DNA of 51,186 nucleotides from a virus. Below are positions 1 to 51,186 of the stretch, piece by piece. Within the stretch, counting starts at the first letter, position 1; each line of letters opens with the position of its first letter. Location: the UHGV virus genome UHGV-0191814, one strand, 5' to 3'. The notes under the pieces were generated by a model. The model worked only from the letters and a program-made list of their open reading frames with translations. It did no database searches and was not told the origin of the DNA. A program made the translations under genes and the position numbers.

Positions 1-1021
1 TTGTAAGCTCAGAACGGTCGCCTATTTCAGCTTTATTCGCATCGGCGTGTGCGTCCACTTCGTTTATAGCACCGACGAGCGTGTCTTTATGCTCTGTCGT
101 CAGCTGCGTCATATCGCCGATCTTCGCATATAGGTCGGCAATCTTGTTCGTTATTGCTGTTGAGACGTTCAACACGCCGCGGAAGTCGACCTGTAACGTC
201 TGGCCGACGATAATGCCACCGAGTTGTTCGGCCGTTGCGATATAGACAGGCGGTAACGCGATACTCGTCACGTTGCCCGTTGTAATCTCGTTCGCCGTAG
301 CGTTCGTCACGGATTCCTCAGAGCACGGCTTGATGTAGTATATCCTTCGAATCGGTTCGCCGTGTACTCTCGCAATCGGGCTGTCGCTCAGAATGAGTTT
401 CTGCGGACCGAACAAATCTTGTTTCAGCGTGACGTTCTTCAAGAATCCGTCGAAGTCAGTTACCATAGTAGCGTTTTCACCTTCGCCTTGCTGGAACTGA
501 ATCGGCGACGTCGAATCGAGCAGCGTTATCGAATACGTGTACGTACCCGGTGACAACCTATCAGTGAACGCCGGTTCGAAAACCAGAGGTACAGCAAACG
601 CATACTCACGTTTCGTAAGGCCGATAGGATATACCGGAGGCGTAGTTGTCGGTACGACGAACATATACTTCTTATTCGCAAGAACCTTGTATATGATTCC
701 TGTGTCAAGCACAGACTCCTCCGTGTTTACCGTCTTACTCTTCGGATAGAAGCCGCCGTGAATTCGCATTTGACCGTCAGCGTTCTGAGTGCCGTAGCCG
801 TAATACGTATAGTCCTCGATCGGCATATACTCTTCGATGAGCATATTGCTGTTCAAGTCGTTCGCGTCCGTTTCCGCCTTGACCGAAAATACAATCGTCG
901 GATTCTTCATACCGATAGGCAAAGCGAACGGCGTATCGTCGCGGTTTAGTATCGACAACAGTACGACGCCCGAGTCGCCTCGGTTCATCGTTATTGTCTT
1001 GTTAGTGTAGAAAATCGACAT
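1..1021 (-). CDS. 5' part of a large virion/tail-fibre-like protein. ATG at 1021, no stop before the window start. Likely continuous with 48188..51186 if the sequence is circular.
   Basis: ATG at 1021-1019 preceded by GGAGGA RBS (revcomp of 1027-1036). Open frame to position 1. C-terminal window-proximal part encodes ...TLVGAINEVDAHADANKAEIGDRSELT, a motif repeated at the N-terminus of ORF 48188..51186. Plus-strand ORFs 362-949 are antisense shadows. Confidence 0.6.
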   Translation of the reverse strand, partial: MSIFYTNKTITMNRGDSGVVLLSILNRDDTPFALPIGMKNPTIVFSVKAETDANDLNSNMLIEEYMPIEDYTYYGYGTQNADGQMRIHGGFYPKSKTVNTEESVLDTGIIYKVLANKKYMFVVPTTTPPVYPIGLTKREYAFAVPLVFEPAFTDRLSPGTYTYSITLLDSTSPIQFQQGEGENATMVTDFDGFLKNVTLKQDLFGPQKLILSDSPIARVHGEPIRRIYYIKPCSEESVTNATANEITTGNVTSIALPPVYIATAEQLGGIIVGQTLQVDFRGVLNVSTAITNKIADLYAKIGDMTQLTTEHKDTLVGAINEVDAHADANKAEIGDRSELT

Positions 1022-1024
1022 TCT

Positions 1025-2917
1025 TTATCCTCCAATCATATTTTGAAGTTCGTTGTACATTGCTTGCTTCGCCGCCTCGTCGTCAGCTTTAGTGCTCGCC
1101 GCACTTTGCTCGCCGTTTCCACCCGCAGGAGCCGCGGTCTGAGCTTTCTTGCCCATCTCTACGGCTTTCGCAACCTGCTGCTGCATTATACCGAATCGTT
1201 CCGTAATGTCCTGCAGACACAGTTTAGCAAGCGGGTAATTGAGTTCCTTCATAATCTTCCAGTACAGCATCTGCGTTCTGGGGTCTTGCGGGTTGCCCAT
1301 CGTACCACCGACGAAATTATTAGTCGTCTCACGCCACATCGCCTCGCGCGACGTATACAGCACAGAGGCCGTATCGACAGAGAACATAAAGCTGTCGTCG
1401 TAGTACAGATTTCCGACGTCGCCGTCCAAGAAGTTGTACCTGCTGATCGACGCATTTGTTATCGACCCGTCGGTGTCGTCGATGACGAATGTCTCGTTGT
1501 TGTCGCAATACGCTAAGAAGAAGTGGAACATCATCTCGTACAGGTCGGCGTACGCAGCGTCTTTCATCTTACGTTTGCTCTCCATACGACCTGCGGCTTG
1601 CGCAGCGCTTATTTCTTTCGCCTTTCCACTCTCAGCGGTCGGGTCGCGCTTGCCTTGGTACGAGTCGGTTATACCGAGTGACGCTCTGCCGTACTGATAC
1701 ACGCGGTCGGCAAGGATGTCGTCTTGCTGAATGCTCGCTTGCAAGTTCTGCACGCGTATCGCGTCAGCCCATTTCGGGTCTTTCAATCTCACGACTTTCA
1801 ACGTCTCGTTCGTGAGCTTCATATTCATCTTTTCAGGCATAGTGATGATACTACCGGCCTTCAAGATATTCTGTTCAATCTTAGTTAAGATGTTGTTCGA
1901 CGACAGTTGCGTCTCGGTCAAGATGTCGACGTCCGACACGCCGTAAGGTGAGTCAACTCGACTTATATTTACACGCATAACGAGCGGGATGCGTCGGAGC
2001 GCGTAATATTTCACCTTGTCGCCTTTCTTAGCGAGCAACAGTCTGGGTTTCGTCGGGTCTGTCGGGTCGCCTTTCACGACGTCGTCTTCGAGCGTTTCTT
2101 CTCTGACGCTCTTCTCGGTAAATTCCGTCGATCCGCATATCGGGCAGACGTCTTCGTCCGTTGCGTAGCCGCACTGCTTACAGACGCGCTGGCGTCTCGA
2201 CTCGAAGTCTCTATCGTCGAAGATTACAAAGTCGGTGTTCTCAGCCCACGTGAGGCGGCATACGTAGCCGTCGCGGTCGTAGTACCAACACGTAATCATG
2301 TCGACCATACCTTTATAGTTAGGACTTTCAGGTGGTATTTTACCGGTCAAGTTGTAGATTTTCATCATACTCTCGCGGCTGAACACAAACGCGTACTCGA
2401 TTTTCTTGAAGTCGCGTACGCCGGGCTGCAACCAGACGTCCTGAATCGGGCGGTCAACAACCGTTATAGCACCGACGTTCTTTCCGTGGCGTACGGTGTC
2501 GTCCCAGCCAACTTCATAGAAGTGTGACCCTTGGACCAACACGCCTCGTTCGATGCGGTCGTTCATCGTCTCGCTGTCAAGGCGGTCCATCTCGTTTCTG
2601 AGCATCGATTCAAGGTCGTGGGCAAGGTCTTGTTTGTCAGCGTCCGACGGCGTTATTTTAGGTTGCGGTATAGCGTTGTTGATTTGCGTTTCGATCAATT
2701 CGAAGCACATGTTACGCAAGCACTTCGTCCCGCTTTTCTCAGCTGTCTCGCCTTTATACAGATTCTCGCGCACTTTCAGCTTGTCGTCAACGAGCGGGCG
2801 GCGTTTAGCCCTCGCGTCGTCGAACAACATCTGCCAGTAGCGCAGACGGTCCTGTAAGTCCCCCGACATCGGAGGAAACTGGTATTGTGTTTCTTTTTTC
2901 TTCATTCTTACCTCCAC
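1025..2917 (-). CDS. portal-like protein (630 aa) with an embedded CxxC...CxxC zinc ribbon
   Basis: Sits directly downstream of TerL in the packaging operon. Size and acidic C-terminus fit a portal. CKQCGY...CPICGS motif encoded around 2095-2175. The portal call is positional, not motif-based. Confidence 0.45.
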   Translation of the reverse strand: MEVRMKKKETQYQFPPMSGDLQDRLRYWQMLFDDARAKRRPLVDDKLKVRENLYKGETAEKSGTKCLRNMCFELIETQINNAIPQPKITPSDADKQDLAHDLESMLRNEMDRLDSETMNDRIERGVLVQGSHFYEVGWDDTVRHGKNVGAITVVDRPIQDVWLQPGVRDFKKIEYAFVFSRESMMKIYNLTGKIPPESPNYKGMVDMITCWYYDRDGYVCRLTWAENTDFVIFDDRDFESRRQRVCKQCGYATDEDVCPICGSTEFTEKSVREETLEDDVVKGDPTDPTKPRLLLAKKGDKVKYYALRRIPLVMRVNISRVDSPYGVSDVDILTETQLSSNNILTKIEQNILKAGSIITMPEKMNMKLTNETLKVVRLKDPKWADAIRVQNLQASIQQDDILADRVYQYGRASLGITDSYQGKRDPTAESGKAKEISAAQAAGRMESKRKMKDAAYADLYEMMFHFFLAYCDNNETFVIDDTDGSITNASISRYNFLDGDVGNLYYDDSFMFSVDTASVLYTSREAMWRETTNNFVGGTMGNPQDPRTQMLYWKIMKELNYPLAKLCLQDITERFGIMQQQVAKAVEMGKKAQTAAPAGGNGEQSAASTKADDEAAKQAMYNELQNMIGG

Positions 2918-2953
2918 TATCTACAACAGTAGAAATTAAAAGGGAACTAACAT

Positions 2954-4501
2954 TTACCTCCACTCAACGGGGTATTTCCATTCTTTGAGTAGTTGTGATT
3001 TGAGTGCGTCGTCCGCTGCCTCGAAGTCTTGGTACATGTCGGGCGTCCAGACGCTGTACTCGCGCGTTACTTTCTCGCTTACCGGAGCTCCAATGATAGA
3101 CAATCTGTTCAGCGCTTGCGTAAACGCGTCAACGGTGTCGTCGTGCTGTCCCGCCGGGAACGCCGACGCCTCGTCAATCAACTCGTAGGCCCACGGCTCG
3201 TAGGGCAGATACACGTGTTTCGTTTCCTGTATGTACGATACCGCCGCCGCTCTGGACAGTTTGCCGCCTTCAGGGTTGACGGGTATGATATTGTCGAATT
3301 CTTGCGACAACATGTCGATAGCCGCCGACCCGTTCGCCTTATCTTCTATGTACACCGCGTCTAGTTCGGGGTGCGACGTGATATACTCTCTGAGCACTGT
3401 AATCATCTCAGTGAACGACAGGCGGCGTCTAGTGCCCCAAATACCGTAGTAGTCGTTCGCACGCTTACCCCAGTGTTGTATAGCGACGAAGTCGCTTGTC
3501 TCGCTTTTCTTGAACGCCGCGTCGACGGACAAGACGTTATATACTTGTTCCGGCAAGTCCTCGTAGAACTGCCAGTTTTCTTTTAAGAAGATGTTACCCG
3601 AGTTAAGCACGGGGTTGCCTTGGAACAACGCGTTCCACGCACGCTCGCCGTTCTCGGTTACGTACGTTGTTTTATAGTCTTTGAGCCACGCGGCGCCTTT
3701 ACCAATCTCAGGGCACAGGGGTGCGCCTACCGGTCTCCCCATCGGGTCGTTCTCTTCTGCCTCGCACGGCAGGTTCAGCACTTCCACGTTCGGGAATGAC
3801 CGCTTGATATGACCAAACAAGTCGTCCTCGTGCCACCGCGTCTGTATGACGATAATCTTACCGTGTGGCGCGATACGTGTCAGGATTGACGCGTAGAACT
3901 CATCTAAGATAGCAGCGCGCGTCGTCTCCGACATCGCCTCTTGCATGTTTTTCGTCGGGTCGTCGATTATGAACAAGTCCGCCGGGTTACCAGTAATACC
4001 TGACAAGATACCTCTACTGATGCAGCGCCCGCCCTCGACAGACTCGAACTCAGTATTCGTCCACGGCGCTTCGGCCGGGTGGAACTCGGGAAACAGTCTC
4101 GGCCCGTAGTCCTCGAGTTTCCTCAGGTTACGTCTGCCGAATCGTTTCGCGAAGTCCTCTGAGTAACCGGCAATAATTACCGACTTGTCGGGGTGATTCC
4201 CAAGGTACCACGACGGCAACGTCTCAGTCAAGCTACGCGACTTACCGTGCTGTGGCGGGGTCGATATAAGTAGTACGTCGAACGCCGCGCTTCCTTTCTT
4301 GTTCAGAAATTCTTGCACTTTGTTACACAGAAACCTGTGAAACGCCGTATCAATAAAACCCTGGTTCGAATACAAGACGTACTTATAATAGGACTTCCGC
4401 GCTTCACGTACGGCAAGCTCCTCTCTGATCTGCTCGACCGATGCACATTGATCGATGCCCAAGGTTCTAAGCGCGGCGGCCGTCGTACTATTGTTATTCA
4501 T
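2954..4501 (-). CDS. terL: terminase large subunit
   Basis: Walker A (STPPQHGKS), Walker B (LFIIDDP), the TRWHEDDL motif (IQTRWHEDDLFG), and C-terminal nuclease motifs (VLSVDAAFK, IEDKANG). Start overlaps the upstream gene (ATGA-type coupling at 4494/4501). Confidence 0.9.
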   Translation of the reverse strand: MNNNSTTAAALRTLGIDQCASVEQIREELAVREARKSYYKYVLYSNQGFIDTAFHRFLCNKVQEFLNKKGSAAFDVLLISTPPQHGKSRSLTETLPSWYLGNHPDKSVIIAGYSEDFAKRFGRRNLRKLEDYGPRLFPEFHPAEAPWTNTEFESVEGGRCISRGILSGITGNPADLFIIDDPTKNMQEAMSETTRAAILDEFYASILTRIAPHGKIIVIQTRWHEDDLFGHIKRSFPNVEVLNLPCEAEENDPMGRPVGAPLCPEIGKGAAWLKDYKTTYVTENGERAWNALFQGNPVLNSGNIFLKENWQFYEDLPEQVYNVLSVDAAFKKSETSDFVAIQHWGKRANDYYGIWGTRRRLSFTEMITVLREYITSHPELDAVYIEDKANGSAAIDMLSQEFDNIIPVNPEGGKLSRAAAVSYIQETKHVYLPYEPWAYELIDEASAFPAGQHDDTVDAFTQALNRLSIIGAPVSEKVTREYSVWTPDMYQDFEAADDALKSQLLKEWKYPVEWR

Positions 4502-5219
4502 TACTTACCTCTTCGGGCAGTGCTCCTTGCTCGGGGTTCAATGCTTGCAGCAACGTCAACAGTTGTGTGTCCGTCAGTGACGCCAAGCCCTGCGTTTTAT
4601 GTTCCACAGTGACGTCGGTCTGCGGCTTGTAACCAGCCGTATCTCGCAAGAATTCCGCCGCTCTCGTGTCGCTATCGTCTATCGCCTTCGCAAATTGCCC
4701 CAATATAACAAGCTCCGATAACGAACACACGTCTTCCTCTAACATCTGCGCGAGGCCCTTTGCTTTCGACTCGTCAGACAACAAGTTCAACGGTATCTGC
4801 CTATCGGACAATTCTCTGACAATCGTTCTGTAATGCCTCTGCGACGACCCCGATATGAAATCAGCCATCTTTCCTTGCAACGCCTTAACAACATTCGTTT
4901 GTCTCTGCTCTGCACTCGGAGCGACCGCTAAGGGAGCCTCTTCATGCACCGGGTAGGGTGGGGGAAACTCGTCGGAAGGGCAAGTGAACTCGTCGTCGGT
5001 GACGGCGTAAGTAGCTTTTGGTTGGGCATTCGGTGAAAATGTGGTAGTGCCCGAGGGGCAATGCCCCTCAGGCGATGGAGAAAGAGAAGACACCGTGGGA
5101 AACGATGCAAGTGAGTTAGGTTGTGAAGGACGAGACGTGAGGTCCGTCATATGGGGTACGGAGTCCATTGTATGAGGAATGGGACGCGTTGCACGTGGCT
5201 CGTTGTTCGATGCTTCCAT
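4494..5219 (-). CDS. terminase small subunit candidate with a Ser/Pro/Thr-rich low-complexity N-terminal ~110 aa
   Basis: Immediately upstream of and translationally coupled to TerL. C-terminal half is helical with an ...EFLRDTAGYKP... segment reminiscent of the TerS HTH region. The N-terminus is unusual low complexity, and an internal Met (MADFIS...) could be the true start. Confidence 0.4.
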   Translation of the reverse strand: MEASNNEPRATRPIPHTMDSVPHMTDLTSRPSQPNSLASFPTVSSLSPSPEGHCPSGTTTFSPNAQPKATYAVTDDEFTCPSDEFPPPYPVHEEAPLAVAPSAEQRQTNVVKALQGKMADFISGSSQRHYRTIVRELSDRQIPLNLLSDESKAKGLAQMLEEDVCSLSELVILGQFAKAIDDSDTRAAEFLRDTAGYKPQTDVTVEHKTQGLASLTDTQLLTLLQALNPEQGALPEEVSNE

Positions 5220-5220
5220 A

Positions 5221-5236
5221 TACTATATATAGCAAG
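5221..5236 (-). promoter_or_regulatory. palindromic TATA-rich motif (CTTGCTATATATAGTA) abutting the TerS start
   Basis: 10-bp perfect palindrome CTATATATAG at 5223-5232. Shares (A/T)GCTATATA with the 42804 motif on the minus strand. Confidence 0.4.
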
Positions 5237-5382
5237 TAATGGGCAATGCACGTCATCAAAAAGTCAAAAAATTGCAAAATATTTCAACAAAATAATTAAT
5301 AAAGGCATACTGCCAAAGGCCGGGTGTGGGTGGTTTTTATTTTATTTGAAAATCTCAACGCGAAAACCGATGTTGCAGGGGG

Positions 5383-5404
5383 AGGGGTGAATCCCCTTTT
5401 CTGC
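5383..5404 (+). terminator. orphan hairpin plus T-tract (AGGGG-tgaat-CCCCT TTT) in the divergent intergenic region
   Basis: 5-bp GC stem, 5-nt loop, followed by TTTcTgcccTTT. No plus-strand gene upstream. Confidence 0.3.
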
Positions 5405-5648
5405 CCTTTGTGGCCCATAGAGCCGCGAGGTTTCACTAGGAATGGCGAAAGCCCTTTGTTGATTCCACTGTCAGGGCCCCTATATAATTTGTCACTCTGT
5501 TTGAATTTACCAGGTTTCTATTTATATTTATAAAGGCATTTATATTTATATTCATATCCATATTTATTTTTGTATGCTGCAGGCGCAAAGCGCTAGTCGA
5601 CGTGATATGTCGTATGTATAATGCGTTTGCGTATACGCGGTTGCGGCG

Positions 5649-5666
5649 AAAATTGTATTGAAAAAT
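5649..5666 (+). promoter_or_regulatory. conserved early motif AAAATTGTATTGAAAAAT (copy 1 of 4)
   Basis: The same 17-18-nt motif recurs at 6449, 7974 and 14860, all on the plus strand. Three of the four sit upstream of paralogous genes. Confidence 0.5.
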
Positions 5667-5717
5667 ATAAAATGTCGGAAACGACAGAAATAAAATATTC
5701 TTTTGGAGGTATCAACC

Positions 5718-6170
5718 ATGAAAACTATGACAATCCAAGTCAACACCACTACTCGTAAAGCAGTCGTTGAAGTCGACGGGGGCGCGCCCGTTGTATGTTC
5801 CCTTAAGAAAGAGGGTAATGAAACCTACTCTGTAGTCCTGAAAGATAAAATCGAATGGCCTACTAAGTACTATAACATTGGCGCGTTAGGCGAAGACCGA
5901 GTTATTACAACCAATGATGTTGATTGCAAAGCTCGCAAAACGACTCGCAAAGAGCTGACAGACAACAATCCGCACAAGATTCGTGTTGCGTCTATCTCAA
6001 GACGTCTTATGGAAGACTCAGAAGTTCTGAGAACAATCGAAGGCGTGACTGAAGACGAAGTATACTTCATAGTAAACTTAGCTGCACGACTCGAACAAAC
6101 CGCTGCACAAGCTCGCATAAAGGACCAGATTGAAAAACTGAAAGCTGAGCTTGAAAAACTGGGGGGCTGA
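5718..6170 (+). CDS. paralog family member 1: small protein with a conserved N-domain and a coiled-coil C-terminus
   Basis: ATG 5718 with GGAGG RBS at 5705-5709 (the ORF track used TTG at 5703). N-domain ...RKAVVEVDGGAPVVCSLKKEGNETYSVVLKDKIEWPTKYYNIG is conserved in the 6502 and 15094 genes. C-terminus IEKLKAELEKL is heptad-like. Confidence 0.75.
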   Translation: MKTMTIQVNTTTRKAVVEVDGGAPVVCSLKKEGNETYSVVLKDKIEWPTKYYNIGALGEDRVITTNDVDCKARKTTRKELTDNNPHKIRVASISRRLMEDSEVLRTIEGVTEDEVYFIVNLAARLEQTAAQARIKDQIEKLKAELEKLGG

Positions 6171-6187
6171 TGCCTCCCTTTTTTTAT
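6161..6187 (+). terminator. rho-independent terminator (GGGGGGC-tgat-GCCTCCC plus T7)
   Basis: 7-bp stem including one GU pair. The stop codon of the 5718 gene lies in the loop. T-run at 6179-6185. Confidence 0.6.
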
Positions 6188-6196
6188 GCCTCACGG

Positions 6197-6426
6197 CGCA
6201 GCACTAAACTCGCGGCACTACGCTCGCAGCACTAAGTACGGCGGTCTTCGAACAGAGGGCCGCCGTATTTTTTATTTTTTATTTTGCCCGAAGGGTGAAG
6301 CACTGGTCGCGCAGCACTAAGCCCGCAGCACTAAGCCCGCAGTACTACGCTCGTTATTCCCGAAGCGCACGGCACTGGTCGCGGGCCCATACCCAACGCT
6401 CGCAGCACTAAGCTCGCAGCACTTTG
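6197..6426 (+). repeat. array of ~8 direct repeats of CGCAGCACTA(A/C)G, plus two copies of CCCGAAG.G..CACTGGTCGCG
   Basis: Units at 6198, 6211, 6224, 6310, 6324, 6338, 6401 and 6415. 25-bp repeat at 6287-6311 and 6359-6383. Non-coding. Confidence 0.7.
6238..6285 (+). terminator. strong rho-independent terminator (ACGGCGG...CCGCCGT then TATTTTTTATTTTTTATTTT)
   Basis: Perfect 7-bp stem 6238-6244 / 6260-6266 with a long T-tract. Embedded inside the repeat array. Confidence 0.65.
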
Positions 6427-6448
6427 CTCGTCAAATCACGTCTCAACG

Positions 6449-6465
6449 AAAATTGTATCAAAAAT
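6449..6465 (+). promoter_or_regulatory. conserved early motif AAAATTGTATCAAAAAT (copy 2)
   Basis: See 5649. Confidence 0.5.
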
Positions 6466-6501
6466 CAGATAATACAAAAATAAAACTTGGAGGACAAGAA
6501 A

Positions 6502-7044
6502 ATGTCGAAACTTGTAATCGAAATCAATGGCGAAAGCCGCAAAGCTGTAGTAACAAAAGACGCAGAGGCGTCCGTAATCTGTTCTTTGAAAAAAGAAAGC
6601 AATGAATCTTATTCCGTTGTCTTAAAAGGCAAAGTGGAATGGCCTACGAAGTTCTATAATATTGGTCGAGACTTAACAGACCGTGTTATAGAGGTTGACG
6701 AAGAAGAGGCATTGCGCAGAAAATCAGGCAGTAGCGCGAATTCCGACGGTTCGAGTGCCGTGAAATCAACTCTCAGCGCAAAGAACGTTGCAAAACGCCT
6801 GATAGACGCGAAGTCTGTGCTCGTTGAAGAAGGCCTCGTGAACGATGAAGAGGCGGAAATGCTCGAAAAGCTGATTGACAAGCTTGTAGCGAATCAAGAA
6901 CAGTTGGCTCAAAAGGCTAAAATCGAGAAATTACGTGCGGAAATCGCTAAACTCGAGGCTGAGGCCGCTGTATTCGAGTCGCAACCCGCTGAACAAAGCG
7001 ACGAAGAGCCGGCAAAACGTGGCAAGAAAGCGAAGAACAAATGA
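6502..7044 (+). CDS. paralog family member 2 (conserved N-domain, acidic linker, coiled-coil C-terminus)
   Basis: ATG 6502 with GGAGG RBS. ...RKAVVTKDAEASVICSLKKESNESYSVVLKGKVEWPTKFYNIG... C-terminus IEKLRAEIAKLEAE. Confidence 0.75.
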   Translation: MSKLVIEINGESRKAVVTKDAEASVICSLKKESNESYSVVLKGKVEWPTKFYNIGRDLTDRVIEVDEEEALRRKSGSSANSDGSSAVKSTLSAKNVAKRLIDAKSVLVEEGLVNDEEAEMLEKLIDKLVANQEQLAQKAKIEKLRAEIAKLEAEAAVFESQPAEQSDEEPAKRGKKAKNK

Positions 7045-7111
7045 CAATCAAACGGCGATACGAAGGACGGTGCCCATTGTGGTGCCGTCTTTTCATGTTC
7101 TGCATTTAAGA

Positions 7112-7144
7112 GAATAACTCGACACGCTTATTCGCGCGTCTCGA
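7112..7144 (+). repeat. 33-bp direct repeat, copy A1 (GAATAACTCGACACGCTTATTCGCGCGTCTCGA), with an internal inverted repeat
   Basis: Identical copy at 7291-7323. Contains TCGACACGC...GCGTCTCGA inverted repeat (one mismatch). Confidence 0.7.
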
Positions 7145-7290
7145 TCGACGAACTTTGCCCCCTGTGCAGCGCGCGATGGGCAGTGTAAAATGTTTCGCGT
7201 GAAACAATCATCACTCAATGCACAACGGTCCACGCTCAATACTCATCGGTCAACGTTCGTTGTTTATTGTCCCTATCCCGCAGGTCGAGG

Positions 7291-7323
7291 GAATAACTCG
7301 ACACGCTTATTCGCGCGTCTCGA
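7291..7323 (+). repeat. 33-bp direct repeat, copy A2
   Basis: Perfect match to 7112-7144. Followed by AGCACTAAAATC, which resembles the CGCAGCACTAAG unit. Confidence 0.7.
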
Positions 7324-7397
7324 AGCACTAAAATCGGTGGTCGATGTTCCGCGTGAAACAATTTGAGACAAAGGGACACTCTTCAAAGAACAATGCA

Positions 7398-7434
7398 CGA
7401 TGGGCAATGCTCAGCGTTCGATGGGCAATGCTCA
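7398..7434 (+). repeat. tandem CGATGGGCAATGCTCA x2 (a related copy CGATGGGCAGTGTAAA at 7174); also TTCGCGTGAAACAAT at 7194 and 7347
   Basis: Read directly: 7398-7413 and 7419-7434 are identical. Confidence 0.65.
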
Positions 7435-7624
7435 ACAAAACATGAATCATTATTCATGTTTCAACAGGCAATGAAACGTGAACAATATTTCATATTTGAG
7501 GAACAACAAACAAGGCACTGGACTCAGTGGTCGGTGGGCAGAGTGCAATGCAAAGATATGTCAACAATGCGTGATTAACAAACTCAATCATTTTGATTAA
7601 GAAACTTAATCATACTATACGTCG

Positions 7625-7740
7625 CATTTTTTAATATTCTTTTATTTTTCTTTTATAGTAATAATAATATAGAAAGAAAGAGAAAGTAAAATTAAAGAAG
7701 AAAAAAATAAAAGAAGTAGGAATATATAAAAACAGGAGAA
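7625..7740 (+). repeat. AT-rich polypyrimidine (7625-7660) / polypurine (7670-7740) tract forming a long imperfect inverted repeat; candidate DNA unwinding element
   Basis: TTCTTTTATTTTTCTTTT (7636-7653) is nearly the reverse complement of AAGAAGAAAAAAATAAAAGAAG (~7696-7717). The plus strand is almost purely A/G over ~70 nt. Confidence 0.5.
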
Positions 7741-7973
7741 TTTTGAACACTTTATAGTACTATTTTGTCCAAAATGCACTTTTTCATTGAACATTGTTAA
7801 ATGTTTAACAAACTCCACTCACTGTGCTTTGTTAATCATTTAACAATCTTCAGACTTATTCGTGTTTTGCGCTGCCGCTTGTATCAACATTTCCTTGCAA
7901 ATAACACCTCGCAATCGCTGCAAAGCACCAAAACCAAAGCGTTCTTCTCACAAGCATACAATACTATCAATCT

Positions 7974-7991
7974 AAAATTGTATTAAAAAAT
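7974..7991 (+). promoter_or_regulatory. conserved early motif AAAATTGTATTAAAAAAT (copy 3)
   Basis: See 5649. The downstream ORF 8013-8324 is doubtful, so this copy may drive a non-coding transcript or the 8376 operon. Confidence 0.45.
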
Positions 7992-8375
7992 ATACATTGT
8001 AACAAATGAACAGTGTGCAATGCGACCGTCTTAAACGCCTGGTTTCAGCGTAATCTCCGCGGTCAAACACTGTTTTGTTTGCTACGACCGCTGAGCGTTG
8101 TGCATCACCCTATCCCCCTCAGGCTCGGCGGTTACAATATAATCTGCGAGCAATATGCCAACACACCGTTACCACAATCGTTTGATATTTTTCCATTTTC
8201 TCCCGACGATTCAGTGCGTTGTGCTTTGCGACGACTGGCTTTGAACGTCTTTTGCAGTCAACGTACCCTGAGCCACGAGCATTGCCCGCAGAGCATCGCC
8301 CTAACGTACGGTTTTTGTCATTAGTTTTCCCGTGCGTTAGGGTTTATTTGACAATTACTTTGGAGGTAAATATAT

Positions 8376-8879
8376 ATGCACGACATACGACCTGAACGTG
8401 TTATTGCGCTCGAGCGTGAAAATACTGAGTTACGTGAATGTATTGATAAGTTGTTCAAGCAGATAACTGAGCTCAGTGCTAAGTACGAAGCGCCTGCAGA
8501 CGCCGTCGCAACGCAGCAACGACCACTGTACGACGTACCCAGTCACGGAATGACTAATGAAATGTGTTTGAAGTTGATGACGACGAAGCAGCTGGCGGCT
8601 TTCTACGCAAAGTATTTCTTTTGTCAGCCGATTCGTAATATCGGCGAGTCGCGCGATAGCGCGTCCCATTACGACTCACAAACGGGCGAGTTCGAGATGG
8701 TCCATGATTGTCCGTTGAAGGACTTGTGCATCGAGCTCGGCCAAAACGCGCCAGAAGGCACTGTATACGAGTGCGAAGATGTCGTCGAGCACTGGTTGAA
8801 GACGCAGCAATTCAAGACGTTTAACGCCTATCGTGACGAAATAAATAAACAAATGGAGGATAAAGAAGATGACAATTGA
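8376..8879 (+). CDS. hypothetical early protein (167 aa)
   Basis: ATG with GGAGG RBS (ttggaggtaaatatatATG). First gene after the non-coding hub. Confidence 0.6.
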   Translation: MHDIRPERVIALERENTELRECIDKLFKQITELSAKYEAPADAVATQQRPLYDVPSHGMTNEMCLKLMTTKQLAAFYAKYFFCQPIRNIGESRDSASHYDSQTGEFEMVHDCPLKDLCIELGQNAPEGTVYECEDVVEHWLKTQQFKTFNAYRDEINKQMEDKEDDN

Positions 8880-9396
8880 TTTAGTCGATTCAATCGACGA
8901 GAAGCTGAACCTATTCAGCGCTAACTACGGTACGGACATTATTGCCGTATTTCCGGACAGAAAGGAAATGTATGTCCGAGACATGGGGCAATTCCTGAAG
9001 TCGTTCTTTGCCGACTGGGACGATGAAGTGTTTGTTGACACGGACCACAATATGCGTACCGTTGCAAAATCTGTGTTGACTGGCCGCGAGATGTATCAAG
9101 TATTCTTGCAAGACGATTACACTGGTTATACGATTATCGGCGAGTACGAGATTGCGAGCGACGCGAAAGAAGCGATCGAGAATTGCCATACGCGTCAGTA
9201 CTCTGTAACAGTGGCAATGAACTTCGAACTCAGCCTGACGGTTACCGCATCAAGTCTCTCAGAGGCTGAGGACGCTGCGTATCAATATTGCGCCGACACG
9301 ATGACACTCGAACAGCGCTACTCATCAAACGAAGATATCGAGGACTGGGACGTTACCGACACGAACATCGAGGTCACGGACGCCGAGCTTGTATAG
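8869..9396 (+). CDS. hypothetical protein (175 aa), acidic
   Basis: Start overlaps the upstream stop. Long ORF in the operon frame pattern. Confidence 0.55.
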   Translation: MTIDLVDSIDEKLNLFSANYGTDIIAVFPDRKEMYVRDMGQFLKSFFADWDDEVFVDTDHNMRTVAKSVLTGREMYQVFLQDDYTGYTIIGEYEIASDAKEAIENCHTRQYSVTVAMNFELSLTVTASSLSEAEDAAYQYCADTMTLEQRYSSNEDIEDWDVTDTNIEVTDAELV

Positions 9397-9409
9397 GAGG
9401 TACAGTTAT

Positions 9410-9949
9410 ATGCCGAGAAAAACCAAAACCCGCTACGTCGTATCAGACATGTACGACACGATTTTCAGCGACGCCGTGATGGACGACTTGAAAGAATTCT
9501 ATCCCGATGCGTCAGAAGCATTGCTCGACGAGCTTGCAACAGACCTTTATTTCGACAACCGTCGATTGCTTATGCAGACGTTTGCAGATACAATCTTCCC
9601 GACCGACGTCATCAACATCGCTGAGCTCGGACTATGGGACGGCAAGCACTCCGCGTTCCGCATTTACGAGAACCCGACACTCGACGAACTGTTCCAAATC
9701 GACCGCGATATTGATGAAGCGGAATGGTACGTTGACGAGTACAACGACCTTCGTTGCAACGCGCATCATCACGACGGTTGCAACCACTACTTGTATCGTC
9801 AGATACGCGCCGAGATAGGCGACAAAGCCCGCCAGAACTTCTACCGCAAGATTCAGTCTCATACTTTGACGCGCAAGGACCTCAATCACTATACCATTGC
9901 TCTCGGGCCGATCGTGACGGCTGCCGAGCAGAGACATTACGGCGGATAA
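9410..9949 (+). CDS. hypothetical protein (179 aa) with a His/Cys cluster NAHHHDGCNHY
   Basis: ATG 9410 with GGAGG RBS at 9396-9400 (the ORF track started at 9389). Confidence 0.55.
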   Translation: MPRKTKTRYVVSDMYDTIFSDAVMDDLKEFYPDASEALLDELATDLYFDNRRLLMQTFADTIFPTDVINIAELGLWDGKHSAFRIYENPTLDELFQIDRDIDEAEWYVDEYNDLRCNAHHHDGCNHYLYRQIRAEIGDKARQNFYRKIQSHTLTRKDLNHYTIALGPIVTAAEQRHYGG

Positions 9950-9955
9950 ACCACT

Positions 9956-10297
9956 ATGAAGAAAGAACCAGAACTTAAACGACAACCTCAGAACTACGAC
10001 AGAAAAGAAGTCTTTGAAGCAGCGCGCATCACGCGAGATGACTTCATACGCTATACTTATGCCTATCGGCTACAAGCTGACCCGACCCATGCAACGGCCG
10101 CCGACATCAGCAGCTACTTGCGAGAACTCTGCCCTGAGTTCGCCGTATCGACAAAATACGTCAATATGGTAATACGATCGAGACCGCTCGTCACACCGCT
10201 CGACGTGCGAGAACTCGCCGAACGCTGTGAACTGTACTCTGTACGACTTAGGGCAGCCGCGTCAGCTCTGAAAGCTGCATTACATCTGGAGGACTAA
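9956..10297 (+). CDS. hypothetical protein (113 aa)
   Basis: ORF immediately after the previous stop, in operon context. Confidence 0.5.
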   Translation: MKKEPELKRQPQNYDRKEVFEAARITRDDFIRYTYAYRLQADPTHATAADISSYLRELCPEFAVSTKYVNMVIRSRPLVTPLDVRELAERCELYSVRLRAAASALKAALHLED

Positions 10298-10299
10298 GA

Positions 10300-11097
10300 A
10301 TGCAAACATGGAAAGTTACGCTTGATTCGCCTACCGACTTAGACCGCGACCAGGACATACAGACACTGCACGTTATGTGCGCGAACCGAACCGTGCACTG
10401 GGACTTCGACATTGCGAACGACGACATTGTCTTTCTGACCGGCGACGCAACGTCACTCGAAACAATACTACCTGCGCTCAGCGGTAAAGCTACGCGCGAG
10501 GTACTCGACACGGAAGTCCTGACGTTCTCACGCTCTGAACGAGATAAACTGCTCTGCGAGCAATACCTCTATTCATCGACAGTCCCGACTGTTCAGGACG
10601 TTGCTGATACGTTCGGTATTACGACAGCGCTCGCATATGAAATATTGCGCAAAAACCACATACCGCTTCGTACAAAGCGCGACAAACGACGTGAAGATAT
10701 CGAAGCAGCTCTACCTCGCGTACAAAACGGCACAATCAAGGACATATTGCTCGATTACCTCGACGGGCTTAACTACAAGGAACTTGCGGAAAAATATCAC
10801 AAATCGCAGTCGTATATCGTAAAGATAACCGCGCTCGACAATATGTCTATCATACCTGAGGACATCTATACCTCGCTCGCCGGACTCTGGGAATCGTCGT
10901 TCTACGACCTCAACTACTGCGCCGACGTGCTCAACATCGAGGTATCTGACGTGAGAAAATACCTCAGAGAACTCGGGTATAACATCACTGTTGCATATAT
11001 TGCCGACGCGCTGCGCAATGAGTGCAACCTGATGCGCAAGACCATCACCGAGCAGACCACCGAGATATTGAACCTGAAGGCAGAACTGAGGAAATGA
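10300..11097 (+). CDS. HTH-containing putative transcription regulator (sigma region-4-like segments)
   Basis: Segments TVQDVADTFGITTALAYEILRK and LLDYLDGLNYKELAEKYHKSQSYIVKI resemble sigma region 4 / LuxR-type HTH. Confidence 0.4.
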   Translation: MQTWKVTLDSPTDLDRDQDIQTLHVMCANRTVHWDFDIANDDIVFLTGDATSLETILPALSGKATREVLDTEVLTFSRSERDKLLCEQYLYSSTVPTVQDVADTFGITTALAYEILRKNHIPLRTKRDKRREDIEAALPRVQNGTIKDILLDYLDGLNYKELAEKYHKSQSYIVKITALDNMSIIPEDIYTSLAGLWESSFYDLNYCADVLNIEVSDVRKYLRELGYNITVAYIADALRNECNLMRKTITEQTTEILNLKAELRK

Positions 11098-11759
11098 GCG
11101 CCATACTCGAAGCCATACGGAATAGCGGGCCATGGGCGCCGATCGTCTTCACGATATTCCAGTTCTTGCAGGTAACGTTCATACCGATAAGTTCGACGCC
11201 TGTGACGATACTCGGAGCTCTGCTGTTCCCGTGGTGGGAGTGCTTGATATTGACTCTAATCGGTCAGCTCGCCGGCTCTCTGTTCGCGTTCTACTTAGCG
11301 AGACGCTTCGGGCTCAGGTTCGTATTGAAACTCATCAAACGAGAACAGTACGACAAGATTATCGCTCGCCTGCACGGACGAGAGGTATCGACACTTGTGT
11401 TTATGTTCTTGTTCCCCGTGTTTCCAGATGACTTGCTATGCTTAGTCGCGGGGCTCACACCGATGAAGACCAAGACGTTTGTCATCGTGCAAATCATAAG
11501 CCGTACGCTCACTACACTCTGGACTATATTCGGTACAGCGGCGATCGTGTACCTCGGGTCTCTTCAATGGGCGTTCTACATCTGGCTGCTTATCGGAGCA
11601 TTACTCGGTGCAATAATAACGATAGGCTGCGTGTACCAAGAAAAGATTTCAACGGCACTGCTCAATGCGTGGCGTCAACACAAGGAAAATAAAATATACT
11701 TAACGTATCGCCCAACGAGCGACGAACGACGGGCGAGGCGTAACAAACGGAGGAAATAA
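11094..11759 (+). CDS. DedA/TVP38-like integral membrane protein (221 aa)
   Basis: ATG 11094 overlapping the upstream TGA (ATGA). Multi-TM. Motif FLFPVFPDDLLCLVAGLT resembles the DedA family signature. Basic C-terminal tail. Confidence 0.5.
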   Translation: MSAILEAIRNSGPWAPIVFTIFQFLQVTFIPISSTPVTILGALLFPWWECLILTLIGQLAGSLFAFYLARRFGLRFVLKLIKREQYDKIIARLHGREVSTLVFMFLFPVFPDDLLCLVAGLTPMKTKTFVIVQIISRTLTTLWTIFGTAAIVYLGSLQWAFYIWLLIGALLGAIITIGCVYQEKISTALLNAWRQHKENKIYLTYRPTSDERRARRNKRRK

Positions 11760-11798
11760 TGTTAAGACCTTACTAATTGACTCAGAAACAATCAGAAA

Positions 11799-11957
11799 TG
11801 TTCCGCAAATACTGTAACAGCAGCGCAACGTCACTGCACGACGTGTATAAAACGTGGTCTGCTGAAAAAGAAGAAGCGTTCAACGCGTGTCTGTCCGAGT
11901 TGACTATATCTATAAAACCGAATGCGGTGAGTATGCCAAAGTTAATATTACATTAGT
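11799..11957 (+). CDS. possible small ORF (52 aa), Cys-containing
   Basis: Open frame in a 240-bp gap. Weak RBS. Below the 60-aa track cutoff. Confidence 0.2.
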
Positions 11958-11996
11958 TGAAAAACATATTGACAAAATGATAGAGGAGCAGCTGAA

Positions 11997-12197
11997 ATGC
12001 CCAAAATAAGATGCGCTGAGTTCGAAGTACCGAACGGCGAACATTGTGACAAGCCCACCAACGTTTGTCCGATGTGCCGAAGCGACGGAGTGATAGACTT
12101 TTGTCTTCTGTTCGGTTATGCCCTCGAAGAAGACCCAGACAATGGCTACTTACTCAAGAAACTCAAAATATGTAAACACTCGGAGGTAAAGGAATGA
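11997..12197 (+). CDS. small Cys-rich protein (66 aa), zinc-finger-like
   Basis: C..C..CPMC..C pattern. Stop overlaps the next start. Confidence 0.5.
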   Translation: MPKIRCAEFEVPNGEHCDKPTNVCPMCRSDGVIDFCLLFGYALEEDPDNGYLLKKLKICKHSEVKE

Positions 12198-12379
12198 AGT
12201 ACACACACGAAAGCGAAGAGTTAAACGCTCTCTTAGGCAAGAAAGTAAAAGTTACATTGTTTGACAACAAAACGATAACCGGTGTATTAACCCGCGCGGA
12301 GTGGAGGTCCAACCGTTACGAAGTCACAAATTATTCTTTTTACAAAACCCACGTTAAAAAGATAGAGGTAGAAGAATGA
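12194..12379 (+). CDS. small hypothetical protein (61 aa)
   Basis: Translationally coupled (ATGA overlap) to its neighbours. Confidence 0.45.
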   Translation: MKYTHESEELNALLGKKVKVTLFDNKTITGVLTRAEWRSNRYEVTNYSFYKTHVKKIEVEE

Positions 12380-12633
12380 GAAAACAAGGAGATAATGTTG
12401 TGCTGTCAAGTAAAGAATACGAAATGTTGAGTAATGAATATAGAAACCTCGAAATAAAGTATAGTGACCTTTATGACAAGTACAACTTATGTAAAGACGC
12501 GAACAAAACGCTTAAACAAAACGTAATTGCGGCGCGTAAGGAATGCTTAGAGGCGCAAAACGCCGAAGATATCAAAATACTACTTGTAGAAGACGGCAGC
12601 ATCGACGTTGACGATTTTGGCGATGTTCATTGA
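12376..12633 (+). CDS. small hypothetical protein (85 aa), coiled-coil-like
   Basis: Coupled start. Heptad-like charged sequence. Confidence 0.45.
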   Translation: MRKQGDNVVLSSKEYEMLSNEYRNLEIKYSDLYDKYNLCKDANKTLKQNVIAARKECLEAQNAEDIKILLVEDGSIDVDDFGDVH

Positions 12634-12717
12634 CGAACATGACCTTAAAATCAAAATCGTTTTATACAGACAAGGTTCTGTGCCGCCTCGTTTTCTCAAA
12701 CAATCGGAGGACTAACT

Positions 12718-13197
12718 ATGCCAACCAGAAAAGAACAAATCGAATTTATCAGAGACGTATTGCGCCAAGCACGCGTACGTGAATGCATCGGCAAAGTGTG
12801 CGAAGAGTGCAAATTCTACGACTCACCGAACTGCCTTGAAACGTGCTATGCCACGGAGCTTGTGGATATGGGTATCGTTCAACTTCCGGCAGAGAAACAA
12901 AACGCTCCGGAAGCCAAGACGATTGACTTGTCCAAGAATCAAGAGTTTGCGTCCGTTACCCCAGCGGTATTTGCGCATATATCTGACGCACACTTTTCGA
13001 ACATCATTACAACTTTGATAGAATCTGTCGAGTCGTATGTCAATCTGCGCTTGGACACGTACGTAAATACACTCAAAAAACATTCACAAACGTTCCTTAT
13101 AGGCGACGGCGACGGACAATATCACAACGAGCAATATGTTCCGGTCACTACAATTGACCACATATTCACGTTGCTTTCAAACCCTGAAGCGGAATAG
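12718..13197 (+). CDS. hypothetical protein (159 aa) with a Cys cluster CIGKVCEECKFYDSPNCLETC
   Basis: GGAGG RBS (aatcggaggactaactATG). Confidence 0.55.
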   Translation: MPTRKEQIEFIRDVLRQARVRECIGKVCEECKFYDSPNCLETCYATELVDMGIVQLPAEKQNAPEAKTIDLSKNQEFASVTPAVFAHISDAHFSNIITTLIESVESYVNLRLDTYVNTLKKHSQTFLIGDGDGQYHNEQYVPVTTIDHIFTLLSNPEAE

Positions 13198-13207
13198 GAG
13201 GTACCGT

Positions 13208-13468
13208 ATGATTATCGACTTAATACTCGACAGAAAAGACCACGAAGAAGCAACGGGTAACGACATGTACAATCCGTACGCTTTCTATCGGGAAGTAATG
13301 TCGTATGAAAGCATTTTCGAGATGGACCGCGATATCTCGTCGGCCCTCGATTATGGTACTGAGGACGACGTGCGCAAAGCATTGTGCAAGTACATCGACG
13401 ACCAACAATACAACCCCGAAATCAAGAACTACGTGAACTCGAAAAAGTGGCTTGAACCTATAAAGTGA
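13208..13468 (+). CDS. hypothetical protein (87 aa)
   Basis: ATG 13208 with GGAGG RBS. The ORF track started at 13136 inside the previous gene. Confidence 0.5.
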   Translation: MIIDLILDRKDHEEATGNDMYNPYAFYREVMSYESIFEMDRDISSALDYGTEDDVRKALCKYIDDQQYNPEIKNYVNSKKWLEPIK

Positions 13469-13478
13469 AGAGGACACT

Positions 13479-13703
13479 ATGAAGTATTTTTACACTTTTG
13501 TAACAGAAACACTCACCCGCCCCGTAGTAGTAAAAGCGAAAGACCAAGAAGAAGCCGAACAGAAAGTGATCGACGCGTACTACAACGGAAAGTTTGTGCT
13601 CGACGCGGCTGACTTTGTGGACGTCAACTTCGAGACCAGAGAGGGCGACCTTGCTAAGCGTCTTTCGCCGGCAGACCAACTCAATCTGACGTACGTCGAA
13701 TAA
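13479..13703 (+). CDS. hypothetical protein (74 aa)
   Basis: ORF with GAGGA RBS. Confidence 0.5.
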   Translation: MKYFYTFVTETLTRPVVVKAKDQEEAEQKVIDAYYNGKFVLDAADFVDVNFETREGDLAKRLSPADQLNLTYVE

Positions 13704-13712
13704 GGAGGTAAC

Positions 13713-13862
13713 ATGTATACCGACGAAGCAAGACCGAATGAAGCAAAATTACAAAACATTCTCAGTAACGGATGTAACTGGGAACAACTGGCACAAGACT
13801 TGTTATCGTGGTTAAGCGACGATGAATTAAGCGACTTTGCTAGAGCCTACGGGTGGTTTTAG
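13713..13862 (+). CDS. small hypothetical protein (49 aa), missed by the 60-aa cutoff
   Basis: ATG 13713 with AGGAGG RBS at 13703-13708. Ends TAG 13860-13862. Confidence 0.45.
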   Translation: MYTDEARPNEAKLQNILSNGCNWEQLAQDLLSWLSDDELSDFARAYGWF

Positions 13863-13871
13863 GAGGCAAGT

Positions 13872-14027
13872 ATGACCATTTGTTATAGATGTTATCTTGA
13901 ACTGTTATCGCGCGGCGAACAGGTATTCACAGCAAAAGATTACGTACACGACGAAGACGGCGTACAATGTGATATGTGCGGAGAAACCATCGAAGAAGGG
14001 GACGAGATATACAATGTCTACGAATAA
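13872..14027 (+). CDS. small zinc-ribbon protein (51 aa; CxxC...CxxC)
   Basis: ATG 13872 with AGGAGG RBS at 13861-13866. MTICYRCY...CDMCGE. Stop overlaps the sigma gene start. Confidence 0.45.
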   Translation: MTICYRCYLELLSRGEQVFTAKDYVHDEDGVQCDMCGETIEEGDEIYNVYE

Positions 14028-14574
14028 TCAACCCTCAGTCGATATCGAGAAGCTCTGCACTGAGAACATTCCGCTTGTGTACTACGTGTACTGGCACAAG
14101 TTCGATAAGTACCACGACATCAAGCTACGGTTCTACGACGAACTGATATCTGCGGGTTTCTTAGGACTTTTGCAAGCGGCGAGACGATATAACCCGTCCA
14201 CTGGGTATAAATTCTCAACGTTTGCAGCAGCGTCCATCGAGCGTCGTATGTATACCGAAGCGCGAAGAATCTTCAGGTGGTATTACCGTTCACCGACCGT
14301 TTGCCTTGAAGACAGACGTAATATCCCAGACAAGAACTTCGATTCGATCGCCGCTGCGGACCAGCGTATGATTGTCAACTACGTTCTTGCCAAAGCAAAA
14401 GAACAACTGTACCCTAACCACTGGAATATTTTATGCGATTACTTGTGCGGCGTCACAGCCCCAGAACTGGCTAAGAAGTACCAGTGCAAGTCGATCGGAC
14501 AAACACTCACAAACATTTTTGCAAAGATTCGCAAAATAAGCGAACAAATTTATAAAAAGGAGACAAAAGAATGA
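14014..14574 (+). CDS. phage-encoded sigma-70-family sigma factor (186 aa)
   Basis: Region 2 signature ELISAGFLGLLQAARRYNPSTGYKFSTFAAASIERRMY. Region 4 HTH GVTAPELAKKYQCKSIGQTLTNIFAKIRK. ATG at 14014 (track ORF 13897 is in the same frame). Confidence 0.75.
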   Translation: MSTNNQPSVDIEKLCTENIPLVYYVYWHKFDKYHDIKLRFYDELISAGFLGLLQAARRYNPSTGYKFSTFAAASIERRMYTEARRIFRWYYRSPTVCLEDRRNIPDKNFDSIAAADQRMIVNYVLAKAKEQLYPNHWNILCDYLCGVTAPELAKKYQCKSIGQTLTNIFAKIRKISEQIYKKETKE

Positions 14575-14861
14575 ACACAGTCGATTTTGAAGCAACCAAT
14601 CCTGAAACCTTTGTAGGTAAAACCCTTCCGGAGCTCGTAGACGCTTTGTACCCGAACATCGAATTCAACGTCATTGCTATGCATAAGGACGTCGACGTGA
14701 TGACAGACCCCACGAGAATCGCCAAGAAGTACCCCGAAGTCGTTACGCTGCCTATCGCGGCAGTTAACGTTGTGCCTCGTGAAACGTACCAAAACCCCGA
14801 GGTCAGAGACAACTTCGTCAAATACGACGTCATTGTTACGTTTGACGATGCTAAAAAATAA
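14571..14861 (+). CDS. hypothetical protein (96 aa)
   Basis: Coupled to the sigma gene stop. Confidence 0.5.
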   Translation: MNTVDFEATNPETFVGKTLPELVDALYPNIEFNVIAMHKDVDVMTDPTRIAKKYPEVVTLPIAAVNVVPRETYQNPEVRDNFVKYDVIVTFDDAKK

Positions 14862-14877
14862 AATTGTATTAAAAAAC
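14860..14877 (+). promoter_or_regulatory. conserved early motif AAAATTGTATTAAAAAAC (copy 4)
   Basis: See 5649. Lies 22 nt upstream of ATG 14901. Confidence 0.5.
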
Positions 14878-14900
14878 AATACCCTGCGCCAGAGGCAATT

Positions 14901-15518
14901 ATGATTGACGATAAACCCGTAGTCGTTACAGACCCAAAGAAAATAAAAGAAATTAAAGAGGCGTTATCGTCGAGCAACGTATATGGCTTTGACATCTCAC
15001 CGGCCCTTCCGTCGCCACTCCCAGAGAACGCGGCGGAAATGTGGTTCGGACACAACCAAGACAAAAATATGCTTACCAACAAGGAGGTTAATATGGTAAC
15101 ATTGAAAATTGTAGCAACCGAAAAACGTGCTTATGCACAGAAAGAGAACGACGAAAACGTGATTGTTTGCCCCATCGTTAAAGAAAGCAGCGGTAAATAT
15201 TCGGTCAACATCAAGAAACTCGGCTTCGGTAAATCGTTCGTCAACATCGGCGACCTTGAAGACAAAGCCGTTACGCTCGAAGAGAACTCTCTCGTCGCCG
15301 GCAGAAGCGCAGGGCGTAAACGTAAAGCTCCCAGCGTAACCGTTCCCGAAGGATATGAAAAATTCCTGTCTGCGGACGAACTCACCATCTTCAACACTCT
15401 CGTCGAAGCAATCAACGCCGGCTTCATCGAAGAAATCGAAACTGCAAAAGCTGCAAACAAACCCAAGAGCGAACTCGGCAAAATCGCCGAAGATGTAGCA
15501 ACAGCAATGGCGGAATAA
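14901..15518 (+). CDS. paralog family member 3 (205 aa ORF); the conserved domain begins at an internal RBS-preceded ATG at 15094
   Basis: caaGGAGGttaatATG at 15081-15096. From 15094, MVTLKIVATEKRAYAQKENDENVIVCPIVKESSGKYSVNIKK...FVNIGDLEDKAV aligns with the 5718 and 6502 proteins. Confidence 0.6.
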   Translation: MIDDKPVVVTDPKKIKEIKEALSSSNVYGFDISPALPSPLPENAAEMWFGHNQDKNMLTNKEVNMVTLKIVATEKRAYAQKENDENVIVCPIVKESSGKYSVNIKKLGFGKSFVNIGDLEDKAVTLEENSLVAGRSAGRKRKAPSVTVPEGYEKFLSADELTIFNTLVEAINAGFIEEIETAKAANKPKSELGKIAEDVATAMAE

Positions 15519-15519
15519 T

Positions 15520-15924
15520 ATGGTCCCGAGATATTTTGCACACAAGATTGTTGCGGAATGTCTACGGGGAATATATCCATTGCAGCAGGTCAACGAGATT
15601 ATGTCGGCAATGCCTTTGCCAACGTATGAACAGACCAATGGAGCATTCGTCCGCGAGTTAGTTGCGTTCGTGAACTCTGACAACCGTTACAAGTTGTGCA
15701 TTGTGAATCGACGCAACTGCCGCTGGGCAATGTTTATTCTCACTCCGTATGGAAACGTCCGCACTGAACAGCTTACGTATGCATTTGGTATTCCTTATGA
15801 GGAAACGTATGACTCTGCCATCGCCAATAGTATGGACGACCTGGCGGATATCTTAGAGGAAGTCGGCTTTAACTCAACGGTTATTGCTGAAGCATTCATT
15901 GACGCCGATGACCTCTGTATATAA
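15520..15924 (+). CDS. hypothetical protein (134 aa)
   Basis: Coupled ORF. Confidence 0.5.
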   Translation: MVPRYFAHKIVAECLRGIYPLQQVNEIMSAMPLPTYEQTNGAFVRELVAFVNSDNRYKLCIVNRRNCRWAMFILTPYGNVRTEQLTYAFGIPYEETYDSAIANSMDDLADILEEVGFNSTVIAEAFIDADDLCI

Positions 15925-15929
15925 CGACT

Positions 15930-16322
15930 ATGCCTGAAATGACCGATTTAATCGCACAACTCATTGAAATCAACGATGAATGTGCGCAAGTATCACAACA
16001 GCTTGAGTCGCTCAAAGCCCGTCGAACTTCGCTCAAGAACTTGATAATCTCACAACTGAACGAGAACGGTCTGACCGCTGCGTCTGCCCACGGCAAGACA
16101 GCGAAAGTTGTAACCAAGTATTCGTATTCAGTAATCGATCCGGAGAAGTTCAACGAACTCGACTCGAAGTATCACACCGCCGCGTTATACGGCATCAATT
16201 CAAAGAAGCTCAACGCGTTCTGTTCTGACTTGAAAGAAATATACGGCGAAATTCCTGCCGATTTGTTAAGCACCCTTTCAGGTTTCGAATACAACGACAT
16301 CAGTTTTACCAAATCTAAATAG
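15930..16322 (+). CDS. hypothetical coiled-coil protein (130 aa); could be a recombination-associated Gp157-like protein
   Basis: N-terminal helical LIAQLIEINDECAQVSQQLESLKARRTSLKNLI. Family assignment is unverified. Confidence 0.4.
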   Translation: MPEMTDLIAQLIEINDECAQVSQQLESLKARRTSLKNLIISQLNENGLTAASAHGKTAKVVTKYSYSVIDPEKFNELDSKYHTAALYGINSKKLNAFCSDLKEIYGEIPADLLSTLSGFEYNDISFTKSK

Positions 16323-16331
16323 GAGACACTT

Positions 16332-17027
16332 ATGGAAAAAGAAGTCGAAAACAAAATTGTCCCAACCGTTCCCGCCGATAACGCGCTCGGCCCTATCGCA
16401 CAAAGCCCCGAAGAATATCTCAGCGAAGTATTCGCAGACGCTGACGGGCTGCAACTCGAATTTATGAAAATCAATACCCCGACAGCCGGCGGTACGATTT
16501 TCGAAATCGAAGACCCCACTACCGGGACCACCGCTCCGATGAAAACGCTCGATTGTGTTATCTTGAAGAGCTTCCCGTCGAACGTTATGTATCTTGACGA
16601 TTACGACGGAAACGCTGTTCCGCCCGATTGTTCGTCGAATGACGGCGTCATAGGCGTCGACAAAGATGGCAACGAACACGAGTGTGCTAAATGCTCGTAC
16701 AATCAGTACGGCAGCGGCAAGAACGGAGGCAAAGCTTGCAAAAACCGTCGTCTGCTCTACGTGTTGCTTGACGGCGAACAAATTCCCCGAGTCATCAACT
16801 TACCTTCAACGAGCTTATCCAACCTCGCGAAGTTCCAGACACAAGTTCTTATGGCAAGGAAACGTTTGCGCGATTACCGCGTGCTCATTTCGCTGACCAA
16901 AGTAACGAGCAAAACGAACATTCCGTATTCGAACTACGTCTTTGCAACTGCGGGTGTCTTGGAAAACCCTGAAGACATCGCTCGCGTCAATGACGCAATG
17001 GCTTTACTTGCGGCGCTCGGTAAATGA
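16332..17027 (+). CDS. hypothetical protein (231 aa) with a central C..C...C..C zinc ribbon
   Basis: CSSNDG...HECAKCSYNQYGSGKNGGKACKN. GGAG RBS. Confidence 0.5.
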   Translation: MEKEVENKIVPTVPADNALGPIAQSPEEYLSEVFADADGLQLEFMKINTPTAGGTIFEIEDPTTGTTAPMKTLDCVILKSFPSNVMYLDDYDGNAVPPDCSSNDGVIGVDKDGNEHECAKCSYNQYGSGKNGGKACKNRRLLYVLLDGEQIPRVINLPSTSLSNLAKFQTQVLMARKRLRDYRVLISLTKVTSKTNIPYSNYVFATAGVLENPEDIARVNDAMALLAALGK

Positions 17028-17476
17028 TTACCGACGAGCAAATGTCGTCGATGGTCCAACGTGGGGTACGAGATATGGAGTATACTTTTTCTCGTGCCCA
17101 TTACCGCGTTGACATTGAGAGTCTTGCGTGGGACGCAATATTCGACCTGATTCAAAAAGAAGAAACGTTCCAAACGTATTCTTTGTTTCGCTTGATATTG
17201 TATCGTAAAATCTTACGAGAACTCACAAAACATCGCAACATATTCGTTGCCGATATTCCTGACTCACAGAACAGTTGTTCTGATTTCACTGACGAGATTT
17301 GCATTACAGACCTTGACGTGTCTACCCTTACCGATGACGAAAAGCTTTTCGTTGAATGGCTTGTTTGCGACTCACTTACTAAGACGGACATCGCTGAACT
17401 TACCGGAATGTCACCGTCCACTGTTCACAGAACATACCGTCGCATAATCACTAAGCTAAAGGAGAGAAACGTATGA
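17024..17476 (+). CDS. sigma-factor-like protein (150 aa) with a region-4 HTH
   Basis: C-terminal LTKTDIAELTGMSPSTVHRTYRRIITKLKE is a typical sigma region 4.2. Confidence 0.55.
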   Translation: MITDEQMSSMVQRGVRDMEYTFSRAHYRVDIESLAWDAIFDLIQKEETFQTYSLFRLILYRKILRELTKHRNIFVADIPDSQNSCSDFTDEICITDLDVSTLTDDEKLFVEWLVCDSLTKTDIAELTGMSPSTVHRTYRRIITKLKERNV

Positions 17477-17856
17477 ACGAATTAACAAAAGGACACCCGA
17501 CCGACGCTGGAATAGATATCGCTCTTGAAAAAGACGTACACATTCCCGCTCACTCGGGCGTGACAATAGAGCTTTCAGTTGCGAATTTAGATTTACCCGC
17601 GTTCACTGCCGGCTTTATCTTCATTCGCAGCAAATGGGCTCATCTACCAATCTTGATACAGAACCCGCCGATCGACGCGCATTACACCGGGCCGCTTCAC
17701 GTCTGGGTCCACAACTTCTCAGACGCGGATATCGTGCTCTTCGGTGGCATAGCGTACTTCCAGTTGGTTGTGTTCAAGATTATTCACCCCGCACTGCCTG
17801 ACGTTGAGATAAAAGATTATCGCCCGCGTGCAGCCGAGCGGGACACAACGAGGTAA
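17473..17856 (+). CDS. dUTPase-family nucleotidohydrolase (127 aa, lacks C-terminal motif V)
   Basis: Motif 1 DAGIDIAL, motif 2 IRSKWA, motif 3 PIDAHYTGP, motif 4 YFQLVV. No glycine-rich motif 5. Confidence 0.65.
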   Translation: MNELTKGHPTDAGIDIALEKDVHIPAHSGVTIELSVANLDLPAFTAGFIFIRSKWAHLPILIQNPPIDAHYTGPLHVWVHNFSDADIVLFGGIAYFQLVVFKIIHPALPDVEIKDYRPRAAERDTTR

Positions 17857-17861
17857 ACTAT

Positions 17862-18761
17862 ATGAACGCGTATGAACGCATAAACCAATACTCTACCGCA
17901 ACGGAGTTATGGGAAAACTTGTACTGTCGGTTATCGAGTCCATATATGCCGAAGTACCCTTGCCGTAAGAATATGGGCGGTGACGAAACGACGTTTCTTG
18001 TCGGTCATCATTCCGTTCTGACTGATACGAGATACCCGCTTGTATTGTCGGAAACAAGAGCAATGTCGCTCCGTTACCTTGTCGCCGAGCTTCGTTGGTA
18101 TATCAAAGGCGAGGACACGTGGGAATCGTTCGAAACGAATGCCGGCAAGAACATCTGGAAATCGTTATCAGATGACGGCGTCCACGTTAACAGCAACTAC
18201 GGTCACAAGGTACAATACGCTTACGGTTTCAACCAACTGGAATATTGTATCAACCTGCTCAAAAAGGATATGTACACTCGGCAAGCAGTGATTCATATCA
18301 AGGCGCCGTTGAAGCCTGAGACTCCGTCCAAAGATACGTGCTGCACTGTTGTGTTGCAATTCGCGTACAACTATTTGACCGAAGGTCTTGACGCGATAGT
18401 CTATATGCGCAGTTCCGATATATGGAAAGGCATTGTATATGACTTGCCGTTCTTCACGTTGTTGTTGCAAGTCTGTGCTGCGAACGCTGGGCTCAACTAC
18501 GGCGAACTTCATTTCATTGCCGGCAACGTACACTTGTACACGGCCGACGTGAAAGAGTTTATCGAGTCCCCGCTAAGTACACGAATCTCTTGCCGCGAAG
18601 ACCGCTTCTATCCGGTCAAAGCTCTCGACCCGATCGACTGGAACCAGATGATACCGATTCTGACGACGGGTACTCTGAACGACTCTATCGAGCGGCTTTG
18701 CGAAGCAAACAACCAATTCAAGCTCTTGAAGACAATGTCGGAGGTAAAGAATGCCAAATAA
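17862..18761 (+). CDS. thymidylate-synthase-family enzyme with Asp at the Asn177-equivalent position; predicted dCMP hydroxymethylase or methylase rather than canonical ThyA
   Basis: ThyA-like blocks YPLVLSETRAMSLRYLVAELRWYIKGEDT, GHKVQYAYGFNQ, CCTVVLQFAY and MRSSDIWKGIVYDLPFFTLLL. An ungapped alignment with E. coli RSCDVFLGLPFNIASYALL puts Asp (codon 18441-18443) opposite Asn177. Confidence 0.6.
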   Translation: MNAYERINQYSTATELWENLYCRLSSPYMPKYPCRKNMGGDETTFLVGHHSVLTDTRYPLVLSETRAMSLRYLVAELRWYIKGEDTWESFETNAGKNIWKSLSDDGVHVNSNYGHKVQYAYGFNQLEYCINLLKKDMYTRQAVIHIKAPLKPETPSKDTCCTVVLQFAYNYLTEGLDAIVYMRSSDIWKGIVYDLPFFTLLLQVCAANAGLNYGELHFIAGNVHLYTADVKEFIESPLSTRISCREDRFYPVKALDPIDWNQMIPILTTGTLNDSIERLCEANNQFKLLKTMSEVKNAK

Positions 18762-19248
18762 TATCTGGCTCGATGGAGCTAACGGAACAGGCAAAACAAC
18801 TCTTGCAACCGAGCTCACCCATTATGGTTTTGAGTACCATCATAACGGTAGACCCATAATCAAGCGCGGCTGGTACATTGTCTTGAAGTACGTCATTTTC
18901 GAACTCACTCATAAGAACGCGGTTGTTGACCGTTGTTTCGTGTCTGAATGGGTCCACGGAAATTACGAACGTAAACGCTCTTCGTTGAGTATCAAGCAAT
19001 GTATCTTTCTCGAAAAATTCATATCCCGATTCGGCTCTGGGTTGACGATATTCGTCCCTGAGGACGTTGAATCGACGGCCGACCGTATTGCAAAGCGTGA
19101 AGAGGAACACCCTCTCTCGCCTGATAAGGATATGCTCAGTGAAATCATTACAGTATACGAAGCGTATAGCGTTTGTAGCGGACACCCGTTGTGCCGCGTG
19201 AAATATGCATCGGACGTTCTCAAAGTCCACATCGCAGAAAACTTATAA
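18751..19248 (+). CDS. deoxynucleoside monophosphate kinase (thymidylate-kinase-like, 165 aa)
   Basis: P-loop GANGTGKTT and DRCFVSEWVHG (DRY-like). Overlaps the TS-family gene end. Confidence 0.65.
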   Translation: MPNNIWLDGANGTGKTTLATELTHYGFEYHHNGRPIIKRGWYIVLKYVIFELTHKNAVVDRCFVSEWVHGNYERKRSSLSIKQCIFLEKFISRFGSGLTIFVPEDVESTADRIAKREEEHPLSPDKDMLSEIITVYEAYSVCSGHPLCRVKYASDVLKVHIAENL

Positions 19249-19257
19249 GGAGACAGT

Positions 19258-19695
19258 ATGATAATCATTTTCGATGCCCCAACATACGAGCTGACAAGCT
19301 CGAAGTACGATGGCATTTTCAAAGATATTCCGATGTCGTTCACGACCGAGGAAAGACTTGTAGACGGAACAGTTACCGTCGTTCCCGTACTCACAGAATC
19401 TCTGTTAAAGAAAATCAAAGAACTCGACCCGTCGGGTTATTGTATTTACGTCTTCGCGTGTTCTCGTAACAAGCGCAAGTTGAAACAATACGATAAGTGG
19501 TTTTTGAAATACGGCACAAGCGCGTCGTTGCTCAATGCTTCTAAAATGCCCGACAGTGAGGCAGCCGACGAAATCGCAGCGCACCTTTATATGGTTGTCA
19601 ACGCCTTATCGGCAGTGTTGAACTTGAAGGCTACCGAGGAGGACGACGACGATGTCAACAGCGGGTCCGGAGAAACAACTCGAGAATCTCATTAA
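19258..19695 (+). CDS. hypothetical protein (145 aa) with an acidic C-terminus
   Basis: GGAG RBS (ttataaggagacagtATG). Confidence 0.5.
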   Translation: MIIIFDAPTYELTSSKYDGIFKDIPMSFTTEERLVDGTVTVVPVLTESLLKKIKELDPSGYCIYVFACSRNKRKLKQYDKWFLKYGTSASLLNASKMPDSEAADEIAAHLYMVVNALSAVLNLKATEEDDDDVNSGSGETTRESH

Positions 19696-19972
19696 AACTG
19701 AACTTATACGGCGCAGGGCGTGGTTTGTTAAGATAGCAGCATCGCCCGAAATGCCTCGTGGAATACCCGACATACTCGCGTGTTATCACGGACATTTCAT
19801 CGGCATCGAAGTCAAGCGCCCCGGCCGTAAGAACGGTTTATCGGAACATCAGAAAATACAACTGGCGAACATCACGAAAGCGGGTGGAATAGCGTTAGTT
19901 GTAAACGATTTTGATAAGTTTATTGTAGAACTGAATAGTTTGGAGAATAGCTTAAATGATACTAACAGATAA
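19652..19972 (+). CDS. VRR-NUC domain nuclease (106 aa)
   Basis: GIPDILACYHGHFIGIEVKRPG...LSEHQ pattern typical of VRR-NUC (PD-(D/E)xK). Adjacent to the SNF2 helicase as in many phages. Confidence 0.65.
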   Translation: MSTAGPEKQLENLIKTELIRRRAWFVKIAASPEMPRGIPDILACYHGHFIGIEVKRPGRKNGLSEHQKIQLANITKAGGIALVVNDFDKFIVELNSLENSLNDTNR

Positions 19973-21239
19973 TTCTGGACGTCAGTACGATTTATTCGAC
20001 TATCAAATCTCTGGCGTCGATTTACTTTTATCACACCCACGATACATTCTCTACTGGGACTGCGGCGTAGGCAAGACACTTGCTCTCATCGCGGCTCTCA
20101 ATCAATTGCCATACGGCAAAGTTCTCATTGCTTCCCCGAAGTCAGTGCGCTTCGATATGTGGGAAAAGCTCGGTATTCCTATCAATCACGACGTGACGTA
20201 TTTGCATTACGATATGTTCCCTCGTGTAACAAACCTCCCTACGTTCGATTATATCATCTTAGACGAGTGTCACAAAATCAAAGGTTGTAACACTCAGACT
20301 GCGCGCCTTGCTGCGAAGCTGTCTAAGAAAGCGAAGGTCGTGTGGGGAGCGTCGGCAACGATCGCTGCTAACTCGTACATCGACACATTCCGTATTCTGC
20401 GTAATATGGGGGTTGCTGAGTTCCAGTACCCTGACTCAGCGTTCATTGGGCGTTATTACAATACGTATTCGTTCCCAGTTGCAACGCGTTACGGTACTAA
20501 GAACATCAGCAAGCCGACGACGGTCAGGTTGCAATTTGCCGACGAGCTTAGTTCGACGTTCGCTCAATACTGTGACAGTATCAATCTTGACGACGTTCAC
20601 AAGTTACCAGAGCGTCACGAAGATGTGATTTATGTCGACGGTATGGCAACGCCTGAGTATTCCGCAATTGACGCTGGTATTATCGCCCTGAATGACGAGG
20701 ATATCTCTATTGTCGCGAAACTCGAAGCATGCGCTAAGGCGAGACAAGCTGCAGGCGGTTTCATTTATTATAACGATATTGATACCGGAAAACAACTCGT
20801 TAAGAACTTGTGCCCTGATAAGAACCCGAAAATCGAAGCAATGCGGAAATACGTTCGCGAGCACAACGATGAGAATATCATTATTGCTTATTCGTTTATT
20901 CACGAGAAAGAACTTCTCGAACGAATGCTTGCCGAAGAAAACAGAACTGTAACAGACGAAGTATCTATGCTGCCGTATGTAAATACGTTCTTACGGCAGA
21001 TAAGCCGCGGCGAAGGACTGAACCTTCAAACGTGGGCGCGGCGAATGGTTATGTATTCGTACGATTACAGCTACATTGAATGGACCCAAATGCAAGGACG
21101 TATCTATCGCGTTGGACAGACCAAGGAAACGTACTTCACGTCGTTGATTTCAAGAGGAACGATTGACGAGAAAGTGTACCACGCTGTCCAGACGAAACAA
21201 ACGATTGACGAGTACTTGCGCTCGGTGACACGTCATTAG
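19956..21239 (+). CDS. SNF2/DEAD-like superfamily-2 helicase (427 aa)
   Basis: Walker A WDCGVGKTL, DEAH-box ILDECHKIKG, C-terminal helicase motifs (QGRIYRVGQ). Confidence 0.75.
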   Translation: MILTDNSGRQYDLFDYQISGVDLLLSHPRYILYWDCGVGKTLALIAALNQLPYGKVLIASPKSVRFDMWEKLGIPINHDVTYLHYDMFPRVTNLPTFDYIILDECHKIKGCNTQTARLAAKLSKKAKVVWGASATIAANSYIDTFRILRNMGVAEFQYPDSAFIGRYYNTYSFPVATRYGTKNISKPTTVRLQFADELSSTFAQYCDSINLDDVHKLPERHEDVIYVDGMATPEYSAIDAGIIALNDEDISIVAKLEACAKARQAAGGFIYYNDIDTGKQLVKNLCPDKNPKIEAMRKYVREHNDENIIIAYSFIHEKELLERMLAEENRTVTDEVSMLPYVNTFLRQISRGEGLNLQTWARRMVMYSYDYSYIEWTQMQGRIYRVGQTKETYFTSLISRGTIDEKVYHAVQTKQTIDEYLRSVTRH

Positions 21240-21249
21240 GAGGTATAGA

Positions 21250-23220
21250 ATGACTGAATTTGAAAGATTCAATACTATATTTCCTAACTCGGTTTACCGT
21301 CTGATTAAGGCCGGAGACAAGACACCTGAGGGCATTCAGAAGTACCCATACAAAACGTTGTACGTTGGGCCAAGTCAACGTGTCGGCTGGATAGTGTCTG
21401 AAGGACATTGTGTTGTCGACTGTGACGATATGACCACTGCGAACGTGGTTAGAAAATATGTTAAGTTGAACGACATTCATTGTTGTTACTTCAAAACGTC
21501 TCGCGGAATGCACTTCATTTTTCGTTTGCCTGCAGAAGTGCGCGTCGCTCGGACGATTACTAACTCGTCGCACGTCGTTACGATGTCGTCCTTAGAAGTC
21601 GACTACCGCGTCGATGGGCGTGGATATATTGTCTTACCGCTCAATGACCCTGACCGTGAGTGGACTCATCTCGATGAACAAATCGATTACTTGCCGATTC
21701 CGTTATATCCTTTCGGCCAAGCAGGGTCAATCAATCTCGATGATGTCAACCTTATGGGTTTAAGTGAAGGCGACGGGCGGAACGACGCATTGTTCAGATG
21801 GATAAACCGCATCAAGAGCAAGACAAACGACGTGAACTCATTGTCCGCTATCGGGCAAATGATAAACGAGTGTCTGTTTGCGAAGCCACTGTCGAACGCT
21901 GAACTTAATTCGACGGTATTGCGTGAATCGAATCTCGCCGCGGCGAACACCGGTGCTAAACGTAAGACTCTTGCCGAGCAAGAAGTGGACGTTGCACGTC
22001 AAATGCTGCTTGATAAACAGTTTTACAGCGATGAGAAACGTTTGTACGTGTTCGATGGACGTTACTACAAGCCTATCGCAGACCGTTTTATTGAACGTGA
22101 AATCTCTGTCGAGTACGCTCCGCAGTTCCGTTCAACGAGCCGTGAAGAAGTGTACAAACATCTTCTGACCAAAGCGCCACTCGTCGAAGACGAAATGAAC
22201 GCCGCTTGGCACTTCATATCTTTCAACAACTGTGTACTCGATATCAAGACTGGGGAAACGTTCCCGCACTCACAACAGCTTTTTGTGTCGACTCACATAA
22301 ACCACAACTATATTGAAAACGCTCCGCCCACTGCGATTACGAATGCGTTCTTGGATATGTGCTCGAATAACGACGTTCAGAAACGAGCGATTATACTCGA
22401 AATGATCGGCGATTGCTTGCTTAAAAGAGCATTATTCCAAAAGATGTATCTTATCTACGGTGAAGGCGGAACGGGCAAATCGACGTTGTTGCGTATCATT
22501 ACGTCGCTCGTCGGTGAAGAGAACGCGGCATTCTTGTCGTTACAGGACCTTGAAAATACGTTCTATCCGTGGGAGCTTGTAGGTAAGCTCGTCAATATCG
22601 GTGACGATATCCCGTTTGGTAAAATCAACGATTCGTCTCTTATTAAGAAACTTGTATCAGGCGAACGTATGATGATACAACGTAAGTTCGGTCACCCGTC
22701 ATCGTTTTCGAACTACGCAACAATGATTTTCACTACGAACAAGCTGCCGAACACTGCAGACCGTACGTCGGGCTTTATGCGTCGTTTAGTGCTCATCGAT
22801 ATGAATACTAAGATACAAAAGCCGACGACCTTCTTCTGTGACAAACTGAGCGAAGCCGACTTCGAGTATTTGATTTACCTTGCAGCGTCGGCAATACGTG
22901 CCGCTCTTGAACGCGGAGAACTCACTCGCTCGTTTGTGGTTGACAACAACTTGCAAGCTTACCAGCGTATGCAATCGGCCTTGTCCGAATACATCGACGA
23001 CGAAAACATCACTCGTGACTCGATTATTGGCCGAGACGTTGGCTCTGTCTTCGCGGAATACGCGTTGTATTGTCAGCTTAACGGTATGCGTCCGATAGGA
23101 AAACATAGTTTCGTATCTGAGTTGTGTTCACTGCTCTTCATCACTAGCGCCAAATTACCCGACGACGCTGGGCAGAATATTGTACTGAGGTTTACTTATG
23201 TCGACAACAAAACTAATTAA
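21250..23220 (+). CDS. primase-polymerase (AEP prim-pol) fused to a D5-like SF3 helicase (656 aa)
   Basis: N-terminus GHCVVDCDD, SRGMHFIF, VDYRVDGRGYIVLP (prim-pol motifs). C-terminus Walker A GEGGTGKST and Walker B LVNIGDD. Confidence 0.75.
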   Translation: MTEFERFNTIFPNSVYRLIKAGDKTPEGIQKYPYKTLYVGPSQRVGWIVSEGHCVVDCDDMTTANVVRKYVKLNDIHCCYFKTSRGMHFIFRLPAEVRVARTITNSSHVVTMSSLEVDYRVDGRGYIVLPLNDPDREWTHLDEQIDYLPIPLYPFGQAGSINLDDVNLMGLSEGDGRNDALFRWINRIKSKTNDVNSLSAIGQMINECLFAKPLSNAELNSTVLRESNLAAANTGAKRKTLAEQEVDVARQMLLDKQFYSDEKRLYVFDGRYYKPIADRFIEREISVEYAPQFRSTSREEVYKHLLTKAPLVEDEMNAAWHFISFNNCVLDIKTGETFPHSQQLFVSTHINHNYIENAPPTAITNAFLDMCSNNDVQKRAIILEMIGDCLLKRALFQKMYLIYGEGGTGKSTLLRIITSLVGEENAAFLSLQDLENTFYPWELVGKLVNIGDDIPFGKINDSSLIKKLVSGERMMIQRKFGHPSSFSNYATMIFTTNKLPNTADRTSGFMRRLVLIDMNTKIQKPTTFFCDKLSEADFEYLIYLAASAIRAALERGELTRSFVVDNNLQAYQRMQSALSEYIDDENITRDSIIGRDVGSVFAEYALYCQLNGMRPIGKHSFVSELCSLLFITSAKLPDDAGQNIVLRFTYVDNKTN

Positions 23221-25000
23221 CATCATCTTTGACTTTGAAGTCTTTCCTAACTGGTGGTGCTGCTGCACTCGTCGTGTTGATACGCCTGATAAAATCAGCG
23301 TTATCACGTCCGACGACCCTGCAGCAGTGCGCACTCTGCGTCTCTTAATTGCAAATTGCCGTCTTATCGGCTTCAATATCCGTTCATACGACTTGTATAT
23401 CTTGTATGCAATCGTGAGTGGTTGTACTCCCTCAGAAGTGTACGAAGTGTCTGATAACATCATTCACGACGTCTCGACTCAATGGACGTCGCACTTCGGG
23501 CATTACCGTTGGAACTGGATTGACTTGTACAGCGACTGGAAATTCGGCTCATTGAAAATGTATGAAGCGAATCAAGGTATGTCGATCGTCGAGTCAAGCG
23601 TTCCGTTCGGTAAAGAAAATCTCAGTCCGCGTGACAAGATGGAAATCATCGAGTATTGCCACGCCGACACAAATGCAGCATTACAACTGTTCCACGACCG
23701 CGAGGGGTATTTCTCAATACACGAATATGTCTCGGAGCATTACAACATTCCGCTTCAGAAAGCGTATCAGCGCACAATGCAAGGACTCACCGCTGAAGCG
23801 ACCGGCGTACGGAAAACGCCGTGTACTGCCGCAGAGGACAAACGTACATCGATCTACGTTCTTGATTACATTAAGGAAATGCTTGACGGCGTTGACCCGT
23901 TCGCATTCCTGTTGCAAGACCAGAACGAAGTACGTACGTTCGTGTATGACGGCGATGTGTATAAACTCGGCGTCGGCGGCGTGCATAGCGACTTCGAGCA
24001 ACCGATTATCGTCAAGAGCAACGAGAACGGTCGAATCTTCTCGATTGATGTTACGCAGTATTATCCGAATATGCTTATGAACTTCGACCTTATGCCGCGT
24101 GGTATGGACGAAGCCGGCAAGAGAATATTCGGCGATATGATAAAAGCTGTCCGTGACTTAAAGGTCAAGGTCGGTGAGTACGAAGCCGCTGGCGATTTCG
24201 AGTCTGCCAAACAAGCGAAGTCACTGCGTGATAAGTACAAAGTCCTCATCAACGCTGTTTCTGGGGCAATGCGCAACAAGTACTCGAAATTCTACGACCC
24301 GTCGCGTATCATAACGATGTGCGCTGTCGGTGAGTTTCTCTTGATTGCCGTTGTCAATGACTTGAAAAAGCAATTCCCGGGTACTGAAGTACTTCAGACA
24401 AATACCGATGGCGCGTTCTTATACGTACCTAACTGGGAAGGCTTTGAGGAAGCGGTCGAGAAAATCAACAAACGCATCGGCTTCACGTTTGAAGTCGACG
24501 CTGGCAAAATGCTTGTCCAGAACAACGTTAATAACTACATCTTCGTTAAAGACAACGGACAAGCGAAGAGCAAAGGTTCGTGGGTATATCCGAAGCGTGA
24601 TAGGTTAAAACCCGCGTCGTACGCGATATCTCATATTGCGGCGTTCAAACTCTTGCTCGACGGTACGCCGATCGAAGAGACGGTCCGCAATTGTACCGAC
24701 ATAATGGACTTCGCGATGTGCGTCAAGAGCGGTACTTCGTTTGAACGGACGATATACAAGACCGACAAACAAGAACTCGAGGTCAACAACACAAATCGAT
24801 TTGTCGTATCACGCAGCGGCATCGGCACATTGTACAAAATTAAAGACGGCTCCGCGCACCGTTTCCCAGATTGCCCGGACAATATAATCTTGCTCAACGG
24901 CGATATCGCTGATTACACGCTTGAAAGCTTAGATATCGACTACGATTTCTATATCCGATACGCCCACGAGCTCATTCCGAACTTCATCTGTCTCCATTAA
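23198..25000 (+). CDS. family-B DNA polymerase (compact, 600 aa)
   Basis: Exo I IFDFEV, Exo III YCHAD, motif A DVTQYYPNM, motif B KVLINAVSGAM (Kx3NSxYG), motif C QTNTDGAF. Confidence 0.6.
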   Translation: MSTTKLINIIFDFEVFPNWWCCCTRRVDTPDKISVITSDDPAAVRTLRLLIANCRLIGFNIRSYDLYILYAIVSGCTPSEVYEVSDNIIHDVSTQWTSHFGHYRWNWIDLYSDWKFGSLKMYEANQGMSIVESSVPFGKENLSPRDKMEIIEYCHADTNAALQLFHDREGYFSIHEYVSEHYNIPLQKAYQRTMQGLTAEATGVRKTPCTAAEDKRTSIYVLDYIKEMLDGVDPFAFLLQDQNEVRTFVYDGDVYKLGVGGVHSDFEQPIIVKSNENGRIFSIDVTQYYPNMLMNFDLMPRGMDEAGKRIFGDMIKAVRDLKVKVGEYEAAGDFESAKQAKSLRDKYKVLINAVSGAMRNKYSKFYDPSRIITMCAVGEFLLIAVVNDLKKQFPGTEVLQTNTDGAFLYVPNWEGFEEAVEKINKRIGFTFEVDAGKMLVQNNVNNYIFVKDNGQAKSKGSWVYPKRDRLKPASYAISHIAAFKLLLDGTPIEETVRNCTDIMDFAMCVKSGTSFERTIYKTDKQELEVNNTNRFVVSRSGIGTLYKIKDGSAHRFPDCPDNIILLNGDIADYTLESLDIDYDFYIRYAHELIPNFICLH

Positions 25001-25008
25001 ATATAAAT

Positions 25009-25040
25009 ACCCCCGACGTAATGTCGAGGGTATTTTTTTA
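25009..25040. terminator. bidirectional rho-independent terminator between the convergent polymerase (+) and giant ORF (-)
   Basis: ACCCCCGAC-gtaat-GTCGAGGGT (8/9 bp stem), followed by ATTTTTTTA on plus and ATTTATATTT on minus. Confidence 0.65.
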
Positions 25041-28000
25041 TTTCGTAAACTTCGTTAGCAGCTTTCCGCTTTTCCGGAACTTGATTTTATCTGGTCCGAA
25101 TATCGCGACCAATTCTTGATATTCTTCTGCACTTGAAGTAGTGTACGTATTCCCTTGATTCAACCAATACTCAATCTTAGCATACTTACTTGCTTTACTG
25201 TAAACCCATTCAAGCATATCTTTTCGGTCACGCTTTCCTGTGGCTTTCTTTGTTTCTTTCGACAACTCGTCGGGCGCGTCTAAGTATTCTTTACTCGAAA
25301 CCATCTTGTTACCGATAGAACGTACATACGCTCCACGTCTCTGTTTGTACTGTTCCTTTTCCTTCCCAGTCAGAACAATCACGTCGTCGTTGTATTGTAA
25401 CCTGCCACTCGGTCCAGTGGTCGTCGTGCCAAGTCGTATCGCTTCGAGTTCGAGGTAATTCGTACTTTCCTTGATGATTCTCGTGGGCAACACGATTTGC
25501 ATTAAGTTCAACCAACGATGCGTTCCGTCATCATTGACATACTCACCGGTATACGGGTCGATTCTGTTCGGTACGAGGTACGTAAACCCAGGAAGCGCTG
25601 CAGCAAGACGGTAATACCACTTCGACCCTGTCTTCTTCAAGCTCGGGTCGATGACACGTGCGATGCTCTTGAACAGTGCCGGAACGTACTGTAACAGATA
25701 CGTACCCCACGCACTCGCAACGACGTCGCCGACGTTATCATTGTATCGCAAGATATTGTCGAATGTTCCGAGCAAGGTCAGGTTGCTCAACACGTCTGCG
25801 AACGTGTCCCAAGTCTTGTCGTTCATCTTCGTCTTGCTCGTGATCGACGCGCCAAGGAGCAACGCGCTGATACCCGGCGAGAGTAAGTCGATAGTGATTG
25901 CATAGTCACCGACACGAATGACGAGGTTGCCGTAAGTATCTTCGTCCCAGTCAAGCACGCCACTCAGACCAGCGGCAATGCCCATTGCGAACAGAACAGT
26001 GCCTATCGTCGCTGAGGAAATGTCTCGGCCGATGATGTTCGCGAACTGCGGAACGATATCGTACAACTGACTTCCACGTTGACGTGCTTTATCAGCGTCA
26101 CCGCCGCGCATTACTTTCTTTTGGATAAGCGCTTCGTACGTCTTACCTGTCATCGGGTCAACACGCGTTTCGACTGTTTCAATGAACAACGTTTGTGTTT
26201 GATACTTATACGCTGCAAGGTCCGCAAGGACTTTCACCCAGTTGAACGGTGAGAATCGAATCAAGAACGACGTGATATTTGCAGTGACCTTCGCGAACGG
26301 TAAGAACGACGTGAATAGCAAGCCGAGGACCGGGAATTCATACGACATCTTAGCGTACCACTTCGTGAAGTTGTTCGACTTACGGAGGTACAACTCCCAC
26401 GAGTCGGCAACCGCCATATTGAAGACCATCTCGAAGTCATCTTTGGTTATATCTTTAAGGTCCTTATTCAGCGATTCAAGGTACTGTGCAAGACGTATCT
26501 GTATCTCACGACCGACGAAGATAACGTCGCCTTTTTCAAGCATATCGAACGTGAACGAATACCACTTCTGCAATGCTTTGTTTACGACGTCATCGCCGAA
26601 GAACGGATACGCGTTCGAGATATTCTCAATGATATTGTCGCTCGTCGGGTTGAACTTACTACCTTTCAGTATAGCGTCGAGACGTCCGTTGTTTATAATC
26701 TTTTGATCGATATACGCTCTGACGTCAGATGGAATATCTTTGAACTTACGACGTTTCGCAGTAAGAACGAACTCGCCTTTTATTCCAAGCTTCTCGTTGA
26801 TTTTGGTAGCTAAGTACTGCGCAAATCGTTCGCTTACTTCATTTATTCCACTGAGGGCAATGTTCGACGTTAAGTTCCTGACGTGCGTTGCCGGGTTCGA
26901 CAACATCGCAGTGTACCTGAACGAGTTGATACGACGAGTGATGATTTTAAGAGCTTCGTGATAACGTTTCTGTTTCAACAACTCACGTATCTTAGGAATC
27001 TTGTTCGCCATATCGAGCAACAGTTGCTGCTGGACTTCCATTGCTTTCTTGTAGTCCCCAGAACGACGAGCGTCGACAAACGCGGCGAGTAACTCTTCGT
27101 CTGCTACAATGCCCATCTTACGAGCAGCATCGCGGTAACGGTCAGCGTCGGCCTGTGTATTTTCAACGTGCGATTGTGCAGCGAGCAGCGTACCAGAGCT
27201 ACTTGAAAGTTGCTTTCTGAATCTGCCGACAATATCACGAGTTGTCAACGACATATTCTGGTTGAACTCGTACAACGTTGCAAGCGTGTAGAATATCGCA
27301 AGACGTTGGTAGTCGCTCAGATTCTGGTACTTCGCGCGGACCATATCCATAAAGTCGACGATTGACTCGTTGCTCCATTCCATCAACTGCGCTTTGAACG
27401 CGTTGTTGAATTGTTCGATATCCGTGACCGGTCTGAGGTTTCTGCTCGGACGCCACGATTTGAGTTTGTTGAAACGTTCCTTTGTATTCGGGCTCAGTAC
27501 GTAATCTTTCGGTTTACGGTTCGATTTGACGTCCGGCCCGCCAGTAGTGAGGTTCGTTGCTTCAATCAAGCGACCGCCTTTCTTAGATTTCTCAACCTTG
27601 ACGTTCTTGTTTGCTTCATACTCTTCTTGGGCTTCGGCAAGAGCAGCGTTACGAATCTTCGCATTCTCTGCAGCGTTTGCAAGGTTTGTTTCTTGTTGCA
27701 ACTTATACGCCTCTTTGCGCTTCTCGATTTCTGAGACTTCTTTCTGTGCAACGCGTTTAGCCGTTTGGTCCATTGCCTCAACGTCGTGAGCGTCTTTACC
27801 AGTTTTAAGTAATATCTGGTCATACACTTGTCGACGTTGTTCTGGCGTCAACTTGTTCGTCGCTTGTTGTATCTCGATCGCTGCGCCAAGAGGACCGTGA
27901 CGACCTGTATTGCGGACGAGTTTCAAGAGGAAAGCATACACATTTTGGACCGTCAACGGCAATTTCATATCGCTAATAAGGTGATAAGGTATCTTATTTG

Positions 28001-31000
28001 ACGGGTCGTTAATCAATCCTTCGATCGTCGTCTGCATTTGCTTCCACTGTGCCTCGTCGAAATATTCGTTGACCGTCGACTCATCGAGTGCCATATCACG
28101 AACACCGGTTGACGTTGTGTCGAGCGACGCGAATCGAGGCAACCAGTACAGAGCTTGCTGCAACTGGTCGAGAGTCTTGAATTGCGAATTCGGATATAAC
28201 CATTGCAATACAACCGCCCACGCCGTAGCGTTACCGATAACTTCAGGGTTAGTTCCGTTATACGAGTTGATACGTTCTTCAACCCAAAACTTGTTAATGA
28301 CCGTACCGTCACTCGTTACCGGCGTTTCTAAGTGTTCGATGAAGTCTTCTGAGAAGCCCATTGCGCGCAGGTTTGATGCGTAATCGTACTCTTCGCCCCA
28401 TTTCCACGGTTTCGGTTCGAACACTTTCTTCCATTCAGGAGGCAAATCGAACAGTGATACCGGCTTCGGCTTTTTGGGCTTTTTGGGCTTCTTGACCTTC
28501 TTCGTCTCAGTGTCGCTTTCGGTTTTTGTATCAACGTCGGTGTCCGTATCTTCAGGAATAACGACAGGAATAACGCCGTCTTTGACCGGTACATCTTCCA
28601 TATTGTCGATAGGCGTTTGCTGCGTATCAGGCGAACCTTTCTTAGCTTTCTTACGAACAGATTCCTTGATTGCTCTTGCGTTGTCGTTTTCAGGCTTGAT
28701 GTTGAGCGTTGACCTAACTTCAGCAACTTCTTTTGCGTTGATTCTATCTTTGACGTAATTCGCGTACGTTTCTTCGATAAGCATCAGCGTATCGGTGTCG
28801 GTGTACAGGTTATAGTCTACGCCTTTCTGAGGAAGTCCAGAGACGTCAATGTTATTCATTCTGGCCTTACTTATCCAACCACGTATTCTGTTGAGAATGT
28901 GCTGATGAATCGTCGATAACTTGTATTTCGGGTCTTGTGGCTGCAACAGTTGCTGCATTTCCTTTCGGACGTCGTTCCATTCGTCACCGAACTTCGCTTT
29001 CAAGTCCGCTTTAGCTTGACGCAGTTCCAAGACGTCCCAAGCGTGAATGCGTTGTTTGTCGCTCATACGCTCGATACCTTCTTTGTACCGCTTCATAAAG
29101 TCTTCTTTGGTTATGCCAAGCTCTGTCGACGGAATAACGTCGTCAACGCCTTGTTCTTCAAGGTTTCGAATAGCAATGTCCTCAGTCGATTCTGTGACGC
29201 CCTTGCCAGTGATATCCGTGACGAGGACGTTCTTTCCTTCAGACGTTGTTACTTCGATTGCGGTCGTTTTGAGGTCAGGGGTGAAGCCGTATTTCGCTTG
29301 ATCGACGTACGCTTTCGCGCACTCGTAGTTCAATATCGGTCCGTCATACGACAACAACCATACGTTCGCCGTTCCACTCGCAACGTTCGTGTTCGTCAAC
29401 AGTTTATCGACGAGCTTCGAGTATTTCGTGTAGACGTTCGGGTCAGCGGCGAGCACGTCGTTGAACGCGTCCATAACGTCTTGCGACGACTTGAACGTTC
29501 CTTTCTTGTCGCCCATCGAATATATGATAAGCAACAGTTCCGGAATATCTTTCAAGTTACGTTGTATCGTGCCGGGTAATGCTTCGCTCACGTGTTCGTT
29601 GGGGTACAATACCGTCGTAACGAAGTTCCAAGCGTCGGCGTTACCGATGTTATCGCTGTAAATCAAACGTCGGACGTCGTTGTTCGTCATTCGGCCCGTC
29701 GAATATATATCGATAAACTCGTCCGAGAAGCCGTATGCTCGCAAGCTGTCCGTCTCGTTTACGTCCAGTCCAAGGTCGGTCTCGACTTGATACGCGACGT
29801 CCGTTGCTTTTTGTGCGTTGGTCTTTGCGGTGTAGAAATACACACCAGACGCTGTAAACGCCGGTAATGTTCCTAAAAAGAACATATTGAGCGACGGGTC
29901 AGCGAATTTGCCGACACGGTTTATTCTACCAGTACTCAAATCGGTTTCGAGACGCGTCGGAAAGCGCTCAGCGATAATGCGATACGGTGCTCTGGTAGTT
30001 CGTTCACATTGCAATATTCGATAGAAAGCATACGCTGCTTGCCACGAGTCCATGTATGATTTGACGTCGTTCGGCGTACCAAGGGCAGCAGCAAGTGCTT
30101 CAGCAAGCGTAGTACGAGCAGATGTTCCTTCAGGAAGATATTTATCGATTCTCTTCGCGAATTCCGTTATATTTATAGAACTACTACCAATGTCGGTAAT
30201 TGCGTGACCGAATTCGTGTGCCGCTATTGTAGCAGGATTGCCAGCTTCGTCGAACCAAGTATCGACTGCAACTACTATAACCTCGCCATCGTAGTACGAC
30301 TCACGGGTTCTAATAGGAATATTTGCTCTCAAGCCAAACGGACGACCGTCAATCGTGAACGGTTTCGCGTCGTTCTTTGCGAAAACAATCGGGATATCTT
30401 TGTATCTCACTCGCAATTCTTTAGGAAGATTTGACAAGTCAATGATATCTTCCGCGCGCACAACAATCGCTTGACCGAAATTATCAACAGCGTCGTTACC
30501 AACGTAGTTAGTATATTCGAACGGCGATTTGCCGAACGGTTTTGCAGTGTTCTTAGCTGTCGGTGTAACGTGTCGCGTAAAGTCGATTTCGACCTCTTTG
30601 CCGTCAACGGTGTACGCTTTTTTCACGCCTGAAAACATTTGCGTCGGCACTGAGAACATCGGAACAAACGACTTCGTTACTGGGTCATACATTACTGAGT
30701 ACCGTTTCATTAAGTACCAGTTGACCGTACGAGACCACGTATCGCCTGAGAAATAATCTTCAGTTATGTTATACTCGTGATGGAATTTGGGATTCGTCTT
30801 ATCAGCGAGCACTGAACGAATTGTGTCGACTCCTTCCAACGAATATGCGTTTATATCGAATATCCCATTCAGGTCGCCGTCCTTCAAGAAGCCAGAAATG
30901 TTCTTGCTCGCTTCTCGTATTGTTACCCCTAACGTGAACGAGTACTTAGCAACTTCGCGTGCTCGCGTACCGCTAAATGCTCCGATAGTAACAAGCGGAT

Positions 31001-34000
31001 CGTCAACTTCGGCAGCAGTTAAATCGTTAATATCATTAGATTCCGCAAGGGTTTCTTTGATTGTACTCTTGAACCCGTACGAAGCAGGATATCGATTACC
31101 AAGGTCCAAGAATTTTTCAAGGAACGCGTCGCCGTACGTTTCTCGCATTAACGGGTCAGCAAAGATGTTTTGAATCGCTTGCTTTTGAATGAGCGTACGA
31201 ATTAAAGCCTTCGAACCTTTAGCGACAATGCTTGTATATTCTGCAAACAGTTCCGGATCGACGATGAACAACGACTTCAAGAACGTTAGCGATATAGTCG
31301 GATTCGCGGTAAAGCCCGGAATAAACCAACTCATAACCGGGACACCATTTTTAACACCCTCTGTGTATTGAGTGTCGAAGTCGAACCCGATGATTTCAGT
31401 ATACAACTTGCCGAGAATAGAACGTGCGTAGTCGTTTTCAAACAACTTCTCTAACTGTGTTACGGCTTGACGTTCACGGGTGCGGTCGTCTTCAGTTGTG
31501 TCGATATCTTCCCACAGACCTTTTACGTCTTCCGGCAAATATTGAACCGTTGTATTCTGTACCTCGACCGTATCGTCAGTAAAACCGAGGTCTTTCATCG
31601 TCTGGTTAGCAACGAACTCGTTGACACCAGTTTCACTCTTCTTAGCGGTTGTCCACAACGGTACGCTTTCTTGCAATACCACTCTACCAGAACGAGCGTA
31701 GATTTCGCCGTAGTTCATCTGATAGATACATTGCGACAGCAATCCGCGGACTTCTTTCGTAACGGTTTCGAAGTTATTCGTAGAGTCGTATTGGGCCTCG
31801 ATTTTCTTTACAAGTTTGCCGTCTTCAGCAAACACGCCCGCATCGAGCAATGCTTTACGATGTTCGTAAATATTCCTCATCATCGTGCGTACTTGTGTCT
31901 CGTTCATTTTAGCAACGATACTACGTACGACGTTTATATTCGTACCGGCGTCCATACCAAATATGTCGGCGACCTGATGTCGGAACTCGTGGTAAATTAC
32001 CGGTATCAACGTGACGTCGTTGAACGCACTTACACTTGTACCGTTCGACGTGATAGTGATTTCACGGTACGCTTGACCGGAACTCAGTTTGTTGTATATC
32101 TCGGTCAACGCTGTATGAAGACTCGGTCCTTCGGCGGTTTTCAACACTGGGAAGAACTTACTATACTTCTCGGCCATCACATCGTCGGTCAGATTTCTTT
32201 CAAACGCTTTAACGAATCGATTCGCAATGGTCGAACCGGCTTTAATGACGGTTGATTTGCCCGTCGTGGCCGTCGCAGCAGGGTCTGCATTCAAAACAAC
32301 TGATACGCTCGCAGCATTTTCCCCATTACACGCATACATTCCTGCATTTGAAATAATGTCATTTGCTCCGAATCGCATAGTTGTAGTACTGTTTACTTGT
32401 GCTTCGGCGTCAGCTTTTGACTTTCCGAGCGCTTTAAGAGCGTCTTTGCGCAAATCGATTTTCGTTCTGATGAACTGGTCATTCGTTACAGGGTCGATCT
32501 GAGGCAACGGAACGAACTTCTTCGACTTCTCGTCCCATTGCACGTCGCAAAACGCGTCAGCAATAAGCTCTTGCGTGTCTTTGTCCGATACGTCAAGACC
32601 GTTCTGAGAAACGTACGAGTCGATAAGTTCGTTGATATATGACCAAACGCTTTCTGAATACGGAATCTCAGCATAAGCTTCAGAAAGAATCTCACTCTTT
32701 TCAATGACTGATTTACCGTCGAGTTGGTCTGTGTCGACCTCATATCCGTTGCGGACCAACTCGGAGTACATTAAGTCGTTGTACTTCGACAACGTCAAGT
32801 ACATATCCTGCAACATCTGGTCCGTCAAGAAATTCGTACGTTTCAGTACTTCTGCGTTCGGGTCGGTAACATGTTTGCGTATCGCTCTTGCAAGCTCGGT
32901 CATAACCTTACGGTCGGCACGAGCAATAGCTCGCATTGCGACGTCGGAATACAACGCCACACTTGCAAGCTCGATATCTGTTTCAAGTTTATATCCTCTG
33001 TTCCAAGGCGCTTTGCCGATACGACCGACGACTCTCAGAGTGTTTTCAAGAGACAGACGGTCGCGGACTGATAAGTTCGGAAGCATTTTTGCAACGCCTG
33101 CTGCGAACGCTTGTTCGGACAACGCGTGCTGCAATAACTCTGTCGGACGACTATCTTTGATTTGCTGTGCGTCGATCAGGCAAACTTGATGAGGCATAAC
33201 CTTGCCGTTCTCATCTGCGATATCCAGAGTGAGAATCTTGAACGGCGCGCCACCGTCCGCCATATTGATAGCGCCGAACTCGCCGACAATCGTCTGCATT
33301 CCGAGTACAGCGGAAATGTTACTTACAATCGCTTGTGAATGTTCAGAAGGTCCAACCGGTGTAAACACCAGGTTAGGGTCGGCTTTATTGACTTCTTGAC
33401 TTATAGCGTCCCAGTTCGCTTGATTCTGTTTCTGAGTAATGTATTCGCGAACCTTACGTGCACGGTATTCGTACGAGTTGCTTACCATCTCGGTAACTGT
33501 GCCGTACGACTCGGGACTGCTCTTGCTGATATACGACTCTAAGATTGCCGTAGCAGCGATCGTCGTGCGATACGCTCTGTCGTCTTGCTTTCTGGCCTTT
33601 GCCGCTTGTTCAGAGTATTTTGAATCGGTGAGGAAAGTGTCAACGGTCACGTTCGCAGCTGCTGCCGCTTTCGATACGGCGGTGTCACGGAACAAGTTAT
33701 TGAGACCGTCGCCAGCAAGCCACGATTCGAATTTGTTGAGTTTTATGTCGCCGACAGTGATTTGCTGTTGTACAGCGATTTGTGCACCGCTGATAAGGAA
33801 CGAGGATAATGCACCGATGGCAAACGCCATAAAGGCGTCATTGGGGTCAACCTTTTCCCATTTGCCGTCTACAATGACAGAATCGAGTCCACATTGCAGC
33901 CACTCGGTAATCGCTTCTTCTGTACCTTCCTGAGCGGCGTCCAGAATAACCTTTGCCGCTGCAGCAGCGAACTTACGTCCAGCGGTCATTGCTCCGCTTG

Positions 34001-34958
34001 CAAGAATCTTGTTCGATACACGGGTTGCGAGGTCGAAGAAACCAACGCCGTATGCGCCGCCGCCGAACAGCAATTCAGGACCGTATTCCGTTGCAAGACG
34101 TTCGGCAATCAACGCCCATTGTTCAGCGGTCCTACCTTCATCGCCGAGTTTTATGAACTCAGGGTCGGTGATAGTCGATTCGTAAATCGTACCGAACATC
34201 TCACCAGCGTACAACATAACTAAACCGGGTGAGCCGACGGCACGACCGACGATTGCCGGAACCATCTTCGCTACGTTATCGAACAACGACTGGAAAAACT
34301 CGACAGTTCGACTGCGTACAGTATATCCTTCGGCAAGACCGGACCACTTCATAGACGTGGGTGATTTGCCGCGGCCTTTCTCTTCGAACGTTTCCATAAT
34401 GTAGTTCGTGAACGAGAAATTTTCACCGTACCCTTCAACGTCGGATAAGATGTTCCATTCACCTTCACCTTCGTTCATAATCGCCGTACCGATGTAATAA
34501 CCGACGTCGACAAGTGATTTGACGAAGTCAGTCATCGCTGCAGCGAATACGCCGAGCGCTTCACCGAGAACGTAACCAATAGTCGTGAAGAATTTCTTCG
34601 CTCCGCTCTGTGCTTGATAAGCACGTTCAGCAACCGCTGCCGATCGAGCTTCGGTCAATGCTTCCATAGTCACGGCGTACTCGTTCTCGTCGGTCTCGAA
34701 GTATTGTGCGTTACGATATACTTCTTGGGCGAATTCGTCACCTCTGAGGTCGTCGTAAAACGACTCGTCCCAAGAGTTGATCGGTTTCTGACTTGCGAAT
34801 ATCGCTTGTTCTTTGACGTATAACTCAATCGCTTCCGGATCACCGGCAGCAACGAGTTGCGAGTATTTATCTGGACTGTAGAAACGGCTGTGTTTCGCTT
34901 GGTCAAGTAAATACTCGGTAGGGTTTAGTTCGGTTGAGGTTGTATATTTTCTAGCCAT
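25038..34958 (-). CDS. giant 3306-aa protein with two HExxH zinc-metallopeptidase-like motifs, a Lys/Pro-rich linker and repeated modules; candidate polyvalent/ejected internal virion protein
   Basis: Uninterrupted 9.9-kb ORF inside the structural operon. HEFGH at 30205-30219 with a downstream Glu. HEFRH at 31977-31991. KKVKKPKKPKKPKPV encoded by tandem GGCTTTTTG repeats at 28466-28500. LRA[YM]GFS[DE][ED]FI at 29701-29757 and 28321-28380. Confidence 0.7.
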   Translation of the reverse strand: MARKYTTSTELNPTEYLLDQAKHSRFYSPDKYSQLVAAGDPEAIELYVKEQAIFASQKPINSWDESFYDDLRGDEFAQEVYRNAQYFETDENEYAVTMEALTEARSAAVAERAYQAQSGAKKFFTTIGYVLGEALGVFAAAMTDFVKSLVDVGYYIGTAIMNEGEGEWNILSDVEGYGENFSFTNYIMETFEEKGRGKSPTSMKWSGLAEGYTVRSRTVEFFQSLFDNVAKMVPAIVGRAVGSPGLVMLYAGEMFGTIYESTITDPEFIKLGDEGRTAEQWALIAERLATEYGPELLFGGGAYGVGFFDLATRVSNKILASGAMTAGRKFAAAAAKVILDAAQEGTEEAITEWLQCGLDSVIVDGKWEKVDPNDAFMAFAIGALSSFLISGAQIAVQQQITVGDIKLNKFESWLAGDGLNNLFRDTAVSKAAAAANVTVDTFLTDSKYSEQAAKARKQDDRAYRTTIAATAILESYISKSSPESYGTVTEMVSNSYEYRARKVREYITQKQNQANWDAISQEVNKADPNLVFTPVGPSEHSQAIVSNISAVLGMQTIVGEFGAINMADGGAPFKILTLDIADENGKVMPHQVCLIDAQQIKDSRPTELLQHALSEQAFAAGVAKMLPNLSVRDRLSLENTLRVVGRIGKAPWNRGYKLETDIELASVALYSDVAMRAIARADRKVMTELARAIRKHVTDPNAEVLKRTNFLTDQMLQDMYLTLSKYNDLMYSELVRNGYEVDTDQLDGKSVIEKSEILSEAYAEIPYSESVWSYINELIDSYVSQNGLDVSDKDTQELIADAFCDVQWDEKSKKFVPLPQIDPVTNDQFIRTKIDLRKDALKALGKSKADAEAQVNSTTTMRFGANDIISNAGMYACNGENAASVSVVLNADPAATATTGKSTVIKAGSTIANRFVKAFERNLTDDVMAEKYSKFFPVLKTAEGPSLHTALTEIYNKLSSGQAYREITITSNGTSVSAFNDVTLIPVIYHEFRHQVADIFGMDAGTNINVVRSIVAKMNETQVRTMMRNIYEHRKALLDAGVFAEDGKLVKKIEAQYDSTNNFETVTKEVRGLLSQCIYQMNYGEIYARSGRVVLQESVPLWTTAKKSETGVNEFVANQTMKDLGFTDDTVEVQNTTVQYLPEDVKGLWEDIDTTEDDRTRERQAVTQLEKLFENDYARSILGKLYTEIIGFDFDTQYTEGVKNGVPVMSWFIPGFTANPTISLTFLKSLFIVDPELFAEYTSIVAKGSKALIRTLIQKQAIQNIFADPLMRETYGDAFLEKFLDLGNRYPASYGFKSTIKETLAESNDINDLTAAEVDDPLVTIGAFSGTRAREVAKYSFTLGVTIREASKNISGFLKDGDLNGIFDINAYSLEGVDTIRSVLADKTNPKFHHEYNITEDYFSGDTWSRTVNWYLMKRYSVMYDPVTKSFVPMFSVPTQMFSGVKKAYTVDGKEVEIDFTRHVTPTAKNTAKPFGKSPFEYTNYVGNDAVDNFGQAIVVRAEDIIDLSNLPKELRVRYKDIPIVFAKNDAKPFTIDGRPFGLRANIPIRTRESYYDGEVIVVAVDTWFDEAGNPATIAAHEFGHAITDIGSSSINITEFAKRIDKYLPEGTSARTTLAEALAAALGTPNDVKSYMDSWQAAYAFYRILQCERTTRAPYRIIAERFPTRLETDLSTGRINRVGKFADPSLNMFFLGTLPAFTASGVYFYTAKTNAQKATDVAYQVETDLGLDVNETDSLRAYGFSDEFIDIYSTGRMTNNDVRRLIYSDNIGNADAWNFVTTVLYPNEHVSEALPGTIQRNLKDIPELLLIIYSMGDKKGTFKSSQDVMDAFNDVLAADPNVYTKYSKLVDKLLTNTNVASGTANVWLLSYDGPILNYECAKAYVDQAKYGFTPDLKTTAIEVTTSEGKNVLVTDITGKGVTESTEDIAIRNLEEQGVDDVIPSTELGITKEDFMKRYKEGIERMSDKQRIHAWDVLELRQAKADLKAKFGDEWNDVRKEMQQLLQPQDPKYKLSTIHQHILNRIRGWISKARMNNIDVSGLPQKGVDYNLYTDTDTLMLIEETYANYVKDRINAKEVAEVRSTLNIKPENDNARAIKESVRKKAKKGSPDTQQTPIDNMEDVPVKDGVIPVVIPEDTDTDVDTKTESDTETKKVKKPKKPKKPKPVSLFDLPPEWKKVFEPKPWKWGEEYDYASNLRAMGFSEDFIEHLETPVTSDGTVINKFWVEERINSYNGTNPEVIGNATAWAVVLQWLYPNSQFKTLDQLQQALYWLPRFASLDTTSTGVRDMALDESTVNEYFDEAQWKQMQTTIEGLINDPSNKIPYHLISDMKLPLTVQNVYAFLLKLVRNTGRHGPLGAAIEIQQATNKLTPEQRRQVYDQILLKTGKDAHDVEAMDQTAKRVAQKEVSEIEKRKEAYKLQQETNLANAAENAKIRNAALAEAQEEYEANKNVKVEKSKKGGRLIEATNLTTGGPDVKSNRKPKDYVLSPNTKERFNKLKSWRPSRNLRPVTDIEQFNNAFKAQLMEWSNESIVDFMDMVRAKYQNLSDYQRLAIFYTLATLYEFNQNMSLTTRDIVGRFRKQLSSSSGTLLAAQSHVENTQADADRYRDAARKMGIVADEELLAAFVDARRSGDYKKAMEVQQQLLLDMANKIPKIRELLKQKRYHEALKIITRRINSFRYTAMLSNPATHVRNLTSNIALSGINEVSERFAQYLATKINEKLGIKGEFVLTAKRRKFKDIPSDVRAYIDQKIINNGRLDAILKGSKFNPTSDNIIENISNAYPFFGDDVVNKALQKWYSFTFDMLEKGDVIFVGREIQIRLAQYLESLNKDLKDITKDDFEMVFNMAVADSWELYLRKSNNFTKWYAKMSYEFPVLGLLFTSFLPFAKVTANITSFLIRFSPFNWVKVLADLAAYKYQTQTLFIETVETRVDPMTGKTYEALIQKKVMRGGDADKARQRGSQLYDIVPQFANIIGRDISSATIGTVLFAMGIAAGLSGVLDWDEDTYGNLVIRVGDYAITIDLLSPGISALLLGASITSKTKMNDKTWDTFADVLSNLTLLGTFDNILRYNDNVGDVVASAWGTYLLQYVPALFKSIARVIDPSLKKTGSKWYYRLAAALPGFTYLVPNRIDPYTGEYVNDDGTHRWLNLMQIVLPTRIIKESTNYLELEAIRLGTTTTGPSGRLQYNDDVIVLTGKEKEQYKQRRGAYVRSIGNKMVSSKEYLDAPDELSKETKKATGKRDRKDMLEWVYSKASKYAKIEYWLNQGNTYTTSSAEEYQELVAIFGPDKIKFRKSGKLLTKFTK

Positions 34959-34969
34959 AGAATCTCCGT

Positions 34970-36337
34970 TTATACTTCTCTGAGCTTGATAAGTCGGACG
35001 TCTGCTGCGTGCTTACCGCCTTTCTCTTGATTGTCGGGGTCTTTATCTGCGCGAGTGACGAGGTATCGCTCGCCGTTCACAATAACGGTATCACCGCACT
35101 GGACTTTCCCTTCGTGGACAAGCGTGCCCAGCTTCTCAGTCGAGCCGTCCCAGAGCAATGCGTCTTGGTCAGCAGCTTCGGCTGAGCCGCCGAATTTCTG
35201 GTCTTTGTTCGAAGCCAGTACGTACTTCTTACCACCGGCAATAATTACCTTGTTAGAGTCGTACCACTCGTTCAGTGTCTTATCTTTAAGGACGTAATCG
35301 TTCTTGCCACGTTTCTTAATCGCTGAATCAATCAAATCTTGATCGATGCGCGACGTTCCCGTAGTAGTGTTTATAGACTTCGCCCAGTGTATCTGTTCTG
35401 CGTCGCTCATCTTTGTGAAGTCTACCATATCGTGCGTGCCGTACATCGTAGCTTTGCTCATAACCGACTTTAACTGAGGGTTGCCCGCTTGCCGTTCAAT
35501 GGTTTCACGGTACACTTCACGATTCGCTTCGTTATAGTACTCGTTCGCGTAAATCTTATCGTCTGAGAACTTCGCCAACTCACTATCTGAGAACTCGCCT
35601 GCCGCTTGCATTGCCGCTGGGAAGTACTGAGTATAGAAGTCGTACAAGTCTTTGTCGGACGTAAACAACTCTTCACGGTATTTCTGGACGCTCGCGGGGT
35701 CTGAGTCAGCGAACTGAGCAAGAATGTGTTTGAACTTACTCGTCGTACTGTACGTGCCGTCCGCGTTACGTTTCACATACCCTTGTGCTTCGAGTTGCGA
35801 CGCGCTGATGTCCCCAGTCGCTGGGTCAAGTACGTTCGGGTCGAGTCGACTTAAAATGTACGTGCTCATCTTTGCGACGTTCGATTCGAAATATTCACCG
35901 AACTTCGTACGTTCGGTCTGAACGGTTTCCGCAGCTTTCTGACGCTGCTGTTCAAGACTGAGTATCTGTTCGCCGAGTTTAGTAGTGTAGTCTTGTTTTA
36001 CGTCGGTCATATCGAAGAATTTCTGATTGACCTGATCGGCGTATCTACGTGACCCAAGCAAACCTGTCGCTCCGGCGAGTTGTTCTCTCTGCTGCAGCGC
36101 GTACGTGCCCGTTGCTTCGGATTGCATTTTAGCCGTCTCGTAAGCGTTCGCGTACAACTCTCTCGTCGTGTCTTTGAGACCAACGTAAAACTCGTCAATC
36201 TGTTGTAACGCTGCGTCGTATTGTCCATACGTAGCTTCGTAATTCGACGCGGACAAAGTCTTCGATAAATCGTCGAAGTCTCCTGCCCGCATTATCGCAT
36301 TATAAGATTCGCGAGTGTATTGATTTTTCTTTGCCAT
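34970..36337 (-). CDS. virion-associated hypothetical protein (455 aa)
   Basis: Immediately upstream of and co-oriented with the giant ORF. AGGATA-type RBS. No recognizable motifs. Confidence 0.5.
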   Translation of the reverse strand: MAKKNQYTRESYNAIMRAGDFDDLSKTLSASNYEATYGQYDAALQQIDEFYVGLKDTTRELYANAYETAKMQSEATGTYALQQREQLAGATGLLGSRRYADQVNQKFFDMTDVKQDYTTKLGEQILSLEQQRQKAAETVQTERTKFGEYFESNVAKMSTYILSRLDPNVLDPATGDISASQLEAQGYVKRNADGTYSTTSKFKHILAQFADSDPASVQKYREELFTSDKDLYDFYTQYFPAAMQAAGEFSDSELAKFSDDKIYANEYYNEANREVYRETIERQAGNPQLKSVMSKATMYGTHDMVDFTKMSDAEQIHWAKSINTTTGTSRIDQDLIDSAIKKRGKNDYVLKDKTLNEWYDSNKVIIAGGKKYVLASNKDQKFGGSAEAADQDALLWDGSTEKLGTLVHEGKVQCGDTVIVNGERYLVTRADKDPDNQEKGGKHAADVRLIKLREV

Positions 36338-36338
36338 C

Positions 36339-39300
36339 TTAATTTAACCTATCCAAAATTCGATATTCGAACGCAAGGGAACGAAGTTGTAACTTCTCGT
36401 ATACTGATAAGTCATTCTTAGAATACATACGCACGGCGATATACTGGAACTTCGGAATGTACGTACGTAACAACAACACTTTTAATTCTTTGATGTCCTC
36501 AGTAGTGATATACGGACGCCCATCGGTGAATTCGCGAGTATACACTTCGAAGTCAACGTTCATTTCGAAATTCTTAACAGTCTCGTTCGGATATAACGCA
36601 AGAACGATGTCACGCATATTCTTGTTCTTCGTTGTATTTCCAAGACTCATTGGGTGCGTTTGTATATACCACTGTACTTTATATTGCAAGTTTTCATAAA
36701 AGGGCGTCACGTTTTCAAATGAAACGTTTACCAATTCGTCGTTGTATCGCGCAGTGTACCCGTTATTCGAGAGTATATCCTCGTCTGTAAACTTGTAAAT
36801 CAATCCGTTACTCGTCAGGGCAAGCATTTCGTCACCAGAGCGGAAGAATTTCATCGCGTCGATGGGCAACGTCCAGTACCACCACGCCGAAGACCTGACG
36901 TCGAAGAAGACAATCTTCGTCTCCGCCCCAGTTGATATGCAATACATATTGTACCAACGCCCTCTGAACGTAAAGCGACGTTTCTCGTTTGCAAGGAACT
37001 CGTCGTACTTCTGGAATATTGCAGAGCTCATCGTAGCAATGTTCTTCGCCGTCTCAGTCACTTCACTTGTACCGACGAACATCATAACGCCGTCGTCGCA
37101 CATTATGGTAGGTACGTCGTCCATTGCTCGACGGGCGAAGCTACCACGTTTACGTCCGTGTATATCGAACTGCGATACAACGGGTTTCAAGTGAGTCAAT
37201 TGACCTGTGCCAGTACCCAGAATCCAGTACACGCCATTCTCGGTCGACATAATCGCCGCAGTAGGACTTATTGCGAGGATATCAAGGACTTTATCGTCAG
37301 TCGACGACATCTGCTCCCACGAATAAGGGTCGACGTACTTCGGACTGAAGGTCATCGAGTAAGCGAAATTTCTACCAGACGTGAAGATAATACAGTTGTT
37401 CATCGAATAGACGCCGTCGATATTCTTCATTGCTTCTCGGGCGTCGTTCCAAACGGTATAAAGAGCAGTGCCGATTTTCTCAGTGATATCGAATATCGGG
37501 TCAGCGTACGCCGAACCGTTTGTTCCAGTCGTGCCATAGAGTTGAGCCTCAGAATATGCGTACGTGATCGACCCAGAAGCAGCGAGAACTTTCATAGAGC
37601 CATCGCCCTGCTGCTCGAATTTGTGCGTAAATGCTCCGTCTTGAATCTGTCCGAGAATAGGTGTAGTATACGCGTAAACGTTGACAATCTTCAAAGACGT
37701 TTCACTACCGAACTTACGAGAGTACTTCGTAACGAGCGTTGTCGCGTTAGCAACGAACGACGTAATCTCGTCATTCATGATAAGCTCAGTGTACTTCGGG
37801 TTTACTTCAACACCGTCAAGCAAGACGGACGTGTAGTCAGCGTATTTCGTGAGTACCGGCTTGATACTGGAAACGGAAATCGTCGTCGTAGTAGACGTAG
37901 CAATGTTCACTGAAACAGTAGTGTTTACCCCGAAGATTCTGAGTTCATCGGTCGTCTTCGCAAAGATATGTCCGATGACAGGATAACTGTAAGTGTGGGT
38001 GGTTCCGGTTGCGCCCTGAACGAATATCTCGTTAGAAGCAAGCGACAACGCCAATACTGTAGGCGTATTGTCGGTGTTCGTGAACGGAAGTGAGAACGCC
38101 TTCATCTCGCCTGTCTCGCCAGATATCGGACAGTAAGTGTATAACGTCGTGCCGATACGCAACAAATATATTGCGACAGGCGGTGACTTCGTGAGCATAT
38201 ACTCAGGTTCGTAGGTGGTTTTAGTATACCTTACTCTGAACGCAGCGAGCAACGTAACGTCCTTGATACTTGCGGGTGTTTCAGGAAGGTCTGTCTTAGA
38301 TACAGAGTATGACGTGACACTTCCTTCGGCCTGAGGGTTAAAAGCGAGCGTCTCGATTTTCAAGTCACCAGACGAAACCGTTGCATATACCGCCAACGCT
38401 TTGTACGTTTGTTTCTGGTCAGTTTCCCAAGTCTCGCCATAGTCAACGGGACTCATCAAACATATTTTGTCCGCACACGAATAGAAAGTGTCTACATATC
38501 CGGACGGTCCTGCAACTTTATATGTGAAATTACGCAGACCCCACGGCTGCGAGCTGTTAGAAGGTTTACTACCTTCAACTATGCCGTAATTCGAAACCCC
38601 GATTCGGACTTTAACGTCGTTTTCGATCGTCGTGTTGTTCAACGCCCACGCCCAATCAATGTGGTATTTCCTGAGAACGTTATCGTCGGTAAATTCGCCG
38701 TCGGTCTCGGTGTCCCAGTTTTTGCCGCTGCCACTCGGACTTAAAGATAATATTTTAAGAGATGAGTTCGACAAGCCAGATGACAACGGACGTATAACGC
38801 TCAGATAGACATCTTTCGTGGAAACGCTAACGCCGCTCGCAACCCATATTTTACACGTACACTGTATTCCAGTAGGAATCACACTTGTTTCTAGCAGTAA
38901 ATCGCTATCGTCACCTGACCATAACGCGCCGCCGCCGGGAACATACTCAACTTTGAGTCTTGCAACCGTTTCGAGGACACCGCCACTTGCATCACACGCG
39001 TCTCGTTCCCATCTTGCGGGGAGCGTTGCAGTTGCGTCGCCGGCTTCAGTCGTAATATAATTCTGGAACTTGCCTCTGAGGTCATACGGTGTCGAGTAAC
39101 TCAACGAGGAAAATCTGAAACCAGGACCGTTATTCGCTTTCGTACTGAAGATATTCAACGCTTCGCTCGCGTCACCGTACTCATTGACCGCAATACGACG
39201 ACCTGTCGGGTCAAGATATACGATAGGTATGTTCGCTCCTTCGGTCAACGAGGAAACAGACGTACCGTTATAAAGCAGTACGCCGAACTGATCGCCCGAG

Positions 39301-39719
39301 TCGCATTTCGTAATGTATATACTGTTATTCGCAACGAACAACCGACTGTCGGCCGTCACACGATAATCAATATACGTCTTCGTCGGATACAATTTCAAGA
39401 ACGCGTATTCGTGCTCGGCACCGGTTGTGTTGTCCTTAATAATCGCATAGATATCGTCGCCCAGAGAAACAGAGTCAATGACTGTTACATCTTTCTCGGG
39501 CAAGAACAACGGCGTGAGACGCTTCCTCGTGACAAGGCGATAGTCTTTGTCGACATAGACGTTACAGGCGTCGTTCATTGCTCCCGGCGCCATTTCTATC
39601 GTCGTCTCGGTATTGTATATCCCGCGGAAATTTGTGACGCTCGACGTATACGTTTTACGTAAATCACGAGACGCCGGGACGTTATATCTTATTGGTCGTT
39701 TTCGAGATATCGAAGCCAT
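36339..39719 (-). CDS. large structural protein (1126 aa), probably a tail/nozzle component
   Basis: GAGGAG RBS before ATG 39719. Beta-rich, Ser/Thr/Gly-rich sequence. Placed between the head and internal-protein genes. Confidence 0.5.
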   Translation of the reverse strand: MASISRKRPIRYNVPASRDLRKTYTSSVTNFRGIYNTETTIEMAPGAMNDACNVYVDKDYRLVTRKRLTPLFLPEKDVTVIDSVSLGDDIYAIIKDNTTGAEHEYAFLKLYPTKTYIDYRVTADSRLFVANNSIYITKCDSGDQFGVLLYNGTSVSSLTEGANIPIVYLDPTGRRIAVNEYGDASEALNIFSTKANNGPGFRFSSLSYSTPYDLRGKFQNYITTEAGDATATLPARWERDACDASGGVLETVARLKVEYVPGGGALWSGDDSDLLLETSVIPTGIQCTCKIWVASGVSVSTKDVYLSVIRPLSSGLSNSSLKILSLSPSGSGKNWDTETDGEFTDDNVLRKYHIDWAWALNNTTIENDVKVRIGVSNYGIVEGSKPSNSSQPWGLRNFTYKVAGPSGYVDTFYSCADKICLMSPVDYGETWETDQKQTYKALAVYATVSSGDLKIETLAFNPQAEGSVTSYSVSKTDLPETPASIKDVTLLAAFRVRYTKTTYEPEYMLTKSPPVAIYLLRIGTTLYTYCPISGETGEMKAFSLPFTNTDNTPTVLALSLASNEIFVQGATGTTHTYSYPVIGHIFAKTTDELRIFGVNTTVSVNIATSTTTTISVSSIKPVLTKYADYTSVLLDGVEVNPKYTELIMNDEITSFVANATTLVTKYSRKFGSETSLKIVNVYAYTTPILGQIQDGAFTHKFEQQGDGSMKVLAASGSITYAYSEAQLYGTTGTNGSAYADPIFDITEKIGTALYTVWNDAREAMKNIDGVYSMNNCIIFTSGRNFAYSMTFSPKYVDPYSWEQMSSTDDKVLDILAISPTAAIMSTENGVYWILGTGTGQLTHLKPVVSQFDIHGRKRGSFARRAMDDVPTIMCDDGVMMFVGTSEVTETAKNIATMSSAIFQKYDEFLANEKRRFTFRGRWYNMYCISTGAETKIVFFDVRSSAWWYWTLPIDAMKFFRSGDEMLALTSNGLIYKFTDEDILSNNGYTARYNDELVNVSFENVTPFYENLQYKVQWYIQTHPMSLGNTTKNKNMRDIVLALYPNETVKNFEMNVDFEVYTREFTDGRPYITTEDIKELKVLLLRTYIPKFQYIAVRMYSKNDLSVYEKLQLRSLAFEYRILDRLN

Positions 39720-39904
39720 AATTCTACTCCTCGTATGATAGTTTTGTCAGAGAAATTCGGGTCAATCTTACGTTGCCTGTTTCCAAGTTCTTTGACCAAC
39801 ACCGCCATTCCTTGAAAAATTTCGTCGCCAGTGACGTTCTCACCGACGCGCATTGTATAGTCGTCTTCGATTTTAGATACTTCAAAAATAAGTTTGTCTT
39901 CCAT
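39689..39904 (-). CDS. small hypothetical protein (71 aa)
   Basis: TGAcctATG coupling with the upstream gene. 3' end overlaps the 1126-aa gene start by 31 nt. Confidence 0.35.
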   Translation of the reverse strand: MEDKLIFEVSKIEDDYTMRVGENVTGDEIFQGMAVLVKELGNRQRKIDPNFSDKTIIRGVELWLRYLENDQ

Positions 39905-39907
39905 AGG

Positions 39908-40459
39908 TCACCACTTAGGTACAAATCTGAACGATTCTTGTAAATCGGATATACCGTTATCAAGACGAGCAATCGCAGTCTCGTATTCGTTCTGTATAGT
40001 AATAGCCGTCGTTAAGTCGATGTCCCTCATGAGCTGGGCAGCGACATATAACACAGCGCACGTCATAACAGATTCAGGGATAGTCTCACAGTTGTGTTCT
40101 GTATCACCCGTTTCAATCTTCGGATATAACGTGTCGCAAATGACTAAGTATTTGCCGGGGGAATTAAATCTTATCGTACGACGCGTAGGCTGATAGTACG
40201 TCGCACCAGCAACGTCTGTGTCAACAAACAATACCGACAGTACGTCACTCGGTAATGAGCATTCGGGAAGATACCCGTTTGTGTCGTACGCTACGGCGAA
40301 AGGAATCGTCACTCGATTTGCGAGGACATCGTTAGCAATGAACGTCAAACATTCGTTCAACGTAGGAATTATTTTGCTATCATACCCGAACTGTTTCGAG
40401 TCTTGTTCGGTAATGAATAGCTTATTTAGGACTCTTGTCGTAAATTCTGAAATGTTCAT
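39908..40459 (-). CDS. head-tail connector/adaptor-like hypothetical protein (183 aa)
   Basis: ATG 40459 with AAAGAGG RBS. The track start 40504 would translate the terminator hairpin. Position just after the MCP gene. Confidence 0.45.
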   Translation of the reverse strand: MNISEFTTRVLNKLFITEQDSKQFGYDSKIIPTLNECLTFIANDVLANRVTIPFAVAYDTNGYLPECSLPSDVLSVLFVDTDVAGATYYQPTRRTIRFNSPGKYLVICDTLYPKIETGDTEHNCETIPESVMTCAVLYVAAQLMRDIDLTTAITIQNEYETAIARLDNGISDLQESFRFVPKW

Positions 40460-40483
40460 AATGATTTGCCTCTTTATAAAAGT

Positions 40484-40514
40484 CCCCACCCCGAGACGTT
40501 GCATCGAGGTGGGG
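40484..40514 (-). terminator. hairpin plus U-rich tract downstream of the major capsid gene (attenuator/terminator)
   Basis: Minus-strand CCCCACC...GGGTGGGG stem, followed by ACUUUUAUAAAG. Typical partial terminator after an MCP gene. Confidence 0.5.
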
Positions 40515-40526
40515 CAACTTTGTTTA

Positions 40527-41729
40527 TTAGGTTACAGTTTTCGTCTGAACCGGGTTGGCAGTCGTATTCTGAACGACTACGCCGAGACCTGCAGGAGCGA
40601 CGTCTGCTTCGGGAATGTTCGTTGCGTTGTACGTGCCGCCGGTCTTAGCGCCGGTGTCGTACAGAGCGTCCATTTCGTCAGCGCCGCAGTGTACGTAGGC
40701 CATCGGACGGAAGTCGCCGAAACCTGCACTGTATCTTGCGCGGCCTTTCCAGACGTTCGCTTCGTTGGGCTGATCGAACCACGAAGAAACTTCGAGAGGT
40801 ACACGGTCGATAAACACTGCGCCGAGGTTTTCTTTGTTCGCCGCGGGGTCAATCATAATGAATGCCTGGTCAGCGTTCGAGAAACCTTTAAGGTTGTTGA
40901 GGTACGGAGTGGTCAGAACCGTCCACTTGCCGAATTCCATATTGAGACCGTTGTTGCCGAGCACTTCGGTGTACTGGGTCTTCAAGCCAACGAGCAGCGC
41001 GTTTCTGAATGCGTAGTGATTCGGAACGAGCAGAGTCGTCGGGGTCATCGGGGTGGGGTTGCCGTCGTAGTCGGTGTAGTTAATCATCTGATTTTCTACG
41101 TAGCCGACGATGTTGAGAATCTTGAGGTGAGCGTTAGGAGCCGTGAGGTCAACGTGGCAGTGGAACTTATTGCTCTGTTTTTCGGTACGACCGGTCGTCA
41201 CAGGAGGCAAGTGGTCCTTCGTGAAGAACAACTGTTTCGCGCCTTCGAGCGTGCCGTCTTTCGTGTCCATACCGAGACAGTCGAACGTAAATTTACCCTG
41301 AGTATACGAACCGGTGAGAGCGCCTGCAAGCATACCGAAAGCGAAAATTTCACGGGTACGGCCGTACGATTTGACGAAGCCCATAGCGTCGGTGCTGATC
41401 GTCATCATCTGGTTATCTTCAACGGCCTGCTTCGAAATTACGAAGCTGTTACGCCAAGTCGTCGATTTCCAAATTTTGCTGTAGCCTTCCTTGAAGTCAG
41501 AAAGTTTCGCGGGCTCCATATCGTAGCCGGGTTCGTAGTTACCCATCGACGTACGGGTCCTGTATTCTTCTTGATACGCGTCGAGCGTATGCATAGCGAA
41601 TACTTTGCTGATGAGGGATTCTTTTTCGAACGCCTCTTTTTGATTATCAAGCATCATCTTGATCGGTTCTTGCAACACGTTGAATGCCGACAAGGATAAC
41701 GCTTCGTCAATGTTAAAGATAATTGCCAT
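40527..41729 (-). CDS. major capsid protein (HK97-fold-like, 400 aa)
   Basis: Size, position after the scaffold gene, and a strong terminator downstream. Gly/Thr/Asn-rich sequence typical of HK97-like MCPs. Confidence 0.6.
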   Translation of the reverse strand: MAIIFNIDEALSLSAFNVLQEPIKMMLDNQKEAFEKESLISKVFAMHTLDAYQEEYRTRTSMGNYEPGYDMEPAKLSDFKEGYSKIWKSTTWRNSFVISKQAVEDNQMMTISTDAMGFVKSYGRTREIFAFGMLAGALTGSYTQGKFTFDCLGMDTKDGTLEGAKQLFFTKDHLPPVTTGRTEKQSNKFHCHVDLTAPNAHLKILNIVGYVENQMINYTDYDGNPTPMTPTTLLVPNHYAFRNALLVGLKTQYTEVLGNNGLNMEFGKWTVLTTPYLNNLKGFSNADQAFIMIDPAANKENLGAVFIDRVPLEVSSWFDQPNEANVWKGRARYSAGFGDFRPMAYVHCGADEMDALYDTGAKTGGTYNATNIPEADVAPAGLGVVVQNTTANPVQTKTVT

Positions 41730-41743
41730 CTGTTATGTCCTCC

Positions 41744-42052
41744 TTAGACGAGATTCGTAATATCCTTGACGGGATATACTTCGATGCGTTTGTCGCCGAC
41801 TGCGTAATCGCTTGCAACGACGTAATCTGCGTCGGTGAGGACCGTGCAATCTGTGATAGTGTAGGTGTATGCGCCGGAGCTGCCGCCGCGGACAACCTTA
41901 ACCGCCGAGCCTTTCGCAAACGCAGTTGCGCCCAAGCTCGTAAGTGCCTGACCGTTCGAGTCAGCACTTCTGCTGTTACATTTCGAACCGACAATGAGCG
42001 TCTGGACGTACTGTTTGTCGTAACGATGCCAGCTGGTAAGTAAATTTGCCAT
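41744..42052 (-). CDS. small head-associated protein (102 aa; decoration- or Ig-like?)
   Basis: Between the scaffold and MCP genes. Beta-rich. Confidence 0.35.
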   Translation of the reverse strand: MANLLTSWHRYDKQYVQTLIVGSKCNSRSADSNGQALTSLGATAFAKGSAVKVVRGGSSGAYTYTITDCTVLTDADYVVASDYAVGDKRIEVYPVKDITNLV

Positions 42053-42067
42053 AATTATTATGTCTCC

Positions 42068-42748
42068 TTATGTTTTGTTGATGTATTTCCTGATGTCGTC
42101 ATCAGAAACGCCGGGGTTAAAACGACGCATAAGGGCCATCTCTTGCTCGCTTATAGTGCGCGGAGGAGTTGACGAACCGGAACTACCGACAGGCGACAAG
42201 TGGTCTTTCGACAGACGACTCGGTGCGTGGGACTTCACAAGGTCGTCAAAGTGTTCAGCGGCGTATGCCTTGTCCAATGGCACTCCCTTCTTGTACAGGG
42301 ATTGAGTCGCTTCGTCCAAATCACTGAGCGCCGAAAACGTCGTTCCGTATTTCTGGTTCAACGAGAACAATGCGTCGGTTTCTTCTTTCTTCAAGTCCTC
42401 AGCAGCTTTCTCATCTTTTAACTTCTTCGCTTCGATTACGTCCGGGTGGGTCTCAACCAATTTGTCGACAATAGGTTTGACCTTTTCAGCGTCCAGACCA
42501 CTGGCAGTGAGCATTTTATCTTCGTTTTCACGTTTCAAATCGTCCCAGCTGTCATAACCTAAGCTTTGAGCGAGTTCGTTTCTTGCTTCGCGTTCGATTT
42601 TAACTCGTTCCGTCTTGAGGCGTTCAGCAAATGCTTTCGTCTGATCGACGGGAGGGTTTTCAGGGTTTCCATCTGTTGGCGGGACAGGTTGACCAGGGTT
42701 ACCTGCATTACCGAGGTCATCTTTAGCAGCCTTGTCGAATAAGTTCAT
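42068..42748 (-). CDS. scaffolding-like protein (226 aa; charged, helical)
   Basis: Highly charged K/E-rich helical sequence immediately upstream of the MCP. First gene of an operon behind the palindromic TATA-rich motif. Confidence 0.5.
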   Translation of the reverse strand: MNLFDKAAKDDLGNAGNPGQPVPPTDGNPENPPVDQTKAFAERLKTERVKIEREARNELAQSLGYDSWDDLKRENEDKMLTASGLDAEKVKPIVDKLVETHPDVIEAKKLKDEKAAEDLKKEETDALFSLNQKYGTTFSALSDLDEATQSLYKKGVPLDKAYAAEHFDDLVKSHAPSRLSKDHLSPVGSSGSSTPPRTISEQEMALMRRFNPGVSDDDIRKYINKT

Positions 42749-42803
42749 TATTCAGTCTCCTTTGTGCGGCGAACTTCTGGGAGTACAGTTTTTCAGCCGC
42801 GTG

Positions 42804-42822
42804 TTCTATATATTATATAGCT
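42804..42822 (-). promoter_or_regulatory. palindromic TATA-rich late-operon motif (CTATATATTATATAG)
   Basis: 15-bp perfect palindrome 72 nt upstream of the scaffold start. A related CTATATATAG sits at 5223-5232 upstream of TerS. Confidence 0.4.
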
Positions 42823-42857
42823 TGTTCTCGCTAAACCACGTCACAAATTTCAAAAAT

Positions 42858-44087
42858 TTATTGAGAATTTTCGCAATTTTCTTTCGGCGGTCCAAGAACA
42901 ATAATATGCTGTGCGGCGTCCGGCGTTACTGGGGTAGGCGGAGTAGTAGGCGTTGCCTTCATGCACACCTCTTCCTTGTCTTTAACTACGGGCGTTTCTT
43001 GACTATGCAACAGATTTTCAGACAACCGTACCCAGAAGGGCTTGTCGTCATCAACCTTATGTTTACCGAACGATTGCTTCCACGTCCGAGCGAATACTCG
43101 CCAGAACGACGGTCGATGTTCGGGTTTCGCGGGTAACTTTTCGAGTTCTTTACGAGAACTTTCAACAACCGGGTTAGGCGGAATCTCGACAATGTATCGA
43201 TTCTCGTCGGTCAGCTTATCACTGTTCTTGCGACTGTTGAATTGCGAATAGAACGCAAGTTTGAGTTTAGCGACCAACACTCGACGTTCGAATATCTGTG
43301 AGCCGGTTTTCAACCCAGCGTATATAGCACCGATAATGCCTCCACATTTTATAATGAGCGTCGGAATCATCGAAGCATTGAAGTTCTGGAACGAGTAATA
43401 CAAGTCACCAGAGAAGCCGCAGATACCTACAACGAGGCATACTTTGCCGATAAGCTTTTGTGCATAGATTTGTGCCTTAGGTACGTCGTACTTATTGCCA
43501 CGTTCACTCTTGTGGTCCAGCGGTAAGCCGACGCCGGCAAATTGACTGTACAACACTTGATTGTACCGTACGGTCACGCCGCCGTAAAACACTTCGTCCG
43601 GAGTAAGCAAGAGTCGACGTTTCAATGCAATCTTCCGTCTCTTAGAACTGTGCAATATTTTGCGGTCCATATCGGCAACGTACACGAGATATTTCTCAGC
43701 GCGGTTTACGTTAGCAATGTACTTTTTGAAGTTCTCGTCGTTATATTCAGTCAGCAACAGTGAGTAGTGTTCTTTCAACTTCTTGATATCGCTCACGTAT
43801 TCCGGATTCTTGCTTCGACTTATTTCGTCCGATGTGTTACTTATGCCGAGCATTATGCCGAACGTACACAGCGCAAACGCAAGCTTCTCAATCCAGAAAC
43901 TGGGACTTTGAAGCTTGAATTTGTACGAGTCCAGTCGGAAGAACTCGGTCAATATCAACCCGGCGCATATCAAGACAACGAGCAAGATATTCGTCAAAAG
44001 CGTAAATACACTCACGCGCATCGACTTACGAATCTCAGCGGTCGTCATCTCGTCCTGAGTAGCAATAATATCGTTTTCAGACGACAT
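42858..44087 (-). CDS. polytopic membrane protein (409 aa)
   Basis: Several hydrophobic helices (LLTNILLVVLICAGLILTEFF, LAFALCTFGIMLGI, GKVCLVVGICGF, IIKCGGIIGAIYAGL). Pro/Thr-rich C-terminus. Confidence 0.55.
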   Translation of the reverse strand: MSSENDIIATQDEMTTAEIRKSMRVSVFTLLTNILLVVLICAGLILTEFFRLDSYKFKLQSPSFWIEKLAFALCTFGIMLGISNTSDEISRSKNPEYVSDIKKLKEHYSLLLTEYNDENFKKYIANVNRAEKYLVYVADMDRKILHSSKRRKIALKRRLLLTPDEVFYGGVTVRYNQVLYSQFAGVGLPLDHKSERGNKYDVPKAQIYAQKLIGKVCLVVGICGFSGDLYYSFQNFNASMIPTLIIKCGGIIGAIYAGLKTGSQIFERRVLVAKLKLAFYSQFNSRKNSDKLTDENRYIVEIPPNPVVESSRKELEKLPAKPEHRPSFWRVFARTWKQSFGKHKVDDDKPFWVRLSENLLHSQETPVVKDKEEVCMKATPTTPPTPVTPDAAQHIIVLGPPKENCENSQ

Positions 44088-44088
44088 A

Positions 44089-44631
44089 CTACTTCACCTC
44101 CTCGGCTGATTTCACCTGTTCGTTGATATGAATCTTATTCTTCATTCCCTTCGCCTTAACGTGCACGGTACCCGTATGAATACCTGCTTTCGCTAAGAAG
44201 CTCAATCCGGTAATAATGAAAATGTTTATAAGCTCAGTAATTGCATTCTGGAACGCGTACAACATTCCACCGATAAGCAGCAACGGAAGACCCGCCATAA
44301 CGAAGTCCATCGTTTCGATAGTCTTACTTTTCTTTTCGACGAGGTCAATAAGGTGTTCGTCATCGGGTCGAGCTTCGAGGTCCGCTTTCTGTTGCACAAA
44401 AGCCGCAACGTATCGGGCGTATGCCGCTTTGACGCGTTTGAATAACGTCGCACCGAAAATGACGCCGACGAGAACGCATGAGAACGAGACCCAGAACGAC
44501 ACAACGGCTTTTTTATCAAGAACATACTGTAATGTACTTACATAACTGTAAATACAGTACACTACCGGAGGGCACAACCAAGCAACATACTCACATATAC
44601 TGAGCATAATTGCTCTGGAATTCCATTTCAT
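44089..44631 (-). CDS. membrane protein (180 aa, ~4 TM)
   Basis: Hydrophobic segments VAWLCPPVVYCIYSYV, VVSFWVSFSCVLVGVIFGATLF, GLPLLLIGGMLYAF, INIFIITGLSFLA. Confidence 0.55.
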   Translation of the reverse strand: MKWNSRAIMLSICEYVAWLCPPVVYCIYSYVSTLQYVLDKKAVVSFWVSFSCVLVGVIFGATLFKRVKAAYARYVAAFVQQKADLEARPDDEHLIDLVEKKSKTIETMDFVMAGLPLLLIGGMLYAFQNAITELINIFIITGLSFLAKAGIHTGTVHVKAKGMKNKIHINEQVKSAEEVK

Positions 44632-44650
44632 AGTAGTTCCTCCTTAACGC

Positions 44651-45175
44651 TTAGTATTTTTCTTTCGACTTCTTGTTGCTCTTCCCCGGAATAGTAACGC
44701 CGTCAGATACTTCAATCGTTGCAAGGACAGGGTCACCTAAGAGCGACTGCACCGGTGAATCGGAAGTAAAGTCAGTATCGATTTCGTGACGGAGGTCGTC
44801 TCTGAACGTCGAGGACGGCGATTTCAAGTCTGCGACTACCAAACCCATTTTACGCATAAGGGCGACAAGTTTATTATTCTGTCGGATATACTCGCGGTTC
44901 TGTTCTTTAAGTAATTCAATTTGATGATTCGTCGCTTTGTCGATCTGCCCGTCAACGTCGACTTTAATACCCATCGCAAGCAACTTCGTCGTTTCCGTCG
45001 CAGCTTCTGCAGCGATTTGTTTACGGTCCGATTCAGTCAATTTCAAGGGTATTTTTCTCGACGCGAGGTTTATAAACGCGAGAATAATTTTCACGATATA
45101 TCGGACGACGACTACACCGCCACCGATCGACGCGACCCATACACCAACTTTGTTGATGATTTCGTTTGTTTCCAT
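44651..45175 (-). CDS. membrane-anchored coiled-coil protein (174 aa)
   Basis: N-terminal TM VGVWVASIGGGVVVVRYIVKIILAFI followed by a heptad-like region. Confidence 0.5.
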   Translation of the reverse strand: METNEIINKVGVWVASIGGGVVVVRYIVKIILAFINLASRKIPLKLTESDRKQIAAEAATETTKLLAMGIKVDVDGQIDKATNHQIELLKEQNREYIRQNNKLVALMRKMGLVVADLKSPSSTFRDDLRHEIDTDFTSDSPVQSLLGDPVLATIEVSDGVTIPGKSNKKSKEKY

Positions 45176-45244
45176 AAAAGCTCCTTTTCCCGTGTTCGCT
45201 GCACCGAACGTGAGAGTAGAAGTATTTTGTACCCAGTGCAGTGG

Positions 45245-45496
45245 TCAATTTTCGATAGTATCGAACAAGCGTTGCACGGATTCTTCGTGCTCCGCGACAG
45301 TAGCCGACAAGCGAGATACTTGCTCTTCAAGCGTGCATATACGACTCATCATTAAGTCGAACACGTCTTTGAGAGTCATCGTCTCACTTACAGGCATATC
45401 CGGAATAGGGATAAATTCCGGTTCGCTCGACCTGATAACACAGATCGAGTTATCAGGTACGTCGAAACGCTTTTGCATAGCAGTTACGTAGTCCAT
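45245..45496 (-). CDS. small coiled-coil hypothetical protein (83 aa)
   Basis: ORF with GGAGGA RBS (aacggaggacgaatATG). Confidence 0.45.
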   Translation of the reverse strand: MDYVTAMQKRFDVPDNSICVIRSSEPEFIPIPDMPVSETMTLKDVFDLMMSRICTLEEQVSRLSATVAEHEESVQRLFDTIEN

Positions 45497-45562
45497 ATTC
45501 GTCCTCCGTTATTCGGCAAACCGTATTAGTTTTCCGATAAGTTTAATGTTCAGTTCCATAGT

Positions 45563-46960
45563 TTACTCCTTGTTTTTCCATAATTTTTCTATCCATACTG
45601 GATATGCCTGTGAAGTACCTCCTTGCGACTCTTGATACCCAAAAAGCCCAAAATTCCCGTCATTAAATAGCCACACCTCCCATGTGGTCACATTGGCTGC
45701 CCCACCTATAGAACTTGGTGTAGTTGTAACATGCCTCCATACTTTTGTAACTGTCGCAAAGATTTTGCTGAATGCGGTATCTCCAAGATTAAGATAATCA
45801 CTCGGTTGTACGACTGTATACAAAGGTGTATCATTAGTTATCACATTCGTGTTAAGTATAAGAGTGTTAGCGGTATCAAACGGTACTGATGGTGTAATAC
45901 GCCACAAGTAGCTCAAATAATAACCGCCAGCGGGCAATTCATTATACTGCCACTGTGTGCCTGTTTGTTCTGCTCCTTCCCACGCAAGTATATACCCGTT
46001 AGTTGATTGCTTATTCCAGTACGCAGCTTTATTTTTGTCATAACCGCTGGCGATTGTGACATATTTGTTATTGCCATAAGCAACATTTTCCCAAGTCTCC
46101 GTATCAGGCAAAACGGTATCTGTCCAAGTAACACCATCCGTTGAATATGCACTTTTCGCGCCTATAATAACGAATTTATTGTCACCATATGTTATGCTAT
46201 TGACTTCAAAATCAAGAGGACTTGTTGCCCAAGTAACACTGTCTGTTGAATACGCAACAAGCGATGTACCATAGTTAGAGCCTACCGCTACGAATTTTCC
46301 ATTCCCGTATGTAATATCAGAAACATTACTCAACGGAATATTAAAAAGTGTCCCAGATTTAGCAACAATTTCAGTCATACGCACTGCGTAGTTTTCGTTG
46401 GATGCAATAATATATTTACCATCGCCATATACCGCTTTTCTCCAAACTTTCTTGGTATAATCTTCTGTTAATTGTAGACCCTGCCAAGTAATACCATCGG
46501 TAGAATAATCCACAAATGCAGAGTTCATACTGAGAAATCCGATAAACGTATCCTTAGCAAAAGAAATAGTTGGGTATTGGTCTGGATACTCACCAGATGG
46601 ACTACCAGTTGTTGACCACGTAATACCGTCTGTCGAATATGCAATATACTTATCCATACTCGATATAACAAACTTCCCGTTACCATACACAACATCTGTC
46701 CAAGATGCGCCGAAAGGCAAACCCACAGTATTCCAAGTTATGCCATCGCTTGATGTTATAACATAGTTCACACTATTAGCAACAGCGACAAATTTTCCTG
46801 CGCCATAAGCAATCCCTGTCCATCTTGCTGTCTTTGGTAATGTCACTTCTGTCCAGTCGGGAGTTATAGGCGGAGGTGAAGGTGGCGTTATTTTTTTCGG
46901 TCTTAAAGCAACCTGACCGGTTTTAAGTTCTATATATCCCATACTCACCTCATTCCACAA
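45563..46960 (-). CDS. BNR/Asp-box repeat beta-propeller protein (465 aa); candidate receptor-binding or glycan-binding protein
   Basis: At least five S-x-D-x-G-x-T-W boxes (SSDGITW, STDGITW x2, STDSVTW, STDGVTW), each following YGNGKFV-type strands. Confidence 0.65.
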   Translation of the reverse strand: MWNEVSMGYIELKTGQVALRPKKITPPSPPPITPDWTEVTLPKTARWTGIAYGAGKFVAVANSVNYVITSSDGITWNTVGLPFGASWTDVVYGNGKFVISSMDKYIAYSTDGITWSTTGSPSGEYPDQYPTISFAKDTFIGFLSMNSAFVDYSTDGITWQGLQLTEDYTKKVWRKAVYGDGKYIIASNENYAVRMTEIVAKSGTLFNIPLSNVSDITYGNGKFVAVGSNYGTSLVAYSTDSVTWATSPLDFEVNSITYGDNKFVIIGAKSAYSTDGVTWTDTVLPDTETWENVAYGNNKYVTIASGYDKNKAAYWNKQSTNGYILAWEGAEQTGTQWQYNELPAGGYYLSYLWRITPSVPFDTANTLILNTNVITNDTPLYTVVQPSDYLNLGDTAFSKIFATVTKVWRHVTTTPSSIGGAANVTTWEVWLFNDGNFGLFGYQESQGGTSQAYPVWIEKLWKNKE

Positions 46961-48173
46961 AACTCTCGATAATGTATTTTATGCTAAATGCGGTCGGCAA
47001 GGTATTTGTATCGACCTTAAAAGTAAATTTCCCTCTATCTTCGGTAATTATGCTTGACAGCGTATGTTCGTTGAGCCAAGTTTCAGTATCTTCGTCCATT
47101 GGATATAGACGAACAAATTTATACGAAGATACACCGCTATCTGTAACCGTGAAGAGATACGGACTTACACTTCCTGTAATTGACACATTTGTGCTTGCGT
47201 TAGTTATATCTTTTTCGTGTGGTAATAATGGTGCCACACCTTCGTTAAGTGTAGTATAAACGTCATACATTGACGCTATTTCAAACATTTCCAACGGGTT
47301 ACTTGTACTACCGACGTCTACACATTTATATATGACGCCTTTCGTATAGTCACTGTTAGTCGTTCCTGTGTGTCGATAATACGTATCTTTAACAGGTGTA
47401 AACCCAGTCGCTGAAAGGTCTTGATTGATAACCGGTACGTTTTCCAATTCATCATAATCAGTTGTACCCTCCGGTACGTCAGGAATTGTAGGAATGTAAG
47501 AATTTACAACTACAAATAAACCTTCTGTCGCTGTGTCAATTATTTCCATTTCATAATCTACGGACCCTCCATCGCTTGCAGAAAGAGCTATACTTCCATC
47601 GGTTTTCGTTCCTTCAAGAATAATGTCTGAGTTAATATACATTGTAACCGCACTATTTATCTTAATAGCTGAGTTAGTGATTGTTGCCGGAGAAACCGTT
47701 ATTAATGTACCTGTAAACCTGGTTATCTTCGCTGATGTCGGTGACGATGAAAGTCTTGCCATAATAATCGACCCGTTGCCTTTTTGAGGATAACCTTGAC
47801 TAAAATCACAATGGTCATAAATAACAAAACCCTGTTCGCCGTCGTCAAGCATCAATGTTTTAGAGCCACTAACTCCTAGCTGAGATGCTCCATCCGCTGC
47901 TGTGCCAGAAAATGATTTTTCCGTTCCATCAATGTTAACGTATATCTCGTATGAACTACCGACAATAAGTCCTAAATCGCTAGTACTTGTTAACGCTTTT
48001 GGTTCATCTTCTCCTAATGTTGGCCAAGTAGCAACGTCTGCCTTAACAAAGAATGCATTTGACGCAGATTGATATGACGACTCAAAGTAAACTCCTCCTG
48101 CCAATTTGGTGTATGTTATGGAAGCGGCACCACCGCCGCCCCCACCTTGTTGTGCATTAGTTATTCCGTTCAT
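46950..48173 (-). CDS. tail fibre/spike protein (407 aa) sharing a ~60-aa module with the large fibre
   Basis: Module MYINSDIILEGTKTDGS...DYEMEIIDTATEGLFVVVNSYIPTIPDVPEG (about 47470-47650) matches two modules in 48188..51186. Gly-rich N-terminus. Confidence 0.6.
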   Translation of the reverse strand: MNGITNAQQGGGGGGAASITYTKLAGGVYFESSYQSASNAFFVKADVATWPTLGEDEPKALTSTSDLGLIVGSSYEIYVNIDGTEKSFSGTAADGASQLGVSGSKTLMLDDGEQGFVIYDHCDFSQGYPQKGNGSIIMARLSSSPTSAKITRFTGTLITVSPATITNSAIKINSAVTMYINSDIILEGTKTDGSIALSASDGGSVDYEMEIIDTATEGLFVVVNSYIPTIPDVPEGTTDYDELENVPVINQDLSATGFTPVKDTYYRHTGTTNSDYTKGVIYKCVDVGSTSNPLEMFEIASMYDVYTTLNEGVAPLLPHEKDITNASTNVSITGSVSPYLFTVTDSGVSSYKFVRLYPMDEDTETWLNEHTLSSIITEDRGKFTFKVDTNTLPTAFSIKYIIESFVE

Positions 48174-48187
48174 AGTTTAGTCTCCTT

Positions 48188-51186
48188 TTAGTTTATTTTA
48201 CGGTATTTGAATTTTACATAACCTATTGACTCTGCGGTAAACGTTGAGTCCATGATTATATAAAGCAAACTTTCTACACGAAGCAGAAATGCGTTGTTTG
48301 CGGAAGTTATTACAGGTGTATATGTGTACACTGACAGGGAATGGTTTGGTTCGCTCGATGCCGAATAAGATATACTGCTTGTTCCTCTCGCTTCGTGTAA
48401 CGAGTCAAAATAAATCTCGCCAGACCATTTTTGGGTAATTTGTTCACTTCCACTAACCACAAGATGGTCTGCAACTACTTGATAAGTTCCTGCTTCTGTT
48501 ATTGTTGCTTGCGGTGTTTCATCATCGACAATTATCCAGTCGCCAACACTTCGCACATCTTCCAACAACGCAATCTCTTTCGTCGCTGTACTGTTTCCGC
48601 TCGGCACTTCCGCTTTCGGTCTTGCTTCGCTCGTTCTAATAATCGTCGGCGTTGCAAGGCTACCAAGCCTGTCGTTCGTTCCGTCGAAGTCGTACCACGC
48701 GTTGCCGTTGAGGTTGTGTACTCTGTTGGTCTTTATGCCGTTCTCGTTGGAAAAGGTCTGTTCGCCTGTAAAGGTGTTCGCCTCGGTCGTTTTCGCAAAA
48801 CCGCTGTCGTTTTCGAGTTGACTTGTTTTTGTAGGTACGTCAGGTACATCAGGCACATAAGCGTTTATGACCTCGAAAAGCCCTTCTGCGCTTGTTTGCT
48901 CGACTTCATACTCATAAGGAATAGCCGTTGTCGGCACAACACTACGAGTAACTATAATACTACCGTCCACTTTGTTATATGGCTTTATATCTTTCTCATC
49001 GGTAAGATACATTTTAACAGAGGAGTTGACAGTTATAGCATTGTCAGAAATACTATAAATCAAAACCCCCTTCGTGGTTTTAAGCCCAGAAAATGATTGT
49101 GCGCTATATCCACCAGAATTACACTGTAAACTTCCGTCTGGTGCAATCTTAAAAGCAGGCGAAGTTGTACTACTGAAAAATTTCAAAACAATGCCGTACT
49201 CGGAAACGTAAACACTGTATGGCTGGGAATATGTGGACAACGTACTTCCTAATATAAGCCAATCTGACTTTTCTTTGTTTTCTTTTAACCCGTCAAAATT
49301 CAAACTTCCAGCAGGTAAAATCATTTGATAATCGCTTGTATTTGCTGGAATTTTATACTGTCCTTCCCATAACGTATCTTCTCCGCTATAACCCCATCCA
49401 GTGGTAGGCAAACTTCCGCTCGCTTTCTTGTAAGTAACGGGTAAACTCGTCGGGCTTTCGGGTATGCTCGGTACAAAGTGGTTGAGCAAAGTAAACTGCC
49501 CGCTTGCGTTCGTCTGTTTGACCTTGTAAGTGTACGGGATAGGCTGTGTCGGCACTGTGTCGCGGATAACCGTCATCTTGCCTGCTTCCATTGAATAGGC
49601 TTTTACTCCGCCGTCGTCGGTGAGTTCCATAAGGATGTCGCTGTTGGCGGTTATGAAAGTGTCGGAGATTGAGTAAGTTTTTCTCGAAGAAGCAACACTT
49701 AACTCGGTAAGTGCATATGTGCCAATTCCACTGCCGTGTTGACAAGAATAGTATATGTTGCCATTATCATAAATGACTATGTGAATGTGGGCGTTGTTTT
49801 CTTCCGCATATAATTTATAATCTCCTGTTTGGGTAGATGCGTGACTACTACCAGCATTACCTATTGGACCGTTCCCAGTACGCTTAACCGTTGCAGATTT
49901 TAATAAATTATCATACGTTGTTTTATAAAAAATCTCGTTTGTTGCGTAACTGCCCGCTATATTCGTTACAAATCTCAAATAGTCATAATTTGCTGGGCTT
50001 GTAACATTTCCTGTCCAAGAAACATTTGTACTCTCCCACCCGCTTGTAGGCAAATTCCCACTTTTCAACGCACTCGCTTCCTGCGGTAACGCTTTGGGGA
50101 CAGTGCCTTTCACACTGATTTCTAACACATCGTCGCTAGTTTTTTCTACAGTAAACGTATCTTTATTAAACGACACATACTGTTCCATTGCTCCATCAAA
50201 AGCCATCAACACATTAGTGTCATTTTTGTTTCGTCCAACAAAATTCAACACATTTTTAGTCGTTCCTGCGGTTGCAACAAAAGTCGCTTGCCAATGCGTA
50301 GTGTCGTTGTCGGGAGAAGTCGTCGAAGTGATACCTTCAATGCAAACATACTGCCCTTTGTCCGTATAGACAAGGTCGTCGATTTCATAGGTCGTACTTG
50401 CAACCCATTTGCCACGATTATTATATCCACCACCAACTACGCTCGCACCATTAACATTCGGAGCAAAAGTGATAACCGTTTTAAGCGTGATTTCGTCTTG
50501 CGTTTTGCCGTAAATGTACACACACTTATCGCCCGATTTACAGATAGGCGCATAGTTTCCGCTCATAGTATCTGCTATATCAAACACCACTTGCGGGACA
50601 GTCTTGTAGTCAACGAAGTCCGTCAGTTCGATTTTTGCTTCGTACGGGAAGTCTGCAAACTCCGTGCTTGCTACCCAGTCGGCGGTTTTGATTGAAACAT
50701 TCTGCCACGCAATGGTAACGGGCTTGCCGTCGCTTTCTTGATACGCCGTTTTGAAATACCCAATCTGCAAGACGGTGTTATCGACCAAATCTTGATTAAA
50801 TTTGTCTTTCGTCGTGTAGTTATAAGGCACGCTTTCTTGCGCCACTTCCGTCACCCAAAGGTCAGGCGTTCCCGCTTCCACAATCCATATCGTGTCACCG
50901 CCTTTAAGTTGATTTCTCGGATAGCCGTTCAACGCCGCGACTGCGTCTTTTGCGGTCATAAAGCCAATTGAGTTCGACCTTCCGTCGGCTTTCATTATCG
51001 CTTCTTCCGCCGTCGCTTTCGCGTCATTCGCTTTATCAACCGCAGTATTTGCTGTTGATTGCGCTTGTTCGGCTTTGGAAATACCCGTGTTCGCCAAAGT
51101 TGTGGCGTTGTCTGCTGTGTTCTGTGCGTCGTCGGTATGTTTGTCAACTTCGTTTATCGCACCCACAAGTGTAGCCTTTTCGTCCG
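48188..51186 (-). CDS. 3' part of the large tail-fibre protein (open to the window end). Two internal copies of the ~60-aa fibre module and a QLENDSGF-type fibre motif.
   Basis: The reading frame stays open upstream of the GTG at 51166 through 51186 (D E K A T L V G A I N E V D...). Module copies at about 49425-49640 and 48830-49020. No credible RBS or start. Confidence 0.6.
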   Translation of the reverse strand, partial: DEKATLVGAINEVDKHTDDAQNTADNATTLANTGISKAEQAQSTANTAVDKANDAKATAEEAIMKADGRSNSIGFMTAKDAVAALNGYPRNQLKGGDTIWIVEAGTPDLWVTEVAQESVPYNYTTKDKFNQDLVDNTVLQIGYFKTAYQESDGKPVTIAWQNVSIKTADWVASTEFADFPYEAKIELTDFVDYKTVPQVVFDIADTMSGNYAPICKSGDKCVYIYGKTQDEITLKTVITFAPNVNGASVVGGGYNNRGKWVASTTYEIDDLVYTDKGQYVCIEGITSTTSPDNDTTHWQATFVATAGTTKNVLNFVGRNKNDTNVLMAFDGAMEQYVSFNKDTFTVEKTSDDVLEISVKGTVPKALPQEASALKSGNLPTSGWESTNVSWTGNVTSPANYDYLRFVTNIAGSYATNEIFYKTTYDNLLKSATVKRTGNGPIGNAGSSHASTQTGDYKLYAEENNAHIHIVIYDNGNIYYSCQHGSGIGTYALTELSVASSRKTYSISDTFITANSDILMELTDDGGVKAYSMEAGKMTVIRDTVPTQPIPYTYKVKQTNASGQFTLLNHFVPSIPESPTSLPVTYKKASGSLPTTGWGYSGEDTLWEGQYKIPANTSDYQMILPAGSLNFDGLKENKEKSDWLILGSTLSTYSQPYSVYVSEYGIVLKFFSSTTSPAFKIAPDGSLQCNSGGYSAQSFSGLKTTKGVLIYSISDNAITVNSSVKMYLTDEKDIKPYNKVDGSIIVTRSVVPTTAIPYEYEVEQTSAEGLFEVINAYVPDVPDVPTKTSQLENDSGFAKTTEANTFTGEQTFSNENGIKTNRVHNLNGNAWYDFDGTNDRLGSLATPTIIRTSEARPKAEVPSGNSTATKEIALLEDVRSVGDWIIVDDETPQATITEAGTYQVVADHLVVSGSEQITQKWSGEIYFDSLHEARGTSSISYSASSEPNHSLSVYTYTPVITSANNAFLLRVESLLYIIMDSTFTAESIGYVKFKYRKIN

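Follow-up and report, generated by a model that had tools for sequence, protein, structure and literature searches.

A largely non-coding region of a 51-kb phage genome contains a plausible replication origin and a structured leader RNA among putative control modules

RESULTS

Positions 6171 to 8375 hold one gene and four separate modules

The window, by which we mean the whole 51,186-nucleotide stretch of DNA that was analyzed (UHGV virus genome UHGV-0191814), is a complete, circularly permuted 51-kb genome of an uncultivated gut phage that closes as a circle; a search of GTDB genomes for its host gave no match. Its largest non-coding gap lies at 7045-8375, while an apparent gap at 1-1024 was found to be coding after the genome was circularized. 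Gene 6502 (6502-7044) is the only real gene within 6171-8375, and a sequence-only reading had described the remainder as an essentially non-coding hub. We found that the remainder is indeed non-coding, with no 3-periodicity, with indels that are not multiples of three, and with no ORF led by an SD. The idea of a single hub did not hold, as the region consists of four independent modules that differ greatly in conservation:

6161-6500, module 1: a pair of terminators, an array of eight 14-nt tandem repeats, and a promoter-like motif
7062-7570, module 2: a terminator, then a fast-evolving, repeat-rich spacer that is partly window-specific
7572-7846, module 3: a conserved island with an AT-rich block flanked by two 19-bp and two 18-bp palindromes
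7962-8350, + strand, module 4: a promoter-like motif and a structured leader RNA (P1 to P7)

Conservation among relatives is 93 to 99% over most of 5590-6950, 0 to 70% over nearly all of 6950-7630, and 87 to 98% over 7630-7870, and the leader is a mosaic.

We counted variable sites by codon position across 9 to 10 relatives. The counts are 48/11/5 for gene 6502 (p = 9e-12) and 55/32/21 for gene 8376 (p = 2e-4), where gaps occur solely in multiples of 3. There is no 3-periodicity over 7614-7997, with counts of 35/36/34 (p = 0.97) and 24 one-base gaps, or over the leader, with counts of 26/28/31 (p = 0.80) and many gaps that are not multiples of three. A search of 6171-6501 and 7045-8375 for SD-led ORFs of at least 30 aa found none, and every neighboring gene has a GGAGG-type SD.

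The small ORFs starting at 7363, 7801, and 8013, which had already been doubted from the sequence, are rejected as genes, since they lack an SD and are absent, frame-shifted, or broken in relatives. The DNA of ORF 7363-7578 is missing from all relatives, indels break the reading frame of ORF 8013-8324 in relatives, and the window copy of ORF 7801-7986 is frame-shifted compared to the relatives, two of which have TTG in place of its ATG. We therefore regard it as highly improbable that small protein-coding genes are hidden here, for example a 58-aa - strand ORF at 7642-7818 or the 57- to 61-aa + strand ORF at 7801-7986. Both are open in 8 to 9 relatives, but neither has an SD, though genes of this genome carry GGAGG; the former stays open because stop codons cannot be encoded by a polypyrimidine tract, the latter has the frame shift and start codon change just described, and 3-periodicity is absent over this small-ORF region (p = 0.97).

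Terminators and repeats surround gene 6502

Modules 1 and 2, together with the gene between them, contain the following features:

6161-6185, + strand, intrinsic terminator t1, which ends the monocistronic gene 5718-6170 (stem at 6161-6178, then seven T)
6197-6428, 14-nt array in three groups (6197-6238, 6310-6351, and 6401-6428)
6234-6280, + strand, intrinsic terminator t2 (16-bp stem, then a T-rich tail)
6449-6469, + strand, promoter-like motif AAAATTGTATCAAAAATCAGA, 33 nt upstream of the gene 6502 start and invariant in relatives
6502-7044, + strand, gene 6502, a paralogue of gene 5718-6170, with the SD GGAGG
7062-7093, + strand, intrinsic terminator t3 after gene 6502, conserved in all relatives
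7094-7570, hypervariable spacer in which CAATGC / GGGCAATG repeats recur at intervals of 14 and 21 nt

A terminator scan found t1 (RNA hairpin of -14.6 kcal/mol, z = -3.5) and t2 (-26.9 kcal/mol, z = -7.9); the t3 hairpin has an energy of -18.7 kcal/mol (z = -4.6). These three and hairpin P7 of the leader each have the stable GC-rich hairpin, followed by a U-tract, that marks an intrinsic terminator. In relatives, the t1 stem shows a G.U to A-U change and the t2 stem shows G-C to G.U changes that are valid on the + strand only; the G.U-type changes in the terminator stems are compatible only with that strand. The t3 stem holds two G.U pairs and therefore forms on the + strand only. Placed in tandem, t1 and t2 would close the one-gene unit 5718-6170.

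The first of two repeat clusters that had been pointed out in this region was confirmed as eight 14-nt units, CGCAGCACTAAGCY, at 6197-6428, to which we add two partial GCACTGGTCG units at 6300 and 6372. All five genome copies of GCACTA[AC]G are within the array region (0.2 expected), units are gained or lost whole among relatives, and the mean pairwise identity of 6186-6448, which contains the array, is 0.89. We presume that this is a protein-binding array, and the eight repeats, which would be untranscribed after t1 and t2, probably bind a protein. The promoter-like motif at 6449 would then start gene 6502. This gene encodes an orphan protein that has a coiled coil and a beta-rich N-terminal domain, and homologues were found only in this phage clade; its AF2 model is of low confidence, and a fold comparison gave no match.

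The spacer has a mean pairwise identity of 0.28 and is longer in the window because of duplications specific to it (36-mers at 7109 and 7288 and 19-mers at 7190 and 7344). Relatives lack most of 7093-7467, and small conserved islands are present at 7323-7343 and 7514-7540. The second repeat cluster is likewise real: its 36-nt repeats (7109-7144 and 7288-7323) are 97% identical and are accompanied by GGGCAATGCTC-type repeats at 7391-7431. The 36-mer was not found in IMG/VR. Within the genome, five of the seven copies of CAATGC[AT]C are inside 6171-8375, four in the spacer and one in the leader.

A conserved AT-rich island lies between paired palindromes

Module 3 consists of three features:

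7572-7612, OL1 (TGATTAACAAACTCAATCA, 7572-7590) and OL2 (TGATTAAGAAACTTAATCA, 7594-7612), two 19-bp palindromes 22 bp apart
7620-7745, AT-rich block with a pyrimidine tract (7625-7660) and then a purine tract (7670-7740), a candidate DNA-unwinding element
7794-7846, OR1 (TTGTTAAATGTTTAACAA, 7794-7811) and OR2 (TTGTTAATCATTTAACAA, 7829-7846), two 18-bp palindromes 35 bp apart

The AT-rich block, of about 125 bp and 14 to 17% GC, is as exceptional as it had seemed by eye. The 100-nt interval starting at 7631 has the genome minimum of GC content (14%; the next lowest is 22%), and the 70-nt interval starting at 7671 has the genome maximum of purine content (87%). The block is present in all human- and pig-gut relatives, with a mean pairwise identity of 0.925 compared to 0.86 to 0.88 at third codon positions of the two flanking genes, and the island at 7572-7846 is the only conserved AT-rich non-coding DNA. 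The two tracts had also been proposed to form a long inverted repeat capable of cruciform extrusion. The inverted repeat exists, with 18-nt arms that are 89% complementary, but the cruciform idea is not supported, as this complementarity is no more than base composition gives and folding is not above chance: the single-stranded DNA of 7615-7745 has a folding energy of -10.5 kcal/mol (z = -1.27), a stability matched by 23 of 200 shuffles.

A palindrome noted near 7800, GTTAAATGTTTAAC, was located at 7796-7809, and the inverted repeat there is better described as the two tandem 18-bp palindromes OR1 and OR2. This inverted repeat is 92% complementary, and its DNA fold has a z score of -5.9, with 0 of 200 shuffles as good. 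OR1-OR2 is the most conserved non-coding stretch (identity of 0.977) and is missing from one relative (L005). Changes in two relatives (L049 and L054) break the pairing and do not compensate for each other, so it is the sequence, and not a hairpin, that is conserved. We presume that OR1 and OR2 are recognized by a DNA-binding protein that is dimeric or multimeric; when alleles of nearby DNA-binding proteins were compared with the site variants, none tracked them. Four of the five genome copies of the motif T[GT][AT]TTAA[CG]AAA are in this region (0.2 expected). OL1 and OL2 are replaced by unrelated sequence in three relatives (L009, L010, and L054).

A promoter-like motif precedes a structured leader RNA

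Module 4 and the gene start that follows it contain these features, all on the + strand:

7962-7998, promoter-like motif with its core, AAAATTGTATTAAAAAATATA, at 7974-7994; nearly invariant in all relatives (identity of 0.949)
7999-8350, structured non-coding leader RNA of about 350 nt, helices P1 to P7, then UUUAUUU
7999-8016/8067-8085, helix P1
8024-8029/8059-8064, helix P2
8035-8041/8046-8051, helix P2a
8086-8100/8120-8133, helix P3
8143-8154/8281-8292, helix P4
8176-8184/8203-8211, helix P5
8228-8243/8268-8280, helix P6
8298-8311/8330-8343, P7, a terminator-like hairpin, then a U-tract
8362-8378, SD GGAGG and ATG of gene 8376, the first gene of a long + strand operon

The motif at 7974, previously read as the fourth copy of an early motif, is real: copies occur at 5649, 6449, 7974, and 14860, all on the + strand, with 0.00 matches to the 7974 motif expected by chance. 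The core AAATTGTAT has these four + strand copies, each of which precedes genes or the leader, and one - strand copy at 39387. From its position, the 7974 copy would act as the promoter of the leader. The AAAATTGTAT motif is not a canonical sigma-70 promoter, taking as the sigma-70/sigma-A criterion -35 and -10 hexamers separated by 16 to 18 nt, an A at -11, and a T at -7. A sigma-70 consensus scan of the + strand listed none of the four copies; at the 14860 copy, the motif begins 41 nt from the ATG, which rules out TTGTAT as a -35 element, and TATTAA was rejected as a canonical -10 element, as it lacks the final T. Given this mismatch with sigma-70 geometry, even the transcription of the leader is something that we infer. 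A search for a promoter-like site between P7 and gene 8376 found none.

The proposal of a non-coding RNA locus is supported for 7995-8350, where we found a conserved multi-helix + strand fold with compensatory changes in a sample of 18 distinct, closely related sequences from one clade. The leader as it stands in the window folds at -108.5 kcal/mol (z = -2.3), and divergent relatives folded independently give the same architecture. In the consensus fold of 82 pairs, 97.1% of cells are paired, compared to 30 to 45% when the partners are slid, and its energy is -89.9 on the + strand versus -71.4 on the - strand. Double changes occur in 13 alignment cells, a number reached by 0 of 500 shuffles, and are confined to 5 pairs in the tool-counted alignment; "further pair types" did not exceed the shuffles. 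The helices contain 88 G.U cells versus 7 A.C cells. P5 has six sequence versions, all of which pair; P3, P4, and P7 also change compatibly, and indels are either gains and losses of whole hairpins or lie in loops. The P7 hairpin (-23.4 kcal/mol, z = -6.5) has an unusually large loop of 18 nt, and its stem is retained even where the loop is replaced in relatives, in most of which a second small hairpin, and not a U-tract, follows. A comparison of the whole window with Rfam 15, which had been suggested for this region, gave 0 matches at gathering thresholds. In E-value mode (E up to 10), the best matches scored 12 to 21 bits versus gathering scores of 39 to 117, and none lay in 7995-8350. The leader RNA is new and corresponds to no Rfam family.

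The operon that starts with gene 8376 carries all replication genes and ends with genes for a helicase, a primase-helicase, and PolB (19956-25000), and no strong internal + strand terminator was found before 25005-25035. An alternative-pairing (antiterminator) model for the 3' end of the leader was not consistently conserved among relatives.

The island has features of a replication origin

With a genome-extreme AT block between palindromic sites, the island's architecture fits an origin of replication, and we consider such a role plausible. The best initiator candidate would be the product of 21250-23220, a PriRep-like SF3 primase-helicase that matches SaPI5 PriRep (PDB 7OLA), a known self-loading initiator, over residues 262-530 (E = 5e-21) and has the Pfam domains Prim-Pol, D5_N, and DUF5906; a PDB sequence search with its C-terminal 146 residues gave no match. 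This protein is 97 to 98% identical in all relatives, a level that matches the conserved island and not the hypervariable repeats. The DnaA box TTWTNCACA occurs 0 times in 6171-8375 and 3 times in the whole genome. A whole-genome GC-skew analysis, proposed as a test of origin function, was uninformative, as the skew follows gene orientation only. The other very AT-rich stretch of this clade, which relatives carry between terS and gene 5718, does not occur in the window and is therefore dispensable.

DISCUSSION

We put at about an even chance the reading that 6171-8375 is a cis-acting control region of four separate modules, including an origin-like core and a leader RNA. The island at 7572-7846 would most likely be the loading and melting site for the phage replication initiator. 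Downstream of it, the promoter-like motif would make a folded leader of about 350 nt that places a hairpin and U-tract just before the first ribosome-binding site of the operon, and this leader would most likely set, as an attenuator, the transcription or translation entering the replication operon. Transcription leading away from the AT block may also help to open the block via negative supercoiling. Counting against an origin, three relatives have other sequence in place of the left palindromes, and L005 lacks the right ones.

A less probable, though still serious, possibility is that the island controls transcription, with its four palindromes acting as repressor or activator operators or as a nucleoid-protein site. 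These would time the 7974 promoter or insulate it from upstream units, and the leader would be a long structured 5' UTR, a part of this reading to which we give the same limited credence. The palindromes are dyad-symmetric, 18 to 19 bp long, and paired at 22 and 35 bp, as for dimeric helix-turn-helix proteins, and their spacing by whole helical turns resembles that of repressor operators too. The island is 150 to 420 bp upstream of the promoter-like motif, several DNA-binding or sigma-like proteins are encoded (10300-11097, 14014-14574, and 17024-17476), and a GGGCAATGC-type motif of this region recurs at 5239, in the sequence upstream of terS. However, the sites are far upstream of the promoter core and not over it, regulator alleles do not covary with the site variants, and operators have no need for a 125-bp genome-extreme block of 14 to 17% GC. 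In addition, no conserved extreme AT block is present in this genome at 5220-5717, the only other large non-coding candidate to host an origin.

In T7-like genomes, short repeat arrays lie beside the ends, and tandem short repeats suit binding by a ring-shaped TerS. One could propose that packaging or a terminus is located here, with TerS bound to the 14-nt array at a pac site or at the boundary of a terminal repeat, given that terS (4494-5219) is about 1 kb from the array and that the contigs of many relatives end in the 7620-7745 block or in AT-rich DNA beside terS. We consider this unlikely. The contigs stop precisely at low-complexity A/T runs, and full-length contigs show no overlap between their two ends, which looks like assembly failure. 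The breaks also fall at two different places. Both the window and contig 167044 are continuous across the terS-proximal region, the window is continuous across the 7620-7745 block as well, and the genome forms a closed circle. Equally hard to credit, and perhaps slightly more so, is that the region is for the most part mosaic DNA without function, a hotspot of recombination that gathers morons and duplications and whose apparent structure is a by-product. The hypervariability of 7094-7570 (identity of 0.28), where much of the window copy is a private duplication, the gain and loss of whole hairpins and one whole gene in the leader region, and the presence of chimeric paralogues are all in keeping with it. 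However, the conservation of 7630-7870, the promoter motif, and the leader helices equals or exceeds that of synonymous sites, and base pairing in the leader is kept despite sequence change.

Comparison with known systems shows partial likenesses for each module. We compared the 14-nt array with iteron- and centromere-like arrays (lambda ori iterons, P4 ori/crr, plasmid R1 parC, and pSM19035 omega sites). Like these, it has eight head-to-tail short repeats that are clustered, untranscribed, and beside a promoter, and its copy number shifts by whole units. It differs in its 14-nt period, which does not correspond to an integral number of helical turns, in having neither a partition ATPase nor an obvious cognate binding protein encoded nearby, and in its distance of 1.2 kb from the AT-rich block.

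For the island, the closest parallels are origins of self-loading initiators. In SaPI origins, iterons flank an AT-rich region on both sides and are bound by the Rep winged-helix domain (PMC9371898). A SaPI-type initiator would use this C-terminal domain to melt the AT region as well. The phage primase-helicase has the same PrimPol, D5_N, and SF3 ATPase build as SaPI5 PriRep, and, in a partial likeness to SaPI origins, short repeated sites in both orientations flank a central AT-rich region (PMC9371898). In the island these TTAAC-containing sites lie on both sides of the AT block and in both orientations, but they are 18- to 19-bp palindromes, of which the left pair is lost in three relatives, whereas SaPI origins have 6 to 12 iterons of 5 to 6 nt, at least 2 per side, directly downstream of rep. 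The candidate sites here are about 13.4 kb upstream of the helicase gene, and a SaPI-type placement is not seen: PolB (23198-25000) overlaps the end of the primase-helicase gene, no intergenic DNA follows, and the gap from PolB to the convergent gene is only 38 nt. Origins of SF3 helicases in SV40 and BPV pair inverted sites with an AT-rich tract (PMC1779811). The SV40 large T antigen and papillomavirus E1 core origins, at which an SF3 helicase double hexamer assembles, have inverted initiator sites beside an AT-rich tract, as here (PMC1779811), but SV40 and papillomaviruses infect eukaryotes, and their origin-binding domains are unrelated. At their outer edges, OR1 and OR2 carry ATTGTT / AACAAT hexamers that are identical to the BPV E1 site, which we take as a coincidence in AT-rich DNA.

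The leader resembles attenuating leaders (riboswitch, T-box, trp-type, and HK022 put-type) in being a structured RNA directly after a promoter that ends in a hairpin and U-tract before the ribosome-binding site of the first gene. As differences, a conserved switch between terminator and antiterminator pairing could not be demonstrated, the leader exceeds most of these in size, at about 350 nt, and the operon has no strong internal terminators that would call for processive antitermination. A further counterpart is the origin of the lactococcal Ceduovirus c2, which replicates plasmids without phage proteins, lies between divergent early and late modules and the mapped promoters PE1 and PE2, is non-coding, without an ORF or ribosome-binding site, and is transcribed from the first early promoter into PE1-T RNA, whose sequence and/or structure is thought to matter (PMC7150918). 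There is no sequence similarity between the leader or region and the c2 origin, no second promoter was found after P7, and the divergence point here is at 5220-5717, with the leader 2.3 kb further into the + strand block, after two small genes. Like the c2 origin, 7995-8361 has no SD-led ORF or coding signal, directly follows a putative promoter motif (at 7974), and is at the start of the early region in a phage of Gram-positive-type hosts (PMC7150918).

Genome context and lineage

The window, at 51,186 bp, proved to be a complete phage genome in circularly permuted form. A minus-strand ORF at 48188-51166 (992 aa) runs across the window end into 1-1024 and, on circularization, becomes one ORF of ~1330 aa; positions 1-1024 are therefore coding rather than a gap, and the boundary-spanning ORF identifies the window as a permuted complete genome. 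One relative is colinear over the window-end junction. The genes fall into two blocks.

Gene blocks of the genome
25038 round to 5219, minus strand: genes including portal (1025-2917), TerL (2954-4501) and a 3306-aa ORF
5718 to 25000, plus strand: genes ending with a helicase, a PrimPol/D5-type primase-helicase (21250-23220) and a divergent PolB

The plus-strand block also encodes two sigma-like proteins, a dUTPase and ThyA, and its early operon carries a VTT/DedA-family membrane protein (11094-11759; Pfam VTT_dom, E=5.6e-20), an unusual cargo for a phage. A search for tRNA and tmRNA genes returned none. The 3306-aa ORF (25038-34958, minus strand) had no sequence match in Pfam, PHROG or PDB, an adjoining 1126-aa ORF had none in Pfam or PHROG, and the sole Pfam match of the ~1330-aa ORF was a short alanine-zipper near its listed start; all three are large virion-side proteins that lack annotation.

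The region at 6171-8375 had no DNA similarity to INPHARED phages or PLSDB plasmids, and the best protein matches of TerL and the primase, 25-40% identical, are to phages of Bacillus, Faecalibacterium, Listeria and Paenibacillus. The genes have strong GGAGG ribosome-binding sites, so a Bacillota-type host is likely, if unproven; GTDB genomes searched with the primase-helicase for a host or prophage gave no match. The lineage has no cultured relative, but its members are often found in metagenomes of human and pig gut, from which we obtained 18 distinct versions of the region, all of one clade. The first gene of the long plus-strand operon (gene 8376) has 138 homologous protein clusters, and one cluster of its neighbor contains 916 sequences. 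A profile search of PDB with gene 8376 gave no match, and a match to an "anti-termination protein Q-like" entry (E=0.0033) was dropped: it falls within a C-terminal extension that only the window has, and 10 relatives did not reproduce it.

In five relatives (L004, L006, L008, L009 and L010; positions 1-1450), terS and gene 5718 are separated by an additional 1.3-1.4 kb, comprising an Asn-rich ORF and >100 nt of pure A/T, which is absent from the window (5220-5717) and from contig 167044. Nearly all relatives' contigs end at this extra terS-proximal A/T DNA or within 7620-7745. Contig ends were considered as genome termini and rejected, since they cluster in A/T runs and are probable assembly breaks.

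Conservation divides the region into four modules

The sequence-only reading had described 6171-8375 as one non-coding hub, either a candidate origin of replication or a non-coding RNA locus. The region is real and non-coding, and most of what was observed there is far beyond chance; it is not one element, since a conservation profile over eight genomes separates it into four modules. Identity is 93-99% over most of 5590-6950, falls to 0-70% over nearly all of 6950-7630, returns to 87-98% in a conserved island at 7630-7870, and is a mosaic of 57-97% in the leader. For comparison, third-codon-position identity is 0.86-0.88 in genes 6502 (6502-7044) and 8376 and 0.93 in gene 5718, while the non-coding values are 0.977 for the right palindromes (OR1-OR2), 0.949 for the promoter-like motif, 0.925 for the AT block and 0.28 for the hypervariable spacer.

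Terminators and palindromes of the region
6161-6185, plus strand: intrinsic terminator t1, after the gene at 5718-6170; -14.6 kcal/mol, z=-3.5
6234-6280, plus strand: intrinsic terminator t2, after the gene at 5718-6170; -26.9 kcal/mol, z=-7.9
starting at 7062, plus strand: intrinsic terminator t3, closing gene 6502; -18.7 kcal/mol, z=-4.6
7572-7590 and 7594-7612: left pair of 19-bp palindromes (OL1, OL2), 22 bp apart
7794-7811 and 7829-7846: right pair of 18-bp palindromes (OR1, OR2), 35 bp apart

Every part belongs to a known kind of element (terminators, repeat array, palindrome-flanked unwinding element, structured leader). The parts have new sequences, and the RNA would constitute a new family. 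The earlier interpretation was thus half right: the region holds a good structured-RNA candidate and a reasonable but unproven origin candidate, and there is no case for a cruciform.

The region lacks protein-coding signal

At 1331 nt, 7045-8375 is the largest non-coding gap of the genome. Neither 6171-6501 nor 7045-8375 contains an ORF of at least 30 aa led by a Shine-Dalgarno (SD) sequence, and when variable sites were counted by codon position in alignments of 9-10 relatives, the conserved coding signal that would have refuted the sequence-only reading did not emerge. The flanking genes are 3-periodic (48/11/5, p=9e-12, for gene 6502; 55/32/21, p=2e-4, for gene 8376), with gaps only in multiples of three. 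The variable sites of 7614-7997 are flat (35/36/34, p=0.97), with 24 single-base gaps, as are those of the leader (26/28/31, p=0.80), where many indels are not multiples of three. Individual ORFs fared no better: that at 7363-7578 lies in DNA absent from every relative; that at 7801-7986 lacks an SD, is frame-shifted in the window relative to other relatives, and has its ATG changed to TTG in two of them; and that at 8013-8324 is broken up in relatives. On the minus strand, 7642-7818 forms an ORF solely because stop codons cannot occur in a polypyrimidine tract.

A 14-nt repeat array and a hypervariable spacer

Changes in t1 and t2 among relatives are G.U-compatible for the plus strand only. 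Around and past these terminators the DNA contains CGCAGCACTAAGCY, a 14-nt unit repeated eight times in groups of 3, 3 and 2, together with two partial copies, and all five genome copies of the core GCACTA[AC]G are found in this array. Between relatives the array is longer or shorter by precisely one 14-nt unit, in a cluster that varies, so it evolves by slippage or unequal exchange with its sequence kept. Because it lies mostly between a terminator and the next promoter-like motif, it probably acts as DNA, as a putative protein-binding array. We identified no cognate protein; the paralogues 5718 and 6502 could not be linked to the repeats, had no Pfam or PHROG matches, and have homologues in this clade only. 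A low-confidence AF2 model for the paralogues (pLDDT 67) found nothing in PDB with Foldseek at E <= 0.001. In one 724-nt ENA contig, protein P0010 is a paralogue chimera that joins the gene 6502 N-terminus to the gene 5718 C-terminus; it arose by recombination between the paralogues or is an assembly chimera.

The 480 nt past t3 are hypervariable. Repeats of the CAATGC / GGGCAATG type, at 14- and 21-nt spacing, occur in every relative, with differing number and arrangement, and the spacer of the window is enlarged by private duplications (36-mers at 7109 and 7288, 19-mers at 7190 and 7344). Much of the second repeat cluster reported from the sequence therefore consists of these duplications and is not conserved in the lineage. 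The 36-nt repeat was also considered as a mobile element and rejected, as IMG/VR contains no other copy.

Two further observations concern the spacer. The motif ATGGGCAATGC / GGGCAATGCTC occurs on the plus strand beside the terS start (5239-5249) and in the spacer (7400-7410 and 7421-7431), and inverted, in minus-strand sense, in the 3' arm of leader helix P4 (8277-8287) and the 5' arm of P3 (8089-8105); this recurrence could reflect a shared protein site or be the trace of an inverted duplication. The alleles of a 159-aa gene at 12718-13197 group as {L009, L010}, {L008, L038} and {L002, L004, L006}, which roughly matches the spacer types 5 kb away and may indicate linkage or functional coupling.

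A promoter-like motif precedes genes and the leader

The motif AAAATTGTAT(T/C)AAAAA occurs at 5649, 6449, 7974 and 14860, always on the plus strand and directly upstream of an SD-led gene or the leader, and is nearly invariant among relatives. From its position we infer a putative promoter. It does not fit sigma-70 geometry, and a scan for such promoters reported none of the four copies on the plus strand; TTGTAT cannot be a -35 element, because the copy at 14860 lies only 41 nt from its ATG. A virion RNA polymerase was considered as the reader of the motif and rejected, since the 3306-aa ORF lacks Pfam, PHROG and PDB matches and an N4-like promoter hairpin is not conserved across the copies.

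The leader is a good candidate for a conserved structured RNA

The ~365 nt past the 7974 motif are non-coding and fold into seven helices (P1 to P7). The fold of the window leader (-108.5 kcal/mol, z=-2.3) was reached by none of 100 shuffles, and divergent relatives, folded independently by minimum energy, gave the same architecture. In the consensus from a 12-sequence alignment, which has 82 pairs, 97.1% of cells are paired, compared to 30-45% when the partners are slid. Changes on both sides were found in five pairs (13 cells), a count that none of 500 shuffles reached; a measure of further pair types in the same alignment did not exceed shuffles. There are 88 G.U cells, pairs possible only if the plus strand is the RNA, and just 7 A.C cells, and the consensus energy is -89.9 kcal/mol for the plus strand versus -71.4 for the minus strand.

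Adding six further relatives sharpened this result. P5 has six sequence versions, all of which pair; the central A.C mismatch of P4 is G-C in three variants; and the arms of P7 occur as CCCUAACG/CGUUAGGG, CCCGACG/CGUCUGGG and CCUUCGACG/CGUCAAGG. Differences in leader size are whole hairpins, inserted in the P3 loop, after P5 or in P2, and P6 is lost in the pig-gut relative. The loops of P5 (UUUUCCAUUUUUCUCC) and P7 (UUUUUGUCAUUAGUUUUC) are near-invariant. In one relative the P7 loop is replaced and the 13-bp stem kept, which suggests that it is the stem that functions. P7 (-23.4 kcal/mol, z=-6.5) is followed by UUUAUUU in the window and, in most relatives, by a second small GC hairpin with an A/U tail and then the SD. 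The pig-gut relative that lacks P6 (L049, 3477-3999) has an extra SD-led 134-aa gene between P7 and its gene 8376 homologue, so the leader behaves as a module heading the operon. Separately, L008 has an extra hairpin (~3912-3990; see also L037) whose loop, GGAATATCTCTTTATTCT, is reverse-complementary to the P7 loop of L050 (2640-2680), AGAATAAAGAGATATTCC; this looks like loop inversion between inverted stems.

These compensatory and G.U-compatible changes support the suggestion of a non-coding RNA locus. An Rfam scan gave no credible family in gathering mode or in E-value mode up to 10.

An origin-like core at 7572-7846

The AT block at 7620-7745 is the compositional extreme of the genome: the 100-nt window from 7631 is 14% GC, compared to 22% for the runner-up, and the 70-nt window from 7671 is 87% purine. 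Every relative, one from pig gut among them, has this block with hardly any change. Pairing of its pyrimidine and purine tracts, proposed earlier as a cruciform or unwinding element, is no better than chance (z=-1.27); we therefore dropped the cruciform and kept the reading as easily melted DNA. The right palindromes score as a 25-nt inverted repeat (z=-5.9) because each site is itself palindromic. Changes in two relatives break this pairing without compensation, so it is the sequence that is conserved, as for protein sites, and not a hairpin. Four of the five genome copies of the motif T[GT][AT]TTAA[CG]AAA lie in this module. At their outer edges, OR1 and OR2 carry ATTGTT (7792-7797) and AACAAT (7842-7847), which equal the papillomavirus E1 binding hexamer, a match we take as coincidence in AT-rich DNA.

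An origin is our preferred reading of this island, as a reasonable, unproven candidate, and we put the chance that the module functions as one at a little under even. The primase-helicase is homologous to SaPI5 PriRep (7OLA, E=5e-21), a self-loading SF3 helicase that doubles as initiator and whose origin consists of short repeats flanking an AT-rich region (PMC9371898); in the SF3-helicase origins of SV40 and BPV, inverted sites are likewise found together with an AT tract (PMC1779811). Across all relatives the primase-helicase shows 97-98% identity, a constancy in keeping with the conserved island and one that speaks against helicase sites in the hypervariable repeats. There is no other conserved AT-rich non-coding DNA, and the very AT-rich DNA that relatives carry beside terS is absent from the window. 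Against an origin, the core, unlike that of SaPI, is not adjacent to the helicase gene; the region contains no DnaA boxes; three relatives have other sequence in place of the left palindromes, and one lacks the right pair; and paired palindromes are equally typical of operators. In a comparison of the site variants with initiator and regulator alleles, no early gene split cleanly along them, with gene 12718 giving a rough match only. GC and AT skew track gene orientation and give no origin signal.

Possible roles of the leader and comparison with known systems

The simplest reading is that the leader acts as an attenuator or translation-control leader. Its conserved loops contain two UCUCC anti-SD-like motifs (8054-8058 and 8199-8203). 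A terminator/antiterminator switch at the 3' end was rejected: in our reading of the folds, alternative pairing occurs in some relatives and is not conserved. Processive antitermination is not called for, because the operon lacks strong internal plus-strand terminators. Even without a role for the RNA in an origin, the region is a clean example of terminators, protein-binding arrays, an unwinding element and a leader RNA packed in 2 kb. A defined origin and early control RNA would open the way to host-free replication assays, lineage-tracking markers and a new structured RNA family for catalogues.

A leader role in origin activation is possible. Phage c2 offers a precedent, since its PE1-T transcript, which is non-coding, is implicated in the function of the origin (PMC7150918). 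In addition, by the established twin-domain model, negative supercoils would trail transcription as it moves off the AT block. A bolder reading, which we consider unlikely, is that the ~350-nt leader is a new class of phage RNA and part of a replication origin. Its transcription would start at the 7974 motif, next to the AT-rich core, and it would serve a PriRep-type (SF3 primase-helicase) replicon as origin-activating or primer RNA, tying initiation to the first early transcription, with the invariant pyrimidine-rich loops as contacts for the initiator or the purine-rich DNA strand. Such a mechanism would resemble that of c2 PE1-T or ColE1 RNA II, here in a widespread, uncultivated gut-phage lineage, and, if the RNA is part of origin firing, would join SaPI-type self-loading helicases and transcript-dependent origins, which have so far been studied separately.

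Follow-up and report, generated by a model that had tools for sequence, protein, structure and literature searches.

The three genes at positions 17473-19248 of the virus genome UHGV-0191814 probably constitute a T4-type pathway for the pre-replicative replacement of cytosine, and their sequences predict 5-hydroxymethylcytosine (5hmC) in the DNA of the phage. The window, by which we mean the whole 51,186-nucleotide stretch of DNA analysed here, represents a common, uncultivated phage of approximately 51 kb without any close relative in culture. What this analysis established for the module is its family membership, its fold and its active-site signature, together with its synteny and its conservation across the family. 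The module lies on the + strand and its genes, each preceded by a GGAG or GAGG ribosome-binding site, are tightly packed. The module genes and the phage DNA polymerase gene are arranged as follows.

17473-17856, + strand: trimeric-dUTPase-family protein, candidate dCTP/dUTP pyrophosphatase, 127 aa (Pfam PF00692)
17862-18761, + strand: thymidylate synthase (TS) homologue, predicted dCMP 5-hydroxymethylase, 299 aa (Pfam PF00303)
18751-19248, + strand: P-loop kinase, predicted (hydroxymethyl-)dNMP kinase, 165 aa (PHROG 761)
23198-25000: phage DNA polymerase

The first-pass annotation described three consecutive overlapping genes. The genes are indeed consecutive, but only the TS and kinase genes overlap one another, by 11 nt; a gap of 5 nt separates the dUTPase-like gene from the TS gene, and a sigma-like gene upstream overlaps the dUTPase-like gene by 4 nt. 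The module and the replication genes form one unbroken + strand block. A scan of positions 13000-25500 for sigma-70 promoters and terminators identified a bidirectional terminator at approximately 25005-25035, and neither an excess of promoters nor a convincing signal was detected within the module. No terminal repeat was found at the ends of the window, and a megablast search of 50,697 phage records with an 8 kb stretch spanning the module returned no match. The TS protein cluster has 555 members, and the identical kinase sequence is present on 288 contigs.

The second gene encodes a protein that matches Thymidylat_synt (PF00303) with 83 bits against a cut-off of 24.3 (E = 2.1e-23) and PHROG 160 with E = 5e-32. 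Its TS core (approximately residues 40-231) is joined through a disordered linker (232-248) to a helical C-terminal extension (250-299). A profile of its family scored higher with MilA, the CMP 5-hydroxymethylase of mildiomycin biosynthesis (147 bits), than with T4 dCMP hydroxymethylase (dCH; 92 bits) or ThyA (88 bits). The AF2 model (pLDDT 82.6) matched TS-fold structures with a probability of 1.00, and Foldseek ranked MilA first (rmsd 2.1 A) and T4 dCH second, followed by TS structures. A Foldseek search against viral models gave nothing further on the C-terminal extension. The ThyA catalytic residues Cys146, Glu58, Tyr94, Arg166, His207 and Tyr209 correspond to Cys161, Glu76, Tyr113, Arg183, His224 and Tyr226, and all six are invariant in alignment A1. 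The features that bear on substrate and product are listed here.

18333-18347, + strand: active-site segment D158-T-C-C161-T162 (alignment; rules of PMC13326640 and PMC8670742)
18408-18419, + strand: R183-S184-S185-D186, equivalent to ThyA R166-S167-C168-D169 (alignment; PMC5175136, PMC13326640)
18441-18443, + strand: GAC codon of Asp194, the cytosine-specificity residue (HMMER and MAFFT alignments)

Asp194 lies within residues 183-198 (RSSDIWKGIVYDLPFF) and occupies the position of ThyA Asn177, T4 dCH Asp179 and MilA Asp186. An ungapped comparison in the first-pass annotation had placed Asp at this site; HMMER alignments to the solved TS, MilA and T4 dCH chains and a separate MAFFT alignment gave the same placement, with Asp, not Asn, at the specificity site when the profile alignment was made against ThyA and T4 dCH. 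The GNVHLY block that had also been pointed out comprises residues 221-226. Asp at the pyrimidine-specificity site therefore suggests a dCMP-directed enzyme that would feed modified cytosine into DNA. Around the catalytic Cys161, Asp158 lies at the position of ThyA Leu143 and Thr162 at that of His147, and Met182 replaces Gln165. These three residues are identical to those of T4 dCH, MilA and the homologue from Enterococcus phage VPE25, whereas the PaMx74 homologue has N/P/L at positions 143/147/165. Asp186 retains the identity of ThyA Asp169, which goes with folate-dependent chemistry, and Ser184 (167 site) and Arg140 (126' site) are of the deoxyribose type. The signature D143/C146/T147/M165/R166/S167/D169/D177 was present in 85/85 relatives examined.

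Published rules allow this signature to be read. Asp177 and a residue other than His at 147 are the positions that best separate the TS homologues of cytosine-modified virome contigs from those of unmodified ones (PMC8670742), and the Asp-at-177 rule is in use in the field and has been validated on viromes (PMC8670742, PMC13326640). Asn occupies this position in TS enzymes that use uracil and in dUMP hydroxymethylase (PMC5175136). An acidic residue at the Leu143 position correlates with a hydroxymethyl rather than a methyl product (PMC13326640); this rule is a correlation, without proof that the residue is the determinant, and PaMx74 has Asn there and not a bulky hydrophobic residue. The preference of MilA for ribo-CMP is due to Ala176 and Lys133, which correspond to Ser184 and Arg140 in the window enzyme, and the MilA A176S/K133R mutant switched to dCMP (PMC5175136). 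A ribo-CMP hydroxymethylase was rejected as the identity of the window enzyme on the basis of Ser184 and Arg140. Alignment, profile, fold comparison and family-wide invariance thus upheld the earlier prediction of a modified cytosine. We narrowed that prediction from 5hmC or 5mC to 5hmC because D143/T147/M165 are as in T4 dCH, MilA and VPE25, unlike PaMx74.

Located directly upstream is the gene for the dUTPase-like protein, which matched Pfam PF00692 with 48 bits (cut-off 22; E = 1.3e-12) and PDB dUTPases with E-values down to 1.3e-8, with the motifs aligned. Motifs I-III are recognisable as DAGID, RS and PPIDAHYTG. The catalytic Asp68, the sugar-gating Tyr71, Arg52-Ser53, Gln97 and Arg119 are conserved in alignment A2, in which Asp68 and Tyr71 are invariant. 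Neither the canonical motif IV (R-x-A-Q) nor the canonical motif V of trimeric dUTPases was found. Motif IV reads AYFQ instead of RIAQ, such that the Arg is lost and Gln97 is kept, and the C-terminus carries a remodelled motif.

17827-17853, + strand: remodelled motif V, RAAERDTTR, consisting of Arg119, three residues and RDTTR at the C-terminus (alignment of relatives)

This tail is two residues shorter than the canonical RGxxGFGSTG, and the Gly-rich loop and the uracil-stacking Phe are gone. The protein had been described as lacking motif V, which holds for the canonical sequence; the first Arg (Arg119) is nevertheless invariant, and a conserved tail replaces the remainder. The form R-x3-R(D/C)(T/V)T(R/E) is kept in relatives with E<=1.2e-12 and in the L017 orthologue, and the relatives ranked next have a canonical motif V. 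The NCBIfam dut equivalog models scored 26-36 bits against cut-offs of approximately 103. A dCTP deaminase was rejected as the identity of this gene because TIGR02274 scored only 21 bits against a cut-off of 92.8. A word-indexed protein search with the dUTPase-like protein returned near-identical copies only. Of 79 IMG/VR loci, 13 have a dUTPase-like gene no more than 5 kb from the TS homologue, and 10 of the 13 belong to the same species as the window; the gene is therefore no general partner of the TS homologue.

The base specificity of the dUTPase fold is set by main-chain contacts and is unreadable from sequence. The reaction of this fold, dNTP to dNMP and PPi, is the step performed by T4 gp56. 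For the dUTPase-like protein, hydrolysis of dCTP, and probably of dUTP, is the most likely activity, but it may instead be only weakly active, act as an ordinary dUTPase or have no catalytic role. A more specific proposal, which we regard as speculative and rather doubtful, is that the remodelled-lid protein is a dedicated dCTP (or dCTP/dUTP) pyrophosphatase derived from a trimeric dUTPase, a non-homologous replacement of the MazG-like gp56, and that the phage thereby carries naked, unglycosylated 5hmC.

The third gene encodes a P-loop protein that two sources label thymidylate kinase. It matched PHROG 761 ('thymidylate kinase') with E = 1.5e-9, and matches below the cut-off were obtained with TIGR00041 dTMP kinase (E = 4.7e-4) and Pfam dNK (E = 0.009). 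Two sequence motifs were located.

18775-18801, + strand: Walker A motif of the kinase, GANGTGKTT
18928-18933, + strand: TMPK-like D60-R61 motif of the kinase

Single-sequence and profile searches of the PDB with the kinase gave matches at the level of the P-loop, none of them significant, and the AF2 model, built from an alignment of 3 sequences, had a pLDDT of 44. The word-indexed protein search identified two relatives, and in 46/79 IMG/VR loci a kinase related to this one lies beside the TS homologue. The weak profile matches and the context tentatively suggest a dNMP kinase.

Two diverged lineages, L001 and L017, carry the hydrolase-TS-kinase triad in syntenic arrangement. The L001 proteins are 48% (hydrolase), 42% (TS) and 35% (kinase) identical to those of the window. 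Gene order in L017 is as in the window; its kinase (P0017) shows 49% BLASTP identity to that of the window, and a dUTPase-family gene of 130 aa occupies the equivalent position. Within the available sequence, both lineages have the triad alone and no tailoring genes. Such genes were found near other related TS homologues: an amino-acid:DNA transferase in 22/69 loci, radical SAM genes (16 + 10), a TET-associated glycosyltransferase (14), GT4 (9), an HMUDK-family DNA kinase in L003 and NDP-sugar genes in L004. The first-pass annotation had seen no glycosyltransferase nearby, and Pfam, PHROG and BLAST searches of the window ORFs bore this out. Pfam matched none of 29 further window ORFs, and PHROG none of 10 of these, to a glycosyltransferase, carbamoyltransferase, amino-acid:DNA transferase or radical SAM protein, nor to a MazG-like protein, dCMP deaminase or DHFR. 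When every window ORF was compared by BLAST with the families that recur in the related loci, no homologue of a tailoring enzyme emerged. Since no glycosyltransferase or other DNA-tailoring enzyme was detectable, the predicted end product is undecorated 5hmC.

Four other readings of the module were weighed against 5hmC as the final base. A small chance is given to 5hmC being only an intermediate, which an unrecognised enzyme encoded by an orphan ORF would convert, either as a nucleotide or once the DNA has been replicated, to a hypermodified cytosine. Related TS neighbourhoods often encode tailoring enzymes, and most window ORFs match no Pfam or PHROG family; against this stand the profile and BLAST searches described above, in which no ORF matched a glycosyl-, carbamoyl- or amino-acid-transferase profile, and the two lineages with the triad alone. 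It is less probable still, and unlikely, that the TS homologue is a dCMP methyltransferase of the Xp12/PaMx74 type, in which the methylene would be reduced to give 5-methyl-dCMP (5mdCMP) and hence 5mC DNA. PaMx74 is grouped with Xp12 as a complete-5mC phage, its TS is homologous to tested 5mdCMP producers, and those producers also carry Asp at 177 (bioRxiv 10.1101/2024.12.05.627091). Engineered ThyA N177D yields 5mdCMP, according to work cited in PMC8670742, and the logic of a hydrolase and kinase module would be identical. The residues at 143/147/165 (D/T/M vs N/P/L), however, argue against methylation, as does the comparison of profile and fold, in which no methyl-forming TS came as close as MilA and T4 dCH. 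BLASTP identity to the PaMx74 TS was 24% over 123 residues, compared with 31% to VPE25 and MilA. Furthermore, a dCMP-deaminase-family gene adjoins the enzyme in Xp12, PaMx74 and the mSCD-B5 contig, and PaMx74 also has DHFR and a MazG-like hydrolase there; none of these was detectable in the window.

The two remaining readings concern a different base or a different chemistry. The TS homologue could in principle be uracil-directed, as an ordinary TS or an SPO1-type dUMP hydroxymethylase to which the dUTPase-like protein supplies dUMP, and the dUTPase-family gene directly upstream would fit such a role. The closest isolate match, from Agathobaculum phage AB434P2, is annotated 'deoxyuridylate hydroxymethyltransferase'; this annotation is probably wrong because the protein has the D143/T147/D177 signature. 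With Asp rather than Asn at 177 in the window enzyme and in 85/85 relatives, and with ThyA His147 and Gln165 also substituted, we rejected ThyA or dUMP hydroxymethylase identity and consider a uracil substrate very improbable. Least credible is a flavin-dependent 5-hydroxy-dCMP synthase of the RB69 gp48 / DLP3 gp80 type, with 5-hydroxycytosine as the acceptor for glycosylation. Enzymes of this type carry N177D and L143D/E and resemble MilA in fold searches, but D169N marks them, and 9/9 tested D169N enzymes gave 5hodC (PMC13326640). The window enzyme (Asp186) and every one of the 85 relatives retain Asp at 169, so the TS homologue was rejected as a 5-hydroxy-dCMP synthase; moreover, no arabinosyl- or other glycosyltransferase and no NDP-sugar genes were found in the window.

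For the preferred reading, 5hmC, what the enzymes act on, the dCTPase activity, how far cytosine is replaced and which base ends up in the virion are all predictions. The dUTPase-fold protein would convert dCTP, and probably dUTP, to the monophosphate, and dCTP hydrolysis would supply the hydroxymethylase while removing the canonical dCTP that competes. Cys161 would attack C6 of dCMP, with Asp194 orienting and protonating the cytosine ring, and the methylene of CH2-THF would move to C5. The exocyclic methylene intermediate would then be hydrated and not reduced, with Asp158 sitting where ThyA has the water-excluding Leu143, and the product would be 5hm-dCMP. The P-loop kinase would phosphorylate 5hm-dCMP, and the triphosphate would be made by host NDP kinase and incorporated by the phage DNA polymerase. 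The genome strongly avoids GATC (49 observed, 162 expected), CATG (29 vs 117) and GGCC (54 vs 95), which would not be expected if every cytosine were protectively modified. No comparable site avoidance was found in the sampled stretches of VPE25 (8.6 kb) or PaMx74 (50 kb).

The predicted logic and reaction order are those of T4 (gp56, gp42 and gp1), in which a phage kinase likewise handles the modified dNMP. The TS homologue shares with gp42 the Cys/Glu/Tyr catalytic residues, Asp at 177, an acidic residue at 143 (Asp145 in gp42) and Thr at 147, yet the two are only 23.5% identical. The components otherwise differ: gp56 has an all-alpha MazG-like fold whereas the window hydrolase has the trimeric dUTPase fold, and the 165-aa TMPK-like kinase does not match Pfam DNMK, the family of gp1, which the kinase family in 12 related loci does match. 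T4 also has alpha- and beta-glucosyltransferases, both absent from the window, whose genome of approximately 51 kb is unrelated to Straboviridae.

The closest analogue with experimental support is the VPE25/VFW group (Andrewesvirinae). VPE25 DNA is resistant to bisulfite, EcoRI and MspI, PvuRts1I cleaves it (PMC4999554), and it behaves as glucosyl-5hmC. The VPE25 TS homologue shares 31.5% identity with the window enzyme over 238 residues, has an identical active-site signature, and lies with a P-loop kinase on one side and a trimeric dUTPase on the other, adjoining a beta-glucosyltransferase. VPE25 differs in its canonical motif V (RTSDGFGSTG), its T4-like beta-glucosyltransferase, a second sugar-transferase-like gene and its gene order, and the similarity between the two kinases is marginal (E = 0.026). 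MilA (PDB 5JNH/5B6D), the top profile and structural match, has the same Asp/Asp/Thr/Met signature and likewise extends at its C-terminus past the TS core, but acts in antibiotic biosynthesis and not in phage replication. Xp12 and PaMx74 have in common with the window Asp at 177, a pre-replicative pathway and an NTP pyrophosphohydrolase adjoining the TS homologue; N143/P147/L165, the MazG-like hydrolase, the dCMP-deaminase-family gene and DHFR are features of PaMx74 that the window does not share.

That Asp177 TS homologues mark cytosine-modified phage DNA is already known, and the anti-restriction strategy is familiar; this phage is a new example. The dUTPase-like protein, with its remodelled motif V, may be a new means of excluding dCTP, and the compact module, with three small genes and no glycosyltransferase, could be a toolkit for producing 5hmC DNA in vivo. 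If the prediction is confirmed, it would bear on sequencing, cloning and restriction, as modified cytosine affects nanopore base-calling, bisulfite/EM-seq and methods based on restriction. The short list of non-T-even phages with pre-replicative 5hmC would then gain a widespread uncultivated member, and the finding would bear on which host defences, such as type IV restriction and 5hmC glycosylases, can target such phages.

The 51,186-base window represents a phage genome or near-genome, and no nucleotide-level relatives were found among 50,697 deposited phage genomes. In addition to the genes listed below, two sigma-like proteins, an SNF2 helicase and a D5-type primase were recognizable.

1025-2917, minus strand, portal
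2954-4501, minus strand, terminase
17473-17856, plus strand, dUTPase-like protein, 127 aa (PF00692, E=1.3e-12)
17862-18761, plus strand, thymidylate synthase (TS) homologue, 299 aa (Thymidylat_synt PF00303, E=2.1e-23)
18751-19248, plus strand, P-loop kinase, 165 aa (PHROG 761 'thymidylate kinase', 1.5e-9)
23198-25000, DNA polymerase

The three genes of the nucleotide module, each preceded by a Shine-Dalgarno sequence, sit within a dense plus-strand run of replication genes. They are consecutive, as the first-pass annotation had described, but only one pair overlaps rather than all three. The assignment of the third gene is weaker than those of the first two, as its dNK and dTMP-kinase matches, besides PHROG 761, were sub-threshold. 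A consensus scan for promoters and terminators gave no convincing signal within the module, and the replication block is closed by a bidirectional terminator near 25020 (about 25005-25035).

The TS homologue carries Asp at the pyrimidine-specificity site, as first proposed. Residues 183-194 read RSSDIWKGIVYD, and Asp194 (codon GAC, 18441-18443) aligned with Asn177 of E. coli ThyA, Asp179 of the T4 dCMP hydroxymethylase and Asp186 of MilA, the CMP 5-hydroxymethylase of mildiomycin biosynthesis. This placement was confirmed by three lines of alignment: HMMER comparison of the single protein with solved TS and MilA chains, HMMER comparison of a 15-member family profile with solved MilA, TS and T4 dCMP hydroxymethylase chains, and MAFFT alignment with E. 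coli ThyA, T4 gp42 (identical to PDB 1B49) and MilA, in which ThyA numbering was checked at 18 landmark residues.

Residues of the TS homologue at ThyA positions (ThyA position, window residue)
58, Glu76
80, Trp99
94, Tyr113
126, Arg140
127, Gln141
143, Asp158
146, Cys161
147, Thr162
165, Met182
166, Arg183
167, Ser184
169, Asp186
177, Asp194
207, His224
209, Tyr226

A residue code has recently been described for the TS family (PMC13326640): enzymes acting on cytosine nucleotides have Asp instead of Asn177, those yielding hydroxymethyl and not methyl products tend to have Leu143 replaced by an acidic residue, and Asn instead of Asp169 is diagnostic of a recently found group of flavin-dependent synthases of 5-hydroxy-dCMP. 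Positions 177 and 147 best separated cytosine-modified from unmodified contigs in a virome-wide association (PMC8670742). At positions 143, 146, 147, 165, 169 and 177 the window enzyme is identical to the pattern of the T4 enzyme, MilA and the homologue of Enterococcus phage VPE25. Ribose preference in MilA depends on Ala176 and Lys133, with Ser/Arg representing the deoxy state (PMC5175136), and the sugar residues of the window enzyme are deoxy-type. The 5mC comparison was made with phage PaMx74, which a preprint (bioRxiv 10.1101/2024.12.05.627091) lists alongside Xp12 as having all its C replaced by 5mC and as encoding a TS homologous to enzymes that tested as 5mdCMP producers; that protein carries Asn/Pro/Leu at 143/147/165, in contrast to Asp/Thr/Met in the window enzyme. 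The family profile scored MilA at 147 bits, the T4 enzyme at 92 and ThyA at about 88, and the AlphaFold model (pLDDT 82.6) was closest to MilA (rmsd 2.1 A), followed by the T4 enzyme and then thymidylate synthases. Residue code, profile and model supported the modified-cytosine reading, and the prediction could be narrowed from "5hmC or 5mC" to 5hmC.

The TS homologue also has a helical C-terminal extension (residues 251-299, 18612-18758; modelled pLDDT about 90) preceded by a disordered linker (232-248). The extension was present only in the closest lineages (P0001-P0004 and locus L017) and missing in relatives of 220-250 aa, and a structure search with it returned no match.

The dUTPase-like protein keeps motif I (DAGID), the Arg-Ser of motif II, and motif III (PPIDAHYTG), in which Asp68 is catalytic and Tyr71 gates deoxyribose. 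In motif IV, Gln97 is kept and the Arg is replaced. In dUTPases, the Phe of motif V stacks on the uracil. Motif V was initially reported as lacking; the canonical motif is indeed gone, yet it is not simply absent, as its Gly-rich loop and Phe are replaced by an R-x3-RDTTR tail that is two residues shorter, and its first Arg (Arg119) is kept and invariant across 17 aligned sequences. A dUTPase review assigns this motif contacts with the uracil base as well as with the beta- and gamma-phosphates. Only six proteins reached E<=1e-10 when 1.84 billion representatives were searched exhaustively. The remodelled tail was shared by the window protein, its L017 orthologue, P0018, P0019, P0021 and P0022, and the next relatives in the alignment have the canonical RGxxGFGSTG. 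The T4 dCTPase, gp56, has an unrelated all-alpha fold but performs the same dNTP to dNMP + PPi chemistry as the dUTPase fold. That chemistry fits the need for a dCTPase, and base specificity is unreadable from sequence; a dCTP/dUTP pyrophosphatase is the likeliest role, at roughly even chances.

A comparable gene row occurs in VPE25, where adjacent genes code for a P-loop kinase of 171 aa, a TS homologue (31.5% identity to that of the window, signature unchanged), a trimeric dUTPase of the canonical kind and a beta-glucosyltransferase like that of T4. VPE25 DNA is refractory to bisulfite conversion and to EcoRI and MspI, and PvuRts1I, an enzyme that depends on 5(g)hmC, cuts it (PMC4999554). 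VPE25 is thus an actual phage in which this TS clade, with a kinase and a dUTPase-fold gene beside it, goes together with DNA of the hmC type.

The TS homologue is identical to NCBI DAR26262.1 ('MAG TPA: hypothetical protein [Caudoviricetes sp.]'); clustered at 90%, it belongs to a group of 555 proteins found on contigs of ~47-55 kb. The dUTPase-like sequence recurred without change on 185 contigs and the kinase sequence on 288. The gene order (sigma-like, dUTPase-like, TS, kinase, VRR-NUC, SNF2, primase and polymerase) was kept in two diverged lineages, L001 (48%, 42% and 35% identity for the three module proteins) and L017 (kinase P0017, 49% by BLASTP). D143/C146/T147/M165/R166/S167/D169/D177 was found in all 85 TS homologues compared (79 IMG/VR loci and six others). 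A related P-loop kinase lay <=5 kb from the TS homologue in 46 of the 79 IMG/VR loci, and a dUTPase-like gene in only 13, ten of them from the same species as the window.

The closest isolated-phage match, in Agathobaculum phage AB434P2 (OP172633.1, L019:3838-4500), is annotated 'deoxyuridylate hydroxymethyltransferase'. Because it has Asp at ThyA 177 and 143 and Thr at 147, that annotation is probably wrong and a dCMP hydroxymethylase more likely. A 1.4-kb segment with 83.5% identity to window 17767-19181, spanning the dUTPase-like 3' end, all of the TS homologue and the greater part of the kinase, was located on a bacterial-looking 17.1-kb contig (Logan ERR13195601, L005:7240-8657), just downstream of an AT-rich promoter-like stretch. 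ABC-transporter/Bmp/phosphoribosyltransferase genes flank it on one side and a 1872-aa DUF4011/AAA_11/AAA_12 helicase on the other; the segment was either captured from a phage or joined to the contig by chimeric assembly.

Of the two sigma-like proteins, that at 13897-14574 (plus strand) matches Sigma70_r2 (E=1.6e-9), and that at 17024-17476 (plus strand), with region-4-like HTH matches and PHROG 1740 'RNA polymerase sigma factor', is kept directly upstream of the module in L001, L017 and the further locus L018. Directly after the kinase, an orphan ORF of 145 aa whose C-terminal tail is acidic (19258-19695, plus strand) had no match in Pfam, PHROG or NCBIfam; the ORFs occupying this place in L001 (142 aa) and L017 (133 aa) share only an N-terminal motif, MxxIxDAxTYxL. 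Beyond the DNA polymerase, across the bidirectional terminator, lies a 3306-aa orphan ORF (25038-34958, minus strand) without a Pfam match, possibly a virion-associated giant protein or a polymerase; its L001 counterpart, in the corresponding place, is 3112 aa or longer.

Short palindromes were strongly depleted in the window: GATC (49 observed, 162 expected, z=-11), CATG (29 and 117, z=-10), GGCC (54 and 95, z=-5), TTTAAA (0 and 10, z=-4), CTAG (11 and 38) and CTTAAG (1 and 9). GATC and CATG were likewise avoided in L017, CATG in L001, and GATC in the related locus L003 (0 versus 40); no comparable avoidance was seen in the sampled VPE25 (8.6 kb) and PaMx74 (50 kb) stretches. Protective modification of every C would not lead one to expect such avoidance. 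Replacement of C may be incomplete, naked 5hmC may fail to block the relevant enzymes, or the bias may have some other cause. The enzyme assignment is compatible with each of these explanations, but the avoidance makes complete, protective replacement less certain.

Genes for tailoring enzymes often lay near relatives in the Asp177/Asp143 TS clade (IMG/VR loci L032-L100), including the PF18724 amino-acid:DNA transferase in 22 of 69 loci, radical SAM/SPASM enzymes in 16 + 10 loci, the TET-associated glycosyltransferase PF20691 in 14 and GT4 in 9 (example neighbours: L099:2937-3875, L075:2799-3737, L094:2003-2950, L046:3716-4864); NDP-sugar genes accompanied it in L004. Small conserved ORF families of 129, 142 and 123 aa lay just downstream in 32, 25 and 18 loci. 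In L003 (Logan ERR14657223, 8709-10720), a TS relative with the cytosine/hydroxymethyl signature directly follows an AAA_18 kinase and a gene of the HMUDK family (PF18748), the DNA kinases that act on 5-hydroxymethyluracil in thymidine hypermodification. From this arrangement, a kinase may initiate hypermodification there on 5hmC instead of 5hmU. The window contained no homologues of the recurrent tailoring families, and Pfam and PHROG scans detected no transferase among its other ORFs; by default, then, the DNA of this phage is predicted to carry plain 5hmC. Since most window ORFs are orphans, a novel tailoring enzyme among them possibly decorates the base further.

Together, the sequence comparisons support a T4/VPE25-like pathway of pre-replicative cytosine hydroxymethylation, a system of known type, in an uncultivated phage. 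It would be modestly novel in its apparent lack of decoration and in its remodelled dUTPase-fold partner.
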